Source: a virus
Length of the DNA: 64,000 nucleotides
Reading direction: 5' to 3' (one strand)
IMG/VR virus record: IMGVR_UViG_3300043436_002883
Location: 32,001-96,000 of that record
In this document: in pieces, positions 1-64,000 of the stretch
Layout of the letters: each line of letters starts with the position of its first letter
Position numbering within the stretch: position 1 is the first letter of the stretch
Position numbers and translations under genes: made by a program
The notes under the pieces: model-generated
Databases searched by the model: none
Told to the model about the DNA's origin: nothing
What the model saw: only the letters and a program-made list of their open reading frames with translations

Positions 1-85
1 AAAAAGTCCTGCATTGCTTAGCGACTTGGGGATCCCCTGGTAGCCGCACCTGTACTCATGAAGAAGGTCCCTGGACCTACCTCAA

Positions 86-451
86 TTATACCATAACTAG
101 TTGACTGTATTTACTACAGAATTTATCTAAAGATAAACTAAACACTTCTGTAGTTAGGTCCTCTTCAAACAAAGTAAACGTTTGAGTGGACCAATCAATT
201 ACAGGAATCTTGTGCTCATTATCTAGAATTCTATTAACACTTAAGCCCCAGCCTGTCTCGGACTTCCAGTCTTCGTTAATCATTTGTGATACACAAATAC
301 GTGTAGCATATGATTCATCCGTCCACCTTGGCCGTGCTGCCTCGACAGCATTGGCTAAGCGCTCCAACATACCGTGGCCTGCCCAGTGTCCGTATAGAAA
401 GATTGTATCCCCCTTGGAATCTTTAAATCCAAAGTTTGCTCTGTCTCCCAT
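86..451 (-). CDS. hypothetical phage protein (FLYGHWAG motif)
   Basis: 121-aa ORF in a co-oriented, tightly packed gene run. Confidence 0.8.
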   Translation of the reverse strand: MGDRANFGFKDSKGDTIFLYGHWAGHGMLERLANAVEAARPRWTDESYATRICVSQMINEDWKSETGWGLSVNRILDNEHKIPVIDWSTQTFTLFEEDLTTEVFSLSLDKFCSKYSQLVMV

Positions 452-452
452 T

Positions 453-662
453 TTATTCCGCCGTTTCTAGTTGAGGTACTGCTTCTTCTATTTTGTTTAA
501 TTCTATCACTTCGTATGAGACCTTGTCAAGGCCTGCTTTGTTTTTATTGTAGTGGTGGCCACAAAAGAACAGTTCACCATCTACTAGTTTAATTAAATAC
601 ATAGCCTGAGCTGTGCCACATTGGTCGCAGCCGATCCATCTTGTTAGGTCTTCAGTTGTCAT
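453..662 (-). CDS. small Zn-finger protein
   Basis: CDQC...CGHH motif; ATGA overlap with upstream gene. Confidence 0.75.
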   Translation of the reverse strand: MTTEDLTRWIGCDQCGTAQAMYLIKLVDGELFFCGHHYNKNKAGLDKVSYEVIELNKIEEAVPQLETAE

Positions 663-805
663 AGTTTCCCGCCTTCTATCATTTCACAAAGACGGTCAAG
701 AATCCAAGTATCGATATCATTAATATCAATCTCTGATAGTCTTTCCATCATTTCTTCACGAGCAAATTTATACCCGTCATCAAAACCATCTTTGTAATCT
801 GACAT
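659..805 (-). CDS. small acidic hypothetical protein (48 aa, MSDYKDGFDDGY...)
   Basis: Translated by hand; AGGAG RBS; fills the gap between neighbours with overlapping stop/start. Confidence 0.75.
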   Translation of the reverse strand: MSDYKDGFDDGYKFAREEMMERLSEIDINDIDTWILDRLCEMIEGGKL

Positions 806-1017
806 TATTTCTCCTTGTATCCTGTCGCTTCTCTGTCTGACCAGTAACTCTCAGTTAGATTATACTTGTCACGAATGCGACTTACTTTCTCAATACTACC
901 AGTTCCAATGTTGAATGTCAACGGTGACATTGCTTCGGGGTCGAGCCCTGTGATTTGTGCATCCCAATAGGCCATCTCCATAGATAGCCTATCGGGAGCA
1001 GTCAACTCAAAATACAT
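805..1017 (-). CDS. hypothetical protein
   Basis: 70-aa ORF, TAATG coupling on both sides. Confidence 0.75.
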   Translation of the reverse strand: MYFELTAPDRLSMEMAYWDAQITGLDPEAMSPLTFNIGTGSIEKVSRIRDKYNLTESYWSDREATGYKEK

Positions 1018-1676
1018 TATGCTTCTCTAACGTGGCAAACTTCGGTGTCATCAATTTGAATGTTACCGTTATTTGATTCAGCATAAAGAGCATCTGTAAC
1101 TTCTGAATCAAGGTCTAATTCATAGTCGGAGTCAAGAATGTTGTATGTATATGTTCCGCTAACTTCAAGAGTTGCGGTGAATAGAACTTCTCTTACGAGT
1201 TCAATTGAAAGCGCTTCAGCAATTGCACGAAGTGTATCTTTATCCTCTGAGTCTTCATATGCCTCAGTGATAATATCTTTGACTTTGTTAATCTTGTCTT
1301 CAAATACTCCGACACGCTTCTGTGATTGACGTGCATTGTGTAGGTCCCACTCAATTGATGTAACCTTATCAGTTGCATATTCCGCATCTGAGTATCCCTT
1401 GATTACTTTATAGGTAACCAAAAGATTAGGATTATATGTATCGGGAATTGTTGTAGTTGTTGGTTCTTCCATTTTTTCCTCTTTCGTTTGGGTTGTTGGA
1501 GCAATTGTAGCATTGACCACTGACAATAAGACTGGCTTACGGCCACACGGGCAAGTGATTTCCATCACACCCGACGGGAATCCAAAACCGTCAGATGATG
1601 TTAGTTCTATTAGTACATCACAATTGTCTGGGTCACAGGCAAATGTATATTTAGTTGATACTAGTTCGTTGGTCAT
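1017..1676 (-). CDS. hypothetical protein with N-terminal Cys cluster; likely leaderless start at 1676 and a second in-frame start at 1472
   Basis: ATG 1676 is 6 nt after a TACAAT -10; internal promoter at 1504-1525 and a GAAAGAGG leader precede ATG 1472. Confidence 0.7.
   Translation of the reverse strand: MTNELVSTKYTFACDPDNCDVLIELTSSDGFGFPSGVMEITCPCGRKPVLLSVVNATIAPTTQTKEEKMEEPTTTTIPDTYNPNLLVTYKVIKGYSDAEYATDKVTSIEWDLHNARQSQKRVGVFEDKINKVKDIITEAYEDSEDKDTLRAIAEALSIELVREVLFTATLEVSGTYTYNILDSDYELDLDSEVTDALYAESNNGNIQIDDTEVCHVREA
1504..1525 (-). promoter_or_regulatory. TGTCAG-N10-TACAAT promoter (inside CDS)
   Basis: TGTCAG TGGTCAATGC TACAAT. Confidence 0.7.
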
Positions 1677-1682
1677 GGAAGA

Positions 1683-1787
1683 ATTGTACCAGGGCCCACT
1701 GACATATACAAGCTTTTCCAGGGAATTTTTTATCATTCCCGTATGATCAATATCACACCCGCAATACTGCGGGCATTGTCGACAAAT
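1683..1787 (-). promoter_or_regulatory. regulatory cassette 1: TGTCAG-N10-TACAAT promoter, CCAGGG scaffold, near-CRP box (1742-1757), CCCGCA/TGCGGG palindrome, TTGTCGACAA
   Basis: Motifs read directly and shared with other cassettes. Confidence 0.75.
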
Positions 1788-1792
1788 CTATT

Positions 1793-1869
1793 TGGCGACC
1801 CCTACGGGACTTGAACCCGTGACCTCTACCGTGACAGGGTAGCGCTCTAACCAACTGAGCTAAGAGATC
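1793..1869 (-). tRNA. trnD: tRNA-Asp (GTC)
   Basis: GATCTCT TAGCTCAGTTGGTTAGAGC GCTACC CT-GTC-AC GGTAG AGGTC ACGGG TTCAAGT CCCGT AGGGGTC G CCA; cloverleaf with encoded CCA. Confidence 0.95.
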
Positions 1870-1873
1870 TTGC

Positions 1874-1901
1874 AGGCAGTTTTAAATCTTGCCTAGGATT
1901 T
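1874..1901 (-). ncRNA. candidate small H-type pseudoknot RNA element, copy 1
   Basis: AAATC-CTAGGCAA-GATTT-AAAAC-TGCCT; covaries with copies at 3643 and 4198. Confidence 0.45.
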
Positions 1902-1908
1902 TTATTAT

Positions 1909-2916
1909 TTAGAAAGTTGCAACCATTCGATACAACTTATTTTTTTCTGCGGTAAGAATTGGGTCAAAACCTGATGCACCCGCCATAAGTGTTTCAGAAT
2001 TGCCACGACCTGAACGATAGTAATCAAGGCGCTCAGTTAGTGCATTGAACGCACCCCACTTAGTTCCCTTGATTGTAGCGTTAGTTGGTGAGTTATGATA
2101 AAGGTCATCAAGTAGAACAACCTTATTCTCCCACTTAGTTAGCGCAACTTTAGCAGCATCTTTATCTGGCTTAGGATAAATTGTCTGAATCAACTTAGAG
2201 AATTCAGCATCAGTAATTGCCTGAGAGTAAAGTGCTTTTGCTTGAACTTCGAATTCATCAAAGTATCCAAGAGCAAGCCCAAGAGTTTCACGAGCAACTT
2301 GAATGCGACCTTCAACAGATTGCGTGTGGCGAATCTTGAAAGATTGCTTAGCATTCTTCATTGCAAGGTTTAGCGTGTTTTGGCATACAACACGAACAGG
2401 AGTAACGGCTGCTTGAACAGCAACAGAACCATCGTGTGATGTCCATACGATAAGATAAAGTTTAGTTTCATCATTAGCGCCTTGTGGGTCAAGAACCATT
2501 GTGCGGGGAATATCTACAGTTCCGAACACAACTTTGCCCTTCTTCAATGAGCCAGCAGATTCCCAACGGCAATCGGCATTAGCATCGTGAATTGCATCAG
2601 CGAATGCAAATAGTTCTTCATTCTGAACTGGCTTGTAACGCTTACCAACAGTTGCAAGAACATCAGTTCCGCCATTGAATGGATTTGTGCGAACAACTAG
2701 AGATGAATCTGAAACATCATTCCAAGATTCGTCAATGTGATTTGTGATTGGAGATAAGCGAACATTCCAATTTGCTAACTTTGCTTCGCTAAGCATTGAG
2801 GCAGTTGTAACTTCCTCATCTTTTGCAAAGATACGATTTGCTAGGTTGTGCCAAGCAGGTGCGCCACGGAGAGCGAAAGCAACTTCGCCATTTTCCATTT
2901 CGAGATTATGAGCCAT
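1909..2916 (-). CDS. DUF932 family phage/plasmid protein
   Basis: MAHNLE start, WH, YKPVQNEELF, SHDGS, TPVRVVCQNTL, IRHT and GTKWGAFNALTE motifs typical of the family. Confidence 0.85.
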   Translation of the reverse strand: MAHNLEMENGEVAFALRGAPAWHNLANRIFAKDEEVTTASMLSEAKLANWNVRLSPITNHIDESWNDVSDSSLVVRTNPFNGGTDVLATVGKRYKPVQNEELFAFADAIHDANADCRWESAGSLKKGKVVFGTVDIPRTMVLDPQGANDETKLYLIVWTSHDGSVAVQAAVTPVRVVCQNTLNLAMKNAKQSFKIRHTQSVEGRIQVARETLGLALGYFDEFEVQAKALYSQAITDAEFSKLIQTIYPKPDKDAAKVALTKWENKVVLLDDLYHNSPTNATIKGTKWGAFNALTERLDYYRSGRGNSETLMAGASGFDPILTAEKNKLYRMVATF

Positions 2917-2947
2917 ATTTATTTCCTTTCGGTTGGTTGATTAGTTT

Positions 2948-3098
2948 ATTATAACAGGTGGCACTGACATTGTATAGAGTTAGTTACAATATGTCCGAAT
3001 TGATCCGTGTGAGTAATCTCACAAATTTCCAGGGCTTTTCCACAGGAAGCCGTAAGCCTGTGGATAACCCCGCAGCTTTGGGGGCATTGTCGACAAAT
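2948..3098 (-). promoter_or_regulatory. regulatory cassette 2: TGTCAG-N10-TATAAT promoter, CRP box 3008-3023, DnaA boxes 3036-3044 and 3059-3067, palindromes
   Basis: TGTGAgtaatcTCACA; TTTTCCACA; TGTGGATAA; TTGTCGACAA. Confidence 0.8.
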
Positions 3099-3103
3099 AG
3101 ATA

Positions 3104-3130
3104 GGGCGGGATTTTAAATTGATCCCGCCC
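3104..3130 (-). terminator. GC-rich hairpin, probable terminator
   Basis: GGGCGGGAT-N9-ATCCCGCCC just past the stop of 3137-3364. Confidence 0.6.
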
Positions 3131-3136
3131 CAGCTT

Positions 3137-3364
3137 TTAATTTGTTTGGAATTTATTAGTTATACTTTCATCAAGGAACATTGCTGTAACCTTTTTCTTT
3201 TTTACATTGTCATACACGTAAGCATTTACTCTTCCGCTAAACTTACGCAAATTAGAAAAAACTAATTCAGTTAGGTATTCTCTATCAACACCTTGCTCTG
3301 AATAAATAGTTACATCATTTGCTTTGTTTGCGTCATAGATTTCTACACGATAACGATTTTTCAT
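3137..3364 (-). CDS. hypothetical protein
   Basis: 75-aa ORF; upstream TAGACA...TGTTATAAT promoter at ~3392-3420. Confidence 0.75.
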   Translation of the reverse strand: MKNRYRVEIYDANKANDVTIYSEQGVDREYLTELVFSNLRKFSGRVNAYVYDNVKKKKVTAMFLDESITNKFQTN

Positions 3365-3432
3365 TTTATTCTTTCTTTAGTAGGGATAAGAATTATAACA
3401 TTGGGGCTAGGTTCTGTCTAGCCCCCATAAGA

Positions 3433-3615
3433 TTATGCGCCGATTTTTACCATAGCCCAACGCAAACCATTTTCTGTATTCAATCCAAGTTTAGTTAGAG
3501 TTGGACGAATAGAAACGATTTCCGTGATAGTGCCAGTAATTCCTGATTTGCCAGTTGTGAATACATCGCCCTTGCGATAGAAGCGACCCTTAGCGGTATC
3601 TAGAATTGGTGACAT
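3433..3615 (-). CDS. small beta-rich protein, paralog of 4263-4436
   Basis: Start reassigned to ATG 3615 after the AACGAAAGG leader; YxxGDxFTT..S..TG.I.EI...T.NG.RW shared with paralog. Confidence 0.75.
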   Translation of the reverse strand: MSPILDTAKGRFYRKGDVFTTGKSGITGTITEIVSIRPTLTKLGLNTENGLRWAMVKIGA

Positions 3616-3642
3616 TTTATTTCCTTTCGTTAGTTGGTTGGT

Positions 3643-3670
3643 TGAGCAGTTTAGCAACTTGCTCAGGTTG
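3643..3670 (-). ncRNA. candidate small pseudoknot RNA element, copy 2
   Basis: CAAC-CTGAGCAA-GTTG-CTAAAC-TGCTCA. Confidence 0.45.
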
Positions 3671-3708
3671 TTAGGGTTCAGGACTTTAGGTTGCCCCCCT
3701 AAGTTTAG

Positions 3709-4125
3709 TTAGAGATACTTAGCAATCTGCTTCATTGTGGAAGCATTTACTGTTTCCTCATCTGTCATTTTGAGAATTGTGAGAGCATTTGTGATGTCCT
3801 CTTTGATTTCACGATACTGATGTGTATGAACTACCTCAAAATCCTTTTCAGGTTCTTTAGGAAAAGTTCCCTCTTTAGTGATAATGTCAAAATCAACATT
3901 GAGAGTGTTGTTCCATTGGCGATAGTTTGTGCGAAGGTTCTCAGCCTTTGAGAAGTTAGCAATAGCCCACTTGCCTACTTCCTTTTTCCAAGCCTCATAA
4001 GCCTTAGTGTGCTTTGCTTCATTTGCTGTTTGGTCTGCGTAGTCCTTTTCCAATTTAGCAAGGCGAGTTTCTAGTGCCTTGATTACTTTGGTCGTTGCTA
4101 CCTTTACTGTGATTTGTCTGCTCAT
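3709..4125 (-). CDS. hypothetical coiled-coil protein
   Basis: 138-aa ORF with AACGAAAGG leader and own promoter. Confidence 0.8.
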   Translation of the reverse strand: MSRQITVKVATTKVIKALETRLAKLEKDYADQTANEAKHTKAYEAWKKEVGKWAIANFSKAENLRTNYRQWNNTLNVDFDIITKEGTFPKEPEKDFEVVHTHQYREIKEDITNALTILKMTDEETVNASTMKQIAKYL

Positions 4126-4160
4126 TTATTTATTGCCTTTCGTTGGTTGGTTGTTTGAGT

Positions 4161-4182
4161 AGTATAACATAGGGGTCTGACA
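4161..4182 (-). promoter_or_regulatory. TGTCAG-N10-TATACT promoter
   Basis: TGTCAG ACCCCTATGT TATACT. Confidence 0.75.
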
Positions 4183-4262
4183 TTTACCCCGAAGGGTGAG
4201 AGTTCTTACTTAGGACATTGGGCGAGAACACTCTCTAAACTGCCCCTGTTTCCTTTATTTAG

Positions 4263-4436
4263 TTATGCTAGACTATCGGCAAGAACTGTTGTCCAGCGTT
4301 CTCCGTTGTCTGTTTCCAGACGAACTCTCACCGAGCCAGATGAGTTAGGAATAATCTCTTTGATTACGCCTGTTTCTTTAGACTTCAGGGTAGTGAATAA
4401 ATCACCGACCTGATAGACTTTGTTATCTATTGTCAT
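4263..4436 (-). CDS. small beta-rich protein (57 aa), paralog of 3433-3615
   Basis: Hand translation MTIDNKVYQVGDLFTTLKSKETGVIKEII...; GAAAGGA RBS. Confidence 0.75.
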   Translation of the reverse strand: MTIDNKVYQVGDLFTTLKSKETGVIKEIIPNSSGSVRVRLETDNGERWTTVLADSLA

Positions 4437-4462
4437 TTTGCTTCCTTTCTTGTTAGTGTCCT

Positions 4463-4540
4463 ATTATAGCAAAGGGGTCTGACATTTTCTACCCCAATCT
4501 CATTATGCGAGATACCAAGCGTGTGAGATAACTCACACGC
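4463..4540 (-). promoter_or_regulatory. regulatory cassette 3: TGTCAG-N10-TATAAT promoter plus CRP box 4522-4537
   Basis: TGTCAG ACCCCTTTGC TATAAT; TGTGAgataacTCACA. Confidence 0.8.
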
Positions 4541-4552
4541 CTAGTTTTGATC

Positions 4553-4834
4553 TCAGTATTCGCTTTCAGGTAGCCAAGCGTCTAAGTGGTGTTGTTCAAT
4601 AATAGCGGAGGCAGGTGCAAACTTTTCTCCACGATACAATACGCCTTCAGGCATTTCGATTAGTTTATTATAGTCCTCGTCATAGTATGCATCGATAGCA
4701 TCTATGCAAGGTTGCACCATAGAAAGTGGAACGGGTGGGTAATGATTACCTTGTAGGTGATAACCGATAGCGGTTTCTAAATCTAAATCGAATAAATCAT
4801 TATCCGCTAATTCTGTTGCAAAGTTACTTCCCAT
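4553..4834 (-). CDS. hypothetical phage protein (HLQGNHYPP...HHL motif)
   Basis: 93-aa ORF in co-oriented run. Confidence 0.8.
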   Translation of the reverse strand: MGSNFATELADNDLFDLDLETAIGYHLQGNHYPPVPLSMVQPCIDAIDAYYDEDYNKLIEMPEGVLYRGEKFAPASAIIEQHHLDAWLPESEY

Positions 4835-4836
4835 TA

Positions 4837-5061
4837 TTAGTTACCTTCCTTGATAGTTACTTCAGCCCAAGTGTTATTTTCATTTGCAATTTGCAATACC
4901 TTAGCCTCAGCAAGTGCGTGTAGTGTTGCACCCTTGCACATCGTTAGTAAATCTGTTTCAGTTAGTTTTAGTAATGCAGGTAATAGGTTAGCAGGTATTT
5001 TATCAAGGTCAATAATAGCCTCGAATACTATGGAGTGTGGAACTTTTATTTGATTAGACAT
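4837..5061 (-). CDS. hypothetical protein
   Basis: 74-aa ORF with AACGAAAGG leader. Confidence 0.75.
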   Translation of the reverse strand: MSNQIKVPHSIVFEAIIDLDKIPANLLPALLKLTETDLLTMCKGATLHALAEAKVLQIANENNTWAEVTIKEGN

Positions 5062-5090
5062 TTGTTACCTTTCGTTGTTGGAATAAGAGT

Positions 5091-5254
5091 ATTTTAGCAT
5101 AGGCCACTGACATTACCTAATCCATTATGGGCGTGTCGCAGCTTTTGTGATAATACTCACATTTTTGGGGGGTTGTGGATAACTGCCGTAAACCTGTGGA
5201 TAAGCCGCCACCTTTGCGGGCCAGCTTGATCTTGTCAAGTCGACACGCCGTTAG
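5091..5254 (-). promoter_or_regulatory. regulatory cassette 4: TGTCAG-N10-TAAAAT promoter, CGACACGCC boxes, CRP box 5146-5161, DnaA boxes 5174-5182 and 5195-5203
   Basis: Motifs read directly. Confidence 0.8.
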
Positions 5255-5346
5255 CCTTTAAGTACGGCCCATATAGCAATTGGAATCGGAAGTACAATAG
5301 CGCTAATAAATATAATTGCAAGAATTGATCCGAGAGTATCTGCCAT
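5251..5346 (-). CDS. 31-aa membrane peptide
   Basis: MADTLGSILAIIFISAIVLPIPIAIWAVLKG; TAATG coupling to upstream gene. Confidence 0.6.
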   Translation of the reverse strand: MADTLGSILAIIFISAIVLPIPIAIWAVLKG

Positions 5347-6065
5347 TATTTTTTACTCGCAGAAAATCTAATATCCGCTTTACCGTAGACACATAAGCCA
5401 CAAGATACACAAGCGGACCCAGCATTGCTAATAAGCGGAATGCTTTTCATATTCTCTGGACACTTAGCACCAGGCTTGCCAGTCAATTCTTTCATTGTGC
5501 TCTCAGTTACGGCGAATGTCTTTCCTAGATAAGCAAGGCGGATACCAGAATTAACTTTCAAATCATGGCCCGTTTCTTTATTCTCATCATCGGTAGAATA
5601 ATAAAGAGATAGATTAGATACATCCTTAAGAATAAGCGCTGCAGACTTTACTCGTGTATAAACCCAAAATTGAACATCGGGGTGGTTAGAAATAATAGTC
5701 TTCCAGGCATAGGTATAAGTATCATTGAAGAAATCTCCGTCCCAGTGGATACGGAATAACTTAGGAGCGTCTTTCTTTTCACAATCTGCAACAAATTCTA
5801 CAATCATCTCATCTAATAGAATAAGCATAGTATCGGTATCTGCATTGCGTAGCAATTCCCAGTTGTGCAGAAGATTAGCCTTTACTCCCTTGAAGAGCTT
5901 TTCGAGTTTTCCTGCGTAGCAAACACTCTCACAAATACTAGTGGCACCAGGGCATGAGTAAGCCTTTCCAGCGGGGAGACCGAACGTGTTAGCAATTGCG
6001 GCTTGCTTTCCATTTTTTGTGACAAGGTTAGCCACCTTTCTATCATTAGAACGTTTTAGTTTCAT
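5346..6065 (-). CDS. gp88-like (Gene product 88) Cys-rich, radical-SAM-related protein
   Basis: CPGATSICESVCYA, FRIHWDGDF, FWVYTR, CP and CxxCxxC motifs; start reassigned to leaderless ATG 6065. Confidence 0.75.
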   Translation of the reverse strand: MKLKRSNDRKVANLVTKNGKQAAIANTFGLPAGKAYSCPGATSICESVCYAGKLEKLFKGVKANLLHNWELLRNADTDTMLILLDEMIVEFVADCEKKDAPKLFRIHWDGDFFNDTYTYAWKTIISNHPDVQFWVYTRVKSAALILKDVSNLSLYYSTDDENKETGHDLKVNSGIRLAYLGKTFAVTESTMKELTGKPGAKCPENMKSIPLISNAGSACVSCGLCVYGKADIRFSASKK

Positions 6066-6072
6066 AGGGGTA

Positions 6073-6094
6073 ATTATAGCGGTTAGATCTGACA
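6073..6094 (-). promoter_or_regulatory. TGTCAG-N10-TATAAT promoter (leaderless transcript)
   Basis: TGTCAG ATCTAACCGC TATAAT, 7 nt before ATG. Confidence 0.75.
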
Positions 6095-6096
6095 TA

Positions 6097-6306
6097 TTAG
6101 TAATCCTCATCCATTCCGTGTCCTGCAGACGCAAGAGCGTCGGAATCGGACCAGCCCGTTAGTTCATAGAATTCCATTTCTTCAGAATCATAGCATTCTG
6201 CACACATATAGTCATCACCGAATACTTCATAATCAGACTCAGAATCAAAAGTCATAGTTGTGCCACAAATTTCAGAGTTTAGGCAAGCGACGGTAAATAG
6301 TTCCAT
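6097..6306 (-). CDS. small acidic Zn-binding protein (DSDALASAGHGMDEDY C-terminus)
   Basis: C-x4-C and CxxC; AACGAAAGAGG leader. Confidence 0.8.
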   Translation of the reverse strand: MELFTVACLNSEICGTTMTFDSESDYEVFGDDYMCAECYDSEEMEFYELTGWSDSDALASAGHGMDEDY

Positions 6307-6336
6307 AATGGACCTCTTTCGTTAGTAGATATTGGA

Positions 6337-6454
6337 ATTATAGCAGGTTAGACTGACATTTGCTAATCGACACGCAAATTTCCAGGGTGTTTTAGATCAC
6401 ACCCTTAACGACACGCCCGACCCCGTAGCTATGTGGGCGCTTTGTCGACAAATT
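6337..6454 (-). promoter_or_regulatory. regulatory cassette 5: promoter, two CGACACGC boxes, CCAGGG scaffold, half-CRP box, palindromes
   Basis: Motifs read directly; same offsets as cassette 2. Confidence 0.75.
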
Positions 6455-6458
6455 AATT

Positions 6459-6590
6459 TTATTGATCGAATTTATTTTTATGTTTGATCTTGCGTGTGTA
6501 TTTTTTTTTATTGCGAACAGGTTGCGCCGCATTACTGCGACGCAATTCCTGAATGCGTTTTACTTTATCTTGAAGTGAAGTTAGGAACAT
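6459..6590 (-). CDS. 43-aa basic peptide (ELRRSNAA...KKKYTRKIKHK)
   Basis: Hand translation. Confidence 0.6.
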   Translation of the reverse strand: MFLTSLQDKVKRIQELRRSNAAQPVRNKKKYTRKIKHKNKFDQ

Positions 6591-6756
6591 TATACCCACT
6601 CGCTTCGTGAAATCGTTTTACATCAAATCGCTCATTGTCAATCGCAAACATTTCCGCAAAATCATTTACGATTTTAGAAAATACAGCGGGGTGAGTTTTA
6701 TTGCTCGCATACTTTAGAATTTCTGCGGTTGCGATGTAATCTTTTCGTGTCATCAT
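6565..6756 (-). CDS. hypothetical phage protein (MTRKDY...DNERFD..RF family)
   Basis: Recognisable small phage family pattern. Confidence 0.8.
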   Translation of the reverse strand: MMTRKDYIATAEILKYASNKTHPAVFSKIVNDFAEMFAIDNERFDVKRFHEASGYNVPNFTSR

Positions 6757-6956
6757 TTTACTACGACCTCTCCTGAACGATAAAATAATTTAGTATACAT
6801 TTTGCCAGTTGGCGTTGATAGATTTACAGTTGAGTATTCGTTAGCCATTCCCCAATCGGTAAAACGGAAAAAGTTTTCCCACGCACCAAATTCGTTTTCG
6901 TATTCGGCAGACCAATGCGGAGCGTTGCTATCATAAGCGCAAGTTAGTTTATACAT
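6753..6956 (-). CDS. hypothetical protein
   Basis: 67-aa ORF, coupled to neighbours. Confidence 0.75.
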   Translation of the reverse strand: MYKLTCAYDSNAPHWSAEYENEFGAWENFFRFTDWGMANEYSTVNLSTPTGKMYTKLFYRSGEVVVK

Positions 6957-7120
6957 TATTCATTCACCCAATCTACAGTTAGTTCATCAGAAATTTCATC
7001 TACGCAAGCGCAAGGCTCTACATCATAATTATTTTCATTTCCAAAGAATAAAAATCCTGCGCCACCGCATTCATCACATTCAGCAGAAATAATTTCTATG
7101 TATTCTTTTACTTTAGCCAT
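6956..7120 (-). CDS. small Zn-finger protein (54 aa)
   Basis: CDECGG...PCAC; AACGAAAGGG leader. Confidence 0.7.
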   Translation of the reverse strand: MAKVKEYIEIISAECDECGGAGFLFFGNENNYDVEPCACVDEISDELTVDWVNE

Positions 7121-7238
7121 TTAGGTTTTCCCTTTCGTTTGTTTGAGTTGTAATTGTAGCAGATAGCACTGACAAGGCTTGCGCCTTGCTTGCTTCACGT
7201 TGTGCGATAACGTGCTTCTTGAATTCGTCTAAGTTCAT
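7113..7238 (-). CDS. 41-aa peptide overlapping a promoter
   Basis: MNLDEFKKHVIAQREASKAQALSVLSATI...; AGGAG RBS. Confidence 0.55.
   Translation of the reverse strand: MNLDEFKKHVIAQREASKAQALSVLSATITTQTNERENLNG
7153..7174 (-). promoter_or_regulatory. TGTCAG-N10-TACAAT promoter
   Basis: TGTCAG TGCTATCTGC TACAAT. Confidence 0.75.
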
Positions 7239-7360
7239 TCGAACGCTCCTTCTTCTAGTAATCCTAATTCGATGTTGAATAATTCATCTGGAGTGGCTTC
7301 GGCTAAATCAACCCAGCCCGCACCATCTTCATTCATTCTGAAAATTTCGATGTATCCCAT
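7235..7360 (-). CDS. 41-aa acidic peptide
   Basis: MGYIEIFRMNEDGAGWVDL...; abuts neighbours. Confidence 0.65.
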   Translation of the reverse strand: MGYIEIFRMNEDGAGWVDLAEATPDELFNIELGLLEEGAFE

Positions 7361-7362
7361 TA

Positions 7363-7569
7363 TTATTCACCAACCTTTACTGCGATTGTTGCGAATTTAT
7401 TTCGCAGACCGCCCGTGCGAATTTCGATTAGATACGCTTCGGTTTTTTCGCCGTAGTAAATTTCAGGGCGAGCCTCAGCAGAAACGATTTCGCCTGAAAA
7501 GTGGCGAGAGTTTGAGCGATAGTTTTTTCCTACAAGTAGGCTTTCGATTGTGTAGAGTTTAGTAGCCAT
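7363..7569 (-). CDS. hypothetical protein
   Basis: Start reassigned to ATG 7569 after AACGAAAGAAGG leader. Confidence 0.75.
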   Translation of the reverse strand: MATKLYTIESLLVGKNYRSNSRHFSGEIVSAEARPEIYYGEKTEAYLIEIRTGGLRNKFATIAVKVGE

Positions 7570-7604
7570 TAGTGGCACCTTCTTTCGTTGTTGTTATAGT
7601 AGAG

Positions 7605-7846
7605 ATTATACACGAACGGACTGACATTTTCCAATTTGGCAAGGGTTTGTCTCATTATTTGGAGCGTGGGCTTTGTGATAAGCATCACACAAGTTATGTG
7701 ATAAGCATCACACAAAATGTCCGATTTGTCTGTCAAGTCGACACGCCGTAGAATCCAGGGAATTTTATAACGACTTCATAACGACACGCCCGACGCCGCA
7801 CCCTTGTGGGCGCAGCTGTCAATTTGTCAAGTCGACACGCCGTTAG
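7605..7846 (-). promoter_or_regulatory. regulatory cassette 6: promoter, tandem CRP boxes (7674-7689, 7697-7712), three CGACACGCC boxes, scaffold
   Basis: TGTGAtaagcaTCACA twice; TGTCAAGTCGACACGCCG twice. Confidence 0.8.
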
Positions 7847-7942
7847 TTATTCAAAATCTTCAAATATTTTTTCTAGTTGAAGAATTTGCTCATCGGTAAG
7901 ATGATCTAATTCAATTGCGTGTTCAAATCCATAAAATTCCAT
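7847..7942 (-). CDS. 31-aa acidic peptide
   Basis: MEFYGFEHAIELDHLTDEQILQLEKIFEDFE; TAATG coupling. Confidence 0.55.
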   Translation of the reverse strand: MEFYGFEHAIELDHLTDEQILQLEKIFEDFE

Positions 7943-8136
7943 TATTCGTTTTCCATTTCTGCTAAATAATCTTCGTGTTCAACTAGGCCAATCGCAAATG
8001 CTACTGGGTCGCAACATTCTAGAATTTCGGCGGGAGTAAAAGTAGAGTAACCAATTTTTACAGTAGGATAAACATCATTTAGTAAGTCAATAAAACTTTC
8101 TTTGATTTCTAAATCTTTTTCTAATTGTGATTTCAT
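7942..8136 (-). CDS. hypothetical phage protein (IL..CDP.AF motif)
   Basis: 64-aa ORF with AGGAG RBS. Confidence 0.8.
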   Translation of the reverse strand: MKSQLEKDLEIKESFIDLLNDVYPTVKIGYSTFTPAEILECCDPVAFAIGLVEHEDYLAEMENE

Positions 8137-8252
8137 TTATATTCTCCTTTTGAGATAAGTTCGTCTAGCATTTTTGCTAAATCGGGGTGAATGCCAATTG
8201 GGGCATCTTTCCAATAATTTTCTAATTCTAAGTTAGTAACGAAATCTCTCAT
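8133..8252 (-). CDS. 39-aa peptide
   Basis: Hand translation; overlaps both neighbours. Confidence 0.55.
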   Translation of the reverse strand: MRDFVTNLELENYWKDAPIGIHPDLAKMLDELISKGEYK

Positions 8253-8443
8253 TAGATACACGCTACGCATTCGCATTTAGGATTTTCACGAATAAGAACT
8301 TTTAGCAAAACCTTGCGTTGATAAACGCTAAGACCATAAGTGCTTTTAGCACCACCATTATTCCAATCGTGGAGAATACGATTTTCAAGAGCACCAGATA
8401 TTCCTAGTGCTAAGCCGATATTTGTTTTTTCTAGTGTAGTCAT
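8252..8443 (-). CDS. hypothetical protein with C-terminal CxCxxC
   Basis: Start reassigned to ATG 8443 after GAAAGG. Confidence 0.7.
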   Translation of the reverse strand: MTTLEKTNIGLALGISGALENRILHDWNNGGAKSTYGLSVYQRKVLLKVLIRENPKCECVACI

Positions 8444-8477
8444 TTGAGACCACCTTTCTTTTTGTTTGTATGTCGCT

Positions 8478-8674
8478 AGTATAGCAGGGGGGTCTGACAT
8501 TTTGACCCCTTTTTCGGGCGTGTCGGAAAACTATTTTTGTGATAAACCTCACAAATTCTAGGGTGTTTATCCACAGACCCTTAATCACCCTGTGGATAAC
8601 TCCCTCAAGTACTTGCGGGCGGATCAGCTTTTGTCAAGCCGACACGCCGTTAGGTTAGTGTGATTTATCCCACT
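8478..8674 (-). promoter_or_regulatory. regulatory cassette 7: promoter, CGACACGCC boxes, CRP box 8538-8553, DnaA boxes 8567-8575 and 8591-8599
   Basis: TTATCCACA and TGTGGATAA; TGTGAtaaaccTCACA. Confidence 0.8.
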
Positions 8675-8780
8675 CTCTAAAGTCTGCGACGATCTCCCGC
8701 CACATTAGGCGCATCATTAGCAGGGTAGGTATTCCGATACCTATTTGGACGGCGGTAGTTAGTAGGCGATTAGTAGTCAT
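8655..8780 (-). CDS. 41-aa membrane peptide
   Basis: Hydrophobic core; TAATG coupling. Confidence 0.55.
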   Translation of the reverse strand: MTTNRLLTTAVQIGIGIPTLLMMRLMWREIVADFREWDKSH

Positions 8781-8935
8781 TACTTATTCTTCTTTCTCTT
8801 GTAAATCTTATAGGCGGTTATTACTAGGGCGGTGATAATGATAGTGTGCCAAGGTAGATAGATAGCCCCTAAGAAACTATCTAATTCTAATCCGTAGTCG
8901 CTTGTTATGTATAACTCTAATCCGTCCGCTATCAT
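8780..8935 (-). CDS. 51-aa membrane peptide
   Basis: TM segment followed by KRKKNK; TAATG coupling. Confidence 0.6.
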   Translation of the reverse strand: MIADGLELYITSDYGLELDSFLGAIYLPWHTIIITALVITAYKIYKRKKNK

Positions 8936-9102
8936 TAGTCATTCCAATCTAGTGTTAGTGATTTGTGTAATTCATCATCATCAAAATCATCAGCGCCAAA
9001 ATCTACGCCTTCTGCTAGTGCCTTGTTATAGGCTTCTTCTTCATCTATGTAGACATAAGCATCTGCTACATCTGCCTGAATAGTATCCCATTTAGTCATC
9101 AT
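8935..9102 (-). CDS. 55-aa acidic peptide
   Basis: Hand translation; TAATG coupling. Confidence 0.6.
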   Translation of the reverse strand: MMTKWDTIQADVADAYVYIDEEEAYNKALAEGVDFGADDFDDDELHKSLTLDWND

Positions 9103-9251
9103 TACATTGACACCTTTCTCATATGTGCCACTACATTAGTGGAAACCTTTTGTAAGTCTGCTACGACTTTATTCATTTCATCTGCGCTATTAGCGGTAAA
9201 GTCAACGCCTAGTAATTGTGCGCCGTCCCATAGTGAGTATGTTATTGTCAT
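9102..9251 (-). CDS. 49-aa hypothetical protein
   Basis: MTITYSLWDGAQLLG...; AAAGGA RBS. Confidence 0.65.
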   Translation of the reverse strand: MTITYSLWDGAQLLGVDFTANSADEMNKVVADLQKVSTNVVAHMRKVSM

Positions 9252-9292
9252 TTTATTTTCTATCCTTTGTTAGTAGTTGTTAGTTAGTTGTT

Positions 9293-9344
9293 GAGCGGTT
9301 ATTTGCTAGGCTCACCTTTCGGATTATTTGCTAGGCTCACGCTC
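9293..9344 (-). repeat. two 17-bp direct repeats (GTGAGCCTAGCAAATAA) around a CC-GAAA-GG hairpin, inside a GAGCG/CGCTC stem
   Basis: Copies at 9299-9315 and 9324-9340. Confidence 0.8.
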
Positions 9345-9371
9345 TAATTCTTATTTAGTTGTTATGCTGTA

Positions 9372-9438
9372 ATTGTAGCCGATAGGGCTGACATTTACAA
9401 GCGACACGCCGTTAGGCGTTAGTGTGATTATGCTCACA
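9372..9438 (-). promoter_or_regulatory. regulatory cassette 8: promoter, CGACACGCC box, CRP box 9423-9438
   Basis: TGTCAG CCCTATCGGC TACAAT; TGTGAttatgcTCACA. Confidence 0.75.
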
Positions 9439-9516
9439 CTTGGACTCTATCTCGTGTCCATATTCCTCTACGAGTTCCTCGTAGATTTCATCCATATAGT
9501 CTAGATAATCGTTCAT
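9412..9516 (-). CDS. 34-aa acidic peptide
   Basis: MNDYLDYMDEIYEELVEEYG...; AGGAG RBS. Confidence 0.55.
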   Translation of the reverse strand: MNDYLDYMDEIYEELVEEYGHEIESKCEHNHTNA

Positions 9517-9683
9517 TAGTTATTCTCCTTTCCAAGAGTGTTGTGTGTAGCGTAGTTACCGCCACACATTACGCAGAGTGTCCAAGCGGTTACTCTACCG
9601 CACCCTGCTGAGCAAGATACATAGCCTAGACGCTGAGCGTCATTCTGATAGTCGTTACGACTTTCCCAAATTCTATTTGTCAT
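9516..9683 (-). CDS. 55-aa Zn-finger peptide
   Basis: CSAGC...CVMC; GAAAGG RBS. Confidence 0.65.
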   Translation of the reverse strand: MTNRIWESRNDYQNDAQRLGYVSCSAGCGRVTAWTLCVMCGGNYATHNTLGKENN

Positions 9684-9736
9684 TTTATTGACCTTTCTTT
9701 ATTAAGGTTAACTCCTTGTTAACTTCTTATACTATA

Positions 9737-9865
9737 AGCCTAACAGGGGGGACTGACATTTAGGGGGGTTACTGATGAGTATTCTCAAACTATTTTTGTG
9801 AGTTACACCACACTCACGCTCAAAATTATAGGGTTATGGGCGCACTATCGGACAAATCGGACATT
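9737..9865 (-). promoter_or_regulatory. regulatory cassette 9: promoter, near-CRP box 9797-9812, TCGGACA repeat
   Basis: TGTCAG TCCCCCCTGT TAGGCT; TGTGAgttacaCCACA. Confidence 0.65.
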
Positions 9866-10219
9866 AAAAATAGTGTGTATCATACATATTAAAAATATAT
9901 TAACATTTTCTCAAAAGTGACTTTGATCTATTGACTTACGAAAATATCAAATGTTATACTTGGAAAGGTTTCGGGGGGTTACACTAAGACTCAATATACC
10001 AAGTAATGCTTGGATTAGAATCTAGTAAAGCTCTCCCCTATCTTTCCAAAAAGATTTTTTAAATTTGGGGGGTAGGGGGGGTTTGCTAAAATCTAATTCC
10101 CAAGTATCCACTATACAATAAATGATAAAGATAAACAATATAGAAAAAATATTTTATTAACATTATGTAAAATCTTAAATCCTAGTCGACTGATAATTAT
10201 ACTGCTATATAATTAAGCT

Positions 10220-10501
10220 ATGTCTCCAGAGAAGATGTCGATCAAGAAACAAAAAGACTATCTGGCACGTTATTTAAAAGAGATAAAAGAAAAGAACCCT
10301 TGTATGGATTGCAAGATATCCTATCCGTATTATATGATGGACTTTGATCATGTTCGTGGAACCAAACATGCAAATGTGGCGGAACTAATCAATACGTTAT
10401 CTAAGAAACGAATAGATGCAGAAATAGCCAAGTGTGAGATAGTATGTTCTAATTGCCATAGAATAAGAACACATATGAGAAAAAAGCGGAAGGCAGGATA
10501 A
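10220..10501 (+). CDS. HNH endonuclease
   Basis: CMDC...FDH...KCEIVCSNCHRIRT. Confidence 0.9.
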   Translation: MSPEKMSIKKQKDYLARYLKEIKEKNPCMDCKISYPYYMMDFDHVRGTKHANVAELINTLSKKRIDAEIAKCEIVCSNCHRIRTHMRKKRKAG

Positions 10502-10612
10502 ATGAAATTTTGTAGTTATTGCGATAAGCTATCATATACATCTAAGATGTTAACAGATGGATCTATGAGATATTACTGCTCAGATCATGCATTAAATATT
10601 GCAGTTGACTAG
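10502..10612 (+). CDS. 36-aa Zn-finger peptide
   Basis: MKFCSYC...YYCSDH. Confidence 0.6.
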   Translation: MKFCSYCDKLSYTSKMLTDGSMRYYCSDHALNIAVD

Positions 10613-10632
10613 GATTATGGTATAATATAAAA

Positions 10633-10710
10633 ATGAACTGGATACAAGCAACAGTCATATTTGGACCAATAGTGGTTCTACTAATAGCATTTTGGAAAGA
10701 TATCAAATGA
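10633..10710 (+). CDS. 25-aa membrane peptide (leaderless)
   Basis: MNWIQATVIFGPIVVLLIAFWKDIK; ATG 6 nt after TGGTATAAT. Confidence 0.55.
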   Translation: MNWIQATVIFGPIVVLLIAFWKDIK

Positions 10711-10850
10711 AAAAGATCTATGCGTTAATTGCGTTAACTGCGACAGCAGTCTTATCAGGTGTAGCTTTGTCTAAATTTTTAAATTGGGCGGGACAGATAG
10801 AAATCTTTGATTTTGACCTAGATGAAGATATTGATCTTGAAGACTTCTAA
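10707..10850 (+). CDS. 47-aa membrane peptide with acidic tail
   Basis: MKKIYALIALTATAVLSGVAL...DFDLDEDIDLEDF; ATGA overlap. Confidence 0.6.
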   Translation: MKKIYALIALTATAVLSGVALSKFLNWAGQIEIFDFDLDEDIDLEDF

Positions 10851-10920
10851 ACTATATAGGTCAATACTCTGGCTATCTTGGCTTCTTATGGGTATGTATA
10901 TTATATCCTGGCTATTGTAG
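10837..10920 (+). CDS. 27-aa membrane peptide (TTG start)
   Basis: MKTSKLYRSILWLSWLLMGMYIISWLL. Confidence 0.35.
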   Translation: MKTSKLYRSILWLSWLLMGMYIISWLL

Positions 10921-11127
10921 AAAATTGCTAGCTTTTTTTCTCCCGCCCTTTTAAGGGCTTTTGTATCGGAGATACCAATTATGACCCTTTAAGGGCTTAG
11001 AACCCTCGTAGAGGGCTTATATGGGATATTCTAGAAAATAGCATAGATGACAAATGTGGTCTTCTCTCGCCGAAGCACTTTTTTCGCACTTTTTGCACTA
11101 TATGTCTAATATGTCTGTATTGTTACT

Positions 11128-11403
11128 TTATTTTTCAATAATCATAACTGCACAAGTTACAGTATTATCTTCGCCAAGAGCCCAAAGTCTGTCATCCTTA
11201 TACACATCTATAGACAAAGGCATTGAATCGTGTTCTAGTCTAATCCCGTAATTTGTAGTGCTTACATCGCTATTTCCAATAATGAGATGCTTATTGGAGC
11301 TTGTATTAGATATTATCAGTGTTGACTTTGCATTGATCTCATCTTCAATTGTTAGTTCAACAGGCGTTGTGTTATCTAGCGTATAGTTTCTAGTTCTTAT
11401 CAT
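11128..11403 (-). CDS. small beta-sandwich phage protein
   Basis: 91-aa ORF, G.SDV....YGI.L pattern. Confidence 0.75.
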   Translation of the reverse strand: MIRTRNYTLDNTTPVELTIEDEINAKSTLIISNTSSNKHLIIGNSDVSTTNYGIRLEHDSMPLSIDVYKDDRLWALGEDNTVTCAVMIIEK

Positions 11404-11407
11404 TTGA

Positions 11408-12055
11408 TTAACCCATTACCCAATCGCTGTGCTTATAGACCCAGTCAACAAAAGTATATTTAATTCCAGATGTAACATCTTTTGACTTATATACCTGTCC
11501 TCCATCTATAGGAAAGCAATACAAAGTGTTTGTTTCAGGAAGAATTTCAGATCCATCTGATAATGTTATAATTTCTCCGCCAGTCCATTCACCAAGGTAA
11601 TAGCATGCTACATAGTCTGCTGATTTCCAGGTGTCTGCTCCGCCCCATATTCTATCTACATTGTCACTAGGTCTTGTTCTGTTAATTGTGTTATGTTCGT
11701 TAGTCCAGTATTCGTTAATTATACATTCAATAATTGAAGAGTTTAAAGTTTGAATGGAAAGAGGTGTAGAAATTCTACCGTGAATTTCAGAGTCTGTTGG
11801 GTGAGTAGACCAAGACTCTTCATCAAGAGCATCACATTGAAATAGTATATAGTTGTAGTCATCCAGGTTTAACAAGTCTGGGTATTTAAGAATTCCATTG
11901 CCCATATCAACAAACCCTAGCTTTTTACTAAGATGAACTTGTTCAATTGGACGGTCACCTTTAGATTCAGAAATAGATATTTCATTAGATATTTCTTCAA
12001 CAGGTTCTTCGTTATTGTTTTCAGGTAGATTTGTTTCCCAAATAATTTCAGCCAT
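11408..12055 (-). CDS. degenerate 2OG-Fe(II) oxygenase-fold protein
   Basis: YYL.EWTGGEI, P..NTLYCFP and VTSGIKYT are retained; Fe-binding His residues are absent. Confidence 0.65.
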   Translation of the reverse strand: MAEIIWETNLPENNNEEPVEEISNEISISESKGDRPIEQVHLSKKLGFVDMGNGILKYPDLLNLDDYNYILFQCDALDEESWSTHPTDSEIHGRISTPLSIQTLNSSIIECIINEYWTNEHNTINRTRPSDNVDRIWGGADTWKSADYVACYYLGEWTGGEIITLSDGSEILPETNTLYCFPIDGGQVYKSKDVTSGIKYTFVDWVYKHSDWVMG

Positions 12056-12057
12056 TT

Positions 12058-12615
12058 TTATTTCTTTTCCGTTAAAAAAGTAGAGTAAGCATATCTTATT
12101 CCACTTGTAACTTCTGCAACACCGTGTCTAATTAAAGCACCATGTATTAACAGATCACCAGATTTTGGTTTAATTTTTAATCCCAATAATGGGTAGTATA
12201 TTTCTCCACCTTCAAACTTATCTGTAAAGTATGCTACAACTCCATATTTTGTAATAGCACATGTGTTGAAGTCATCATTTGAAGTTGCTTCTCCATCTTC
12301 CCCGCAAGTATCTTCGTGCTCGTGCATACTATCTCCAACAAACATTCTGTGGAAAGAAGAGTTTGCAGTAGCTACATAGCCAGGAGATACGAGATCATTT
12401 ACTCTGCTATTTATATCAAGAAGTTCTGGGATAGCAATGCTTACCTTTCCGTTGTACCAATCTAGTGGGCTATTTGCTTCATTCCATTGTGGCTCAGTAA
12501 GTCCGTTAGCAATGTTCTCTAAAGAAACGCACTCCTCTTCATTTAAAAAGTTTTCATACACCCAGATATCGTCATATATTTTTTTAACGTTAGGATTGTT
12601 GTCAAAATTAAGCAT
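12058..12615 (-). CDS. 2OG-Fe(II) oxygenase, prolyl-4-hydroxylase-like
   Basis: HED...YF.D.FEGGEI.YP...KPKSGDL...HGV..VTSG.RY. Confidence 0.9.
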   Translation of the reverse strand: MLNFDNNPNVKKIYDDIWVYENFLNEEECVSLENIANGLTEPQWNEANSPLDWYNGKVSIAIPELLDINSRVNDLVSPGYVATANSSFHRMFVGDSMHEHEDTCGEDGEATSNDDFNTCAITKYGVVAYFTDKFEGGEIYYPLLGLKIKPKSGDLLIHGALIRHGVAEVTSGIRYAYSTFLTEKK

Positions 12616-12769
12616 TTTTTTTCTTTCTCCAAAAAAATATTTTAGATAGAATTTTTTCTATCCGTAATTCTATTCTAGTTTCCATTTTGCCTGCATTAGT
12701 TTCTTCCTTATAATACTTTGTTCCAAAATAAGGGTTTTTCATTTGTTTAGAAAACTCATGAGGGGTCAT
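12608..12769 (-). CDS. hypothetical protein (leaderless start 12769)
   Basis: GTGTATAAT just upstream of ATG. Confidence 0.55.
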   Translation of the reverse strand: MTPHEFSKQMKNPYFGTKYYKEETNAGKMETRIELRIEKILSKIFFWRKKKNA

Positions 12770-12794
12770 ATATCTATTATACACCCCAATAAAC

Positions 12795-12830
12795 AAAAAA
12801 CCCAATCAGAGGCGGATCCGATTGGGCTTT
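12795..12830 (-). terminator. intrinsic terminator
   Basis: CCCAATC...GATTGGG hairpin followed by T6 on minus strand. Confidence 0.6.
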
Positions 12831-12914
12831 GCTGCCATTTAAGGCAATTATAGGGAACAATAAATTGCTCGACCTATAACATTATTGTATTGGATACAAT
12901 ATTTTAAGTCAATA

Positions 12915-13109
12915 CTAATCTACAGAAATCATTCCTCTTGCGATTAGTGCATCAACAATTCCACTGCACATATGATTATAAGCAGGTTGTGCTTGTAATA
13001 GAGCCTTTTCCAGCTCAACCAAGTCTCCCTTATTTTGCACAGTTGCTTGTCTAGATTGAATATTAATTTGTTCAACCATTGTGTCTACAACAGATTCTTT
13101 ACTCGCCAT
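12915..13109 (-). CDS. hypothetical protein
   Basis: 64-aa ORF in overlapping chain. Confidence 0.7.
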   Translation of the reverse strand: MASKESVVDTMVEQINIQSRQATVQNKGDLVELEKALLQAQPAYNHMCSGIVDALIARGMISVD

Positions 13110-13335
13110 TTTCTTCCCTTTCGTCTATTGAATAAGATGGACTAGGACCCAGAAGGAATCCCTCTTTATGATATTGTATCATTTTTCCTACTTCTTCTCC
13201 ACCTACTGCTCCTTTTGCCACCAAGGTCAGCATATCGTAAATTCGGTGAAGCATTATATAATTTACCATAGGTAAATTGTCTTCCAGAGATTGAGGCTCT
13301 TTTTCTTCCATTATGGTCTCCCCATATCTTCCCAA
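13099..13335 (-). CDS. hypothetical protein (YIMLHRIYD motif)
   Basis: ORF in overlapping chain; start may be ATG near 13311. Confidence 0.7.
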   Translation of the reverse strand: MGRYGETIMEEKEPQSLEDNLPMVNYIMLHRIYDMLTLVAKGAVGGEEVGKMIQYHKEGFLLGPSPSYSIDEREENGE

Positions 13336-13514
13336 AATTTTTCTCTCCCCATAGAATCTGTTTCCGTAAGGGTGTTTGACTCAAATTCATATGAAGAAAA
13401 TGTCTCTTCATCCGCCGCACTGAAATTCGCACTATTTTGCGGAATCACTTTAATGTGAAAAAAATTCTCTTCTTGTTCACAGGCACATTGCCCGTTTTTA
13501 CATTTATCCAACAT
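13311..13514 (-). CDS. hypothetical protein
   Basis: 67-aa ORF; C-terminal DSMGREKFWEDMG. Confidence 0.6.
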   Translation of the reverse strand: MLDKCKNGQCACEQEENFFHIKVIPQNSANFSAADEETFSSYEFESNTLTETDSMGREKFWEDMGRP

Positions 13515-13713
13515 TTTCCACCGCTTTCACGATATTGTCGTAATCTTTAGATCCAAGGACTTTTTTATAATTACAGGATAAGCAGTAAACAAATACCCTG
13601 TCTTCGCCGTCTTGATTAGGATAAAGAGAGCCTTGATCCATTGGGCATAAAAGCTCTGGAACAAGGCCCTCTTGTGATAAAGAGAGATACTTCGATACAT
13701 ACTGTACCTTCAT
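13504..13713 (-). CDS. Zn-ribbon protein
   Basis: CPMD...CLSC; TAGGA RBS. Confidence 0.75.
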   Translation of the reverse strand: MKVQYVSKYLSLSQEGLVPELLCPMDQGSLYPNQDGEDRVFVYCLSCNYKKVLGSKDYDNIVKAVENVG

Positions 13714-13718
13714 TTATC

Positions 13719-14270
13719 CTACTTCTTTTCAGTTGTTGGGAATCGCAATAGCCATTCCTGCGCTTTTGGGGTCATACCCTTCCAGCTTGACCAATCTAAA
13801 CCGCCGTTGGTCATATAGTACGTTATCTCTGCGTTTGTTACTGGGTCGAATAACTCTTTGTTACTCTTTAGGTTGAATTTCTCTAGTCTGTCTGGACCGA
13901 GATCTCCAATCATGTTTATCTGGAATACTCCGTAAGAACTATCTCCAGTTTTCCTATCCCCGTTATATGCAAGCGGTCTTCCGTTAGATTCACGCTTTGC
14001 TATTGACCAAGCTTTCTTAAGGCCTGCTCCTTCGAATCCTACAGTCTTGAGTAGCAATACTAGCTCTTCGTCTGTAAGCATCTCAGATGGTTTGTAAACT
14101 TGATTACTGAACTTATCTAAGACTTCTTGCTTTAGTTGGGCTTCAGTTTTCACTAAAGGTTTTACTACTAAGGCTTGTGCGGGCTGGACTGGAAACATAA
14201 ATAATGTTATCATTACTATTGTAACCAGATTATGAGCCAAATCACTAACCTGTTGTTTTATTTTCTCCAT
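13719..14270 (-). CDS. secreted/anchored lytic transglycosylase (lysozyme-like, SLT fold)
   Basis: Hydrophobic N-terminus with AQA site; catalytic RES motif, SYGVFQIN, DP..NA, WSSW; GGAGG RBS before ATG 14270. Confidence 0.85.
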   Translation of the reverse strand: MEKIKQQVSDLAHNLVTIVMITLFMFPVQPAQALVVKPLVKTEAQLKQEVLDKFSNQVYKPSEMLTDEELVLLLKTVGFEGAGLKKAWSIAKRESNGRPLAYNGDRKTGDSSYGVFQINMIGDLGPDRLEKFNLKSNKELFDPVTNAEITYYMTNGGLDWSSWKGMTPKAQEWLLRFPTTEKK

Positions 14271-14303
14271 TGGCATTTCCTCCTCTAGAGATAACGAACT
14301 ACA

Positions 14304-14333
14304 ATCATAACATTGATAGGATAAGCCTGTCAA
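14304..14333 (-). promoter_or_regulatory. sigma70-type promoter
   Basis: TTGACA-N18-TATGAT. Confidence 0.6.
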
Positions 14334-14355
14334 GCCAGTCAACCAGAAAGAAAAC

Positions 14356-15357
14356 ATGGATATATCTTATTATACTATTCAAGCAGGACTAAATCCTGCG
14401 GTTGGCTTTGGCTATGCGGGAAAAAATATTGTTAAATCATTAAATAATCTAGGACACTCTGTATCTTTTGCAAATCCTAAATCTACTATTCAATTAAATT
14501 TTACTCAGCCTCATCATTATAAGCTTCACAGAAATCAGTATCAAATTGGATATACTCCGTGGGAGTCAACATCTATGAGATCAGACTGGGTTGAAAGATT
14601 TAACGCTTGTGATGAAGTGTGGGCAACATCTGATTGGTGTGCACAAGTTTTTAAAGAAAACGGAATAACAAAACCAATATATGTTTATCCACACGGTATT
14701 GAAGATTTTTGGAAACCAAAGCGCAGGGTTGTTAAAGAAGGACAACCGTTAAAGTTTTTACACATTGGAGAACCATCTCCAAGAAAAGACGGGCAGCTAG
14801 CAGTAGACACTTTTATCAAGCTATATGGCAATAACCCAAACTATCATTTAACTATTAAAGCACACAATTTTAACACTGTTAGAGTTTATGATAAAGATAA
14901 TCAGTTTATGAGTCCAGAGATGGCATATAATAATATTACTTTAATAACAGATGAGATTAAAGAAGCAGATCTTGTTGCTTTGTATCACAGCCATCATGTT
15001 TTGTTGTATCCCACATGGGGAGAAGGTTTTGGGTTTATTCCGCTTCAAGGTTTAGCAACAGGCATGCCAGTTATATCAACATATGATTGGTCTCACTATG
15101 TGGACTATATGGGACCACTTAAATTAAAATCTAAACTTACAGATGAGACTTTGCCAAAAGCAGTTGGAGACGGACACATTGGAAAAATGTTTAAACCAGA
15201 TGCAAAACATTTAGAGCAACTAATGCGTGAAGTTTCTCTTGATTATAAAGCATACTCTGGTTATTATTTTGCTCAGTCAATTAAAATACATGAAGATTAT
15301 AATTGGGATCAGTTGACCAAGAAAGCATTTGATCATTTAGTAGAAAAATTTTCCTAG
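14356..15357 (+). CDS. glycosyltransferase, GT4/GT-B family
   Basis: YTPWES, HGI, RKDG and EGFGFIPLQGLATGMPVI motifs. Confidence 0.9.
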   Translation: MDISYYTIQAGLNPAVGFGYAGKNIVKSLNNLGHSVSFANPKSTIQLNFTQPHHYKLHRNQYQIGYTPWESTSMRSDWVERFNACDEVWATSDWCAQVFKENGITKPIYVYPHGIEDFWKPKRRVVKEGQPLKFLHIGEPSPRKDGQLAVDTFIKLYGNNPNYHLTIKAHNFNTVRVYDKDNQFMSPEMAYNNITLITDEIKEADLVALYHSHHVLLYPTWGEGFGFIPLQGLATGMPVISTYDWSHYVDYMGPLKLKSKLTDETLPKAVGDGHIGKMFKPDAKHLEQLMREVSLDYKAYSGYYFAQSIKIHEDYNWDQLTKKAFDHLVEKFS

Positions 15358-15444
15358 CGCTTCCACTTTTAATTATTCTTTGGTAGAATAGGATCTTCAC
15401 ACTAAATCAAATTAACCGCTAGGCGGAGAAACAGGTAATTTTAA

Positions 15445-17379
15445 ATGTCTAAGACTATTGCAAACCCATACGAAAATTTTATTGCGTTATCACGTTACGC
15501 TAGATGGATTCCAGAAGAGAATAGACGTGAGACATGGGGAGAAACAGTAGATCGATATTTTTCTTTTATGTTAAATCATTTAAAAGAAAATCATAATTAT
15601 ATTCCAACTGAGAAGCTTGTAGCGGAATTAAAAGACGGTGTATTTAACAGAAATGTGATGCCGTCTATGCGCTCCGTGATGACATCAGGAGCAGCATTAG
15701 AAAGAGACAATGTGGCTGGATACAATTGTTCATTTGTTCCAGTAGATTCTCCACGTTCATTTGATGAAACAATGTATATTCTTATGTGCGGAACAGGTGT
15801 AGGATTTTCTGTTGAATACAAGTACGTTAATAAACTTCCTGCCGTCCCAGATTCGTTTGAAAAGTCAGATACAGTAATTGTTGTAGAAGATTCAAAACAG
15901 GGTTGGGCAAAAGCATATCGTGAGCTACTAGCATTGCTCTGGACTGGACACATTCCAGCAATTGACGTTTCTAAAGTACGTCCCGCAGGTGCACGTCTTA
16001 AGACAATGGGTGGACGCTCATCGGGACCACAACCACTTGTAAATCTTTTTGATTTTACTATTGCAAAGTTTAAAAATGCAGCAGGTCGTCAACTTAAGCC
16101 TATTGAGGCGCATGACATTATGTGTAAGATTGGAGAAGTTGTTGTCGTTGGCGGAGTACGTAGATCAGCAATGATTTCTCTTTCCAACATTAATGATATT
16201 GAGATGGCTGCAGCAAAGTCAGGCAACTGGTGGGAAAATAATACACAACGTGCACTTTCAAATAACTCTGTTGCTTATTCACGCAAGCCAGAGATGGAGC
16301 AGTTTATAGCAGAATGGAAAAACCTTTATGATTCAAAATCAGGAGAACGAGGTATATACAATGTGGCCGCAGCTCAAGCCCAAGCAGCCAAGTATGGAAG
16401 AAGAGATCCAGATATTCACTACGGAACTAACCCATGCTCAGAGATTATCTTACGTCCTTACCAGTTTTGTAATCTTTCAGAAGTCGTACTTCGTGAAAAA
16501 GATACAGTTGAAGATGTTGCAAACAAAGTTCGCCTTGCTACAATTTTGGGAACATGGCAATCAACGCTAACAGATTTTAAGTATTTACGTAAAATATGGA
16601 AAGATAATACAGAAGAAGAACGCCTGCTTGGTGTATCCTTAACTGGACAATTTGGACATAAGTTCTTTTCTGGAAAGCAGGGCTTGGATAAGTTGGAAAC
16701 AACTCTATCGGGTCTTCGTGAATATGCAAGAGAAACGAATAAAGAAGAGGCTGGGAAAATTGGGATTCCTGAGTCTGCAGCTATTACATGTGTAAAGCCT
16801 TCTGGCACAGTATCTCAATTGGTCGGGGTATCTTCAGGAATGCATCCTTGGCATTCACCATATTACATTCGTACAGTTCGTGGCTCAAAGGGAGATCCAA
16901 TTTCTACATTCTTAAAGGAAGTCGGAATTCCAGTAGAAGATGATGTTATGAAGCCAAATGATACATACGTATTTTCATTTCCAGTTAAGGCACCAGAGGG
17001 TGCAATTGTTAGAAATGATTTAACAGCATTAGACCACCTAAATACATGGTTAGTTTATCAACGTGCATGGTGTGAGCACAAGCCTTCAATTACAGTTTCT
17101 GTAAAAGAAGATGAGTGGATGGAGGTTGGGGCATGGGTATATAAGCATTTTGATGAGGTATCTGGAATTTCATTCCTGCCTCATTCAGATCACTCATACA
17201 AGCAGGCTCCCTACCAAGAAGTAGATAAAGCAGAATATGATGCACTTGTTGCAAAGATGCCTAAAGAAATTCGCTGGGAAGATTTATCTTTTTATGAGAC
17301 AGAAGATGGCACTTCTACTAATGCCACTCTTGCCTGCAGCTCAGATGGAAACTGTGAGCTTGTAGATATTTCCGCTTAA
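15445..17379 (+). CDS. nrdJ: class II (adenosylcobalamin-dependent) ribonucleotide reductase
   Basis: RRETW.ETV.R, YNCSF, GTGVGF, GGVRRSA, TNPCSEI, TCVKPSGT and C-terminal Cys pair. Confidence 0.93.
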   Translation: MSKTIANPYENFIALSRYARWIPEENRRETWGETVDRYFSFMLNHLKENHNYIPTEKLVAELKDGVFNRNVMPSMRSVMTSGAALERDNVAGYNCSFVPVDSPRSFDETMYILMCGTGVGFSVEYKYVNKLPAVPDSFEKSDTVIVVEDSKQGWAKAYRELLALLWTGHIPAIDVSKVRPAGARLKTMGGRSSGPQPLVNLFDFTIAKFKNAAGRQLKPIEAHDIMCKIGEVVVVGGVRRSAMISLSNINDIEMAAAKSGNWWENNTQRALSNNSVAYSRKPEMEQFIAEWKNLYDSKSGERGIYNVAAAQAQAAKYGRRDPDIHYGTNPCSEIILRPYQFCNLSEVVLREKDTVEDVANKVRLATILGTWQSTLTDFKYLRKIWKDNTEEERLLGVSLTGQFGHKFFSGKQGLDKLETTLSGLREYARETNKEEAGKIGIPESAAITCVKPSGTVSQLVGVSSGMHPWHSPYYIRTVRGSKGDPISTFLKEVGIPVEDDVMKPNDTYVFSFPVKAPEGAIVRNDLTALDHLNTWLVYQRAWCEHKPSITVSVKEDEWMEVGAWVYKHFDEVSGISFLPHSDHSYKQAPYQEVDKAEYDALVAKMPKEIRWEDLSFYETEDGTSTNATLACSSDGNCELVDISA

Positions 17380-17447
17380 TGGTAGAATATGAGTATTGGG
17401 TATTAACCCAAAATTCTGGGCACCCCGCCCAAAATGGAGATGATAAA

Positions 17448-17690
17448 ATGGCTATCAAAAAATTTGATAAGGCTGACTTGAACAAAGATGGGAAAGTAAC
17501 AATGCAAGAACAAATTTTAGCAGCAATTGGAACATACGGAAGAGCATTTTTGGCAGCAGCCACAGCTCTATACATGACTGGAAATACAAATCCAAAGGAT
17601 TTGATTGCAGCTGGCGTAGCAGCAATTGCTCCAGTAATTCTAAAGGCATTAAGCCCAAGCAACAAAGAATTTGGATTTACAAGCAAGTAA
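17448..17690 (+). CDS. holin-like membrane protein with N-terminal EF-hand loop
   Basis: GGAG RBS before ATG 17448; DLNKDGKVTMQE; two hydrophobic segments resembling r1t-type holins. Confidence 0.65.
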   Translation: MAIKKFDKADLNKDGKVTMQEQILAAIGTYGRAFLAAATALYMTGNTNPKDLIAAGVAAIAPVILKALSPSNKEFGFTSK

Positions 17691-17705
17691 TTTAATTATT
17701 ACTGT

Positions 17706-17747
17706 TAGGATAGCTCCTGTGCTAAAATAAGCATAGGAGTTTTCCTA
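17706..17747 (+). terminator. long hairpin with an extended -10 (TGCTAAAAT) at its apex
   Basis: TAGGATAGCTCCTGTGCT-AAAATA-AGCATAGGAGTTTTCCTA. Confidence 0.5.
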
Positions 17748-17764
17748 TTTAGGAGTACTATAAA

Positions 17765-18112
17765 ATGGCAGGGCAAAAGAATTTCGAAGTGGATCAAAAT
17801 GCCACATTTTCATTTATTGTTGAATACAAAGACGATAATGGGCTACCTATTGACCTAACAGGCTCAACAGCAAAAATGCAGGTAAGAGATACAAAAGGTG
17901 GAACTAAATTAGCTTTTAGTTTAACTTCACCATCAGGCGGAATCACAATAACCCCACTACTTGGCAAGTTAACTATTAAAATGACTCCAACACAAACCAA
18001 TAAACTATTCTATCCAAAATCATCATATGACATTATGCTGACAGATTCAAACGCAAATAAAATTAAATTGCTAGAGGGCTTTATGACACTTAGCAGATCG
18101 GTGACAATATAA
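17765..18112 (+). CDS. virion structural protein (Ig-like, BppU-N-like)
   Basis: DQ.ATF...PIDLTG.TAKMQVR...YDI...LLEG pattern. Confidence 0.7.
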   Translation: MAGQKNFEVDQNATFSFIVEYKDDNGLPIDLTGSTAKMQVRDTKGGTKLAFSLTSPSGGITITPLLGKLTIKMTPTQTNKLFYPKSSYDIMLTDSNANKIKLLEGFMTLSRSVTI

Positions 18113-18549
18113 TGGTAGAGACAATTGTTGTAACAGTTCCAAGCAACGAAGTTGTAGTTTCTACTCCTGGCCCCCAAGGCCCAAGAGGAAAAAGCATACT
18201 TAATGGAGTAGGTGCTCCTGCAGAAAATTTTGGTCTTGAAGGAGATTTTTACTATGATAAAAATACAACAAGATTCTATGGGCCAAAGCCAACAGATCTA
18301 ACTTGGGCAGGAGCAACAAATTACCTTTTAAACATGACTTTAGAGTACTCTTGGGAACTTACACAAGTTACTGGACCAGTATCTGGAGTATATTCTGTAG
18401 AAATTAATCATAATTTAGGCATGAAGCCAAACGTTACAATTAAATCAAGCGCAGGCGACGTTTTAGAAACAGGAATAGATTATAATAGTAGTAACAAAAT
18501 AACACTGACAATGGCTCAACCATTCTCAGGGACAGCGTACCTGTCTTAA
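18112..18549 (+). CDS. fibre-associated protein with short collagen motif
   Basis: GPQGPRG, G.GAP...GDFY, HNLG.KP. Confidence 0.7.
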   Translation: MVETIVVTVPSNEVVVSTPGPQGPRGKSILNGVGAPAENFGLEGDFYYDKNTTRFYGPKPTDLTWAGATNYLLNMTLEYSWELTQVTGPVSGVYSVEINHNLGMKPNVTIKSSAGDVLETGIDYNSSNKITLTMAQPFSGTAYLS

Positions 18550-18561
18550 GGGAGTTAGCAA

Positions 18562-19983
18562 ATGGCAAGAAAATTTTTAGTTAGCGTTGATCTCAATAAG
18601 AATGAGCTTCTCAATGCCAGAATCCAAAACCTCGGAGCTGCACCATCTAGCCCAGTAACTGGACAAATTTACTATGACAGCGGCAACAATGTCATGTACT
18701 ACTACAATGGATTACCTTCACCAAATGGTCCATGGATGCCAATGTCTGGCTCTACAGAAGTTATCCAAGATGTTATTGGGTCTTCAGTATTAGGTGGAAA
18801 TGTTTTAACAGCGACATACGATGACACCGCTGGAACAACAACAATTGATTTAGACAATACAGCAGTAACAGCTGGATCTTATGGTTCAACAACAGCAATT
18901 CCAACATTTACAGTAGACGCACAAGGTCGTTTAACTGCTGCAAGTACAGTAAGCGTAGCAACAGCTCTTTCAATTGCTGCAGAATCTGGAACAGCAGACA
19001 CAGTAGACCTTCTAACAGATACACTAACCTTTGCCGCAGGCGAAGGAATTAATACAGATGTTACAAACAACACAATTACAATTTCTGGAGAAGATGCCTC
19101 TACAAGCAATAAGGGTATTGCGTCATTTAATTCAGATGATTTTAATACAACAGATGGACATGTAGAGCTAGAGGATACAGTTGTTAAAACAGTTACAACA
19201 GACTCTGGAGCTCTTACTCCATCATCACACGGCCTCTCTATTCTTGGCGGAGAAGGAATTGATGTAACGCATTCTGGAACATCAATTACAGTGGCTGGAG
19301 AAGATGCAAGTACAACTAATAAGGGTGTGGCTTCATTCTCAACAGATGACTTTACAGTAACATCTGGTGCAGTAACAATCAAGAATGTGAATCTTGCTAC
19401 ACAGACAACTGGAAATTATATTGCAACAATTGCTGGAACAGAAAATGAAGTTACAGTTTCAGGATCTGGAACAGAAAATTCAGCAGTAACAATTGGACTT
19501 CCAGACGATGTATCAATTACTAACAACTTAACAGTTGGCGGAAACCTAACAGTTAATGGTACAGTAACTGCGGTAAATACAGAAACAACAACATTAAATG
19601 ATAATATTATTGTTTTAAATAACAATGAAACAGGTACTCCGTCCCAAAACGCAGGACTTGAAGTAGAACGTGGAACATCTGCTAATGTTTCAATAGTATG
19701 GAATGAATCTTCAGATCAATGGACACTTACAAATGATGGTACAAACTATCATGAAGTAGTACGTAAGTGGAAATCTAATATTACTACAACCACTGAAGCC
19801 CCTTACACATTTGCGGCAGAGCATAATCTTGGAACACGTGATGTAACGGTTGCAGTTTATTCAAACTCTACTCCATATTCCGAGGTTGAGGTAGATGTTG
19901 ATCATACATCAGATACTACAGTTACACTAACATTTGCAATCGCACCAACAGCTGGAGCATATAGAGTAGTAATTACAGGATAA
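18562..19983 (+). CDS. fibre/decoration structural protein
   Basis: Thr/Ser-rich; repeated GEDAST.NKG.ASF..DDF; AGLEVERG; C-terminal HNLGTRDV. Confidence 0.75.
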
Positions 19984-19986
19984 AGT

Positions 19987-20403
19987 ATGACAAAAAAATT
20001 CTTAACGCCTATAGCACCACCAGCGCTTACTGAAGATCCATCTGTAGGAATAACTGGAGCTATTTACTATAATAGTTTAACTGGAAAGTTAAAGATTTAT
20101 TCTGGTACGGCTTGGGAAAATGTTTCTACAGGAGTTTCAGTATTATCGGGACCACCATCTAATCCAGATTTAGGGCAACTTTATTTTGATACATCAGAAA
20201 GTACATTTAAAGGCTACAATGGACAAGTTTGGTATGACGTTGCGGGACCAAAAGAAATTTTGGAGCATACACACAACGCATCAAGTGGTATAGTAGAAGA
20301 AGTAAATTATGGAGAGTATGTTGATGACTCTAGAATTTTTGCAAGTTCAGGCAGTGCTAGTTCAAATTTTATAGGTGATTATATTGACGGAGGTGGTGCA
20401 TAA
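19987..20403 (+). CDS. small fibre protein
   Basis: Two G.IYY/YFD...K.Y.G..W repeats. Confidence 0.7.
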   Translation: MTKKFLTPIAPPALTEDPSVGITGAIYYNSLTGKLKIYSGTAWENVSTGVSVLSGPPSNPDLGQLYFDTSESTFKGYNGQVWYDVAGPKEILEHTHNASSGIVEEVNYGEYVDDSRIFASSGSASSNFIGDYIDGGGA

Positions 20404-23400
20404 TGGCAATTAGAATTCAATTACGCAGAGACACAGCAGCAAATTGGACTTCAGCAAATCCTGTTTTAAGAGCAGGAGAATTTGGTGTTGAAACAGATAC
20501 ACTTAAGGTAAAGGTAGGTAATGGCACCAGTACATGGACACAAATATCTAGCTACCTAAATATTACACCCGCACAACTAGCAACAACAGTTACAGCAGTA
20601 AATGCTTATACAGATGCAGCAGTAGCATCTTTAGGAAATACTGCATCAACCACTTATGTTCCTCTTTCAGATGTTGGAAATATAGATGGCGTTGCCTCAC
20701 TTGATGCCACTGGTAAAATCCCAGATTCACAAATTCCAGCAGGAATAACTAGAGACACAGAGCTATCTTCTGCTATTTCAACAGCAATTAATAATCTTAT
20801 TGATGGTGCGCCAGGCGCATTAGACACACTTAACGAGCTTGCAGCAGCAATTAATGACGATGCATCATATGCATCAACTATAACAACAGCCCTTGGTTTA
20901 AAAGCACCACTGGCCTCACCAGCACTTACTGGAACACCTACTGCACCAACAGCAGCGGCAGACACAAGTACAACTCAAATTGCAACCACAGCTTTTGCTA
21001 AATCCGAAGCAGATGCAGCACAAGCAGCCGCAATCTCTGAAGCAGCAACAGATGCTACAACAAAAGCAAACGCAGCAAAGTCTGGCGCAGAAGCAACAGC
21101 AGCATCTGCACTTTCTTTGCACGAATCAGATACAACAAATATACATGGTATTGCAGATACAGCAGAACTGGCAACCAAAGCATTTGCAGCAGAGCTGCTT
21201 ACAAATGCTACAAAGTCTAATATATCAATTACAGGAGATAAAAACGGACTTACTATTAATGCTGAAAATGGAGTGGCGGACTCTACAACAGACGCCTTAG
21301 CTGAAGGTGGTACAAATAAATACTTTACAGATGATAGAGCACAGGATGCTGTAGCAACCGCTTTAGCAGCTGGTACACATACAAATATTTCAGTATCTTA
21401 TGATGATGTAGCAAATTCAATTTCTTTAACTGGAGCGGTAACATATACAGATGAAAATGCTCAAGATGCAATAGGAAATGCAGTTGGAACAGGCCTTTCT
21501 TATAACGATACAACTGGAGCAATTTCTGTAGACCCTTCAGAATTTGCACTAAATACAGTCGGTGCACCAACTGGCAACGTATCTCTTGCTACCTATAAAA
21601 TCACAAGCCTTGGAACACCAACTGATTCAACAGATGCTGCTACAAAGGCTTACGTTGACTCAGTAACAGAAGGTCTTCATATTCACGAGTCCGTAATTGC
21701 AGCAACAACTACAAATGTTAATCTCGCAAATGCTCTTGAAAACGGTGACACTCTTGACGGAGTAACCCTTGCAACTGGCAACCGAATTCTTGTTAAAAAT
21801 CAGACAACTACATCTGAAAACGGTATTTACGTAGTTCAGGCTTCAGGACAACCAGTACGTGCAGCCGATTTTGATACAGCAGCAGAAGTTGATTCTGGTG
21901 ATTTTGTATTCGTATATTCAGGAACAGCAAATGCTAGCACTGGATGGGTACAAACAAATAAACCAGCAACAATTGGAACGGACCCAATAGTATTTACACA
22001 GTTCTCAGGTGCTGGTACATATCTTGCGGGTAATGGATTAAGCCTTAATGGAAATACATTTAGTATTAATACAGGAACAACTGTAGATTTAAATACAGCT
22101 CAAACTCTTTCAAACAAAACACTGACATCTCCAGTTATAAATGGTGCAACAATTGGTGGAAGCTTAATTCCATCAGCAAATGCCTCATATGACCTTGGAT
22201 CTGCAGCTAACAAGTTTAAAGATCTATATTTGTCTGGAACAACACTTTACCTAGATACAGCATCTATGCAGTTGGATTCTGGAAATATTCAATTTAGTCA
22301 TAGCGGAAATACAACAACAATTCCAGTTGCAAATGGTGCACATACAGTAACAACTCGTGCTGGTATTGAAACTTTAACAAATAAAACTTTAACTGCTCCA
22401 GTTATTAATAATCCAACTGGAATCACAAAATCTGATGTAGGTCTTGCAAATGTTGATAATACTTCAGATGCAAATAAGCCAGTTTCAACTGCTACACAAA
22501 CAGCACTTGACCTTAAGGCACCACTTGCGTCACCAGCACTTAGTGGTGTACCAACTGCCCCAACAGCAGCAGCCAACACAAATACAACTCAAATTGCAAC
22601 AACTGCTTACGTGCAAACAGAGATTGCTGACTTGATTGCAGCTGCTCCTGGAGCACTAGATACTCTTGATGAGTTGGCAGCAGCTCTTGGTGATGACGCA
22701 AACTATGCAGCTACAATAACAACAGCACTTGGTACCAAGGCTCCAATAGCATCACCTACATTTACAGGGACAGTAGTACTTCCAAATAATACAATTACCA
22801 ACGCAATGTTAGCTGGATCAATTGAAAACAACAAGCTTGTAAATTCCTCTATTACAATTAATGGGAACGCAGTATCTTTGGGTGGAACGGTTACGCTGGC
22901 CACTTCTGCAGCAACTGAAAATACTCTTGGAACTGTATACGGAAAGGTAACAACATCTGGTGTTGACAACACATCACTAGGAAGCCTAACTTTACAGAAT
23001 ATAGAAACTGGAACTGAAAATACAGCACTCGGAAATGAATCTTTAAGATCATTAACAGAAGGAAGCAGAAACGCAGTGCTAGGATTCCAGGCTGGTACTT
23101 TAATAACAAGTGGAATAGGAAACGTCCTATTAGGAACTAGCGCAGGAAGCAATTTGGTCGGCGGAAGTAATAACATTATTATCGGTGATGTTGTACAGTC
23201 CACTACAAGTAATACCAGCAACGAAATTATTATTGGAAATAATGCAAGCAACGCATTTAAAATTCCAGGAATAGGTCTTTCAGCATCAGTAGCTAACTAT
23301 ATTATAACAGCAACAGATACACAAAATTTAACCAATAAAACAATAACAGCACCAACAATTAGCAACCCTAACTTTACTGGGCCAATATCTGTTGCAGACC

Positions 23401-23807
23401 CAGTATCTGCAAGTCACGCAGTAAATAAAGCTTACCTTGAAGCAGAAATTGCCGATTCGGTAGGAAGCGATATATATCCTTTAGACTCATTGTCTCAATT
23501 GTTTGATGGATATACTTCAAGATTTAAGCTAAAATTTGATGGAGTAGATTTTATTCCATCAAACCCATATAAGCTTTTTATAACAATTAATGGTATAATT
23601 CAAATATTGGGAAACCAAGATCAGCACTGGCTCAGCGCATTGCCGTCCGAGGGGTACTTTTTAGATAATGATGGATATATTCAGTTCGGGGAACCAATTC
23701 CAGCTGGGTCATCATTTGAGGCAAAGTATATCTCAGGACCAAATACGCAAACAGTTAAAAAATCTAGATATCCGTTCAGAGCAACAGATATATTATTAGG
23801 AGATTAA
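20403..23807 (+). CDS. long fibre protein with Mtd N-terminal domain
   Basis: RIQLRRDTAANW...P.L..GE.G.ETDT.K.K.G.G...W; duplicated APGALDTL.ELAAA/KAPLASP fibre repeats; DAATKAYVD. Confidence 0.85.
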   Translation: MAIRIQLRRDTAANWTSANPVLRAGEFGVETDTLKVKVGNGTSTWTQISSYLNITPAQLATTVTAVNAYTDAAVASLGNTASTTYVPLSDVGNIDGVASLDATGKIPDSQIPAGITRDTELSSAISTAINNLIDGAPGALDTLNELAAAINDDASYASTITTALGLKAPLASPALTGTPTAPTAAADTSTTQIATTAFAKSEADAAQAAAISEAATDATTKANAAKSGAEATAASALSLHESDTTNIHGIADTAELATKAFAAELLTNATKSNISITGDKNGLTINAENGVADSTTDALAEGGTNKYFTDDRAQDAVATALAAGTHTNISVSYDDVANSISLTGAVTYTDENAQDAIGNAVGTGLSYNDTTGAISVDPSEFALNTVGAPTGNVSLATYKITSLGTPTDSTDAATKAYVDSVTEGLHIHESVIAATTTNVNLANALENGDTLDGVTLATGNRILVKNQTTTSENGIYVVQASGQPVRAADFDTAAEVDSGDFVFVYSGTANASTGWVQTNKPATIGTDPIVFTQFSGAGTYLAGNGLSLNGNTFSINTGTTVDLNTAQTLSNKTLTSPVINGATIGGSLIPSANASYDLGSAANKFKDLYLSGTTLYLDTASMQLDSGNIQFSHSGNTTTIPVANGAHTVTTRAGIETLTNKTLTAPVINNPTGITKSDVGLANVDNTSDANKPVSTATQTALDLKAPLASPALSGVPTAPTAAANTNTTQIATTAYVQTEIADLIAAAPGALDTLDELAAALGDDANYAATITTALGTKAPIASPTFTGTVVLPNNTITNAMLAGSIENNKLVNSSITINGNAVSLGGTVTLATSAATENTLGTVYGKVTTSGVDNTSLGSLTLQNIETGTENTALGNESLRSLTEGSRNAVLGFQAGTLITSGIGNVLLGTSAGSNLVGGSNNIIIGDVVQSTTSNTSNEIIIGNNASNAFKIPGIGLSASVANYIITATDTQNLTNKTITAPTISNPNFTGPISVADPVSASHAVNKAYLEAEIADSVGSDIYPLDSLSQLFDGYTSRFKLKFDGVDFIPSNPYKLFITINGIIQILGNQDQHWLSALPSEGYFLDNDGYIQFGEPIPAGSSFEAKYISGPNTQTVKKSRYPFRATDILLGD

Positions 23808-23811
23808 GAAA

Positions 23812-26800
23812 ATGGCAAGAAAAGTATTACTAGAAACGTCTTATACGTTTACCCCATCAACAAGAACTATTTCGATTCCAAAAACAATCTTGAAAGAAAG
23901 ATTGCTTTTGATCACGAACGTAACAACAAATCAGGTTATTTATAATTTTTCAGATCCAAGCTTGGGTTCAACATCATACTCAGCTACTACAAACTCTGCG
24001 ATGGTAGAAAATACAACAATTGTTCTATCATATAACACTGCATCTATGACATCAACAGATAAACTTATGTTTACAATTGATACATTTGATGAAAGCTTTA
24101 CTCCAGCAGAGTCACAGCTAGACCCAGCTAACAAGTTTAGAGTTTCACAACCAAGAGCTCTTATCGACACTGATTTTGAATACGGAACACAGACTTCTAA
24201 GTGGGAAAACCTAGGATTAATTAACAATAGACCATTTTCTTATGCAAGACCAACACCTATTGCTAATATCTCTTCTATTAATCTCCCAACAGGCTCAAAA
24301 ACAGTAACAGTTACACTCAGCTCTGGAACAGCTCCAGCAAACGGAACTCCAGTTACAATCCAAGATTCATTTTTGGCAATTGCAGATGGTAACTTTATTA
24401 TCGAAAACGGCGGTGGAGGATCTAGCTTCACATATACAGCCTCTGCTATTAACAGAACAAGCATTACAGAAATCCTTGATCCAAACAAGACAATAGTTAA
24501 TCAGGGAGTTCTTTTTAGCGGTGCTCAAATTGGCGGAAGTGCATCATTAACTTATTCAGGAAGAAAGATTACAGCAGTAACATCAGTTCCTCACGGACTT
24601 GCCCTAGGAAATGAAATTGTTGTACTTGGAGCTACAGCAACAACTAATCCTCCAAATGGCAATCAAGAAGTTGCTCAGATAATTAACACAACAACATTTG
24701 CATTCTATGTAGATGCAGCACCAACAGGAACAATTGCTGGTGGAATTGCAATTTTTGTAAGACCACAGTCTACATTTGCACATAGACCACATGATGGTGG
24801 TGTTTTGTTTAGTGCTAACTCAGGCTCTAACTATGCACAATGCGTTCGTCAAACACGTCGCTACTTTAGATATCAATCAGGTAAGGGAATTCAGATTTCT
24901 TCAGGAACAGTTCTAAAGCCTTACGCAGGAATTGAAAATATAACATCAAATAACACAGTAGCAGTAACAGTTCAAACAAAAGAAAAGCACAATCTACAAC
25001 CAGGAACAGTTATTAAAATTGGTGGATGTAATGAAGTTGCATACAATGGAACATTTACAATTACGAATGTATTAAGTGCTACAGCTTTCCAATATCAAGC
25101 ACTATCAATTCCTTCAGCCACAGTTGCAACAGGACCATTCTACGCATCAGTAGAATCTTGGTATGGTTGCCAAAATAGACTAGGTGCTTTTGATGAGCAG
25201 AATGGTTTGTTCTGGGAGTACGACGGAACTACACTTTATGCAGTTCGCAGAAGCTCAACTTTCCAGCTATCTGGTAAGGTAACAGTTTCACAAAACTCTG
25301 CAACAATTCTACAATCTAGCGCAGAATTCCCAACATATTTCTCTAAGCAGCTAATCCCAGGAGATAAGATTGTAATCAGAGGACAATCATATAAGGTTGT
25401 TTCAATTGCATCAGATACATCTCTAACAATTAGCCCAGCATACCGTGGAGCAAGTGCTTCAATGTGTATTGTTTCTAGAACAGATGATACAAAAATTGCT
25501 CAAAGCGATTTTAATCTAGATAAGATTGACGGTACAGGGCCTTCTCAGTACAACATTGATCTTGGAAAGATGCAAATGTTCTACATCGACTATACATGGT
25601 ATGGTGCAGGATTCGTAAGATGGGGAGTTAGAGGGCCAAAGGGTAACGTTATTTACGTACACAAGATGCCTAATAACAACGTTAATACAGAAGCCTACAT
25701 GCGCTCTGGTAACCTTCCAGGTAGATATGAAAGCTCAACAAATCCACCTTACACAAAGGCAACTACAGAAATTTTAACAACAGATGCAGCGCTAACAGTT
25801 GCTTCTACAGCTGGATTCCCACCTTCAGGAACACTAGTTATAAGAAACGAAAATACTTATGAGTATGTTAACTACACAGGAAAGTCAGCAACAACATTTA
25901 CTGGACTTACAAGAGGAAAAGCTGGTGTAGAAGCAGGACTAACTGTTACTATAGCAACTGGAACAAGCACTGGAACAGTAGCAAGCGCAACTGGAATTCA
26001 GGTAGGACAAAGAGTTATATCTAATGCCTTCCCTGAAGGAACATTTATTTCTTCAATTACTGGTACATCAGTTCAGTTTAGCAAAGCAGCTTTAACAGAT
26101 AACCCTACTGGAGTAATTATTGCTCCAATGGGAGCCACATCCGCTCAAGCCTTTACATTTGCAGCAACTTCACCAACAATGGTTGAGTTAGCATTCCCAT
26201 CATTCTCAGCATCCATATCACACTGGGGAACATCGGTAATCATGGACGGTAACTTTGATGAAGATAAGTCTCTCGTGTTTACATACGGACAGAGAACTGG
26301 AAACTCTATTCCAGCAGGACAATCAAGAGCACTATTTGCAATCCGTGTAGCACCTTCAGTAGATAATGGTATTGCTGCAGCATTCGGACAAAGAGAACTA
26401 ATTAACCGTATGCAGCTTACACTTAAAGCACTAGATGTTACAACGTCTCTAGCTAACGCTAACCTTCTTGTAACTGCAGTTCTAAATGGAGTTCCATCAA
26501 CAACAAATGCATGGACTAATGCGGTAGGAAACGTAGCAGGAGTAGCAAACTCATCACTAGCACAGATTGTAGATTATCAAGGTAGCTCAACCACTTTATC
26601 TGGTGGAGAAACTACTGCAGGTTTCTTCGTAGGAACTGGAGCTAACTCAATCGATCTGTCAAACGTTAGAGATCTTGGAAACTCAATTGTGGGTGGAGGA
26701 TCAGTAAACTCAAATACAAACATCTACCCAGATGGTCCAGACACACTAACAATTGTTGTTGCAAATCTTGGTTCAACAACAGCTCCAGTGTTCGCAAGAC

Positions 26801-26826
26801 TATCCTGGACTGAGGCACAGGCATAG
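23812..26826 (+). CDS. large virion structural protein
   Basis: 1004 aa; beta-rich with H.L..G..I.I.G repeats; DTDFEYG.Q..KW motif. Confidence 0.7.
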   Translation: MARKVLLETSYTFTPSTRTISIPKTILKERLLLITNVTTNQVIYNFSDPSLGSTSYSATTNSAMVENTTIVLSYNTASMTSTDKLMFTIDTFDESFTPAESQLDPANKFRVSQPRALIDTDFEYGTQTSKWENLGLINNRPFSYARPTPIANISSINLPTGSKTVTVTLSSGTAPANGTPVTIQDSFLAIADGNFIIENGGGGSSFTYTASAINRTSITEILDPNKTIVNQGVLFSGAQIGGSASLTYSGRKITAVTSVPHGLALGNEIVVLGATATTNPPNGNQEVAQIINTTTFAFYVDAAPTGTIAGGIAIFVRPQSTFAHRPHDGGVLFSANSGSNYAQCVRQTRRYFRYQSGKGIQISSGTVLKPYAGIENITSNNTVAVTVQTKEKHNLQPGTVIKIGGCNEVAYNGTFTITNVLSATAFQYQALSIPSATVATGPFYASVESWYGCQNRLGAFDEQNGLFWEYDGTTLYAVRRSSTFQLSGKVTVSQNSATILQSSAEFPTYFSKQLIPGDKIVIRGQSYKVVSIASDTSLTISPAYRGASASMCIVSRTDDTKIAQSDFNLDKIDGTGPSQYNIDLGKMQMFYIDYTWYGAGFVRWGVRGPKGNVIYVHKMPNNNVNTEAYMRSGNLPGRYESSTNPPYTKATTEILTTDAALTVASTAGFPPSGTLVIRNENTYEYVNYTGKSATTFTGLTRGKAGVEAGLTVTIATGTSTGTVASATGIQVGQRVISNAFPEGTFISSITGTSVQFSKAALTDNPTGVIIAPMGATSAQAFTFAATSPTMVELAFPSFSASISHWGTSVIMDGNFDEDKSLVFTYGQRTGNSIPAGQSRALFAIRVAPSVDNGIAAAFGQRELINRMQLTLKALDVTTSLANANLLVTAVLNGVPSTTNAWTNAVGNVAGVANSSLAQIVDYQGSSTTLSGGETTAGFFVGTGANSIDLSNVRDLGNSIVGGGSVNSNTNIYPDGPDTLTIVVANLGSTTAPVFARLSWTEAQA

Positions 26827-26838
26827 GAAAACATAACA

Positions 26839-27339
26839 ATGTCTATTACTAAAGGAAAGTTTCCCTACGAAACAGATTTGCAGGTTAAATCATTATCAGT
26901 TTCTGATAACTGCGGTCTTTCTGGAATAACAACATTTTCTGGAGTAGTAAAGTTAAGTGGAACACTTGACAGCACATTGGGTAATATTCAGTTTATAGAT
27001 GGGGTACAGTCAAAACAAGGTACCCCGTCTATAACACCTATATATACTAAATTTTTTAATTACACATTAAGTAATTTAAATGAAAGAGATTCCATTATCG
27101 ATATGAGAATGACTGTTGCAAATACAGTAACCATTCCAGCAGATACGGTTATCAATTTCCCAGTTGGTACTACTCTTGATATTTTACAAACAGGAGCAGG
27201 ACAAACTACGGTTCAAGCAGGACCTGGTGTAGTATTAAACTTTACTCCAGGACAAAAGTTAAGATTTCAATGGTCAATTGCAACAATATTAAAAAGAGAT
27301 GCCAACACTTGGCTTTTGTTCGGAGACTTGACAGCGTAA
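26839..27339 (+). CDS. small fibre/tip protein
   Basis: TVTIP...FPVGT..DILQ.GAG...W...GDL domain common in phage fibres. Confidence 0.7.
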   Translation: MSITKGKFPYETDLQVKSLSVSDNCGLSGITTFSGVVKLSGTLDSTLGNIQFIDGVQSKQGTPSITPIYTKFFNYTLSNLNERDSIIDMRMTVANTVTIPADTVINFPVGTTLDILQTGAGQTTVQAGPGVVLNFTPGQKLRFQWSIATILKRDANTWLLFGDLTA

Positions 27340-27355
27340 GAAGGGTATTTAAAAA

Positions 27356-29020
27356 ATGGGTAAAAAGACGGGTAGAAAAGCGCAACTTTCTGGAGATTTT
27401 GAATATCCAGTACCACCAATAAATGTAGTTGCAACAGATGTAGGAACAAATAGACCATATAACAATGGGGCTATAAATATTACTTTTGAATACCCAACAG
27501 GCCAATTGCCTATTATAAATTACACTGCAAAGTTTACTCCTAATACTGGATCAGTAACTTATACAGATTTTTCTGCAACATCCCCAATTTTAATTACTGG
27601 AATACCTTCAGGACTAACTGGCTTTGTAACAGTAAATGCAACAAATGTAAATGGAACTTCTCAGGAGTCTACCGCAACCGCCCCTCTTTTAGTTACAACA
27701 GTTCCACAATCACCAAGAACAGTTACAGCAGTATCTAACACTACAGGTCCAGGCCATAGCACAGAAGGTACACAAACCACTACACCAGGACAACGTGGAC
27801 AAGATATTGTTTCATGGGGGCACCCAGCAACTGGTGGAAAAGATATATCAAAATATATAATTACATCTTCAGATTTAACTACACAGCCAGGCGGACTAGC
27901 ATCACCATATGAAGCTAATTTCCCAGCAACATCTATAGCAATTAGAGAGACTATGGCAAGTGCCCAGATATATACAGTAAAAGCAGTAAACGCAAATGGA
28001 ACTTCTTTAGGTTCTGCAACTGGTGAAGTTACAACATTCTTTTCACCACCAGCTTTTTTCTCCCCACCAAACTTCTTTGCGCCACCTAACTTTTTTGCGC
28101 CACCTAACTTTTTTGCGCCACCTAACTTTTTTGCTCCACCAAACTTCTTTGTGCCGCCAAACTTCTTTGCGCCACCACAATTCTTTGCGCCACCAAACTT
28201 CTTCGTGCCGCCACAGTTCTTTGCGCCACCACAGTTCTTTGTGCCACCACTATTTTTTACACCACCAAACTTCTTTACACCTCCACTATTCTTTAGCCCT
28301 CCAAGATTCTTTTCACCTCCAGGGTTCTTTAGCCCTCCAAGATTCTTTTCACCTCCAAGATTTTTTGCACCTCCAGGATTCTTTGGCCCTCCAAGATTCT
28401 TTGGCCCTCCAGGATTCTGTATACCAGCAGATACGGAGGTGCTTACTAAGGACGGATACAAAAAAGCAAAAGATATAAAGATAGATGATATTCTTTTAAC
28501 CGCTTATTTTGATAATTTGCCAGAACATTCTTCTAACTGTGCACAAGGATACATAAGCACAGACTGCATGATTCAAGTTGCTTCATGGAGAGATTCTAAT
28601 TTAATTAATCAAAAAACATTAGAGTCAAAGGTTACAAATATATTCAAGGAAACAAAATCATCAGTTGTAAGAATTAATAACAATCCTAAATATGATTTGT
28701 CATTAGTAGAACAACCTGTGATAAAAAGAGGCAATGAATATATGCTTCCAGAAGCAGCTAACCTAGAAATTGGCGATGAAATATTTAATTACGATAACCC
28801 TTCTGATCCAATAGTTGTTGAGTCCTTGGATCTTGTAGAAAAAGATACAGACGTATTTTTATTCTACAGAGAACCGTGGGGACTTCTTGTGGCAGGATCA
28901 ATGCTTGCATATAATGGATGCGAAACTTACAGCGAGATAGATCCAAATGATGTGGACCCTCATATTGCTGAAAATCCACACAATGAAGAAGAGTCGGACG
29001 CAGAATTTCAGGATAACTAA
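27356..29020 (+). CDS. FN3-like domains + 21x FFxPPx repeat + Hint (intein-like) domain protein
   Basis: Two Y..V.A.N.NG.S-type FN3 ends; hexapeptide repeat 28037-28414; CIPADTEVLT...LVAGSMLAYN Hint signature. Confidence 0.85.
   Translation: MGKKTGRKAQLSGDFEYPVPPINVVATDVGTNRPYNNGAINITFEYPTGQLPIINYTAKFTPNTGSVTYTDFSATSPILITGIPSGLTGFVTVNATNVNGTSQESTATAPLLVTTVPQSPRTVTAVSNTTGPGHSTEGTQTTTPGQRGQDIVSWGHPATGGKDISKYIITSSDLTTQPGGLASPYEANFPATSIAIRETMASAQIYTVKAVNANGTSLGSATGEVTTFFSPPAFFSPPNFFAPPNFFAPPNFFAPPNFFAPPNFFVPPNFFAPPQFFAPPNFFVPPQFFAPPQFFVPPLFFTPPNFFTPPLFFSPPRFFSPPGFFSPPRFFSPPRFFAPPGFFGPPRFFGPPGFCIPADTEVLTKDGYKKAKDIKIDDILLTAYFDNLPEHSSNCAQGYISTDCMIQVASWRDSNLINQKTLESKVTNIFKETKSSVVRINNNPKYDLSLVEQPVIKRGNEYMLPEAANLEIGDEIFNYDNPSDPIVVESLDLVEKDTDVFLFYREPWGLLVAGSMLAYNGCETYSEIDPNDVDPHIAENPHNEEESDAEFQDN
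28037..28414 (+). repeat. 18-bp tandem repeat x21 encoding FF[SAVTG]PP[ANQLRG]
   Basis: Counted in the translation; exactly 378 bp. Confidence 0.95.
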
Positions 29021-29023
29021 TCC

Positions 29024-29052
29024 TTGACTATATTACGCAAAAATGCTATTCT
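29024..29052 (+). promoter_or_regulatory. sigma70-type promoter for oxygenase operon (leaderless)
   Basis: TTGACT-N17-TATTCT, ATG 6 nt later. Confidence 0.65.
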
Positions 29053-29058
29053 TTAATA

Positions 29059-29682
29059 ATGATATACAACAAAAAACAGTTGTACCCTGGGATATGGGTA
29101 TATCCTAATTCTTTTCCAAAAGAACTTGATTTAATTAATCGTATTGAAGATTGCGTATCCAGCAAAGAAACTGACTGGAATAGTGCAACTGTTTGTTTAG
29201 AAGAGACAGATAAAACATACAGGGATGCATGGGACTTTAAGATCTCTGCTCTTGGAAAATCTCACCCACTTTACAAAGATATTTATAATTGCCAAAAAGA
29301 TGCAGTTGAAGATTTTTGCAATATGTATTCAATTAAAATGGATTTTTGGGAATGGACTAATGTAGTTAAATATTACCCTAATCAATTTTTTCAAGAGCAT
29401 GCAGATGACGGGTGGTCATATAAATGTGCCGTATCTTTAGTCGGATATCCAAATGATGGTTATACTGGCGGTGGGCTATATTTTCCTAAATTTAATTTAC
29501 ATATAACACCAGAGATAGGGGATTTAGTTATATTTCCTTCCTCTTTTATATATTCTCACGTAGCTCTTCCAGTTGAGTCAGGAGTCAAGTATTCTTTTGT
29601 TACCATGCTAGACTACAATGATGATGCCCATACCGAAGAATATGATAGAATGATAGATAACAAACACAAGGGGAAAAAATAA
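29059..29682 (+). CDS. 2OG-Fe(II) oxygenase, prolyl-4-hydroxylase-like
   Basis: HAD...Y.ND.Y.GG.L.FP...GDLVIFPS...H...PV.SG.KY. Confidence 0.9.
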   Translation: MIYNKKQLYPGIWVYPNSFPKELDLINRIEDCVSSKETDWNSATVCLEETDKTYRDAWDFKISALGKSHPLYKDIYNCQKDAVEDFCNMYSIKMDFWEWTNVVKYYPNQFFQEHADDGWSYKCAVSLVGYPNDGYTGGGLYFPKFNLHITPEIGDLVIFPSSFIYSHVALPVESGVKYSFVTMLDYNDDAHTEEYDRMIDNKHKGKK

Positions 29683-29683
29683 T

Positions 29684-30424
29684 ATGCTTCCAAATGCAGA
29701 AACTATATATCCAGGAATTATTGTATACAGAGACGTCTTTAAAAAAGAGTACAATCTGGCAGAAAGACTAGAAAAGGTTTTAGAAAAACAAGAAAGCAAG
29801 AAGCACTGGAACCTGGCTCAAACAGGCTTTGATACACTAAATACAGATTATCGTGATGCCTGGGATTTTAAAATTAAAGAAAATGACGGCGGATCCCTAA
29901 TGTATGGCAATGGAAATCATGTTCAGCAAGAAGATCTTACAGAGGATGAAATAGAGCTAAGACAGATATGGAGAGACTCAAAAGGAGTACAGCTTAACGC
30001 TGTAGCAGATTACATGAAAATGTTTCAGCTTCCACCCTTAAACTATTGGGAATCTTTTAACTTTATTAAGTATGCAAAAAATCAACACTTTAATGTCCAT
30101 TCAGATCACGGATATTCATATGTGTGTGTGCTTTCATCAGTAGGTTATATTAACGACGACTACGAAGGCGGAGAGTTGTTTTTCGATAAGCTTGGCTTAA
30201 AGATTAAACCTAAAGCTGGAGATCTATATCTTTTTCCTTCTTCTTATATTTATTCTCATGCAGCAATGCCAGTAAAATCTGGAACTAAATATGCAATTGT
30301 TACAATGTTAGATTATCAAGAGGCTCCACACACACCTCTTTATAGAGAAATAGAGGCAGGCTATGAATATAACCATTTTACCGAAGGTAAAAAATTTATC
30401 CCAGCAGAACAAAGGGATAATTAA
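29684..30424 (+). CDS. 2OG-Fe(II) oxygenase, prolyl-4-hydroxylase-like
   Basis: HSD...YINDDYEGGEL...H..MPV.SG.KY; paralog of preceding gene (YRDAWDFKI). Confidence 0.9.
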   Translation: MLPNAETIYPGIIVYRDVFKKEYNLAERLEKVLEKQESKKHWNLAQTGFDTLNTDYRDAWDFKIKENDGGSLMYGNGNHVQQEDLTEDEIELRQIWRDSKGVQLNAVADYMKMFQLPPLNYWESFNFIKYAKNQHFNVHSDHGYSYVCVLSSVGYINDDYEGGELFFDKLGLKIKPKAGDLYLFPSSYIYSHAAMPVKSGTKYAIVTMLDYQEAPHTPLYREIEAGYEYNHFTEGKKFIPAEQRDN

Positions 30425-31138
30425 TTGATTAAGGTAACAGCATATGATAATTTGCAAGATACAGCTAACATAGAGCCACTCTCTGCAAAAAGAGATTGGA
30501 TGGACCAGACGGAGCATAATCATGCATACAGGTGCTTTCCACTAACTCTAGCAAATCAATTAGGCTGGGGAATATCTTTTCCAGAAGATATAACTTTTAT
30601 GTGGGATGGAGTAACAAGTACCTATCCACATAATGTTCAGGTTTTACAAGGACAAAAATACTGCGAAACTGGTAGAGGTCACTCAACAATTAATTTTAAA
30701 ACAAATCTAACTTTTGAAACAGAAAGTAATTACACATTGCTATCTTTCCCAGTTCCAAATATGTTTGTTGATGGAGCCCAGGCCGTAACAAGCTTACTAA
30801 CAACATCTTTTTTTGGTAGCCCATTGCCAGTTGCATGGAAGATTACAAAGCCATACGTTCCAATCACAATCAAAGCTGGACAACCAGTAATTGCAATTTT
30901 GCCAATATCTTTAACAGAGCTAAACAACTCTACTCTTGAAGTAAAGGATATAAGGCATATGCCACAGCCACACTTTGAGAATGTTCCAACTTATGAAGGA
31001 GCAGTTGCTGCAGCTAAAGAGGCGGCAGAAAAACAAATTTGGACAGACTACTATAGAGATGCCACAGACTATCTAGGAAATAAACTAGGATCTCATGAAG
31101 TAAAATCAATTAAGCTGAAAGTCAATAAATACAAATGA
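30425..31138 (+). CDS. DUF6065-like accessory protein
   Basis: RDWMD...HAYRCFPL..AN..GW motif; TTG start. Confidence 0.6.
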   Translation: MIKVTAYDNLQDTANIEPLSAKRDWMDQTEHNHAYRCFPLTLANQLGWGISFPEDITFMWDGVTSTYPHNVQVLQGQKYCETGRGHSTINFKTNLTFETESNYTLLSFPVPNMFVDGAQAVTSLLTTSFFGSPLPVAWKITKPYVPITIKAGQPVIAILPISLTELNNSTLEVKDIRHMPQPHFENVPTYEGAVAAAKEAAEKQIWTDYYRDATDYLGNKLGSHEVKSIKLKVNKYK

Positions 31139-31845
31139 AAATTGTTTTTAATTCAAATAGACACTATAACAATAAAGATCTTGTTCCAAGCCCTACAAAA
31201 AATGTTATGCCAGGATGGTTTAAGAATGCTAGCAAGTACTGGAAAGATTTTGAAGGAAATGATGTAGTCGGTCCTCCAGACAATCAAAGAGGCCCAGGCT
31301 TTAAAGCCTGTCCAGCCTTACATGATATTTTTACGACAGGATATATGCTTACAACACCATGCGACATTAATGTTTTTATAAAAGACGGATACACATTAGT
31401 GCAAGCAGAGCCAGGATTTGATGACTTTGTTTCAATTCGTTCGCACATGGGAGAATTTCATTATCCAGAAGGATATTATAAATTTGTTTATCACTGGTAT
31501 CCAAATTGGGGATTTACCCTTCCAGAAGGGTATAGCGCTTTAGTTGTACAGCCTATTAATAATTTTGAGCTGCCTTTTTTAACGGTAGGCGGTATAATTG
31601 ATAGTGATAGGTATGCCCCGCCAGGGCTAATGCCATTTTTTATTAGAGATGGCTTTAAAGGAATTATTCCAAAAGGAACTCCCTATGCACAAATAATTCC
31701 AATCAAAAGAGAAGAATGGAAATCAGAGTTTAATTTGTATACGTATCAAGAAATGCAAAAAAGACACAATGACCATGTGGCCATATATAGAGCAAATACT
31801 GGAGTATATAAAAAAAATACCTGGGTACCCAAGAAATATGAATAG
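31135..31845 (+). CDS. accessory protein, distantly related to preceding gene
   Basis: P.WFK...KACP...D..T.GY...W...LP.GYS...P.N...G.ID.D...KGTP.AQIIP.KRE.W. Confidence 0.6.
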   Translation: MKIVFNSNRHYNNKDLVPSPTKNVMPGWFKNASKYWKDFEGNDVVGPPDNQRGPGFKACPALHDIFTTGYMLTTPCDINVFIKDGYTLVQAEPGFDDFVSIRSHMGEFHYPEGYYKFVYHWYPNWGFTLPEGYSALVVQPINNFELPFLTVGGIIDSDRYAPPGLMPFFIRDGFKGIIPKGTPYAQIIPIKREEWKSEFNLYTYQEMQKRHNDHVAIYRANTGVYKKNTWVPKKYE

Positions 31846-31854
31846 GAAAAATAA

Positions 31855-32538
31855 ATGGAAAACACTGTAGAGAACCCTTCGGATATTAGAAAGCACAGAA
31901 CATCAATCACGCCTTCTGGTTATTTTGGCAATGGTAAAGAAAACATTGTTGAAATAGAGAACTTGTTAACGGAAGAAGAAAACGAATACCTTTTAAATTT
32001 TATTAAAAATAATGAAGTTTGGGATCAGGGCCAAGATGTTAAAAATGAGAATGGAACAATCATCTATCAACACAACGTATGGGCAAACCGTGTTGCAACA
32101 AGAAAATCTTTAGATGAGTCAGATCCAGCTGTTTCAGTAATGCTAGAGTCAATAATTGAAAGACTAAGAGTAATGATTGAAAAGCATTTTAATGTAGAGG
32201 TAAAGCCTACAGGCCCATGCCTTGTTAGATGGCCAGTTGGCTCTATGCAGTGGCCACACGCAGATAAAGAATTGCACGAAGGACCAGATAAGGGAACTGC
32301 AAACAATTTTCCATGGTATGACATTGGGACAGTAATCTATTTAAATGAAGATTACGAAGGTGGTAGATTGCATTTTCCAAAACAAGAAATTGCTTTTAAG
32401 CCAAAAGCTAGAGCGGCATATTTTTTTCCAGGTGATTTAAACTATATACATGGTGTCGATATTATTACAGAAGGAACAAGATACACCTCACCTTGGTTTT
32501 GGACTATAACTAAATTAGGAGAAAAAATAAATGGATAA
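31855..32538 (+). CDS. 2OG-Fe(II) oxygenase
   Basis: HADKE...YLNEDYEGG...HGV..I.EG.RY. Confidence 0.9.
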   Translation: MENTVENPSDIRKHRTSITPSGYFGNGKENIVEIENLLTEEENEYLLNFIKNNEVWDQGQDVKNENGTIIYQHNVWANRVATRKSLDESDPAVSVMLESIIERLRVMIEKHFNVEVKPTGPCLVRWPVGSMQWPHADKELHEGPDKGTANNFPWYDIGTVIYLNEDYEGGRLHFPKQEIAFKPKARAAYFFPGDLNYIHGVDIITEGTRYTSPWFWTITKLGEKING

Positions 32539-33391
32539 TATAGTATCAAAGACCCTGTATCCCAGAATTGAAATTTACAAAGGTTTACTTCCAGATCATA
32601 AGGAAATTTTTGATGTTGTAAAGTCTACAGAAAACATTGAAAAAGATTCAGATGAACATTATTTTGTTCCGTGGACTAGATGGAGCTCCTTTGGCACATA
32701 CTCATCAACAAAATTTAAGGGTGCTATGGATAACCTACGTGGCAAAAATGAAACTTTTGACAAAGAGTATTGGGCTGCAGAAACAGTTTGGGATGCATAT
32801 AATATTGCTCTTGAAGACTACATAAAGAAATATAATGTTGACCTTCCAGAAGGAGCAGAGCTCGGCTCATCATCATTTTGCAAATATTTTACTAACGTAG
32901 ATTCTTTAAAGAATAATTTAACAATGCAGTATCACACAGATTTTAAACAAACAGATAAGGATGCTCCAGGAAATAAATTTTATATAACCTGTACGGTTTA
33001 TATAAATGACGACTATGAAGGCGGAGAAATTGAGTTTTATGTTAATGGAGAATTTGTTCCCGCATACAAGCCAGAGGCAGGAGACATAATGGTATTTCCT
33101 TCTGGAGAAGGATACTATCATGGCGTAAGAACGGCGACTAAAGGAAATAAATATTTAATCAGAAACTTTATGGTTTATCCATATAAGGGGTCTGATGAAT
33201 GGCTAGAAAACCAATTAAAATACGGTGCAACAAAATGGGCTGAAATGGAAAAAAGAAGAATGAGCCTAGATGTATATGGCGGGAACCTAGTATTTGAAAA
33301 TGGAAAACTAAAGGTTCCAACTGAAAAAGAAATACAAGATCATATAGATTATATCGATAGTCTAGAAGATAAAGATAAGACGGAGTGCTAA
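32531..33391 (+). CDS. 2OG-Fe(II) oxygenase
   Basis: HTD...YINDDYEGGEI...HGV....G.KY. Confidence 0.9.
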   Translation: MDNIVSKTLYPRIEIYKGLLPDHKEIFDVVKSTENIEKDSDEHYFVPWTRWSSFGTYSSTKFKGAMDNLRGKNETFDKEYWAAETVWDAYNIALEDYIKKYNVDLPEGAELGSSSFCKYFTNVDSLKNNLTMQYHTDFKQTDKDAPGNKFYITCTVYINDDYEGGEIEFYVNGEFVPAYKPEAGDIMVFPSGEGYYHGVRTATKGNKYLIRNFMVYPYKGSDEWLENQLKYGATKWAEMEKRRMSLDVYGGNLVFENGKLKVPTEKEIQDHIDYIDSLEDKDKTEC

Positions 33392-34101
33392 TGGAAATTG
33401 TATCGCTTAAGGATGATGTTTTTGTTGTTGATGGTTTAATTACAGAAGAAGAATGCCAAAAAATAATTGCTTATTTTGACGCAATTACCGACGCTGGTCA
33501 TTTAAAGTGGAATCAAATTTCTTTTTACGGATCTCTTGCCATGGGCTACTGGCCTTGGGACGATAACCTACTTCTATTTGGCTTGCCTAAAGATTATTTT
33601 TCTATACTAAAAGAAAAAGTTAAACTAGCAGGGGAAACCTGTTTTAACAAAGAGTTATCAGAAGTAAGTTACCACGCACAAAAGTGGGTAATAGGAGCAT
33701 TTGCAGGTTTTCACTCAGATAATACCCATGAAGACGGAAAGCCTTCCGCATTCTATAAAAGTAAATATGCAGGATTCCTTTATCTAAATGATAATTTTGA
33801 TGGAGGGTTTTTAAACTTTAAACATCATGATATTGCAATAAAGCCAAAGCCTGGTAGACTTGCTTTCTTTAAAGGTGGATATGGCAACGAGCATGAAGTC
33901 ACGATGGTTGAAAAGGCAGAAAGATATACAGTGGGATCGTTTTGGGATGATGCTGATGCAGTTTATACACCAGAACAAATAGCTGAGTGGGAAGCCGAAC
34001 TTAAAGAAACAAGAGCAGAACAAGAAAAAACTTACGAAGAGTGGAATGATCTTAAGAAAAGGGGAACTCCACCAACACATAAAGGTAAGTATGATGCTTA
34101 A
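33391..34101 (+). CDS. 2OG-Fe(II) oxygenase
   Basis: HSD...YLNDNFDGG...HEV..V...ERY; start at ATG 33391 (TAATG). Confidence 0.9.
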   Translation: MEIVSLKDDVFVVDGLITEEECQKIIAYFDAITDAGHLKWNQISFYGSLAMGYWPWDDNLLLFGLPKDYFSILKEKVKLAGETCFNKELSEVSYHAQKWVIGAFAGFHSDNTHEDGKPSAFYKSKYAGFLYLNDNFDGGFLNFKHHDIAIKPKPGRLAFFKGGYGNEHEVTMVEKAERYTVGSFWDDADAVYTPEQIAEWEAELKETRAEQEKTYEEWNDLKKRGTPPTHKGKYDA

Positions 34102-34696
34102 AGAAATACTTACTCCAGATATACATTACTATACAGAAGTATTTGACAACCCTGAAGAGTTAATAAAAGAAATTGAATTAATGGATCAATTTCAAGATAT
34201 GGGCTCTCAGATAAGTAAATGGGAGCCATGGAATTCTTCATGCAAAACTGTTCAGTATGGTTATGAAAAAACAATCAATTATAAAAATGTTTTAAATAAT
34301 AATAATAGAGACAGGCATAACTCTAAGTTTGCCAGTATGATTCATTATAGGGCAATACAAATAGCAGAAGAGTACGCTTCGGCACATCAAATAGATTTAG
34401 GGGATCTCCCAACACATTGCAAGATATATAAATATAACAATTCTACAGAAATGGGCCCACATACTGACTGGGATCCAGACTATAGCCCACAGCACTTGAC
34501 AGGCACAGTTTCAATTGTTTTTTACTTAAACGATAATTATCAGGGTGGAGACCTGGCTTTTCCTAATGACAACCTTTCTGTTAAGCCAAAGCCTGGAAGC
34601 GCAGTCGTATTCAAGTCCCATGGAATTTTGCATGAGCCTTTGCCAACAACAGAGGGTACAAAGTATATGGTTGCAATCTTTTTCTTTAGAAAATAA
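34091..34696 (+). CDS. 2OG-Fe(II) oxygenase
   Basis: HTD...YLNDNYQGG...HEP....G.KY. Confidence 0.9.
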   Translation: MMLKEILTPDIHYYTEVFDNPEELIKEIELMDQFQDMGSQISKWEPWNSSCKTVQYGYEKTINYKNVLNNNNRDRHNSKFASMIHYRAIQIAEEYASAHQIDLGDLPTHCKIYKYNNSTEMGPHTDWDPDYSPQHLTGTVSIVFYLNDNYQGGDLAFPNDNLSVKPKPGSAVVFKSHGILHEPLPTTEGTKYMVAIFFFRK

Positions 34697-34727
34697 TATA
34701 TAAAGGAAATAGGTATATAATAATAAG

Positions 34728-36500
34728 ATGAGCTACCAACTTAAAGTAATAAACGATTACCCTATTGGCTTTTGGCCGCTAGACGAGCTGTCTGGCACTA
34801 CCGCAACCGACGTTTCTGGATGTGGTAATTCTGGAACCTACACGGGGGCAATTTCTACGGGGCTTATTCCACTTGTTGCTGGCGGGGCAAATGGATCATT
34901 AATAACAAACACAAAGTACATTACTTTACCAGTAACCAAAGATTACTATGGATCTACCGCCGATGGTGGATTTGCAGATAATAACTCATCAGATAACGCA
35001 TTTTCATTAGAAGTTTGGATTTACCCTAAAATTACTACAACTGGGTTAACAACTATATTTGCAGACTCAACAAATAATATCGGTATTTTTTACGAAAAGG
35101 GTAACATAGTATTTAAACTTGAAGCGGAAAGACTTGATTATACTTTACCCAATATTAGCCAATCTCATCATATTGTAGCCACGTATTCTATTACAGAAAT
35201 GTCTTTATATGTAGACGGCAAATTTGCAGCAAGCAAATCTTTAAATAATTACAAGTTTACTAGCCCAACAATTACATTAAAACTAGGTCCAACAGGAAAT
35301 GCGTCCGATTCATTCATTGTAGATGCTCCAGCAGTTTACAGGTATGCTCTTGGCTCAGATAGAATTTTAGAACATTATAATTATTCTGGCACTACTTCAC
35401 CATTTCAAGTTTCTTACCCAGATAGCGGTACGTTGTTTGAAATATACGACGATAGCGTTAGCAAACAATTTAACTTTGCCTATCCAGCTAATAAGCCGCT
35501 AGAAATTTTTGCATCAGAAGATTTAACATATAACATCCAAGAGAAATGCCTTGAAATAAACAAAACGGACTCTGCAGCCTCTAAGAGCGTAGTTGTTGTA
35601 GATGCCATAGCAATTCCTGCAGGATTCGACTTAGACTCCTCTAAGATAGAGTGGAGCGGCGATAATGGGGTGTCTGTAAGAACTTCTACAGATGGAACAA
35701 CATGGCAAGCCTGTTCTAATGGAAGAGCAATTCCTCAATTTAAATTAGGATCATTTAGTTCTGAAAGAACCCTTTATCTTGAGATAACATTTGCATCATC
35801 AGATACATCTAAATTTATTCCAAGACTATACAACCTACTACTTTGTTTCTATAAAGATCAGATCCTATATTCAATAAGCAACCCCGATTATATTTATACA
35901 ATAGAGGGCACAGCTGGATTTGCCTCAAAAGATATTACGCTAGGACGAGTTAAATATCCTATCTTGTCCCGCCAAAAGCTAAATGGTGTGACAACAGCAG
36001 ATGGGGCGGGATTTAAAATTAACACCGCAGAATCAATAAAGACAATAGAGTTATTTTTAACTCTATCAGACCTTACATCAAACTCTATTATATCAAGCAC
36101 GGCAAATGGAGACTTTGTAGCAGCAGGATATTCTTGGGCTACTAATGGAACTATTACTAAATCTAATATATCTGCTATTTATGTTAATGGGGTAGATAGA
36201 ACATCTCAGACAAATATAAGCTCTGTATTTACCCCAAACGAGCTTTATCATATTATAATTGTAACAAGTGGACCAATTACAGGCCAAATATTATTTAATC
36301 ATTCAGCAACAGGTGGCCCTTCTAGCCTATATCAATATATCTCTTACTATCCATCTACATTTACAGCCCCTACCGCACTGTCTCATTACAACATGCATAT
36401 TGGAAGATCTGCTACTGTAGCAGATGATTCGTCCATTACGTTGACAGAAAACTCAGTAGAGTTCTACGACAATGACTGGATTGTACTCCAAAACAAATAA
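34728..36500 (+). CDS. LamG/concanavalin-like domain virion protein
   Basis: P.GFWPLDE, FSLEVW, HHIVATY...LYVDG motifs. Confidence 0.8.
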   Translation: MSYQLKVINDYPIGFWPLDELSGTTATDVSGCGNSGTYTGAISTGLIPLVAGGANGSLITNTKYITLPVTKDYYGSTADGGFADNNSSDNAFSLEVWIYPKITTTGLTTIFADSTNNIGIFYEKGNIVFKLEAERLDYTLPNISQSHHIVATYSITEMSLYVDGKFAASKSLNNYKFTSPTITLKLGPTGNASDSFIVDAPAVYRYALGSDRILEHYNYSGTTSPFQVSYPDSGTLFEIYDDSVSKQFNFAYPANKPLEIFASEDLTYNIQEKCLEINKTDSAASKSVVVVDAIAIPAGFDLDSSKIEWSGDNGVSVRTSTDGTTWQACSNGRAIPQFKLGSFSSERTLYLEITFASSDTSKFIPRLYNLLLCFYKDQILYSISNPDYIYTIEGTAGFASKDITLGRVKYPILSRQKLNGVTTADGAGFKINTAESIKTIELFLTLSDLTSNSIISSTANGDFVAAGYSWATNGTITKSNISAIYVNGVDRTSQTNISSVFTPNELYHIIIVTSGPITGQILFNHSATGGPSSLYQYISYYPSTFTAPTALSHYNMHIGRSATVADDSSITLTENSVEFYDNDWIVLQNK

Positions 36501-36561
36501 TTTGTCCTACTGGTTGACAAAAGCTGGACTTAAGCGGGAAGTAATGGTAAAATAAATTACT

Positions 36562-36903
36562 ATGGATATCAACCGAATAAATTCTAAAATCCTTGAAGAG
36601 GAAACAACTCTTGGGATATATGTTTGGCAAATGCCAGATGGTAGATGGATTGGAGACGATGATGGCAATTTTCTTTCAGTCACGTCCAAAAAAGGAAATA
36701 GATCCAAGATCGATGCTTTGGCTAGAGAAGTTCGCTCATTCGGCATATATGAAGGCGGGCCTAAATTTCTTTCTGGAAGAAGAAAGATTGACGATGAAGA
36801 ATTCCAACACCAAAAGCAAAGACTAGACTGGGGACTAGTTCCAGACCCACTAGATATTGGAAACTATAAAGACGAAATGAAAAAATTACGGGGTATAAAA
36901 TGA
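36562..36903 (+). CDS. conserved hypothetical protein upstream of portal
   Basis: G.YVW.MPDG.W.GDDDG...GL.PDP; TGGACT-N17-TAAAAT promoter. Confidence 0.8.
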   Translation: MDINRINSKILEEETTLGIYVWQMPDGRWIGDDDGNFLSVTSKKGNRSKIDALAREVRSFGIYEGGPKFLSGRRKIDDEEFQHQKQRLDWGLVPDPLDIGNYKDEMKKLRGIK

Positions 36904-38483
36904 GCGTAGAATTTCTTGATGAGGACAACTCAGAAAACATAATTAATATTTCAAACAATGCCGATTGGTTTTCTTTAAAGAAAGATGAAATTAGCAATGA
37001 CCCATTTGCGGTAGGACTAGAAGATCTTAAAAAAGTAAGAGGTCTTGGAACATCTTTTAAGCGCAAGATGAGCAGAGAATTTTCTAAATCATTTACTGGT
37101 AGAGAAGAGACTGGCACACAGCAAAATTTATTAGCACAAGCAATTACTGGCTATGCTATGTTCGACCTAGTAGAACCTCCATACAACCTAGAATACCTTT
37201 CAAAGGTATATGAGATTTCAACATATAACTACGCTGCAATTAATGCTAAAGTTGCAAACATTGTTGGCTTAGGATATGATTTTATAGAGACAAAGAAAAC
37301 AAATGACGCCATTGATTCACTTACAGACGACAAGTCACTTGAAAGAGCACGTAGAAAGCTAAGTAAGCTAAGGCAAGATCTGCACACATGGCTTGATACA
37401 ACAAATGATGAAGATACATTTACACAAACACTGATTAAGGTTTTTACAGATTACGAAGCAACAGGCAATGGCTATATTGAAATTGGTAGAACGACAAATG
37501 GAAACATTGGATATATTGGCCACATCCCAGCAAAGACAATGCGTGTGCGTAGACTTAGAGATGGATTTATTCAACTGCTATACGGAAAGGCTGTTTACTT
37601 TAAAAACTTTGGAGACACAGAAACAGAGAATCCAATTGCTGGTCAAGAAGACCGACCAAATGAAATTATACATTTGAAGAAGTACACTCCGATGAATAAT
37701 TATTATGGAGTGGCAGATATTATTGCAGCTCAAGTCTCTTTGGCAGGTAATGAATTATCTGGCAGATACAACCTAGATTACTTTGAAAACAAGGCTGTTC
37801 CAAGATATATTATTACAGTTAAGGGAGCAAAGCTTTCAGCAGAATCAGAAAGAAAATTGCTTGAGTTTTTCCAGGTGGGACTAAAAGGAAAGAATCATAG
37901 ATCCCTATATATTCCACTTCCAGGAGATACCCCAGACTCAAAGACAGAATTTAAGATGGAGCCAGTGGAAGCAAATCCACAGGAATCTTCATTTAATGTT
38001 TACCGCAAATCAAATAGAGATGAAATCCTATTGGCCCACCGTGTCCCAATTAATAAAATTGGAACTCCAGAAGGAGTAAATTTAGCGGTAGCTCGTGATG
38101 CAGATAAAACATTTAAAGAGCAGGTTTGTCGCCCAGCACAAATGATTTTAGAGAAAAAATTAAATAAAATATTTGAGGAAAAGACAGACGCATTAACTCT
38201 TAAATTTAATGAATTAACCCTTACCGATGAAGATACTCAATCTAAAATCGATGAAAGATATTTAAGAATGCAGGTAATTACCCCTAATGAAGTTAGAATT
38301 AGAAAGGGAATGATTCCACTAGAAGGCGGAGACGACGTAGTAGATTTAAAGGCTCAGGACGCCGCAGAGCAAACAGCCCAGGCTGGAAATACCCGACAAA
38401 GATCCCAAAACCGACAGGCAACTTCCCCAGATAATTCTGGAGAAGGAAGAAATGCTAAGGGCGATGGAAGACAGGTTGACTAA
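36900..38483 (+). CDS. portal protein (HK97/PBSX-like)
   Basis: TGNGYIE, HIPA.TMR, NEIIH.K, YYG, F.N.A.P, ITPNEVR...G..P motifs. Confidence 0.92.
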   Translation: MSVEFLDEDNSENIINISNNADWFSLKKDEISNDPFAVGLEDLKKVRGLGTSFKRKMSREFSKSFTGREETGTQQNLLAQAITGYAMFDLVEPPYNLEYLSKVYEISTYNYAAINAKVANIVGLGYDFIETKKTNDAIDSLTDDKSLERARRKLSKLRQDLHTWLDTTNDEDTFTQTLIKVFTDYEATGNGYIEIGRTTNGNIGYIGHIPAKTMRVRRLRDGFIQLLYGKAVYFKNFGDTETENPIAGQEDRPNEIIHLKKYTPMNNYYGVADIIAAQVSLAGNELSGRYNLDYFENKAVPRYIITVKGAKLSAESERKLLEFFQVGLKGKNHRSLYIPLPGDTPDSKTEFKMEPVEANPQESSFNVYRKSNRDEILLAHRVPINKIGTPEGVNLAVARDADKTFKEQVCRPAQMILEKKLNKIFEEKTDALTLKFNELTLTDEDTQSKIDERYLRMQVITPNEVRIRKGMIPLEGGDDVVDLKAQDAAEQTAQAGNTRQRSQNRQATSPDNSGEGRNAKGDGRQVD

Positions 38484-38536
38484 CTCTACTCAACTGTTAT
38501 TTGCCTTTTTATGTATAAGTCGCTAAAATTAAGCAT

Positions 38537-39889
38537 ATGAATATTGAAAAGTCTTTGTGGTCAAGTCATGGCGACAACATCAGTTTATCGGTTCCCTTCA
38601 CCAAGGTCAACCGTGAAAAAAGAACTGTATCTGGATTTGCCACACTAGACAATGTTGATCAAACAGGTGACGTTGTAACAGCAGAGTCAAGCCTGAAAGC
38701 ATTTGAAAGTTTCCGTGGAAACATTCGTGAGATGCACGGATCCAACGCAGTAGGTAAAATGGTTTCATTTAAGCCAGAAACTTTTTACGATGCGACATCA
38801 AAAGAATTTTATAACGGAGTCTATGTAGATGCATATATTTCAAAGGGTGCACAAGACACCTGGGAAAAAGTTCTAGATGGTACGCTTTCTGGTTTTTCGA
38901 TAGGTGGAAAGATTCTTGAATCAGACAACGAAGTTAATAAGTCAAACGGTAAGACTGTAAGATTTATTAAAAACTATGAACTAATTGAGCTTTCTATTGT
39001 TGATTCTCCAGCAAATGAACTATGCAACATTCTTTCTATACAGAAGGCAAACGGTGCATTGATATTTAAGGGAATAGCAACTGAAGTTACAACTGAAAAT
39101 ATTTTTTATTGCGAAGACAGCAATTCTGTTTTTATCTCAACAGAAAAAACATATGACTCTCCAATATCTGGAAAGCCAGCCACACTAATAGGCTGGGTTG
39201 AAAGTTCAGATGTTAATAAGTCAAAAGAGATAGATAAAATTCTTGATGCATATAAGCATTCAAGATTTACGTTGCCTGAAACACAAACAATTGCAAAACA
39301 GGCAAACGCAGAAGGAGGTAATGAAATGTCAGATAATACAGAAAACGTAGTTGTCGAAGATGTTGCAGTTGAGGCACCAGCCGAAGCAGTAGCAGAAGAA
39401 GCAGCCGTTGAAGATACAGCAGTAGTTGCAGATGATGCAGCTCCAGCTGAAGCTCCTGCAGAAGAAGCAGCAGCAGAAGACGTTCCTGCCGAGACTCTGG
39501 AAAAAGCAGCCGAAGTATCAGAAGATAAGGTTGATGAACCTGATTTTGCGAAGATGTTAGGCGATCTAAAAGGCTTTTTCTCAGAAACTCTAAATAAGGC
39601 ATCTGAAGTAAATGCAGCACAAGTAACAACAATACAAGAGACTGTTGAAGCTTTCAGCAAGAGCGTAGATATCAAAATTTCAGAGTTGGCAGAACAACAC
39701 ACAGCGCTTTCAAACGCTGTAAATAACATCAAGAGCACGATTGATGGTGTACAAAAGCGTGTCGATGCAGTAGAATCAGAGACTGCAATTAAGAAGTCTT
39801 CAGATCTTGGCCGATCCGAAGAAGTAACAATCAGAAAATCTAAATGGAACGGTTCTTTCCTCGGTTCCGTAAACGAAATATTTAACTAA
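38537..39889 (+). CDS. prohead protease fused to scaffold domain
   Basis: D..GDVV, REMH, GFSIGG, ELSIVD.PAN; acidic/coiled-coil C-terminal half. Confidence 0.9.
   Translation: MNIEKSLWSSHGDNISLSVPFTKVNREKRTVSGFATLDNVDQTGDVVTAESSLKAFESFRGNIREMHGSNAVGKMVSFKPETFYDATSKEFYNGVYVDAYISKGAQDTWEKVLDGTLSGFSIGGKILESDNEVNKSNGKTVRFIKNYELIELSIVDSPANELCNILSIQKANGALIFKGIATEVTTENIFYCEDSNSVFISTEKTYDSPISGKPATLIGWVESSDVNKSKEIDKILDAYKHSRFTLPETQTIAKQANAEGGNEMSDNTENVVVEDVAVEAPAEAVAEEAAVEDTAVVADDAAPAEAPAEEAAAEDVPAETLEKAAEVSEDKVDEPDFAKMLGDLKGFFSETLNKASEVNAAQVTTIQETVEAFSKSVDIKISELAEQHTALSNAVNNIKSTIDGVQKRVDAVESETAIKKSSDLGRSEEVTIRKSKWNGSFLGSVNEIFN
39326..39889 (+). CDS. nested in-frame scaffolding protein
   Basis: GGAGGT RBS 6 nt before in-frame ATG 39326. 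Confidence 0.6.
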   Translation: MSDNTENVVVEDVAVEAPAEAVAEEAAVEDTAVVADDAAPAEAPAEEAAAEDVPAETLEKAAEVSEDKVDEPDFAKMLGDLKGFFSETLNKASEVNAAQVTTIQETVEAFSKSVDIKISELAEQHTALSNAVNNIKSTIDGVQKRVDAVESETAIKKSSDLGRSEEVTIRKSKWNGSFLGSVNEIFN

Positions 39890-39904
39890 GGTAGGTATAA
39901 AATA

Positions 39905-40954
39905 ATGAGCAATGAAACATTAGAAAAGGCCGTAAACGCTGGTACTCAGGTATCAACAGGATTCGGTTCAACAACTGGTGGAACAGGAGTACACGTAGCG
40001 TCAGAAAATGGCAACGGTGGACTTCTAAACCCAGAACAATCTGCTCGCTTCCTTGACTATATGTTCGACGCAACCGTAATCGGTAAGGTCGCACGTACAG
40101 TTCGTATGAAGTCAGACACAGCAGAAATTGATCGCATGTCAGTAGGCGAAAAGCTTATGAAGCTTGCGACAGAGGCAGACAATACTGCAGTTAACTCAGC
40201 AGTAACTTTCTCAAAGATTTCTTTGACAACAAAGAAGCTACGCATGGATTGGGAGCTTTCAACAGAGTCTCTAGAAGATAACATCGAAGGTGCAGATCTA
40301 GAAGATCACATTGCACGTTTGATGGCAACACAGGCAGGAAATGACATCGAAGATGTTATTCTTAACGGTGATGCATCTAATACAGGAGACGCTCTTTACA
40401 AGTCATTTGATGGCGTTGTAAAGAAGGCAAAGGCATCAGGTCGTGTCGTAGACGCAGCTGGCGCTAACGTATCACGTGAAGTATTCAACAAGGCACTTAA
40501 GGCTATGCCACGTAAGTACAAGCAACGTCGTGGAGACCTTCGCTTCCTTGCTGGATCAAACTTGATTCAGGATTTCCTATATGCTAACAGCATTGGAACA
40601 AATCAGACAATCCCACAGGATATCGCTTCAAGCGTAATTCGTGGAGGAGTTGCACCACTAGGTGGACCTGCAGGATATGTGGCACCATTCGCATTTGGTA
40701 TTCCAATTGTTGAAGTTCCACTACTTCCAGAGACACAGACTGGAACACATTCAGGAGCCGCTGGTTCACATGGAGATATCCACTTGACATTCCCAAATAA
40801 CGTAGTTATTGGAATCAAGCGTGACGTAACCGTTTACCGCTTCTTCGTACCACGTAAGGACACAATCGAGTACACAATGTATACTCGTGTAGGTGTTCAG
40901 ATTGAACAAGCAGATGCTTGGGTAGTCGTAAAGAACGTTAAGGTTGCTTCTTAA
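39905..40954 (+). CDS. major capsid protein (HK97 fold)
   Basis: Position after protease; GG.L.PEQ..RF, LEDNIEG, D.E...LNGD. Confidence 0.92.
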   Translation: MSNETLEKAVNAGTQVSTGFGSTTGGTGVHVASENGNGGLLNPEQSARFLDYMFDATVIGKVARTVRMKSDTAEIDRMSVGEKLMKLATEADNTAVNSAVTFSKISLTTKKLRMDWELSTESLEDNIEGADLEDHIARLMATQAGNDIEDVILNGDASNTGDALYKSFDGVVKKAKASGRVVDAAGANVSREVFNKALKAMPRKYKQRRGDLRFLAGSNLIQDFLYANSIGTNQTIPQDIASSVIRGGVAPLGGPAGYVAPFAFGIPIVEVPLLPETQTGTHSGAAGSHGDIHLTFPNNVVIGIKRDVTVYRFFVPRKDTIEYTMYTRVGVQIEQADAWVVVKNVKVAS

Positions 40955-40975
40955 TTAATTAAGAAATAGACCCCG

Positions 40976-41006
40976 AAAGGCCCCCAATTAATTTTGGGGG
41001 CTTTTC
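40976..41006 (+). terminator. intrinsic terminator after capsid gene
   Basis: GCCCCCAA-TTAATT-TTGGGGGC-TTTT. Confidence 0.85.
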
Positions 41007-41055
41007 ATTTTAATTTAACAATGCTATAATTAAGGAACCTAACAAAGGAGAATAT

Positions 41056-41463
41056 ATGTCATTTGAGACATTGAAAGTAGCAGAACTCAGAAAAATTGCA
41101 GAAGATTTTGCAGTTGATACTGATGGACTAAAGAACAAGGCCGATATTGTTGCCGCTCTTGCCGAAGAGGGAGTAACATGGTCTGTTTACCAAAAGACTA
41201 TCCAGGATATTGAAAAAGCGGCAGACGAATTTAGTGATGAAGCAGAAGAAATTCTTCCAAGATTTAATCCTGATTCTCAGCCAGAAAATACAATGCTAGT
41301 TAGAATGACTAGAGATAATTACAGGTATGATATTCTAGGTTTTACTTTTACAAAAGAGCATCCTTTTGTCGCAATGACATCAGAAGACGCTCAAGAAATT
41401 TTTGACAAGGAGGAAGGTTTTCGTTTAGCAACTCCAAAGGAAGTTCAGGAGTATTACGGCTAA
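41056..41463 (+). CDS. Rho-N/SAP-like domain protein
   Basis: LKVAELRKIA...L.NKADIV helix-extension-helix pattern. Confidence 0.7.
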   Translation: MSFETLKVAELRKIAEDFAVDTDGLKNKADIVAALAEEGVTWSVYQKTIQDIEKAADEFSDEAEEILPRFNPDSQPENTMLVRMTRDNYRYDILGFTFTKEHPFVAMTSEDAQEIFDKEEGFRLATPKEVQEYYG

Positions 41464-41477
41464 ACAAACCTAAATAA

Positions 41478-42458
41478 ATGGCCGAGGTTTTAATAAAGAG
41501 TCAATCACCAATAACACATAAAGTTTTCTGGAATGGTGATGTTGCAAATGCAGACTCTCTTCCAACGGTAGCGTTGTATGACGTCACCTTAGATGTAGCT
41601 GTAAGTCCAACAATTAGTCCTACACAGCTGCTTGCCACGCTCACAGCATCCCTGGATGAAAACAACCCTGGTACATATACCGTCAATATTCCATATCAAT
41701 TTACAGACAGAAGCAAAACTTTAAGATTAAGTTGGAATTACTCTGTAAATGGAACTACAGTAAAGCATGATGATGAAGTTTTTGTTATTACTCCGTACGT
41801 AGATTTTAATCACGTATCAGATTTAAATTTTAGCACAGACTCCTCTGACCCAAACTATAAGTCCTATAGAGATCTTATTTTGGCAGAAAAATATGCTCGA
41901 AAGATTATAGAGCAGCACACAGGACAGAGATTTTATTTAGAAGACGAAACTGTTGTTGTATACGGAGATAATTCAGATACCCTGCCATTGCCTTCAAGAA
42001 TTCATGAATTGCATTATTTACACGCAAACGACATATTACTATTAGACAATATCAATGAAATAAATAATTGGAATTATGATGTTGTTATCAGTGAGAGTGC
42101 ATACGGTATCAGAATCAATCGTGCTTCAATGATAGACAACACAGTTTATGTGGCAAATGGAATGATACCTCCAAGCATAAATGATTACAGCTATGGAGTT
42201 TTTCAGTCTGGAGTTCCATATAGAGTTCATGGAAGATTCGGTTGGGAAAAGGTTCCAGACAATGTCGAGCTAGCTGCAATAGAATTAATGAAAGACTATT
42301 TCTCTAAAGACAAAGTATGGAGAAATAAATATATACAGAGTATTCAGACTTTTGACTGGAACTTTAAATATGCAGATCAATCATTTAGTGGAACTGGAAA
42401 CAACTACGCAGACCAATTGCTTTCAGACTACGTTCTATCAAGATCGGTAGTAATCTAA
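41478..42458 (+). CDS. head-to-tail adaptor
   Basis: A...IE..TGQ.F and G.FGW..VP..V..AA motifs; position. Confidence 0.75.
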   Translation: MAEVLIKSQSPITHKVFWNGDVANADSLPTVALYDVTLDVAVSPTISPTQLLATLTASLDENNPGTYTVNIPYQFTDRSKTLRLSWNYSVNGTTVKHDDEVFVITPYVDFNHVSDLNFSTDSSDPNYKSYRDLILAEKYARKIIEQHTGQRFYLEDETVVVYGDNSDTLPLPSRIHELHYLHANDILLLDNINEINNWNYDVVISESAYGIRINRASMIDNTVYVANGMIPPSINDYSYGVFQSGVPYRVHGRFGWEKVPDNVELAAIELMKDYFSKDKVWRNKYIQSIQTFDWNFKYADQSFSGTGNNYADQLLSDYVLSRSVVI

Positions 42459-42887
42459 ATGAATAACCTCATAGACTCCGTTCTGTCTATGACGTTAGAC
42501 GTTTACAGACAGTTTGATACACAAAACGAAGACACAGGGGCTATTTTAAAAGAATGGCATTACTATAAAAGCGTATCTTGCCATGCCAAGGGTGTAATAG
42601 GTAACTCATCTACATCGGGTTCAGGAGACAAACAGGTATTTGGTAATAGATACACTAATGATCAAACTATTCAAGTAAGAACTGCTGAAAGATTAACTGC
42701 CAGAGAAAAGGTAACTAATATAAGAGATATTGACGGCAATGTAATTTGGGTAGAAATAAATTTTCCAACAGACACTCCAACAGTATTTGAAGTTATGGGC
42801 ACTACTCCAATTACAGACCCATTTGGAAGAGTGGTTGCATATAACTCATCAATGAAAAGATCGGAGAACCAGGTAATTGGACAATAG
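42459..42887 (+). CDS. head-tail stopper/closure protein
   Basis: Size and synteny. Confidence 0.6.
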   Translation: MNNLIDSVLSMTLDVYRQFDTQNEDTGAILKEWHYYKSVSCHAKGVIGNSSTSGSGDKQVFGNRYTNDQTIQVRTAERLTAREKVTNIRDIDGNVIWVEINFPTDTPTVFEVMGTTPITDPFGRVVAYNSSMKRSENQVIGQ

Positions 42888-43659
42888 CTCTCTACTAGTT
42901 ACAGCAGCCAGCGGATTGCAAAAAGGCATGTCTGGTACTAAAGGCAAAATTTTAAAAGACAGCACAGTGGCACAAATATCTGCTGCAGTTTATTATCAAG
43001 CTCAAGTTGTGTCCAAGTTAGCAACAAACAAGGCATTTGAAAAGAAATTTCAGTCAGTTATATTTAATCAAATAGAACAAGACTTTGGATTGTATGTAGA
43101 CTCTCAGGCAAGAGTAAATCCTAAATCTTTACACCATATGTACGAATGGAACAAGACGGGCAGCAAAAGCGCAAGATTGTTTAACCTTACAATGATGCCC
43201 GCAAGCGGTCTTTCATTTAAAATAGTATCTAATTTTTTGCCATCTAAATCATCCGTTCCAAATAATTTTGGAAAAAGAAAGCATGTGTTTATAAACAAAG
43301 CTTCTGTGATAGAAGCTGGAATGCCTCTAACAATCCGTCCAAGGTACGCAGAGCGCCTAGTATTTGAAACTAACACTGGAGTGGTATACATGCCCAAAGG
43401 GGCCTCTGTGACCGTTACAAGGCCTGGCGGAGGCAAAGCAACTGGAAGATTCCAGATAGCTTATGCACAATTTTTTACAGGCAATTTAGTAAACTTATCA
43501 ATAAAAAAGTCGGGATTTCAAAAGATATTTAATTCATCATTAACTAAAGCAATGAGAGTCCCGTCTGATGTTAGAAAAGTTAAATATTCATTTAATGCTA
43601 ACACATTAAATATGCAGGCAGAATCAGCAATTGCTTCAGCATTCGGAGGTGCAGCATGA
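42877..43659 (+). CDS. neck/tail completion protein
   Basis: Basic protein in neck module; TTG start. Confidence 0.55.
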   Translation: MDNSSLLVTAASGLQKGMSGTKGKILKDSTVAQISAAVYYQAQVVSKLATNKAFEKKFQSVIFNQIEQDFGLYVDSQARVNPKSLHHMYEWNKTGSKSARLFNLTMMPASGLSFKIVSNFLPSKSSVPNNFGKRKHVFINKASVIEAGMPLTIRPRYAERLVFETNTGVVYMPKGASVTVTRPGGGKATGRFQIAYAQFFTGNLVNLSIKKSGFQKIFNSSLTKAMRVPSDVRKVKYSFNANTLNMQAESAIASAFGGAA

Positions 43660-44165
43660 CAGATTATAAAGCAGATGTAATGATTGATTTAAGAAAATAC
43701 CTTTGGTCGGAATTAAAGGCTAATGATATTTTTGTGGATACAGATTATTACTCAGATAATATAGGGCAAGAGATTGTCCCAATTATTCCTGTCCAGCAGT
43801 CTCCAGAAATGAACCAATTTTTAAGCGGTAAAAAACATATCGTCTATGACAAGATAGGCCTATCCTATGAGGAAAACTGGGCAATATGTTGTGAGCAAAT
43901 TTTATTTACCATTTATTCAACAGATGTCTCAGAGATCAATGAAATCAGAAATCTTATGACAGACCTATTTAGAAGAATGGATGAATCGGCTAGGGATACC
44001 AACGCCTACTCTGGGATATCAAAAAAGTTTAAATTCTTTAGCATATTTGTTGCCGACATCTCTCCAACAGCCCCATCTGAAGAGCTGGCAGGATTTTTGT
44101 CTGCGGACGTAATCCTTGAGGTTAAATATGCAAGACATATAGACTCATCGGGCAGATTCCTATAG
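43656..44165 (+). CDS. tail terminator protein
   Basis: Synteny directly before tail tube gene. Confidence 0.6.
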   Translation: MTDYKADVMIDLRKYLWSELKANDIFVDTDYYSDNIGQEIVPIIPVQQSPEMNQFLSGKKHIVYDKIGLSYEENWAICCEQILFTIYSTDVSEINEIRNLMTDLFRRMDESARDTNAYSGISKKFKFFSIFVADISPTAPSEELAGFLSADVILEVKYARHIDSSGRFL

Positions 44166-44288
44166 TTTGCCTTTTGGCGTATTATACTCTATTATTGGAT
44201 ATAGAGGGAAGGGCCTAGCCAGCCAAGATTTAAGGTTTTACATTTTTAAAAAAAATATATATATTTTGAAAACAGGAGGTACGAAACA

Positions 44289-45011
44289 ATGGCATTTAAC
44301 TCAGCCAAAAATATTCTTGTAGGAGCTTCACCGCTCTACATTTCAACAAGCGATTCAACAGTATCTGGTTATAAGGAAAACCTTTTAGACAGAGCAACTG
44401 GTGGAATTTCTTTCACAGCAAGAACAAAAGCAGCAGTAGCACTAGACGCATCTTCAGATGTTCGTAACGTAGGATTTACAAACAATGGTCTTCAGATCAC
44501 TTACAACCCAACTTACGATTCAGTAACAGTAGATCAGCTTCTAGATACAGCAAAGCTTTTCAAGTCTGCTATGGAGGTTATGATTGCAACCGAAATGTCC
44601 GAAGGTACACTAGAGAACACTCTGGTAGTATTCGGTCAAGGAGGAGCAACACTAACTAAGGCAGGTACAGCAGGAGCTGCAACAGATGATTACCCAACAA
44701 AGGGTGCAACTGGCGCAGATGACAAGACTCTTACACTAGGACTTGAGGCAGGATCACTTGGTATTGCCCCAACAGAACGTCAGCTATTCGCAATTGGTCA
44801 AGCACCAACGCTAGCAACTACAACAACAGGTGAAGTAGACGCAGCAACAGAGCGTGTATATTATGCACGTCGTGTTCTTTCAGTACAACAGTCACAGTTC
44901 TCACTTGCACGTAACGCAGCAACAACTTTCCCAGTAACATTCCGTCTTCTACCAGACGCTAACTATAGCGGCTCAGAATACGGTAAGATTATTGACCGAG
45001 TTCTAGCTTAA
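44289..45011 (+). CDS. major tail (tube) protein
   Basis: NILVGA, VGFT..GL...Y.P, V.VDQ, FPVTF.LLP; GGAGG RBS; followed by terminator. Confidence 0.88.
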   Translation: MAFNSAKNILVGASPLYISTSDSTVSGYKENLLDRATGGISFTARTKAAVALDASSDVRNVGFTNNGLQITYNPTYDSVTVDQLLDTAKLFKSAMEVMIATEMSEGTLENTLVVFGQGGATLTKAGTAGAATDDYPTKGATGADDKTLTLGLEAGSLGIAPTERQLFAIGQAPTLATTTTGEVDAATERVYYARRVLSVQQSQFSLARNAATTFPVTFRLLPDANYSGSEYGKIIDRVLA

Positions 45012-45024
45012 TTTATTTAAGCAA

Positions 45025-45050
45025 GAAAGGCCCCCGAAAGGGGGCTTTTC
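45025..45050 (+). terminator. intrinsic terminator
   Basis: GCCCCC-GAAA-GGGGGC-TTTT. Confidence 0.9.
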
Positions 45051-45111
45051 TATTTGTATAGATAATATCTATATGTTATAATAATTAAGACTAGATCCTA
45101 GGAGGATTAAA

Positions 45112-45444
45112 TTGGCAACAACAGTATATAGCGTAGAAGAACTAACGCTTCAGAATGGCTCAACAGTTAAGCTGAAGCCTTTAAGTATCAAAGAGCTAAG
45201 AAAGTTTATGCTCGTATTACAAGCAGCAAGCGATTCAACAACAGAGGATCAAACACTCAATGTATTAATTGACGCAGTTGCAGTAGCACTTGAAAAACAA
45301 CTACCAGAGTTGGTAGCAGATAGAGATGCACTAGAAGATGCACTTGACGTCCCCACAATTAATCGCATACTTGAGGTATGTGGTGGGATTAAGATGGACG
45401 ACCCAAACCTTCTAGCGGCAGCGGTTCTGGCTGGTCAGAACTAG
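45112..45444 (+). CDS. tail assembly chaperone (gpG-like)
   Basis: Between tube and tape measure; TTG start with GGAGG RBS. Confidence 0.8.
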   Translation: MATTVYSVEELTLQNGSTVKLKPLSIKELRKFMLVLQAASDSTTEDQTLNVLIDAVAVALEKQLPELVADRDALEDALDVPTINRILEVCGGIKMDDPNLLAAAVLAGQN

Positions 45445-45779
45445 ATTTAGCCGCTTTAGAGGGTGAAGTTTTTCTTCTAGGTCACTGGAAGAATTACGAA
45501 GAACTAGAAGACAGTCTTTCAATGCCAGAACTTATTCAAACATTGAAATCTTTTAAGAAGCAGAAGTCGGAAGATAGAAAGTTTACTGCAAGTCTTAAGG
45601 GAATAGATTTAGATGTAGAAGAGGAAGATTCAGTACCACAGGGAAAAACTTTTGACGATGTTAAAAGGAAAGCGCTTGGTATAGATGCTTCAGGTGATGA
45701 TATAGTTTCCTTACAAGGAAGCCTGGCATCACAAGCAGGGTTCGGAATCGGAGCAGGTCTAGGCTACACAAAGGAGTAA
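45402..45779 (+). CDS. -1 frameshift extension of tail chaperone (gpGT-like)
   Basis: Slippery C CCA AAC at 45402-45408; -1 frame is open to 45779. Confidence 0.75.
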   Translation, partial: PKPSSGSGSGWSELDLAALEGEVFLLGHWKNYEELEDSLSMPELIQTLKSFKKQKSEDRKFTASLKGIDLDVEEEDSVPQGKTFDDVKRKALGIDASGDDIVSLQGSLASQAGFGIGAGLGYTKE

Positions 45780-45790
45780 GATAAAGATAA

Positions 45791-48700
45791 ATGGCTGATG
45801 AAAATATTGTAACTAATATAGTTGCTAATGCAGATTTTTCAGGTCTTATTGCAGATGTCAATAAGGTCACAGCATCTTTATCAAAACTTCAAGCACAAAT
45901 AATTCAATCAGACACAAGACTCGCAAGTCAAGTGGCTACAATGAACAGGTCTTTTGGTGAAAACCTAAGAAGAACTGGACAGTTTTCATCACACTTTGTT
46001 ACCTTAACATCTGATGTTGAAAAGTTTGGCACCAACCTAGACAGGGGCCAGATGAAGCTGAAGCAATATTTTCAGACGTTTCAGCAACATACAAGGACAC
46101 AAGGCGGGTTAATTAGAGATCTTGCTAAGCAGCAAGTAGCATTACAAAATGCAATCATTCAGCCGATGGGTAAAAATGCTCAAGGGCTTATGCAGTACAG
46201 CGTACATATCCCACAAGGACTTGATGCTGTAAAAAATAAAACTGCCTTAGCAAGACAAGAACTACAGATCATGAACAAGGTTGTTCAGGATGGAGGAGTT
46301 CAACTTATTAACTGGGGTAAAAATACTCAGTGGGCAGGTCGTCAGTTAACTGTAGGGTTAACGGTACCGCTTGCAGCATTCGGTAAAGCGGCAGCAGATG
46401 CATTTAGAATGGCAGATGCAGAACTAGTTAGACTTACAAAGGTATACGGTGGAGTAGCAGCAACTTCTGCAGCAGATCTTGAAAAAGTAAGAAGAGAAGT
46501 CACTCAAACAGCTAAAGAGATTTCAAAGGCATACGGAGTTTCATTTAAAGATACTATTACTCTTGCGGCAGACATTGCGGCTACTGGCAAGCAAGGCGAT
46601 GAGCTTTTGCAATCAGTTAAAGAAACAAGCAGACTCGCAGTGCTTGGAGAAGTAGACAGACAAGAAGCAATGAAGGCCACCCTGGCAATTCAAACTACAT
46701 TTAAACAAAACACAGAGCAACTTTCTGAATCCATTAACTTTCTTAACTCAGTTGAAAACCAAACTTCAACAAGTCTTGCAGATTTAATTGAAGCAATTCC
46801 AAAGGCGGGTCCTGTTATTCAGGGTATGGGCGGAAGCGTAAAAGATTTAGCGCTTTATATGACCGCAATGAAAGAAGGCGGAATTAATGCTTCAGAAGGA
46901 GCAAACGCTCTTAAGTCAGCACTTGCATCACTTATTAATCCTACTAAGGTAGCAAAAGAAAAATTTTCTGAAATGGGAATTGATCTAGGCGGAATAGTAA
47001 CAAAAAACGCTGGGAATCTGACGGGAACAATTTTAGAACTGCAATCAGCATTAGATAACCTAGACCCATTGCAAAAACAACAGGCGATTGAACAACTGTT
47101 TGGAAAGTTCCAATTTGCTAGATTAAATGCTTTATTTTCAAACCTTGGAAAGCAAGGAAGCCAAACTCTTCAAGTAATGGACTTAATGAAAGCAAGTTCC
47201 CAAGAATTATCACAGGTAGCAGGACGAGAATTATCAATGGTAACAGAGTCCGCTTCTGGAAAGTATAAGAGAGCAGTAGAAGGATTAAAAGCAGATCTTG
47301 CAGGTATTGGCGACGAGTTCTTAAAAATTCAAACATTCTTTATTAATATTGTAGACGGTGTTATTAAGTTTATAAATAAATTACCAGACCCAATTAAATC
47401 TTTGTTAACATTTGCTACAGGATTTACAGCAGTCATCGGCCCAGTAATTATGTTAACTGGTGTTCTTGCCAACTTCTTTGGATATATAATTAAAGGAGCA
47501 TCACACTTTAGAGCTTTATTTAAAGGTGGAGAAGGCTGGAAGATGCTTACGCCAGAAATTTTGGCAGCACAAAAAGCAGGATCACTTGTTGAAGCAACAT
47601 TCTATAGTGATGCTAAAGCAGCTACAGTATTAAAAACTGCAATTGCAGGCCTTGTAACAGAATTTGAATTACTTCAGTCCAAGGCTATGACTGGCGCAGT
47701 GTCTGCGTCACCAGCAATTTCAACAATGGCTGGAAATGTTGTTAAGCAAAGCGGAGCAAGAGTTGTTGATCCAAACCACCCATTAATTAGCCCAGAAGAC
47801 ACAAGGTCAATGTCTCATCTTAATCCAGTTGCTGGAATGACACTAGATCAAAAATCAACACAAACAATTTTCAGTACAGTCCCAGGAGCACCAAAAGTAA
47901 ACCAAAAGATTGGAAACAATCCTCAGATGTATATGTCTGGAGACCTTCCAAAGATTCCAGGACTGACATCTATTGGCGGAGCATCAACAGGTATTGTTGC
48001 AGCCGAAGCAGCAAAATGGCATGCAATGACAGGCGCACTTGCAATGCAGTCACAGGCAGAAATTGCTTTACTTAAAAAAGAAGTGGCATCAACTGGCCTT
48101 ATAACAGCATCACTATCTGATTCATACCAAGCATTGCTTCCAACAATGACAAAGCTTACCGCTAATGCCGCAGCTGAATCAGCAGCAATTGTTGCACAGT
48201 TGCAAGCTGGTAAATTAACAGTAGATCAAGCAAGAGCTAAAATTGTTCAATTAAACGCACAGGTAGAGGCTATGATTGCACAAGCTTCTGTAGACATTGC
48301 GGGACAACAGGGAAGAACAATTGGCCTAACAACAGTGCCATTGTTAAATCAGCCAGTTGTTAATGCAGCTGGAAAATCTAATATGAAAGAACTTCTTCGC
48401 CCAGGAAGAACCAGAAGCCTTCTTAATAAAATTGCAAGCGGACTTGGCGTAAAAACATTTGGTGCTGGATACAGCACAGAAACAACAATTCCAAAAAGAT
48501 TTAACACTGGAAGTCTTGTACCAGGAACTGGCAATACCGATACAGTTCCCGCAATGCTTACTCCAGGAGAATTTGTTATTAACAAAGAAGCAACAGCAGC
48601 AAATCTGCCATTGCTTCAAGCAATAAATGGTGGAAAGGGATCTAATGGCCCTAATTTTAATAAAGGTGGAAAAGCTTTAAGACTTCAAAGAACTCATATA

Positions 48701-51700
48701 ACAGATGACTTAAGTGGTCTAGCTTTATTGTTACCAGCATGGCTAAATCTAGGAGTTAACTCTAATGGAAGTGGTTTAACTGGAAGTAAAATTGCTGATG
48801 GAATTAGAGAAACTTTACAGTCTGGATATGATCCAAATGACTTAATGAACGAAGCAACTGTTACTTTAGGTGGGGATAGAAGACAGTCATCAAGAAGAAC
48901 TAATGCAGCTTTAGAAAAACTAATTGCTTCTTTAGAAAGTCCAGAAAATGCAAATAGAATGATTGGCGGTAAGTCAGATCCATTTGGATTTGAAAGACTT
49001 GCAAAAGAAATATATAGACCAGCACTTCGTGGAATTAAAATTGACTCTGCAAAATCTGGTGGAAGAAGAAATTTATTTTCTGCAATATCTCAAATATTTA
49101 CTGAAAGATCTAAGGAAGTTTTAACTAGAGATGAAGCAATATCTCGTGGACTAATTACTGGATCTCCAACAGGATCAAGGCAAAAGGGCCAGATGGTTCA
49201 AAGAAGAAATGGAAGACTATCATGGGTCAGCGAAAATAGAACAATAGGCTCTAGGGTTCCTTCGTGGGCAAGAGGAACAAATTTACCAACACTGCTAACA
49301 ACATCAAGTGGTATTAGCCATGCTCTTAAATTGCTTAGAAGAAATTCTGGTGGGATTATACCAGGATACAATGCTGGCGGAGTTGTCGGAAATGTATTAA
49401 AGGGCACAGCTTTTAAAAATGTAGGAGCTAAGTTTGGAAAGATAGGAGAGAAGTGGGGAGCCACTTCTCTATCCATTGGTATGGGAAGAAAACTATTTGG
49501 AAGTTCTGGCTTAACACCTAAAGCGCAAAACTTAATGTATGGAAAGCTAGTCGAGAATCTTGAAAAAGAAAGACCATACGGTTACGTAAAAGATGCTCAG
49601 GGAAGTCTTCAAAAGGCTTTAGAGCCAGACATTGTAGATTCATTATTAAAGATGTCAGCAGGAGATGTGCTTAGCACAGGAGGAAAGAGTTTAAGCAAGA
49701 TTGATAGAGAAATCTTGCGAACTAAATATGCAAACTGGGATAACAAATCATGGACACCTTCAACTACTAAAGTAAGAAAACAAATGTTTGGAATGAACAA
49801 AGGCGGAATGGTACCAGGAGTTCAATACTTTAACAGAGGCGGGCAAGTAAAGGGTGTTCAGTATTTAAACAAGGGCAGCAAAAATCCTATAACATTTGGA
49901 TCAGCTTACAGGCAAGAAAGAGCAAAGGGAAATATAGGAGCAGGAATGATGGGCTCAGGCCCAATGGCTGGCATGGGTATTGGTATGGGAATGCAAATGG
50001 CTGGCGGAGCAATAGGAGGACAAGCGGGACAAATTATGCAATTTGCATCAGTGCTTCCAATGCTTGCTCCAAATATGTTGGGCTCACTAGGTAAGCTAGC
50101 TGGAGGATTTAAAGGTGTTGGCGGAGCAGCAGGAATTGCAGGTAAAGCAATTGGCTTAGCAATGAGATTTGCACTAGGCCCTATTGGTTTGCTTCTTACA
50201 GCACTTACTGCAGGATATGCAATATTTAAAAAGTTTAAGCAAGAGCAAGAGCAAAATAAAATTGAGAAAACTAACTCGGTTGGAATTACAGAGAAATCTG
50301 CAGCAGAAGCAGGCATTAAATATAACAATCTTTCTAATTCAATTAAAGCTGTTAATGATCAACTTGAGCTAACTAGAGCAAAAGGAAGAAATGCGTATGA
50401 AGCTTTAAACTCATCTGGAGTACAGGGACTAACCTTAAGCATTAAAGAATTAAGAGAAGGTATCAAGAATGCAAAAGAAAACCAGAAAGAATTAGTTGGA
50501 ACTTTTACCGACATAGATGTATCTGGAGATTCTAACAAGCAAGCAAAAGTTACTGAAATTGCTACTAATTTAAAAGCACAATTTATTGCCGCTGGTGTTT
50601 CTGCTCAAGATGCAACAAATAAAATATATGCAATTATATCTGCTTCTGATAAAGCCGATATGGCATTCAACGCAATATCTAGTAAGGGATTTAGAGAAAT
50701 TACAGATTCAGCATCAGCAGCAGATGCTATGATTAAAACTTTAAATAAAAATATGCAAAACGCAGCAGGAGCATATGATCCAGATGTGCTGTTTGGAAAA
50801 GATTTAGGTGTGGTTATTTCAAATACTACAGATGCCCTTGATGATAATCTACAAACATTAATGAAAACTAAAAAAGAAAACGGCGAATTAATGACACAGC
50901 AAGAAGCTATGTCAAAAATTCTAGATGATATTAATGCAAAAGAAGGATCTAAGCTAACACTAACTCAAGGGCAAATTACATCTCTTAAAGAAACTCATCC
51001 CGCTCTTGCTGAGATACTAAATGAGTCAGACAATGTTGCAGGCATGTATTCAAAATGGAGACTGCTTCTTTCTGGAGTTAGAACTGATTTAAAGAATATA
51101 ACATCAGAGCAGGCCCAAGCCCTGGTAGCATTTGAGTCAGCACTAGACTCTTCTATAGCCGCCTCCGAAGCCAAATCTTCAGGAAGCGGTATTGGAGCTA
51201 GATCACAAAAGTCTATTGCTGCTTTGCAAAAATTAATTGCATCAGGTGGCGCTAAAGCTGCAGCAAATGCACAAAAAACTCAAGATCAAATTAAAGAAGA
51301 AATTAAACTTATTGATAAAAAAATTGATAAGATTAATGAAGAAGCAGATGCTAGAAAGAAAGCATTAGAAGCTTCACAAAATAAAGAAAACTTAGCCCTT
51401 GAAATTCAAAAAGCTCAGCTAGAATACGCAGACAAAATGGCTGCAGGAGATATGGCTGGAGCAGCACAAGCACAGCTAAAGATTAAGCAGCTTGTTGGAG
51501 AAAGAGAAACTCAAAAGTCTATTGATGCAATTGAAGAAAATAGAGCTAAGCGTGAAAAAGAATTAATTGCTCAAAGAGAAAAGCTTCAGGCTCAGTCAGA
51601 TAAGACTGCAAAAAATTTAACTAACGCTCAAAATAATGCTACCGCAGCAGGCGAAAGAATGAATAAGGTTGATCAATATCAGAACGAATATCAAAGATTA

Positions 51701-52660
51701 GTAAAAGAGCAGGCTAGACTTGATGTAATTTTAGAAAAAGATCCATCAAACAAAAAAGCATTAAAGGATCAACAGGAACTAGTAAGAGGACCTCTAGGGG
51801 ATCTTGCAAAACAAATTGCTGCAGACTCAAAGGGGTCAGATAAAATTTTAGCAGCAGAGCTAAAGAAAATATTTACGGGAACATTAATTAATGAAAAGGG
51901 AGAGTCTATGGCAGGCAGAGTTATGTCTTCAACTCACCCAAAGGGTGTATCTACCTATAAGGCTGGCTCAGCAGATGCAGCATTAAAGCAAGATGCTGCT
52001 GCGGCACTTGCGGGAGCCAAGGCAATCACAGGTGGAAAAACTATTGCAGATCTTTACAACGCATATATGGGTATTGGCATACAGGGATCTAAAACTAAAG
52101 ACACAGCATATGAAATTACAGCGACAGGAACTAAATCGGGAGTGGCTTACGGAGGAAATACTAATAAGGGCGGTCTTGAGCAATGGGCTAAAGAATCAAT
52201 TGTTAGAGAGTATGGTTTACAGGCAGGACAATTCTTTAAATACAATGGGCAGACATATAAAGTTGGATATAAAAACTCCATAATTAGACAAGCAGAGGGA
52301 GGGTACATATCTGGCCCAGGAACTGGAACATCAGATTCTATTCCAGCAATGCTTTCAAATGGTGAGTTTGTTATTAATGCCAAGTCTGCAGCCTCATTCG
52401 GATATGGAAATCTAGAAACAATTAATAAGATGGCGGCTGGAGGCCTTGCTGCAAGATTTGATATTCCATCATACAACACATCAAGTAGAATGAAGTACGG
52501 ATCAGAAGAATCAAGAACTTCTAATGTTACAATTAATGCTACACTTACTTTTGGAGATTCTCCTAAGAATGGCAGAGAGCTCTGGAAAGAATTTAAGCAG
52601 ATGGCTAAAGCAGAAGGTGCAAAAATTGGAGAGAATATCGTTATAGGGGGAAGCAATTAA
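45791..52660 (+). CDS. tape measure protein
   Basis: 2289 aa; WAGRQLTVGLTVP region; Ala-rich helical; D..PAML..GEFVIN motifs. Confidence 0.95.
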   Translation: MADENIVTNIVANADFSGLIADVNKVTASLSKLQAQIIQSDTRLASQVATMNRSFGENLRRTGQFSSHFVTLTSDVEKFGTNLDRGQMKLKQYFQTFQQHTRTQGGLIRDLAKQQVALQNAIIQPMGKNAQGLMQYSVHIPQGLDAVKNKTALARQELQIMNKVVQDGGVQLINWGKNTQWAGRQLTVGLTVPLAAFGKAAADAFRMADAELVRLTKVYGGVAATSAADLEKVRREVTQTAKEISKAYGVSFKDTITLAADIAATGKQGDELLQSVKETSRLAVLGEVDRQEAMKATLAIQTTFKQNTEQLSESINFLNSVENQTSTSLADLIEAIPKAGPVIQGMGGSVKDLALYMTAMKEGGINASEGANALKSALASLINPTKVAKEKFSEMGIDLGGIVTKNAGNLTGTILELQSALDNLDPLQKQQAIEQLFGKFQFARLNALFSNLGKQGSQTLQVMDLMKASSQELSQVAGRELSMVTESASGKYKRAVEGLKADLAGIGDEFLKIQTFFINIVDGVIKFINKLPDPIKSLLTFATGFTAVIGPVIMLTGVLANFFGYIIKGASHFRALFKGGEGWKMLTPEILAAQKAGSLVEATFYSDAKAATVLKTAIAGLVTEFELLQSKAMTGAVSASPAISTMAGNVVKQSGARVVDPNHPLISPEDTRSMSHLNPVAGMTLDQKSTQTIFSTVPGAPKVNQKIGNNPQMYMSGDLPKIPGLTSIGGASTGIVAAEAAKWHAMTGALAMQSQAEIALLKKEVASTGLITASLSDSYQALLPTMTKLTANAAAESAAIVAQLQAGKLTVDQARAKIVQLNAQVEAMIAQASVDIAGQQGRTIGLTTVPLLNQPVVNAAGKSNMKELLRPGRTRSLLNKIASGLGVKTFGAGYSTETTIPKRFNTGSLVPGTGNTDTVPAMLTPGEFVINKEATAANLPLLQAINGGKGSNGPNFNKGGKALRLQRTHITDDLSGLALLLPAWLNLGVNSNGSGLTGSKIADGIRETLQSGYDPNDLMNEATVTLGGDRRQSSRRTNAALEKLIASLESPENANRMIGGKSDPFGFERLAKEIYRPALRGIKIDSAKSGGRRNLFSAISQIFTERSKEVLTRDEAISRGLITGSPTGSRQKGQMVQRRNGRLSWVSENRTIGSRVPSWARGTNLPTLLTTSSGISHALKLLRRNSGGIIPGYNAGGVVGNVLKGTAFKNVGAKFGKIGEKWGATSLSIGMGRKLFGSSGLTPKAQNLMYGKLVENLEKERPYGYVKDAQGSLQKALEPDIVDSLLKMSAGDVLSTGGKSLSKIDREILRTKYANWDNKSWTPSTTKVRKQMFGMNKGGMVPGVQYFNRGGQVKGVQYLNKGSKNPITFGSAYRQERAKGNIGAGMMGSGPMAGMGIGMGMQMAGGAIGGQAGQIMQFASVLPMLAPNMLGSLGKLAGGFKGVGGAAGIAGKAIGLAMRFALGPIGLLLTALTAGYAIFKKFKQEQEQNKIEKTNSVGITEKSAAEAGIKYNNLSNSIKAVNDQLELTRAKGRNAYEALNSSGVQGLTLSIKELREGIKNAKENQKELVGTFTDIDVSGDSNKQAKVTEIATNLKAQFIAAGVSAQDATNKIYAIISASDKADMAFNAISSKGFREITDSASAADAMIKTLNKNMQNAAGAYDPDVLFGKDLGVVISNTTDALDDNLQTLMKTKKENGELMTQQEAMSKILDDINAKEGSKLTLTQGQITSLKETHPALAEILNESDNVAGMYSKWRLLLSGVRTDLKNITSEQAQALVAFESALDSSIAASEAKSSGSGIGARSQKSIAALQKLIASGGAKAAANAQKTQDQIKEEIKLIDKKIDKINEEADARKKALEASQNKENLALEIQKAQLEYADKMAAGDMAGAAQAQLKIKQLVGERETQKSIDAIEENRAKREKELIAQREKLQAQSDKTAKNLTNAQNNATAAGERMNKVDQYQNEYQRLVKEQARLDVILEKDPSNKKALKDQQELVRGPLGDLAKQIAADSKGSDKILAAELKKIFTGTLINEKGESMAGRVMSSTHPKGVSTYKAGSADAALKQDAAAALAGAKAITGGKTIADLYNAYMGIGIQGSKTKDTAYEITATGTKSGVAYGGNTNKGGLEQWAKESIVREYGLQAGQFFKYNGQTYKVGYKNSIIRQAEGGYISGPGTGTSDSIPAMLSNGEFVINAKSAASFGYGNLETINKMAAGGLAARFDIPSYNTSSRMKYGSEESRTSNVTINATLTFGDSPKNGRELWKEFKQMAKAEGAKIGENIVIGGSN

Positions 52661-53142
52661 TGGCAACCACAGTATATTTACCAGTAGGCTCACTTCTATA
52701 CATTGACACATCTACTACAGATACTCCTACTTGGGCAAAGCTTTCAGAGCACAACAGGCAGCCAATGTCTATTGGCCAAAACCGTATTCAAAAGGTAACA
52801 AGAATGAGCAATGGAACACTTAGAAAGTTTTTTATTGCAGATAAAAGAGAATTTAGCACATCCTGGAACATGCTGCCATCGTTTTCAAATATGACTGTAG
52901 ATGCAGGATACGGAGCAATAGATTTAAAATCATATTTTGAGGGAGCTAAAGGTCAGGGTGTATTTAAGCTCAAGATAGTATATGGCAAGAATCAGACAAC
53001 ACCATTTGCAGATAGAGAAGAAATATTCACGGTGTCTTTTACATCTTGCAGTTTTGAGGTAATAAAAAGAAACGTTAAAGATTCTTCAAGCGATCCAGCT
53101 CAAGAATTTTGGAATGTATCTATTGCAATGGAGCAGGTATAA
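52660..53142 (+). CDS. distal tail-like protein
   Basis: Directly after tape measure; RM.NG.LR...W..LP pattern. Confidence 0.65.
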   Translation: MATTVYLPVGSLLYIDTSTTDTPTWAKLSEHNRQPMSIGQNRIQKVTRMSNGTLRKFFIADKREFSTSWNMLPSFSNMTVDAGYGAIDLKSYFEGAKGQGVFKLKIVYGKNQTTPFADREEIFTVSFTSCSFEVIKRNVKDSSSDPAQEFWNVSIAMEQV

Positions 53143-55382
53143 TGATTACCACAGTTCCATCAAATAACAACACTGTTGTACAAAATCTATTTAAGCAAAA
53201 GTCTTCTGTTAAAATAAACACGGGATGCACAATAGAATACAACATGAACTCTATGCTTGACAATATTACCGTTACATATCCATCTACAATGGATCAATAT
53301 TATGCCAAGTCAGCAGATGGTAAAATTAATACATACAAAAAGCTTTTTCCAATTGATTCAATTATTAAGCCATTCAGACCTCTTTTCTCTGGAGTAAAGT
53401 ATCTTATATGGACAAAGCTTCAAACAGATACTCCAGCAAATAGTTTTTATGCCCCAAGAACATTAATTTATCCACGGTCAACATCCCCACAAACAGATGG
53501 ATATGAGTCTGCCGTCACAACACTATATCCAAGACTTTACTACCCTGGTCTAACAACTTCATATAAATATTGGGTAACACCAATTAATCAAAGCGCAGAT
53601 CTAACTGTTAACTATTCTATTCTTTCTGCAACGATTAAAGAAGCTTCTTCTTCTGGTTCTATTGTTACATACAAAACATTAAACAATCACGGATTTTCTT
53701 CAGGGCAAACAGTAACAATTACTGGTCTTTCAACAGCTTCTTTTAATTTATCTGCAAGCGTAATTGCCTCTACTCCAAGCCCAACATCTTTTACTATTGC
53801 TTCATCTGCCACAGGAGCTTGGGCAAGAGAGCAATCAGCGACAGCAACATTGTCTGCAGCAACAAAGCCTGCCGTATCAAACAAGATTGTTGCAAGATTT
53901 GAAAAAACTCACGCCTTCCCAAGTAATTATACAATGACCATTACATATTCAGATGCTACAACAGCAACAGTAGGTCCATCCCCAGTAGACCTCTCTGGAC
54001 AAATTGTTTTGTATTATAACGGAACCACTTGGACTTCAACAGAGCCAGCTGCTTATGCTACACCTAAATTAATTAAATCAATTAGACTTCAAGCAACAAA
54101 TCCAGGCGGCGGTAAAGTGCTAGGAGTTATTGAGCTATCGGCAAGATGGATTAAGGATATATCTTCAGACATAGTTGCTCTTGATATTGAAAAAGAATCT
54201 TCTTCAAGCTCAGAAGACATCCTGCCTGTAGGTAAGATTACTGCAAACAGCCTAAGCATGGATCTTGTTAAGTATAATCAATCTGCAATTGAATACGTTT
54301 CATACAATAGAGAATCAAATTTTGATATAACAAAAACATATCTAGTTAAGAATGCAGAAATGAAGCCCTACTTTTCTGTGTACCACTCCGCTGGGACATA
54401 TGGGTCGGCAGGAGATTTGTATGACAAAGTGCCACAAGGATCATTTTACATAGACTCCTGGCAAATATCAGATACTGGAGATGTATCTTTAAATGCATTA
54501 GATGCTGCTAAATATCTAATGGATACGGTAGCCCCAGATATTCTATGTGAATCATATCCCGTAACTAGTATCATAAGAAGACTACTAGACTCTATAGGCT
54601 TTACAAGCTATGAAATTAGAACTGCATCAGATGACAAGTCTATCCCAGTTATTAATTATTGGTGGACAACAGGCTCTAAAACGGTTTGGCAGTGTCTACA
54701 AGAACTATGTCGTGATATACAGATGAATGCTTTCTTTGATGAAAATAACATTTTGCAGTTTGCAAGTCGTGATTATATTTATAAGAAGACAGGCATAGAC
54801 TGGGCATTTACTTATGATACAGATGGAACAACGCTTGCAAATATAGTTGATTTTAATAAACAAGAAATACCTTCTGCAAACCAAGTTAAAATTTTGTGGC
54901 AAAGCCAACTCACATCAAACTATGCTGGAAACTCAGGAGACTTGTGGACAGACGAGGTTTCATACCTAAGTGCTGGCGGACTAAGATCAAACATATCTGC
55001 AGATACTTCCCCAGAAAATACAATACTTGCAGTCGATGTAGAAACACTAGATGATTATAGTAATGCAACATTGTATAATTTTGCGGGATATGTTATGATT
55101 GATTCAGAAATAATTGAATACGATGCAATACAGTACCAGTATACTCCCATAGGATCAACAACATCTCAAAACGTATGGGTTGAGTCATCATCAGATGTAA
55201 ATAAATTTAGATATCTATCTAGGCCAGGATATGACCTTGTGTCAAATCAAACATTTTTTAGACCTACAGGCTTATACCGTGTAAAGACAAGGGGAGCTTT
55301 TGGAACAACACCAGCATATCACGCAGCCTCTGCACTAACAGGGTTAGCGGACTGGTCTCAAAGAAAGGCTACGTGGGCATAA
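53142..55382 (+). CDS. baseplate hub/minor tail protein (N-terminal part)
   Basis: Start reassigned to ATG 53142; LPVG...AN, Q..AFFDE.N.L.F motifs. Confidence 0.7.
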   Translation: MITTVPSNNNTVVQNLFKQKSSVKINTGCTIEYNMNSMLDNITVTYPSTMDQYYAKSADGKINTYKKLFPIDSIIKPFRPLFSGVKYLIWTKLQTDTPANSFYAPRTLIYPRSTSPQTDGYESAVTTLYPRLYYPGLTTSYKYWVTPINQSADLTVNYSILSATIKEASSSGSIVTYKTLNNHGFSSGQTVTITGLSTASFNLSASVIASTPSPTSFTIASSATGAWAREQSATATLSAATKPAVSNKIVARFEKTHAFPSNYTMTITYSDATTATVGPSPVDLSGQIVLYYNGTTWTSTEPAAYATPKLIKSIRLQATNPGGGKVLGVIELSARWIKDISSDIVALDIEKESSSSSEDILPVGKITANSLSMDLVKYNQSAIEYVSYNRESNFDITKTYLVKNAEMKPYFSVYHSAGTYGSAGDLYDKVPQGSFYIDSWQISDTGDVSLNALDAAKYLMDTVAPDILCESYPVTSIIRRLLDSIGFTSYEIRTASDDKSIPVINYWWTTGSKTVWQCLQELCRDIQMNAFFDENNILQFASRDYIYKKTGIDWAFTYDTDGTTLANIVDFNKQEIPSANQVKILWQSQLTSNYAGNSGDLWTDEVSYLSAGGLRSNISADTSPENTILAVDVETLDDYSNATLYNFAGYVMIDSEIIEYDAIQYQYTPIGSTTSQNVWVESSSDVNKFRYLSRPGYDLVSNQTFFRPTGLYRVKTRGAFGTTPAYHAASALTGLADWSQRKATWA

Positions 55383-57094
55383 TGGGTGTAGAGAGAACAT
55401 TTGAACCTTATGTAGTTCAATCAACAACTAATATCGGTGCCATACCAGAAATAACTTTTGATTCAACATCATCAATTTCTGTTAAAATTTCTAAAACAAA
55501 TATGACTGTTGAGCCAGTGAGCTACTCTGTCACATATTATAAAATAGATGCATCAAATAACATGGTTGCTGGAACTTCTCAAACTGTAACAAAAACTGAA
55601 AACCCATTTACAATAAGCGGTCTTTCAACAAACCAATCCTATGGAATTTCTGTAAAAGCCAGCAACGGAACTACTTTTGGAAATACTGTTTACAGATCAT
55701 TTGCTACTCCAATTGAATATAATGTGGCAGGGTATAAGGGTACAGTTGTAGATCCTAATAAAGCGGCAGCAGCAAAATCATTTTTAAGAATGGCTAATAA
55801 CTCAAAAAGTGCTAAAGAATACTCTGTAGCATATAGAACATTTAGCGCAATATCATTGCCAACGGTTACAACATCGTACGCTGGGCTTCCTTCATATATT
55901 CAGGAAGCAATAAGAGTAAATTCAACAAAGCACTACGCATTTGGAACAAAGATGTTTTTGGAGTCCACTATTGATAGAACAAGGCAGTCGGCAGGACTCG
56001 GATTTTTTGTAGATGGACAGGGAAATGATGGATACTATATTTTAATTGATAGCACAGAAACGGCTGGTGCGGTAAATAAAAAAGAAGTAAGAATTTGTAA
56101 GGTAAAGGGTGGAGATATCCGTGTATTAAATGATACTCAAAAAAATACGGTAACTAGTCTTAATGGGGTATACGGAGGAAGGTCTTATGATATTGATGTT
56201 AAGGTTAAGGTTAATCTATCAACAATAAAGATCAGCGTATACATTAATGGATTTTTAATTTCTGCAACAGATAGCACTGGCGTCTATGAGGATGAAAATG
56301 GAAAAAGCTCAGTAAGCCAGATATTAAATCCAACAAAAACAATTGCCCTTGTGTGTAAGTACGGAGAGGCTATCTTTGATTATGTGTATGGTACAGATAT
56401 AGACGAAAAGAAATATAATGATTCTGAATTTGCAAAAAATATGTATCAAGGATCTTTTTCTAATGACTATTTAGATATTGGATTTGGCGACATTATTTAC
56501 AATAATTCTATAGAAGAAGACAATGCAAATAAGCCAGTGGGAATAGATGAATTTGGAACTTCGGTTAGAGAAATAAGAAAGGTGTCTTTAAGATACAATA
56601 GTGCTCCAGCATACCCAATTAAATTTTCAACAGGGCTAAATACATCTGTAAAGATATTAGGATCTAGGGTTAGCAATTTTGGTGGGGAGACATATGTATT
56701 GAATAACAGCTCCGCCCTTACTCCATTAAATGACGAAAAGGCAGCAACATTTTATTTATATGGAGACACAATTGCCCCATCTGGAACTCTAGAGTATAAC
56801 TCAGATATTCTGTCAGAGTATATAAACCAAGAGCCAGTAATATTTGAATCATCCTGGCTACAAAATCTTTCAGATGTAGAAGCACTAGGAACCTGGATTA
56901 AAAATAATATTGTAAATAAGGGCAAGCTAATTAATTTATCAGTATTTGGAAATCCATTTATTGCCGTTGGAGATATTGTATCTGTTAAATATTTATATCA
57001 AGGATTAGATGGCACACAAAAATTTATAGTTACAAACGTTAGACACACGTTTAGCGACGGACTAGATACGGAGATTACTTGTCGATCATTATAG
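55382..57094 (+). CDS. minor tail protein with FN3 and hub C-terminal motif
   Basis: GL..N.SY.ISVKA.N; GNP.I..GDIV.V...F.V..V.H. Confidence 0.7.
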   Translation: MGVERTFEPYVVQSTTNIGAIPEITFDSTSSISVKISKTNMTVEPVSYSVTYYKIDASNNMVAGTSQTVTKTENPFTISGLSTNQSYGISVKASNGTTFGNTVYRSFATPIEYNVAGYKGTVVDPNKAAAAKSFLRMANNSKSAKEYSVAYRTFSAISLPTVTTSYAGLPSYIQEAIRVNSTKHYAFGTKMFLESTIDRTRQSAGLGFFVDGQGNDGYYILIDSTETAGAVNKKEVRICKVKGGDIRVLNDTQKNTVTSLNGVYGGRSYDIDVKVKVNLSTIKISVYINGFLISATDSTGVYEDENGKSSVSQILNPTKTIALVCKYGEAIFDYVYGTDIDEKKYNDSEFAKNMYQGSFSNDYLDIGFGDIIYNNSIEEDNANKPVGIDEFGTSVREIRKVSLRYNSAPAYPIKFSTGLNTSVKILGSRVSNFGGETYVLNNSSALTPLNDEKAATFYLYGDTIAPSGTLEYNSDILSEYINQEPVIFESSWLQNLSDVEALGTWIKNNIVNKGKLINLSVFGNPFIAVGDIVSVKYLYQGLDGTQKFIVTNVRHTFSDGLDTEITCRSL

Positions 57095-57118
57095 TCGACC
57101 AGATGATATAATAATAAA

Positions 57119-57889
57119 ATGACAAAAGACACTAATAGAGTTGACGGAAAATCGGTTGTTGTTGGGCCTCCAATTGTTTTGCCAAAAAATTCTCCTGACC
57201 GTGTTTTTTTAAGAAAAACAGTTGGCATAGATATTGAAGAAGGGTCTAGGTCAAACGGAGTTAGCCCATTTGCCATCGGTTCTGGTGGTGGAGATAGCGG
57301 AGGAACCACACCAGTAGATCCAAACCCGCCAGTAGAAATAAATGACATTCCTCAATTAAGCGATATTGAAAATATTACATACCAGCAATATTATAATAGC
57401 TCTAATGCAATAAGAATTAAAGCTATTATTAAAATTAGAAATTCTAGCAAAAATAAAGCAAATGTTGTAGGGGTAGATGCAAGAAACCAGCCAAGTGGAC
57501 AATCATCTTCAACAGAACCTGCTTTGCCAATAGGCTTTACAAAACCTTCTCCTTCAGTTCCATCAGTTGCTTTTGATAGAACAGGAACTGCAATAGCTTG
57601 GGGATGGAACAATGTATCAGGATTAGGTTCTTATCAATCGGTTACTTATCAATGGGAAATAAGATCATCTTCAAGTATTACAAGTACAAAAATAAGTTCT
57701 GGAACAAAGACTTATGTATCAGGCGGATTGTTATCAATAGGAGATAGCGGAAAGACTAGAAATTATAGAGTCAGCTCAGGGCAAGGAGATACTCCTGCAA
57801 CATCTTCTGAAAGATGGCTAAGAGTTAGGGCGGTTGTTTTGGCAACAGACGGCAAAACATATTATTCAGGATATTCTGTACCAATCTAA
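57119..57889 (+). CDS. minor tail protein
   Basis: Leaderless TATAAT promoter; FN3-like C-terminus. Confidence 0.6.
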   Translation: MTKDTNRVDGKSVVVGPPIVLPKNSPDRVFLRKTVGIDIEEGSRSNGVSPFAIGSGGGDSGGTTPVDPNPPVEINDIPQLSDIENITYQQYYNSSNAIRIKAIIKIRNSSKNKANVVGVDARNQPSGQSSSTEPALPIGFTKPSPSVPSVAFDRTGTAIAWGWNNVSGLGSYQSVTYQWEIRSSSSITSTKISSGTKTYVSGGLLSIGDSGKTRNYRVSSGQGDTPATSSERWLRVRAVVLATDGKTYYSGYSVPI

Positions 57890-57897
57890 GGGGAATC

Positions 57898-58821
57898 ATG
57901 ATAAAAGGAACATATATATACTACGAAGACGGCCATGAAGTATACAGGTCTGAAAATGTTATTACCAAATACGGTAAAAGATTTTTGACTAGCTTTATAG
58001 CAGGAAGAGATTCATTTCAATCAAAGTCCATGGCTTTTGGTATTGATAGCACGGCAGCCCAAGACACAAATACAAGACTTGGTTTTGAATTTTATAGAAC
58101 CCCAGTACTTTTTGGAAGCACGGATATACAAACATTAAATGATACATCTACGTATTCTGTAGTGTATAAAGCAACAATCCCACAAGATGTTGTAGGATAT
58201 ATTACTGAGGTTGGCCTATACCCAGAATATAAAGAGTCCTTGGCATCTTATGATAGTAAATTTATAGCAGATTTTGACAACCAGTTGGATTGGACTAATG
58301 CTCCCTCAATAACAACAACTGATGCTAGGGTAGGTCAATATCTTTTAAGCATGTCTTCAGATGGAACATCTTTAAAAGAATATAAGGCAAATATACAGCC
58401 TATAGATCTTTCAGGTTATAGCGTAAATGATACCTTAAAGTTAGCCTATGTAAAAAATGATGCTAATCTACAAAACATTGTTATTAAGCTTTATAGTTCA
58501 ACACTAGATTATTATTCAGTAACCATAATTCCAGACTCTGGAACTGGATACAAAATGTCTTCTGATATTAAAATAGAAAATCTTTTCTTGAATGCAAGCA
58601 CTCTAAATGTTGACCCTTCAAATATTAATCAAATCGGAGTTACAATTACACCAGTCTCTGGGCAATCAACTACAGTTGGTTTAGATGCTTTAAGAATTAA
58701 TGACGAAGATACATTTGATCCAAACTTTGGTTTAATTAGTAGATCAGTTTTATCAACACCATTAGTTAAATTGGCTGGAAGGCAAGTAGATGTAGAGTAT
58801 AGATTGGATTTAGGATTCTAG
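57898..58821 (+). CDS. baseplate/fibre attachment protein
   Basis: N.IT..GK, L.FE.YR, I.EVGL and K......VEY.L motifs. Confidence 0.65.
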   Translation: MIKGTYIYYEDGHEVYRSENVITKYGKRFLTSFIAGRDSFQSKSMAFGIDSTAAQDTNTRLGFEFYRTPVLFGSTDIQTLNDTSTYSVVYKATIPQDVVGYITEVGLYPEYKESLASYDSKFIADFDNQLDWTNAPSITTTDARVGQYLLSMSSDGTSLKEYKANIQPIDLSGYSVNDTLKLAYVKNDANLQNIVIKLYSSTLDYYSVTIIPDSGTGYKMSSDIKIENLFLNASTLNVDPSNINQIGVTITPVSGQSTTVGLDALRINDEDTFDPNFGLISRSVLSTPLVKLAGRQVDVEYRLDLGF

Positions 58822-58822
58822 T

Positions 58823-61147
58823 ATGGCATATGAAGATCTAGATGACTATAGCGTAGGAGCTGCTGGCAGCGATACGTTTGATATTGTCATACCAGATTTA
58901 GATCCTTCTAGTGCATACCCAATTCAATTTAGATGGCAGTTTGCAGATAAGACATCTGGTCTATGGTCTGTTTCTAAGGTGCTGTACACCCCAGAGATCT
59001 CCAGACCAGAATCAACAAACGTTGTGGCTGTATGGAATGGAACCAACCTAGAAATTACCTGGGAGGCTCCAAATCTTGCAAATGGATTTACAATATACCT
59101 AACCTCTGGGGCAACAACGGTACCATTTGGTTATACCCTAGATAAAACAAAGACTACACAAAAAGCTATTCTTTCTTCTCAAGATCTTATTAATAATTTT
59201 TCAAGCGTTCTTCCAACAACTCTGACTGGACTATTAAAAACTACATACATAGATACGTCAACTACTGGAACAGCATTTGCTATACCACCTTATTCAGATG
59301 CAATTTCAGGTCAGAATATTTTAGATACAGATTGGTCAGTACTTTCTGTTTCAAATGGATTTACAGTTTCTTGGAGTGGCCCACTAGTTTCCTCTCCTTC
59401 ATACAAATATACAGAAGTTCATACTTCATCTTCTCAATCTGGTACGTACGACCTAGTATATTCTGGAATAGGTCCAGCGATTGTAACAGTTGCATCTTTG
59501 TCTACAAACTATATTAAAATTAAGCATGTATCTGTTACTGGATTAAAGTCTAATTTTTCAAGCGTTAAAGAGGCAGTGCCGTTTGATCCAATAGTTTTTG
59601 ATAGTACTCCGCCAGTTAACACATTTACTTTAGGCACCGCAACGGTAACAGATGACTCAAATGGATTATTTTCTTTTGACAAAAAGGTGTTATTCACATG
59701 GACGGAAAATACAGACTCCTCAACGTCTGGCTACAGGATAAGGTTTAGAATTGCTGGATCTGCATCTTCTTATACATACATGTCAGTACCAGGAAAAGAA
59801 AAAACTTCTACCTACATATACGGTCTAAAGGGCGGGAACTCTTATGAAGTTGCAGTAAGCACATTTGATATTTATGGAAATACTAATGAGACGCAGTGGC
59901 AAACTTATCCAAACATAGTGGCTCCAGTAAGCAATTCTCTTTTGCCAGATGTTGCAATTACAGCTGGAGATATGAAATTAGGATATGGAATTGGTGGAGA
60001 TAATGCTAGAAAAGGTCTTTACATTGCTCCAGACAACTACTGGTATGTTCAGGGTAATACAAACGTATCTAGCGCTGCAGTACTGTCAGTTGGTGGTGCA
60101 ACAGATAAGTTGTTGTGGAATGGAACAAGCTTATCCGTAACTGGAACTATTAATGCAAACGCTGGTAACTTTACTGGTGCTATTCAAGTTGGAACCCCAA
60201 CCGTATATGGTCAATTTAAACTTCAAACTCCAACTGGAACTAAAATTGAAATGGGTGCTCTGACAAATTCTTTAGGAGCATATACTGGCGGCGTTGGTAT
60301 TCAAGGAACAGATTCAACAGGAACTCTTTTCCAATTGGACACATCTTCTGGAATTATTGTTAATAAAGGAACAATAGGTGGATGGACAATTACATCTACT
60401 GCTATTAGCAAATCAAATACATCTTTGGGTTCCGACGGATCTATTACAGCTGGATCCGCTGGACAATTTTCAGTAAACTCAGCTGGAACTCTTTCAGCAA
60501 CAGGAGCTACTATAAGCGGAACCATAAGGGCAGTTTCTGGATTTATTGGAAGCACAAATGGAACATCCGCCACTGGATTTAATTTTAATGCTACACAAAT
60601 TACATCAGTCGGTGCACCGTCGGGAACAACTCAAATTGTATTAGACGGATCCACTGGAACAATTTCTGGCGGATTAATTTCAGGATCAACAGTAAGAGGA
60701 GCAATTCTTGAAACTGCTCAATCAGGTACATCTGTAAAAATTGACGGAGTAAGCTACCCTGGAACAGTTCAGCTATATGCATCAGGGTATGCATCTCCAG
60801 GAATCATTGATGTTAGCGGAAGTTATCCCACAAATGAATACACGCTTGGTGAGCTTATTATGATGCCACCAAGAGCAACGGGTCATTCTTCACCAACCTT
60901 AAGGCTATACTCTAGTGCAAGTGGAGGATTTACTGTTCTTGAATCTTCATCAACATCGATTGGAGATGTAAATGATACAACTTCTAATGTTAGATTAGAT
61001 GGGTATGTGACAATAAACCCTACTGGAGATTTGCCAGTGGCACTTAAATCAGTTAGAAATATTGAAGCGTGGCAGGGGTCTGGCCCTCCAAGCGGATCAT
61101 CATTTAATGGTAGCCGAATTGGCGACATTGTGCTATTCTACACATAG
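58823..61147 (+). CDS. tail fibre/tip protein with FN3 domain
   Basis: GL..G.SYEVAV..FD.YGN; G.IGGW.I and G.I.A.SG.IG repeats. Confidence 0.75.
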   Translation: MAYEDLDDYSVGAAGSDTFDIVIPDLDPSSAYPIQFRWQFADKTSGLWSVSKVLYTPEISRPESTNVVAVWNGTNLEITWEAPNLANGFTIYLTSGATTVPFGYTLDKTKTTQKAILSSQDLINNFSSVLPTTLTGLLKTTYIDTSTTGTAFAIPPYSDAISGQNILDTDWSVLSVSNGFTVSWSGPLVSSPSYKYTEVHTSSSQSGTYDLVYSGIGPAIVTVASLSTNYIKIKHVSVTGLKSNFSSVKEAVPFDPIVFDSTPPVNTFTLGTATVTDDSNGLFSFDKKVLFTWTENTDSSTSGYRIRFRIAGSASSYTYMSVPGKEKTSTYIYGLKGGNSYEVAVSTFDIYGNTNETQWQTYPNIVAPVSNSLLPDVAITAGDMKLGYGIGGDNARKGLYIAPDNYWYVQGNTNVSSAAVLSVGGATDKLLWNGTSLSVTGTINANAGNFTGAIQVGTPTVYGQFKLQTPTGTKIEMGALTNSLGAYTGGVGIQGTDSTGTLFQLDTSSGIIVNKGTIGGWTITSTAISKSNTSLGSDGSITAGSAGQFSVNSAGTLSATGATISGTIRAVSGFIGSTNGTSATGFNFNATQITSVGAPSGTTQIVLDGSTGTISGGLISGSTVRGAILETAQSGTSVKIDGVSYPGTVQLYASGYASPGIIDVSGSYPTNEYTLGELIMMPPRATGHSSPTLRLYSSASGGFTVLESSSTSIGDVNDTTSNVRLDGYVTINPTGDLPVALKSVRNIEAWQGSGPPSGSSFNGSRIGDIVLFYT

Positions 61148-61155
61148 GATAAATT

Positions 61156-64000
61156 ATGTATATTAAAACTGTAGCTGGATCGGGAAGCGTATCGACTAGA
61201 TGGAAAAATACTGCAGAATTTTACATTAAAACTGGCGCATCTGTATGGGAAAGAGTTCGTCAGGGATACATAAAAGTTTCTGCCACATCCTGGAAAAGAT
61301 TTTTTAATGAAGCAAACCTACCAGTTCAAATTACTGGTCCAACAATTAGAACAACAAACAACAGTGGATCTGGAACTATATATGACGGTCCAGTGGCATC
61401 AAGTACTCAATTTTTAGACGCAGATCTTTTTGGAAAAGACGGAACCTATTCAAACTACACTTCAATAACTGATAGAAGATTTTCTTGGGCAGACACACTA
61501 GACTCAGCAACACGTACAACAGTTGTATCTGATGATAGGTTTACATCTGCTGGGGGAATAACAAACTCCATAAGACTTGGACTAGATGACGATTATTTAT
61601 TTTATGAGGTTCAGGTAAATAATGGAACAGGTGATAATTTTATTAACCCAGTGTCAAGTCCTGTCAAGATGATTAAAAAACAGCCAGTTTTAGATACATT
61701 TTCAACAGAACTTACAGGTACCGCTTCACCACTATTTACACTGACATTTAACTATGGCTTAGAAAATTATTATTATAATAGAGCAGAGCAGGCAAACTCT
61801 AAAATAAGATGGTGGAGATCTTCTACCACCTCCCCTGGCGGAGTCATGCTTAAAGAAGAAGTTCTTACTGACACTGTTACCTTTTCAGATTCTACTACCT
61901 TGCTAGGGCAAAGCACATATACAATAGGAGCTAGTGCTGACAATGATTCATACATAGTTGTAGAAATAGAAATCGGAAGCTCATGGACAAGACATAACGG
62001 ATACAGCAATGCTTATAGATTGGCTTCATATGCGGCTGGCCCAGTAAAAGCTCCATATAGATTCTCATTTGGAAAAACCCTATATGTATCATCTAACGGA
62101 CATATTGGTTTAGATTCTGGATCGTCTTCATTTTCAACAATGTCTTCTGGCAGAAATATTGCTATATTGGTAAAAGACTTAGAACAATATTACCTTGCCG
62201 AGTATTCGGACAATAGCGTTTATTATCTATATTATAAGGGCTATTTGTATAACACATCAGCTTCTGCTGCAAACGCTGTAGATTATCAAATTAAATTTTA
62301 TAATGATTCCAGTATTAATTATTGTGATGTGTATATGGTTAGAGTTGGAATAAATGTTACTATGCCGAACTTGGACCGTGGCTACTATGTTTCTGGCAAT
62401 ACACAATATTCTGGTCAAGATGGCGGATCATTTTTTATAGGAACTGGAGCAGTATTCAGGGTATACTTTGATTCAACACCAGCTAAAACAACAGGGGTAT
62501 CCTGGACTACAGTAAATGATGCTTCATGGGATACTGTACAAACCTGGGCCTATCCACCTGGAGTAGACGATACATTTACTTCAGTAGTTTCGGCAGCAAA
62601 TCAATCAGCCCCAGTTCCGACTACTCCTACTTCTTTATCAACTTCAATTAACGCAAGTAATTTAATTGTTGTAACATTTAGCGGAGGAACTGGAGATCAA
62701 TATGATCTTTTTTATGCTAACCAAGACTCTAGGCCTACAGATCAACAAGCTACAACAGATTTTCCAAATGTAACTTCTCCGTACACTGCAACAACATTAA
62801 ATTTAAGAGGAATAACGAGATGGTTTTGGGTAAGAAAATCAACTGGAACACTAAGGTCTAACTGGTTTCCAGCAGGCACTGGTATTACAGCAAGGATCCC
62901 ACTGTATGCTCCACCTGCTCCAGTAATAACAAATTCTGCACAAACGCAAAATAGCCTAAGTTGGCACTGGACACAACCTGCACTTACAGCTACTCAAGAT
63001 GAGCCTACATCGTGGGACTATGCTTTAACTCAAAGCACATCTACGCCATCAAGTTGGACAAATTTAACAACCAGGCCAACTTCAGCTGCCCCTCTTGTTA
63101 TAGGCTCTTTAACTTCGGGAGTAGATTATTATTTACATGTTAGAGCAAAAAATGACGACAACAGTACGCTTGCTACACCAGTCCTTGGTAGAACAACTTC
63201 AAATAAGGTTCCGCCAACAATGGGCACTCCAACCCTATCAGCCGTAGGAGCTTTTGTAGCTGGGCAAAGAAGACTTTCAGTTCCATTTACAGCAGTTAGC
63301 GGTTCTGGACCAGCCTATCAAATTTATTGGTATTACAGTTCTACTAAACCGTCAGTGGTATCTACACCAGACGGGTCTGGTACATCAAGCCCAATTTTAG
63401 ATGAATCTGGCCCGACATCGATTGGTAGATGCTATGCATACATTAGATCTGCTGCCACAACAAGCACTACTGGATCAGTTGCTCCTTCAACAACACTTAG
63501 CGATTGGAGTGACGGTGTTTCATTTGACATATCGGGTACAAGAACACTAACATATGATGACAACACTACCGATACTACGGCCAGCATGCCAACTAGTCCA
63601 GTTAGCGGAACCGATCCCTGGGATGGGTGGGTTACAACAGTATCTGCAACCACCCCAACTAGAACAGGATATACATTTAATGGTTGGAACACATCAACAG
63701 ATGGAACTTCAGGAACAAATTATGCAGCATCAGCAGCAATTACCTTAACTTCAAATGTTACCCTCTATGCAAAATGGACTGCCAATACATACACAATAAC
63801 ATATGATGGCAACGGAAATACTTCAGGATCTGTTCCAGATTCTCAAACTAAAACACATGGCACGAATCTTACTTTAAGAACAAACACGGGCAGTTTAGCA
63901 AAAACTGGATTTTCTTTTGGTGGATGGAATACAAATGCAGCAGGCACTGGAACAAGTTATACATCAGGTGGTACTTATAGTACTAACGCAGGAGCAACTC
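61156..64000 (+). CDS. large adhesin-like tail protein with FN3 and InlB B-type (Listeria-Bacteroides) repeats; truncated by window end
   Basis: Not in ORF track (no stop); frame spot-checked open; PTRTGYTFNGWNT...TLYAKW and KTGFSFGGWNT repeats. Confidence 0.75.
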   Translation, partial: MYIKTVAGSGSVSTRWKNTAEFYIKTGASVWERVRQGYIKVSATSWKRFFNEANLPVQITGPTIRTTNNSGSGTIYDGPVASSTQFLDADLFGKDGTYSNYTSITDRRFSWADTLDSATRTTVVSDDRFTSAGGITNSIRLGLDDDYLFYEVQVNNGTGDNFINPVSSPVKMIKKQPVLDTFSTELTGTASPLFTLTFNYGLENYYYNRAEQANSKIRWWRSSTTSPGGVMLKEEVLTDTVTFSDSTTLLGQSTYTIGASADNDSYIVVEIEIGSSWTRHNGYSNAYRLASYAAGPVKAPYRFSFGKTLYVSSNGHIGLDSGSSSFSTMSSGRNIAILVKDLEQYYLAEYSDNSVYYLYYKGYLYNTSASAANAVDYQIKFYNDSSINYCDVYMVRVGINVTMPNLDRGYYVSGNTQYSGQDGGSFFIGTGAVFRVYFDSTPAKTTGVSWTTVNDASWDTVQTWAYPPGVDDTFTSVVSAANQSAPVPTTPTSLSTSINASNLIVVTFSGGTGDQYDLFYANQDSRPTDQQATTDFPNVTSPYTATTLNLRGITRWFWVRKSTGTLRSNWFPAGTGITARIPLYAPPAPVITNSAQTQNSLSWHWTQPALTATQDEPTSWDYALTQSTSTPSSWTNLTTRPTSAAPLVIGSLTSGVDYYLHVRAKNDDNSTLATPVLGRTTSNKVPPTMGTPTLSAVGAFVAGQRRLSVPFTAVSGSGPAYQIYWYYSSTKPSVVSTPDGSGTSSPILDESGPTSIGRCYAYIRSAATTSTTGSVAPSTTLSDWSDGVSFDISGTRTLTYDDNTTDTTASMPTSPVSGTDPWDGWVTTVSATTPTRTGYTFNGWNTSTDGTSGTNYAASAAITLTSNVTLYAKWTANTYTITYDGNGNTSGSVPDSQTKTHGTNLTLRTNTGSLAKTGFSFGGWNTNAAGTGTSYTSGGTYSTNAGAT

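Follow-up and report, generated by a model that had tools for sequence, protein, structure and literature searches.

The intergenic regions in a leftward block of small genes of an uncultured lake phage of actinobacteria share one rigid, two-slot scaffold, and by their look these cassettes would provide a plug-in style of promoter control. The freshwater actinophage has a genome of ~109 kb; positions below refer to the window, the whole 64,000-nucleotide stretch that was analysed, unless the genome is named. The block spans 13.4 kb, contigs from four RNA libraries map onto it, and its genes lie on the minus strand, so the cassettes are read on that strand, boundary word first and gene last. 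The analysis documents how the cassettes read, how they are spaced and conserved, how their slots are exchanged, and what they match in host-like genomes. That proteins bind them and that they regulate genes is our inference, and we lean towards reading them as modular upstream control regions that would act combinatorially on a family of PafBC-type promoters.

Read on the minus strand, a cassette opens with a boundary word (TTGTCGACAA or ACGGCGTGTCGACTTGACA), followed by a GC hairpin that closes the upstream unit, a 12-nt slot A, TTAnGG, a 15-nt slot B, and CCCTGG; 3' of CCCTGG there is often a CRP-type palindrome, and then a PafBC-type promoter, the leader, and the gene. The full-cassette frame, GGG-N13-TTAnG-N15/16-CCCTGRA, is rigid, and what fills its two slots varies between AT-rich sequence, CRP-like sites, GCGTGTCG boxes, and DnaA boxes facing either way. 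Some cassettes carry CGACACGCC, inverted, near -50, and most carry a perfect TGTGA-N6-TCACA. The features are:

1504-1525, minus: PafBC-type promoter-like site TGTCAGTG-N8-TACAAT, inside the ORF at 1017-1676
1683-1704, minus: cassette 1 promoter (TGTCAGTGGGCCCTGGTACAAT); with the ATG at 1676 only 6 nt past the -10 hexamer, a leaderless transcript is probable
1718-1775, minus: scaffold 1; anchor CCCTGG 1718-1723, AT-rich slot B 1724-1738, centre ATACGG 1739-1744, slot A 1745-1756, CRP-like TGTGATATTGATCATA over 1742-1757, hairpin HP1 1757-1775
1776-1785, unstranded: boundary word TTGTCGACAA, a palindrome, adjoining tRNA-Asp (1793-1869, minus)
2948-2969, minus: cassette 2 promoter, predicted to drive the DUF932 gene at 1909-2916
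2992-2998, minus: TCGGACA box within conserved AATTCGGACAtAT
3008-3023, unstranded: CRP-type palindrome TGTGAGATTACTCACA, centre ~ -74.5
3029-3086, minus: scaffold 2; CCCTGG 3029-3034, slot B with an inverted DnaA-like box (TTTTCCACA on plus at 3036-3044), TTACGG 3050-3055, slot A TTATCCACAGGC 3056-3067, HP1 3068-3086
3087-3096, unstranded: boundary word TTGTCGACAA, where homology to most relatives breaks
3105-3131, minus: canonical terminator-like hairpin with T-rich tail, called from sequence, ending the upstream unit (gene 3137-3364)
4161-4182, minus: PafBC-type promoter without scaffold
4463-4484, minus: PafBC-type promoter with only a CRP-type site ahead
4522-4537, unstranded: CRP-type palindrome, centre ~ -73.5
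5091-5112, minus: cassette 4 promoter
5130-5138, minus: CGACACGCC box, inverted, near -50
5146-5161, unstranded: CRP-type palindrome, centre ~ -69.5
5165-5222, minus: scaffold 4; degenerate anchor CCCCAA, slot B TTATCCACA 5174-5182, TTACGG 5186-5191, slot A TTATCCACA 5195-5203 (direct boxes, 21 bp start-to-start), HP1 5204-5222
5233-5251, minus: boundary word ACGGCGTGTCGACTTGACA, directly past the stop of a 31-aa ORF
6073-6094, minus: PafBC-type promoter without scaffold, ahead of the GP88-family gene at 5346-6134
6337-6358, minus: cassette 5 promoter
6368-6375, minus: GCGTGTCG box between promoter and anchor
6382-6441, minus: scaffold 5; CCCTGG, slot B GTGTGATCTAAAACA (CRP-like, degenerate here but full-length in relatives), TTAAGG, slot A TCGGGCGTGTCG, HP1 6421-6441
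6442-6451, unstranded: boundary word TTGTCGACAA
7153-7174, minus: PafBC-type promoter without scaffold
7605-7626, minus: cassette 6 promoter
7674-7712, unstranded: two identical CRP-type palindromes, 7674-7689 and 7697-7712, starts 23 bp apart
7718-7749, minus: TCGGACA box 7718-7724 and an internal ACGGCGTGTCGACTTGACA copy 7731-7749
7755-7814, minus: scaffold 6; CCCTGG, AT-rich slot B AGTCGTTATAAAATT, TTATGA, slot A TCGGGCGTGTCG, HP1 7794-7814
7825-7843, minus: boundary word ACGGCGTGTCGACTTGACA
8478-8499, minus: cassette 7 promoter
8517-8525, minus: CGACACGCC box near -50
8538-8553, unstranded: CRP-type palindrome, centre ~ -74.5
8558-8622, minus: scaffold 7; anchor CCCTAG, slot B with an inverted DnaA box (TTATCCACA on plus at 8567-8575), TTAAGG, slot A TTATCCACAGGGTGA of 15 nt (3 nt longer), HP1 8600-8622
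8632-8650, minus: boundary word ACGGCGTGTCGGCTTGACA, one mismatch
9372-9438, minus: promoter 9372-9393, GGCGTGTCG 9402-9410, and CRP-type palindrome 9423-9438 (centre ~ -65.5); no scaffold
9737-9863, minus: first promoter of the leftward block 9737-9758, and CRP-like TGTGGTGTAACTCACA 9797-9812
9848-9854 and 9857-9863, plus: two TCGGACA words near that first promoter

This scaffold had been described in a sequence-only reading of the DNA, and the observation is confirmed; the interpretation attached to it is partly supported. On the plus strand the CCAGGG, +21, and +39 offsets are exact at 1718, 3029, 6382, and 7755, and partial at 5165, where the anchor is degenerate (TTGGGG), and at 8558, where the anchor reads CTAGGG and slot A has a 3-nt insertion. 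The slot contents of each cassette agree with those listed before, and both tails are present: TTGTCGACAA at 1776, 3087, and 6442, and TGTCAAGTCGACACGCCG at 5233, 7731, 7825, and 8632 (the last with one mismatch). When the whole 109-kb genome was searched, all three copies of TTGTCGACAA, all seven CRP-type palindromes, and all nine copies of GGCGTGTCG fell within window positions 1776-9438.

The frame and its offsets are kept in hundreds of contigs of related lake phages, with only TTA and CC, 21 bp apart, invariant across 100 aligned scaffold copies. Same-facing box pairs likewise lie 21 bp apart (95 forward-forward, 23 reverse-reverse), and with one box flipped the spacing becomes 23 bp (n=81). 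Conservation among 61 distinct DUF932-cassette orthologues is 0.92-1.00 for boxes and 0.48-0.71 for spacers. Fixed geometry with swappable slots is also what orthologous cassettes display: from strain to strain, the cassette ahead of a given gene keeps its flanks and length while its slot boxes turn around or give way to others (L075:3693-3992, L030:7342-7641, L035:5150-5449, L008:2134-2433), and one gene can be preceded by different cassette types. Cassette shuffling is real.

The core promoter consists of a -26 element TGTCAG, 10 nt, and TAnnnT, with no -35, and all 13 TGTCAG-N10-TAnnnT sites at 1504-9758 are on the gene strand. Their spacing equals that of the published consensus tGTCgg(N10)tA(N3)T of PafBC promoters, a host DNA-damage class (PMC8635444). 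A domain check of the phage genome found no WYL, Crp-HTH, or DnaA C-terminal domain; the phage encodes a WhiB. The 1.5-Mb host-like genomes, which were picked by class, size, and box content and may not be those of the phage's host, encode a WYL-domain pair, and TGTCAGTG-N8-TAnnnT lies immediately ahead of radA in a host-like genome. Host PafBC probably reads the core promoter.

The slot word TTATCCACA is a well-supported predicted DnaA box. We counted six copies in the window against 0.66 expected (here and below, chance levels for the window are from whole-window shuffles, none of which reached the observed counts), and eight in the genome against 0.8. Perfect DnaA boxes number 420 in 1356 promoter-upstream regions, and one-mismatch variants pile up at position 3 (A>T, 81) and position 5 (25), which fits TTWTNCACA. 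In three genomes of the class (1.5 Mb each) the dnaA-dnaN interval contains the TTATCCACA(G) box with the same N12 gap, and an Aquiluna metagenome-assembled genome (MAG) has it between rplI and dnaB. Judged from box spectrum and spacing, host DnaA is the likely reader of TTATCCACA.

The palindrome TGTGA-N6-TCACA occurs seven times in the window against 0.13 expected. Its centres cluster at -64.5, -74.5, and -84.5, plus -69.5, with at least 26 different downstream gene clusters for each. A CRP reading of this word is plausible: host-like genomes carry a Crp gene, which the phage lacks, yet a perfect TGTGA-N6-TCACA was found in none of the three 1.5-Mb genomes. Host Crp and a phage protein with the same specificity appear evenly matched as its reader. 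CGACACGCC, with nine copies in the window against 0.06 expected, is not enriched in the host-like genomes, and GGCGTGTCG shows no excess there. Because perfect palindromes and a GGCGTGTCG excess are both missing from these genomes, two of the three 'host' words may be phage-specific. The reader of GCGTGTCG and of the invariant TTA...CC is probably phage-encoded. Of the earlier claim that the slots hold host regulator boxes, the DnaA part stood, on box spectrum and oriC spacing, CRP is plausible, and CGACACGCC found no support as a host word.

Among the roles proposed before, the setting of transcription appears to fit best, because a PafBC-type promoter lies directly downstream of every cassette and the CRP-type distances are quantised. 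Proteins in the slots and at the palindrome, on fixed helical faces, would raise or lower the firing of the promoter, and separate gene blocks would thereby be coupled to separate inputs. Whole cassettes and single slots are traded among paralogous cassettes across the phage population, an exchange that would rewire which input controls which gene. Each scaffold lies 19-115 nt upstream of a PafBC-type promoter, a position that favours promoter control. Several observations count against it: distances from scaffold to promoter fall into more than one mode and lack uniform phasing; the -69.5 class of CRP sites is off phase; a gene-free stretch at genome 27.9-28.2 kb carries scaffold-like repeats with three DnaA boxes; and the DnaA boxes of the cassettes, ~95-125 bp ahead of the presumed start, are remote for classical DnaA control.

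The other proposed roles, namely decoy, recombination site, and DNA-entry pause, come out weaker than combinatorial promoter control. As a decoy, boxes and palindromes would titrate host DnaA and Crp as phage genomes accumulate, so that the host could neither initiate replication nor exert catabolite control, with promoter proximity incidental. We consider this unlikely: the perfect-consensus boxes are presumably of high affinity, are paired as in oriC, and exceed chance as the palindromes exceed the host-like genomes, but a sponge has no need of fixed box spacing or fixed promoter distance. The invariant TTA/CC, the gene-strand-only placement, and the quantised CRP-to-promoter distances would be superfluous, five to eight boxes per genome is modest, and many cassettes have no DnaA box; the geometry is left unexplained.

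Just as unlikely, in our judgement, are recombination linkers or mobile promoter cassettes, whose frame, promoter, and leader would be short homology patches with the boxes as passengers. Single slots swapped between conserved flanks and different cassette types before one gene are in keeping with such linkers, as are the RNA-library contigs that join the hairpins of two cassettes (6426>5214, 7800>5214) or one promoter to another's leader (4153>8478). Homology to relatives does break at distal cassette edges (63 HSP ends at 3075-3099, 52 at 5250-5274, 45 at 6450-6474), but clusters equally strong occur at gene boundaries without a cassette (88 at 4550-4574, 75 at 8125-8149, 58 at 6050-6074). 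Homology patches would also need neither box columns far better conserved than spacers nor a box mutation spectrum that tracks a protein's specificity. Exchange between strains thus survives from the recombination proposal, breakage specific to cassettes does not, and shuffling is better seen as something that repeated control regions bring about than as the reason for having them.

T4 origins couple a special promoter with an unwinding region, and DnaA-type cassettes could similarly be origins or DnaA-dependent primosome-loading sites, the promoter giving primer or opening. The oriC-like pairs, the gene-free genome stretch, and the long inverted repeat formed by the forward-plus-inverted class, which could fold into a hairpin whose stem contains a DnaA box, point that way. 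We nevertheless regard replication elements as improbable: several copies are scattered over each genome, non-DnaA slots occupy many orthologous positions, no conserved AT-rich unwinding element adjoins the frame, and the direct-repeat class cannot form the hairpin.

The sequence-only reading rightly stated that the first-injected region of T5 carries repeats, palindromes, and DnaA boxes, and T5-like phages have eight DnaA boxes in a fixed arrangement there, for which a DnaA-based stop is proposed; the layout differs, with one large untranslated region in the terminal repeat, pairs 3 bp apart, long inverted repeats, and a 52-bp spacer (bioRxiv 10.1101/866236). A comparable pause, in which membrane DnaA would hold the entering DNA while the block is expressed first, gained no support and is very improbable here. 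Synteny with Streptomyces phage BillNye suggests that a physical end could sit near 9.8-10.2 kb, beside the block, but contigs of relatives run straight through 9.5-10.6 kb, boxes are scattered ahead of individual promoters, many cassettes lack DnaA boxes, and the T5 model is itself only a proposal. No more credible is a frame without present function, in which paralogous copies of one ancestral promoter region, clearly homologous at 60-85% identity over 30-60 nt, would keep their offsets by descent without indels: spacers are near-random, yet boxes, TTA, CC, and spacing are fixed in at least 100 copies and hundreds of contigs, and slot content is swapped at unchanged length.

As modular promoter control regions, the cassettes resemble several known systems in part. 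They share with the T5 injection-stop array consensus DnaA boxes in phage non-coding DNA and a strict group-wide geometry, but their boxes are dispersed upstream of promoters at 21 or 23 bp and are interchangeable with other words. Cluster A mycobacteriophage stoperators are copies of one 13-bp word, read by a phage repressor that blocks elongation (PMC6550527). Common to both are many short-word copies in intergenic actinophage DNA, mainly in one orientation (seven of nine GGCGTGTCG copies on the gene strand), whereas this phage sets several different words into a fixed frame ahead of its promoters and showed no repressor gene. PafBC-dependent promoters (RecA-NDp, 'sigma adaptation') of mycobacteria and other actinobacteria are built in two parts like the core promoter below every cassette (a -26 element with GTC, then 10 nt and TAnnnT, no -35); the known ones are single host DNA-repair promoters for which upstream modules are not described (PMC8635444), whereas the phage has 13-20 copies with composite upstream cassettes and putative PafBC dependence.

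Like Class I CRP/GlxR promoters, the phage has perfect TGTGA-N6-TCACA upstream in steps of ~10 bp, but the promoter served here has no -35 and would already be occupied by PafBC, a -69.5 class exists, and the host-like genomes pair a Crp gene with no perfect site. The oriC DnaA-box pairs of small low-GC actinobacterial genomes have the identical TTATCCACA, often followed by G, and the same 21-bp start-to-start spacing; the host copy has dnaA and dnaN on its two sides and further boxes around it, whereas the phage copy is framed by hairpin, TTAnG, and CCCTG ahead of a promoter. T4 MotA-box middle promoters, a case of sigma appropriation, are likewise a repeated phage promoter class with a box near -30/-26 replacing the -35, but T4 supplies its own activator (MotA/AsiA), whereas this phage, without a WYL protein, appears to borrow that of its host.

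The phage genome analyzed here (an IMG/VR virus record of 109,282 bp, with the window at bases 32001-96000; GC ~40%) encodes a portal protein sharing ~60% identity with the portals of Streptomyces phages, e.g., BillNye, as well as a WhiB protein and a GP88-family gene common to it and mycobacteriophages. Judged by these genes, it is an uncultured actinophage. DNA of this stretch is present in lake and freshwater metagenomes, and a megablast search against cultured phages returned no match. Host identification through the phage ribonucleotide reductase (RNR) was rejected, since every contig retrieved was phage DNA placed in a MAG from an unrelated phylum: family contigs L206-L220 (RNR 79-96% identical) sit in Saccharibacteria, Bacteroidia, Brevundimonas, and cyanobacterium MAGs, evidently by mis-binning. 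The minus strand carries every gene from window position 9760 to about genome position 28,400, so the sequence-only reading, which described the cassettes on the plus strand, must be reverse-complemented to follow transcription. Pfam assigned DUF932, GP88, and DUF7455 among the 20 ORFs of this block and no DNA-binding, HTH, or repressor family; searched in six frames, the phage showed no WYL, Crp-HTH, or DnaA C-terminal domain, and Rfam yielded only tRNA in window 1-12000 (E up to 1). Contigs of relatives run through 9.5-10.6 kb and begin at scattered places. Around this region, ~131 bases (window 9879-10009) are absent in the relative L200, which is identical on both sides, variable inserts occupy ~9915 to 10200 in other relatives, and a 93-aa plus-strand ORF with an HNH-like pattern (10220-10501; CxxC...DHV...N...CSNCH, recognized by eye only) adjoins the divergent control region.

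The cassettes occupy gaps of 80-190 bp between genes, upstream of minus-strand genes, and share a frame around two slots, A and B.

Parts of a cassette in order on the gene (minus) strand
1. End of the upstream unit, with a canonical terminator in some, e.g., 3105-3131
2. Boundary word at the distal edge, TTGTCGACAA or ACGGCGTGTCGACTTGACA
3. GC hairpin HP1
4. Slot A, 12 nt
5. TTAnGG
6. Slot B, 15 nt
7. CCCTGG, then AAATTT
8. Perfect CRP-type palindrome, in most
9. TCGGACA or inverted CGACACGCC, in some
10. Promoter word TGTCAG-N10-TAnnnT
11. Leader with AACGAAAGG at its end, then ATG

The offsets originally claimed for this frame (CCAGGG, then +21 and +39) are exact at 1718, 3029, 6382, and 7755; the partial copies proposed at 5165 and 8558 are looser, with a degenerate anchor at the former and an altered anchor plus 3 extra nt at the latter. 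Measured against shuffle controls, TGTGA-N6-TCACA is found perfect 7 times vs 0.13 expected, TTATCCACA 6 times vs 0.66, and CGACACGCC 9 times vs 0.06. Across the whole genome, all CRP-type palindromes, all GGCGTGTCG, and all TTGTCGACAA lie within window 1776-9438. In cassette 4, the boundary word contains the end of a hydrophobic 31-aa ORF (MADTLGSILAIIFISAIVLPIPIAIWAVLKG; window 5255-5348), and similar tiny ORFs precede other boundary words.

Querying IMG/VR with the DUF932 protein gave 289 related stretches, and 80 of these loci were retrieved. More than 117 contigs contain the 18-mer boundary word, and across 61 distinct orthologues of cassette 2, which lies upstream of the DUF932 gene (1909-2916), conservation of the boxes reaches 0.92-1.00 vs 0.48-0.71 for the spacers between them. 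Strikingly, TTA and CC, 21 bp apart, are the sole invariant positions in 100 aligned scaffold copies comprising paralogues and orthologues. An unbiased count over 1356 distinct promoter-upstream regions returned GGCGTGTCG, TTATCCACA, CCCTGGAAT, and TGTGAGATT as the commonest 9-mers. DnaA-box pairs in the same orientation have starts 21 bp apart (118 cases), and those with one box flipped 23 bp apart (81 cases). Uniform helical phasing between scaffold and promoter was rejected, as the distances are multi-modal. In some relatives (L128:11496-11795, L101:6245-6544), the interval from CRP site to promoter contains further repeated words, namely the palindrome TTGAGCGTCTCAA and TTACTGGCTAGTA, both absent from the window.

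The slots had been described as swappable, and strains indeed differ in their slot combination upstream of orthologues of one and the same gene, at window 4837-5061.

Slot contents upstream of orthologues of the gene at window 4837-5061
DnaA + DnaA, direct: 22 strains
DnaA + inverted DnaA: 4 strains
GCGTGTCG + CRP-like site: 3 strains
Unrelated filler: 1 strain

Three of the loci (L075, L030, L035) keep the hairpin, TTACG, CCCTG, CRP site, and promoter flanks despite the slot change, and in L008 the entire cassette is replaced. The DUF932 cassette shows the same kind of flips, plus two length-neutral replacements. Recombination is thus real: slots and whole cassettes are exchanged between strains, and RNA-library contigs join one hairpin to another. 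The RNA libraries consist of contigs, which carry no information on transcript starts, ends, or strand, and their low depth over cassette-bearing bins has no interpretable meaning. We regard the shuffling of gene blocks as a weaker explanation of the cassettes than promoter control. Homology breaks are equally dense at cassette-free gene boundaries, and shuffling therefore looks like a consequence of the arrangement rather than its purpose.

The hairpin folds with a mean energy of -9.4 vs -5.2 when shuffled, and more weakly on the opposite strand (-8.0). Column-wise pairing barely exceeds the shuffle control (72.8 vs 71.6 percent of cells paired), so its support comes from the per-sequence folds and from slid controls, in which covariation drops from 0.179 to 0.064-0.078; some compensatory change is seen. 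TTATCC or TCGGGC, and not a U-run, comes after the stem, and HP1 is accordingly taken to be a putative insulator or 3'-end structure, not a classical terminator. RNA hairpin formation was rejected as a general account of slot B, as it beats shuffles in two slot classes only.

The promoter word TGTCAG-N10-TAnnnT occurs at 13 sites in window 1504-9758, every one on the gene strand, and fits the PafBC consensus tGTCgg(N10)tA(N3)T (PMC8635444). No -35 hexamer is present at 17 +/- 1 bp, where AAAATG/CAATGT-like sequences stand instead of TTGACA. Three 1.5-Mb host-like genomes, picked by class, size, and box content and possibly outside the phage's own host group, encode a pafBC-like WYL pair, with no WYL gene in the six frames of the phage, and carry TGTCAGTG-N8-TAnnnT directly 5' of radA; in an Aquiluna MAG, the strict promoter word gave 1 match vs 1 in the control. 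For the first gene of cassette 1, a leaderless transcript is probable, since 6 nt separate the -10 hexamer TACAAT from its ATG (1676), which has no Shine-Dalgarno sequence. A second promoter word (1504-1525) lies in the same open frame, with a strong RBS and ATG 1472 just after it, and the promoter at 9372-9393 is followed by an unusually long leader (window 9295-9350) that holds the direct repeat GAGCCTAGCAAATAA twice.

As to the readers of the boxes, the cassettes contain 5 perfect TTATCCACA plus TTTTCCACA, fitting the 9-mer TTWTNCACA. One-mismatch variants of the DnaA box in the 1356 regions fall mainly at position 3 (A>T, 81) and position 5 (25), the two positions that TTWTNCACA tolerates, with each other change seen at most 12 times. 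In three 1.5-Mb genomes of the class, which may not be the host's, the dnaA-dnaN interval contains an identical box with an identical N12 gap, as does the box cluster before dnaB of the Aquiluna MAG. For DnaA, the notion of host boxes thus holds up on both variant spectrum and spacing, and DnaA appears to be the best-supported box reader. The CRP reading of the palindrome is weaker. Its positions 6 and 11 covary symmetrically, and its centers, counted from an assumed start, fall at -64.5, -74.5, and -84.5, with a further class at -69.5. In each of the first three classes, the genes downstream belong to 26 or more distinct clusters. Perfect TGTGA-N6-TCACA sites are absent from the three host-like genomes though each has one Crp gene. 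For these genomes (G118, G069, and G039) ~1.4 perfect sites per genome are expected by chance, and the absence may reflect avoidance. GGCGTGTCG contains CACGCCG, present in 5 of 9 boxes, the 7-mer for which an MtrA footprint is reported in the dnaA promoter of M. tuberculosis (PMC2945938). As a host word GGCGTGTCG was rejected, showing no excess over reversed controls in the three host-like genomes; its reader is possibly phage-encoded.

We infer all binding and regulatory effects of the cassettes from sequence. In a speculative reading that we consider unlikely, the frame would be a programmable phage 'enhancer'. A protein would read the invariant TTA...CC, 21 bp apart, plus the hairpin edge, and would hold both slots on one helical face, so that the slot occupant (a Crp-type dimer, a GCGTGTCG reader, or host DnaA paired as in oriC) could gate a promoter already needing the host ssDNA-sensing PafBC. 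By swapping slot contents, the population would rewire the links between host signals and takeover genes, which would make this a natural plug-and-play promoter system. Promoter control would account for position, strand, geometry, and quantised distances, none of which is needed by the weaker alternative of a decoy whose boxes titrate host factors.

If promoter control is true, abundant lake phages would tie small, probably host-takeover, genes to three host signals at once, namely the replication initiator level, a Crp-type signal, and an ssDNA/DNA-damage activator, with the inputs of a standard frame exchanged between strains, a rare natural case of modular, swappable promoter logic. The cassettes would then offer a route to DnaA, Crp, and PafBC in streamlined, hard-to-culture freshwater actinobacteria, compact regulatory parts with which to engineer actinobacteria, and a direct test of DnaA action from an oriC-like pair ~100 bp upstream of a promoter.

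A replication role, likewise weaker than promoter control, may apply especially to a stretch without genes (genome 27.9-28.2 kb) that contains three DnaA boxes and two frame-like repeats. The gene-free minus-strand region spans genome 27,650-28,450 (L203:11650-12450) at the far end of the leftward block. Its boxes comprise a direct pair 3 bp apart at 28114-28134 plus one inverted box, and its scaffold-like repeats (TGTGGGCAAAAT...TTTACGA...ATCCCTGAAATTTG) come without the GC hairpin and are accompanied by two PafBC-like promoter words. Candidate identities for this stretch are an origin, a T5-like signal, and a non-coding RNA locus.

The searched literature gave no account of this cassette system. 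The present analysis adds the frame with its invariant TTA...CC, the swapping of slots at orthologous positions, the mutation spectrum of the DnaA box, a counterpart in the oriC of host-like genomes, and negative host checks for CRP-type and GCGTGTCG words. In the 60 kb scanned (of 127 kb), BillNye, the closest cultured relative by portal, lacks promoters, CRP sites, and frames of this kind and has only one DnaA-box cluster: five TT[AG]TCCACA boxes in ~290 bp (L222:39429-39716; record 119,428-119,715) at a strand switch near the right end, with one further box at L222:27693. Stoperators repeat a single asymmetric word that a phage repressor recognizes, whereas the cassettes combine several words, with no repressor or HTH family in the 20 ORFs. 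The parallel with T5 invoked by the sequence-only reading rests on a genuine literature statement about DnaA boxes, and a DNA-entry signal resembling the T5 injection-stop region is a further, weaker reading of the cassettes. The T5 boxes are paired at 3 bp within long inverted repeats, while the cassette pairs have starts 21 or 23 bp apart, and a T5-like pair is found only in the gene-free stretch. In T5, the injection-stop region belongs to the terminal repeat and is a long untranslated stretch; the cassettes are 80-190 bp intergenic gaps that may or may not lie near a genome end.

Follow-up and report, generated by a model that had tools for sequence, protein, structure and literature searches.

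An FFxPPx repeat protein as a candidate substrate for an array of P4H-like oxygenases in phages

Few unexplained genes of aquatic phages are as common as those for multi-copy 2OG/Fe(II) oxygenases, to which the label 'auxiliary metabolic genes' is usually attached. The case described here is an uncultured 109-kb lake phage, in which an oxygenase array forms part of a cassette lying directly 3' of the tail-fibre genes, with intergenic gaps of 0-38 nt or overlaps. The stretch analysed, hereafter the window, comprises 64,000 nucleotides. The original prediction described a fibre-module gene for FN3-like domains, a hexapeptide tract and a Hint domain, followed by oxygenase and accessory genes with their own promoter, and proposed the tract as the substrate. 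The features of the region are as follows.

12058-12615, minus strand: 2OG-oxygenase-like gene, upstream of the cassette
14356-15357: GT4 gene, upstream of the cassette
20403..23807, plus strand: tail fibre protein, 1134 aa, N-terminal Mtd_N (Pfam Mtd_N 1.4e-16; tail-fibre PHROGs, e.g. phrog_454 2e-47)
23812..26826, plus strand: virion structural protein, 1004 aa (phrog_5838, E=0)
26839..27339, plus strand: g166, 166 aa, similar to the C-terminal end of tail-fibre and minor tail proteins
27356..29020, plus strand: repeat protein precursor, FN3-FN3-(FFxPPx)21-F-Hint-acidic tail, 554 aa
27356..28036, plus strand: short basic N-terminus and two FN3 domains, aa 1-227 (family profile against PDB, Pfam fn3)
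28037..28414, plus strand: 21 FFxPPx units, aa 228-353, the proposed substrate tract
28418..28915, plus strand: Hint (BIL-like) domain, Cys355-Asn520, block B S-L-V-E, ending Y-N, then G-C
up to 29017, plus strand: acidic tail of the repeat protein, 34 aa after the Hint domain
29059..29682, plus strand: ox1, P4H-like oxygenase (PF13640)
29684..30424, plus strand: ox2, oxygenase, sister lineage of ox1
30425..31138, plus strand: acc1, accessory protein, DUF6065 (PF19541), present in nearly every array
31135..31845, plus strand: acc2, accessory protein, distant DUF6065 paralog (phrog_7084)
31855..32538, plus strand: ox3, oxygenase, most conserved lineage, found in all array types
32531..33391, plus strand: ox4, oxygenase
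33385..34101, plus strand: ox5, oxygenase
34046..34696, plus strand: ox6, oxygenase

The gene content was as originally described: the repeat gene is followed by six P4H-like 2OG/Fe(II) oxygenase genes with an intact iron triad and by two DUF6065-type genes, and the upstream GT4 gene and further oxygenase were both located. For ox6 a later ATG may be the true start, which would shorten the 56-nt overlap with ox5. The separate promoter ascribed to the array was not supported, as sigma-70-like matches in the region were fewer than in shuffled sequences (27 versus 37.6). One weak sigma-70-like match (29024-29052) falls within the 38-nt gap before ox1, and no terminator was found between the repeat gene and the array.

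The tract itself proved exact to the residue: 21 FFxPPx units in perfect register, with 42 Phe and 42 Pro and a tandem period of 18 nt (TRF), are followed by Phe354 and Cys355. Taken as a single sequence, the repeat protein matched nothing in Pfam, PHROGs, the PDB or a tblastn search against isolated phages, and megablast of the whole cassette against isolated phages returned no match. The C-terminal domain as a single sequence likewise had no match, a word-indexed protein search was also empty, and a single-sequence AF2 model was unusable (pLDDT 31). Domain identities were gained because a family alignment replaced the single-sequence searches. The FN3-like domains were upheld in that Pfam fn3 was matched by 27 of 35 relatives, and the family profile matched the FN3 pairs of titin, fibronectin and neogenin in the PDB, in two tandem copies. 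The window copy alone, which gave no Pfam fn3 match, lies below detection without the family alignment.

For the C-terminal domain, a 51-sequence profile matched the BIL domain 2lwy (E 1.8e-7) and inteins, and the top Foldseek matches of an AF2 model (pLDDT 85) were BIL2 6tmm, BIL 2lwy, inteins and hedgehog 1at0/6tyy, with probability 1.00. On this profile and model, the domain is a Hint fold closest to bacterial intein-like (BIL) domains. Autoprocessing, which had been expected of it, is plausible. The fold is conserved, and so is the nucleophile at position 1, which is Cys355 in the window and Cys or Ser (43 and 8) among the 51 domains, the sole catalytic feature kept in all of them. The block-B Thr-x-x-His, however, is replaced in the window by S-L-V-E at aa 449-452, with Glu for His, and this His is kept in only part of the 51-domain family. 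The domain ends in Tyr-Asn-Gly-Cys in the window's clade, as opposed to the His-Asn of inteins; many relatives stop 1-5 residues past the Asn, and two clades have no terminal Asn. The C-terminal His-Asn with a directly adjoining C-extein Cys, Ser or Thr, by which an intein is recognised, is therefore absent. BIL and hedgehog domains mainly perform cleavage or transfer at their own N-terminus (PMC7664689). With these domains (2lwy; Tetrahymena BUBL1 BIL2, 6tmm; hedgehog, 1at0) the phage domain shares the Hint fold, the N-terminal Cys/Ser nucleophile and the lack of a C-extein to splice, but it is fused to a repeat protein, and in the window's clade it differs from them in the block-B Glu and the Tyr-Asn-Gly-Cys end. 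Judged from its residues, self-cleavage by the window's Hint domain is plausible; given the Glu at block B and the Tyr-Asn end, cleavage may be slow, different or absent.

Five of the six window oxygenases scored above the 27-bit cut-off of PF13640, and ox3 scored 26.7 bits alone and 28.1 bits in a genome scan. The HxD...H iron triad is complete in all six window enzymes, and its His, Asp and His do not vary across 55 sequences. All six also carry H-x10-[K/R]-Y, in which a basic residue about 10 positions after the distal His aligns with the Lys in G-E-K-W of Bacillus anthracis P4H, which we take to be the ligand of the 2OG C5 carboxylate. The best solved relatives of the oxygenase profile were B. 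anthracis P4H (6e-16), P3H1, PBCV-1 P4H and PHD2; the closest are protein prolyl and lysyl hydroxylases and not AlkB or TET types. The six are P4H-like 2OG/Fe(II) enzymes predicted to hydroxylate peptidyl proline. For the accessory proteins no recognisable fold relative was found by either of two routes, since the DUF6065 profile retrieved nothing credible from the PDB, and hhalign against the oxygenase profile gave a probability of 0.07. A DUF6065 scan of genome contigs matched only four contigs, all from the same phage family and binned in MAGs, so that no cellular context came from that scan; we found no mention of DUF6065 in the literature.

We next turn to the company that the repeat keeps in other phages. 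A search of viral contigs with a degenerate (FFxPPx)3 pattern placed the motif in at least 118 stretches of viral sequence. In loci that had been selected solely by the repeat and offered at least 2 kb of downstream sequence, these oxygenases lay directly downstream of 38 of 38 FN3-type and 11 of 11 short-type repeat genes, in agreement with the predicted adjacency. The gene order REP-ox1-(ox2)-DUF6065-(acc2)-ox3-ox4/5-ox6 was kept at 30-65% identity. Because arrays follow three architectures (FN3 with Hint, FN3 lacking Hint, and a small protein that has no FN3 and ends in FK), the common denominator is the repeat and not FN3 or Hint. Orphan FFxPPx proteins, either long and fibre-like or small and Cys-rich, are located elsewhere in oxygenase-carrying records, and in the two such records examined closely the oxygenases were clustered as an array (six and five genes). 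This comparative-genomic pattern of at least 118 stretches, fixed adjacency and joint gain and loss is new here; a literature search found no published description of phage prolyl hydroxylation, of Hint domains in fibres or of the FFxPPx repeat. A literature mention of 'Hint' in phiCbK turned out to concern a terminase intein. Since the array always accompanies the repeat, the repeat becomes a testable candidate substrate for phage oxygenases.

Gain and loss were followed among 80 portal relatives at 81-97% identity in which the g590-g113-portal synteny was kept. The cassette was whole in 6 of them; in the 31 others that offered 8 kb or more of upstream sequence it was wholly absent. The portal tree required at least 3 joint changes of repeat gene and array. 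The joint-change statistic was 3/3 pairs (p 0.25), and as the repeat gene adjoins the array, block transfer moves both, so that joint gain and loss cannot separate functional from physical linkage. Arrays in relatives devoid of the repeat, which would have spoken against the prediction, were not seen: five long repeat-less relatives had no array and contained 0, 0, 0, 2 and 0 PF13640 genes, compared with 8-13 in complete cassette-bearing genomes. Enzyme number rose with proline number (rho 0.59, n=33), a correlation that ignores kinship and is largely driven by one short-protein class.

A second element is equally faithful to the cassette. Of 60 FN3-type loci with room for it, 59 had the g166-like domain immediately before the repeat gene; as this fibre C-terminal domain too always occurs with the cassette, the repeat cannot be identified as substrate by co-occurrence alone. 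The g166-like domain, the repeat gene and the array form a distal fibre block that is exchanged whole within a hypervariable region, which would suit a reading that we consider rather unlikely, though the most serious of the rivals: that the oxygenases have a different target, whether another fibre component (for instance the g166-like domain or the 1004-aa structural protein), a protein of the host envelope or cytoplasm, a base in nucleic acid or a small molecule, and that the repeat protein is an unmodified fibre-tip accessory in the same exchangeable block. Cassette-bearing genomes also hold PF13640 oxygenases away from any FFxPPx gene, and the PHROG names of the enzyme family are generic 'auxiliary metabolic' labels, both of which fit such a target. 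Against it, the adjacency has outlasted the sequence divergence and the three repeat-protein architectures, the enzymes' nearest solved structures act on protein, and repeat proteins encoded elsewhere still occur in array-bearing records.

The best reading, and in our judgement a moderately probable one, is that the oxygenases hydroxylate the Pro-rich tract of a fibre-associated protein. As originally proposed, the repeat thus stands as substrate on comparative genomics (it travels with the array through three architectures and through gain and loss) and on enzyme kinship, and not on chemistry. Complex prediction with the ox3 alignment and tract residues 216-275 gave a score of 0.00 which, run without controls, is not evidence either way. 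Under the substrate reading the precursor would be made in the host cytoplasm late in infection, and the oxygenases would hydroxylate its tract, most probably at the prolines, with the DUF6065 pair as their obligatory partners. The Hint domain would form a thioester at Phe354-Cys355, which hydrolysis or transfer to a nucleophile would then resolve. What would remain is FN3-FN3-tract with a terminal Phe, the same product as homologs lacking Hint encode outright. The mature oxidised tract would serve as a stalk or an adhesive element displayed on or beside the tail fibre.

The suggestion that drift in the variable residues assigns different sites to different paralogs was not supported: phages with almost uniform FF[AS]PPG units keep all six lineages. 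These paralog lineages are older than the divergence of the phages, and having been kept separately they would probably differ in regio- or stereochemistry, or act sequentially. Six non-redundant enzymes, retained even with uniform units, exceed the need of a simple prolyl 4-hydroxylation of a two-proline unit.

The same substrate could undergo other chemistry. The battery and DUF6065 might oxidise Phe (beta-hydroxylation), introduce cross-links or form dihydroxyproline. The tract would become a polymer that is rigid or adhesive, and the Hint thioester would ligate its C-terminus covalently to another protein or envelope component. Six conserved lineages with two partners are more than mono-hydroxylation would call for, F-F is as invariant as P-P across the repeat family, and BIL domains, among them BIL2 of a Tetrahymena BUBL locus, are the closest Hint structures. 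We nevertheless hold this chemistry to be improbable: the reaction for which P4H-type enzymes are known is hydroxylation at aliphatic C-H positions of Pro and Lys, and the Hint domain is missing from 51 of 99 non-redundant repeat-family proteins, so that ligation cannot be essential. In a wider version, which we rate as unlikely, FFxPPx would be a portable C-terminal tag carried by a range of fibre proteins, namely FN3 pairs, long fibres and small Cys-rich proteins. The six oxygenases and DUF6065 would turn this tag into a strongly oxidised polymer of Pro and Phe whose chemistry goes beyond 4-hydroxyproline, and in the Hint forms its C-terminus would be joined through the thioester to another virion or host-surface component.

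Tandem identical short units beside tailoring enzymes also look like the multi-core precursors of RiPPs, and relatives do encode small FFxPPx proteins of ~110-140 aa. The RiPP-like alternative offered by the original prediction, in which the tract is cut into modified hexapeptides as diffusible products, is very unlikely all the same. Pfam and PHROGs revealed no protease, cyclase or recognition-element (RRE) family in the cassette, the two FN3 domains and the fibre-module position point to a structural protein, and the same tract forms the C-terminus of 700-800-aa fibre-like proteins in relatives. Across the family the units number 3 to 35 per protein, with no cleavage motif between them.

Hydroxylation of the tract by the array would have partial counterparts elsewhere. 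Pro-Pro-Gly is the classical collagen-P4H target, and it lies within the commonest unit of the repeat family, FF[A/S]PPG; Gly occupies position 6 in 531 of 1035 units family-wide. B. anthracis P4H (3itq, 5hv0), the best solved relative, and collagen P4H, which acts on X-Pro-Gly, share HxD...H...K with the phage enzymes. The phage tract, a candidate substrate, is not collagen-like, however, having at most one Gly per six residues as against every third in collagen, and Gly ends only 5 of the 21 window units. Plant and algal hydroxyproline-rich glycoproteins (extensins, mastigoneme) combine Pro-rich tandem repeats with P4H-type hydroxylation in extracellular filaments. The phage tract differs from these in lacking the Ser-Pro(n) motif and a linked glycosyltransferase; the proposed glycosylation link was not sustained, as the sole nearby GT4 does not co-vary with the cassette (homolog in 3 of 5 cassette-less relatives, missing from 2 of 4 complete cassette genomes). 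In chlorovirus PBCV-1, the viral P4H hydroxylates Pro-rich repeats of the same virus (PMC3634087). This system (5c5t; phage profile E 1.9e-9) resembles ours in pairing a virus-encoded P4H-type enzyme with virus-encoded Pro-rich tandem repeats, but it belongs to a eukaryotic algal virus and has one enzyme and (Pro-Ala-Pro-Lys)n repeats, whereas the phages have six conserved paralog lineages, a pair of DUF6065 partners, a repeat unit (FFxPPx) that is aromatic, enzyme genes strictly adjacent to the gene of the candidate substrate, and a Hint cap.

A well-defined oxygenase subfamily is now linked genetically to a specific candidate substrate. Together with its matched enzymes, the short and regular FFxPPG unit could serve in making hydroxylated proline-rich materials in bacteria. 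Were the tag and polymer version true, it would amount to an adhesive or structural material that is encoded by a phage and matured by enzymes, and for which no counterpart has been described. We know of no earlier case of enzymatic hydroxylation of a bacteriophage structural protein; if hydroxylation of the tract is confirmed it would, as far as we know, be the first, and it would give DUF6065 a role and provide an example of a Hint/BIL domain that acts in the maturation of a phage fibre component.

The repeat gene lies in a 109,282-bp IMG/VR record judged complete, of which bases 32001-96000 form the window. The genes of the cassette are as follows.

26839-27339, + strand: 166-aa protein, upstream neighbour of the repeat gene
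27356-29020, + strand: repeat gene, 554 residues
29059-34696, + strand: array of six oxygenase genes (ox1-ox6) and two accessory genes (acc1, acc2)

Residues 228-353 of the repeat protein (nt 28037-28414) comprise exactly 21 FFxPPx units in a single register, containing 42 Phe and 42 Pro, and are followed directly by Phe354 and Cys355. Position 6 of these units is mostly Asn, Gly, Arg or Gln, and the 18-nt period of the tract was detected by Tandem Repeats Finder. Two further open reading frames with Gly-Gly-x-Lys-Asn-like units were rejected as genes: one of 266 aa at 27661-28461 (-) is an antisense by-product of this period, and one of 151 aa at 28023-28478 (+) is a frame by-product. Used as a single query, the repeat protein found no match in Pfam, PHROGs, the PDB or isolated phages. 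Its N-terminal part consists of two FN3 domains. For the C-terminal part, we built a profile from an alignment of 51 such domains (27/51 match Pfam Intein_splicing and 19/51 Hint_2), which matched numerous inteins as well as 2lwy, a BIL domain from C. thermocellum (E 1.8e-7). On the same alignment, AF2 modelled the window domain at a pLDDT of 85, and the best structural matches of this model were BIL2 of Tetrahymena BUBL1, 2lwy, inteins and hedgehog. Given the unit count, the FN3 assignment by family profiles and these Hint matches, the FN3-(FFxPPx)21-Hint architecture of the original prediction is therefore right.

Only one catalytic feature is kept throughout the 51 domains, namely the nucleophile at the first residue (43 Cys, 8 Ser). 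Block-B His is found only in some clades, the window clade having Glu (S-L-V-E). Domains of the window clade end in Tyr-Asn-Gly-Cys as opposed to His-Asn, and two clades lack the terminal Asn. The window domain has no C-extein and carries a 34-residue acidic tail instead. Hint domains of the BIL and hedgehog types mainly perform N-terminal cleavage or transfer (PMC7664689). The window features fit this type of reaction and not splicing, and the missing block-B His makes the activity of the domain putative. Homologs that have no Hint domain end just past the tract, which is the same product that Hint cleavage would leave. Since they encode the cleavage product directly, they lend indirect support to Hint removal.

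Downstream of the repeat gene lie eight genes that overlap or are spaced by 0-38 nt, six of them matching PF13640. The residues H, D and H are invariant among 55 oxygenase homologs, and H-x10-[K/R]-Y is found in 6/6 window oxygenases. Among solved structures, the oxygenase profile best matched B. anthracis P4H (6e-16), with prolyl 3-hydroxylase 1, PiuC-type hydroxylases, PBCV-1 P4H (1.9e-9), PHD2 and Chlamydomonas P4H as further relatives. By sequence, the oxygenases belong to the protein prolyl/lysyl hydroxylase branch. The oxygenase tree shows old paralog lineages, with 99% support for the ox4 clade, the ox5 clade and 9/10 ox3 rows, and 95% for ox1 and ox2 jointly. The accessory genes encode DUF6065 and a distant paralog; DUF6065 had no detectable relationship to the oxygenases, and a search for a fold relative found none. 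DUF6065 clusters in the Atlas are mostly viral. The Pfam family also scored above cut-off in Caulobacter vibrioides, a control genome, so it has cellular members. When the DUF6065 profile was matched to cellular genomes, the four contigs found all came from this phage family and had been placed in Bacteroidota MAGs (Bacteroidia, Lishizhenia, Chitinophagaceae), at a GC of 32-36%. The portal is ~60% identical to portals of Streptomyces phages.

Scanning IMG/VR with a degenerate nucleotide pattern that covers three FFxPPx units identified at least 118 stretches. Among the matches listed, most encode a tract of 3-35 units between ~200 N-terminal residues and a C-terminal domain of ~170 residues; in a second form the protein ends 3-25 residues past the tract. 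A third form consists of small non-FN3 proteins with an F-K end or Cys-rich tails, the latter knot-like at four loci, and a fourth of 500-900-aa fibre-like proteins with the tract at the C-terminus; seven loci encode such long, tract-ended proteins. Occurring on several proteins per genome, the tract acts as if it were a portable module for C-termini. A RiPP-like role for it is highly improbable.

Linkage was counted only at loci found through the repeat alone and having at least 2 kb of downstream sequence. These oxygenases lie directly downstream of the repeat gene at 38/38 FN3-type and 11/11 short-type loci among the matches listed. The order REP-ox1-(ox2)-DUF6065-(acc2)-ox3-ox4/ox5-ox6, where REP is the repeat gene, is kept at 30-65% identity. 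Arrays stand behind proteins with or without Hint and with or without FN3, and the tract is therefore the shared element. Where tract proteins do not adjoin an array, their records carry oxygenases elsewhere, in arrays of six and five genes in the two records inspected closely. In complete genomes with the cassette, PF13640 genes number 8-13 and FFxPPx genes one or two. Oxygenase count rises with proline count (rho 0.59, n=33), a value that is not corrected for shared ancestry and is due mainly to the short-protein class. At eight short-protein loci an ox3-type gene lies directly downstream on the opposite strand, followed by an ox2-type gene, DUF6065 and one more oxygenase, a compact array variant. 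Other 2OG-oxygenase genes are distant from any FFxPPx gene, both in the window at 11408-12055 (-) and 12058-12615 (-) and in phage genome G000 at 16495-16767 (-) and 23927-24163 (+). The complete relative G012 has a second cluster of four at 14991-19268 with no FFxPPx gene near.

We compared 80 portal relatives of 81-97% identity, all with synteny of the anchor genes g590, g113 and portal. The whole cassette, including the upstream 166-aa gene, was present in 6/80, whereas the 31 others whose upstream sequence extends for at least 8 kb lack it altogether and have Gly-rich or collagen-like fibre genes at the site. Five long cassette-less relatives (66-88% complete) carry 0, 0, 0, 2 and 0 PF13640 genes, and no array or FFxPPx was found in them. 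Given this joint absence and the five array-less genomes, arrays occurring equally in relatives that lack the repeat, which was to count against the original prediction, is not what is seen. From the fibre genes to g590 the sequence is hypervariable, with collagen-like (G-x-T) or Gly-rich fibre genes and no oxygenase at eight loci. Locus L198 has a single distant oxygenase (4248-4838, 31% to ox1) upstream of g590 and no FFxPPx gene. The portal tree requires at least three changes, and repeat and array change jointly in 3/3 independent pairs (p 0.25, too few for significance). The linkage argument is limited by the adjacency of repeat gene and array, such that block exchange moves both, and by a fibre C-terminal domain like that of the 166-aa protein, which immediately precedes the repeat gene at 59/60 loci among the matches listed. 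The main rival explanation, that the oxygenases act on another target and are merely co-inherited with the repeat, we regard as unlikely. The proposal that the tract is the oxygenase substrate gains from linkage and from joint presence and absence, and its chemical side stays candidate.

Gly occupies position 6 in 51% of 1035 units among the matches listed, giving Pro-Pro-Gly, which favours prolyl hydroxylation. A different oxidative chemistry on the tract is quite improbable. Phages with near-uniform FF[AS]PPG units still have every one of the six paralog lineages, and the proposed explanation of the paralogs by the variable residue therefore fails. Two other elements of the original prediction fell away. 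Promoter-like matches for an array promoter were rarer than in shuffles, and the upstream GT4 glycosyltransferase gene (14356-15357) has close homologs in 3/5 cassette-less relatives and none in 2/4 complete cassette-bearing genomes. Beyond it, at 15445-17379 (+), a 644-aa protein resembling ribonucleotide reductase (RNR) matched the RNR barrel model in short segments only (class II insertion domain, alpha domain); it is perhaps an RNR that has diverged or been rearranged.

The 1134-aa gene, which matches Mtd_N and tail-fibre PHROGs, codes for a tail fibre, and the 1004-aa gene for a virion structural protein; the 166-aa product is similar to the C-terminal end of fibre or minor tail proteins. 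The position of the repeat gene is thus the usual one for fibre accessory genes. A literature search found no publication describing the repeat-plus-oxygenase system. Its nearest precedent is PBCV-1 P4H with the Pro-rich repeats of that virus (PMC3634087), from which it differs in its phage setting, six-paralog battery, DUF6065 partners, aromatic unit and Hint cap. In these phages the FFxPPx tract is a candidate oxygenase substrate, a role that is well supported by comparative genomics and that we consider probable.
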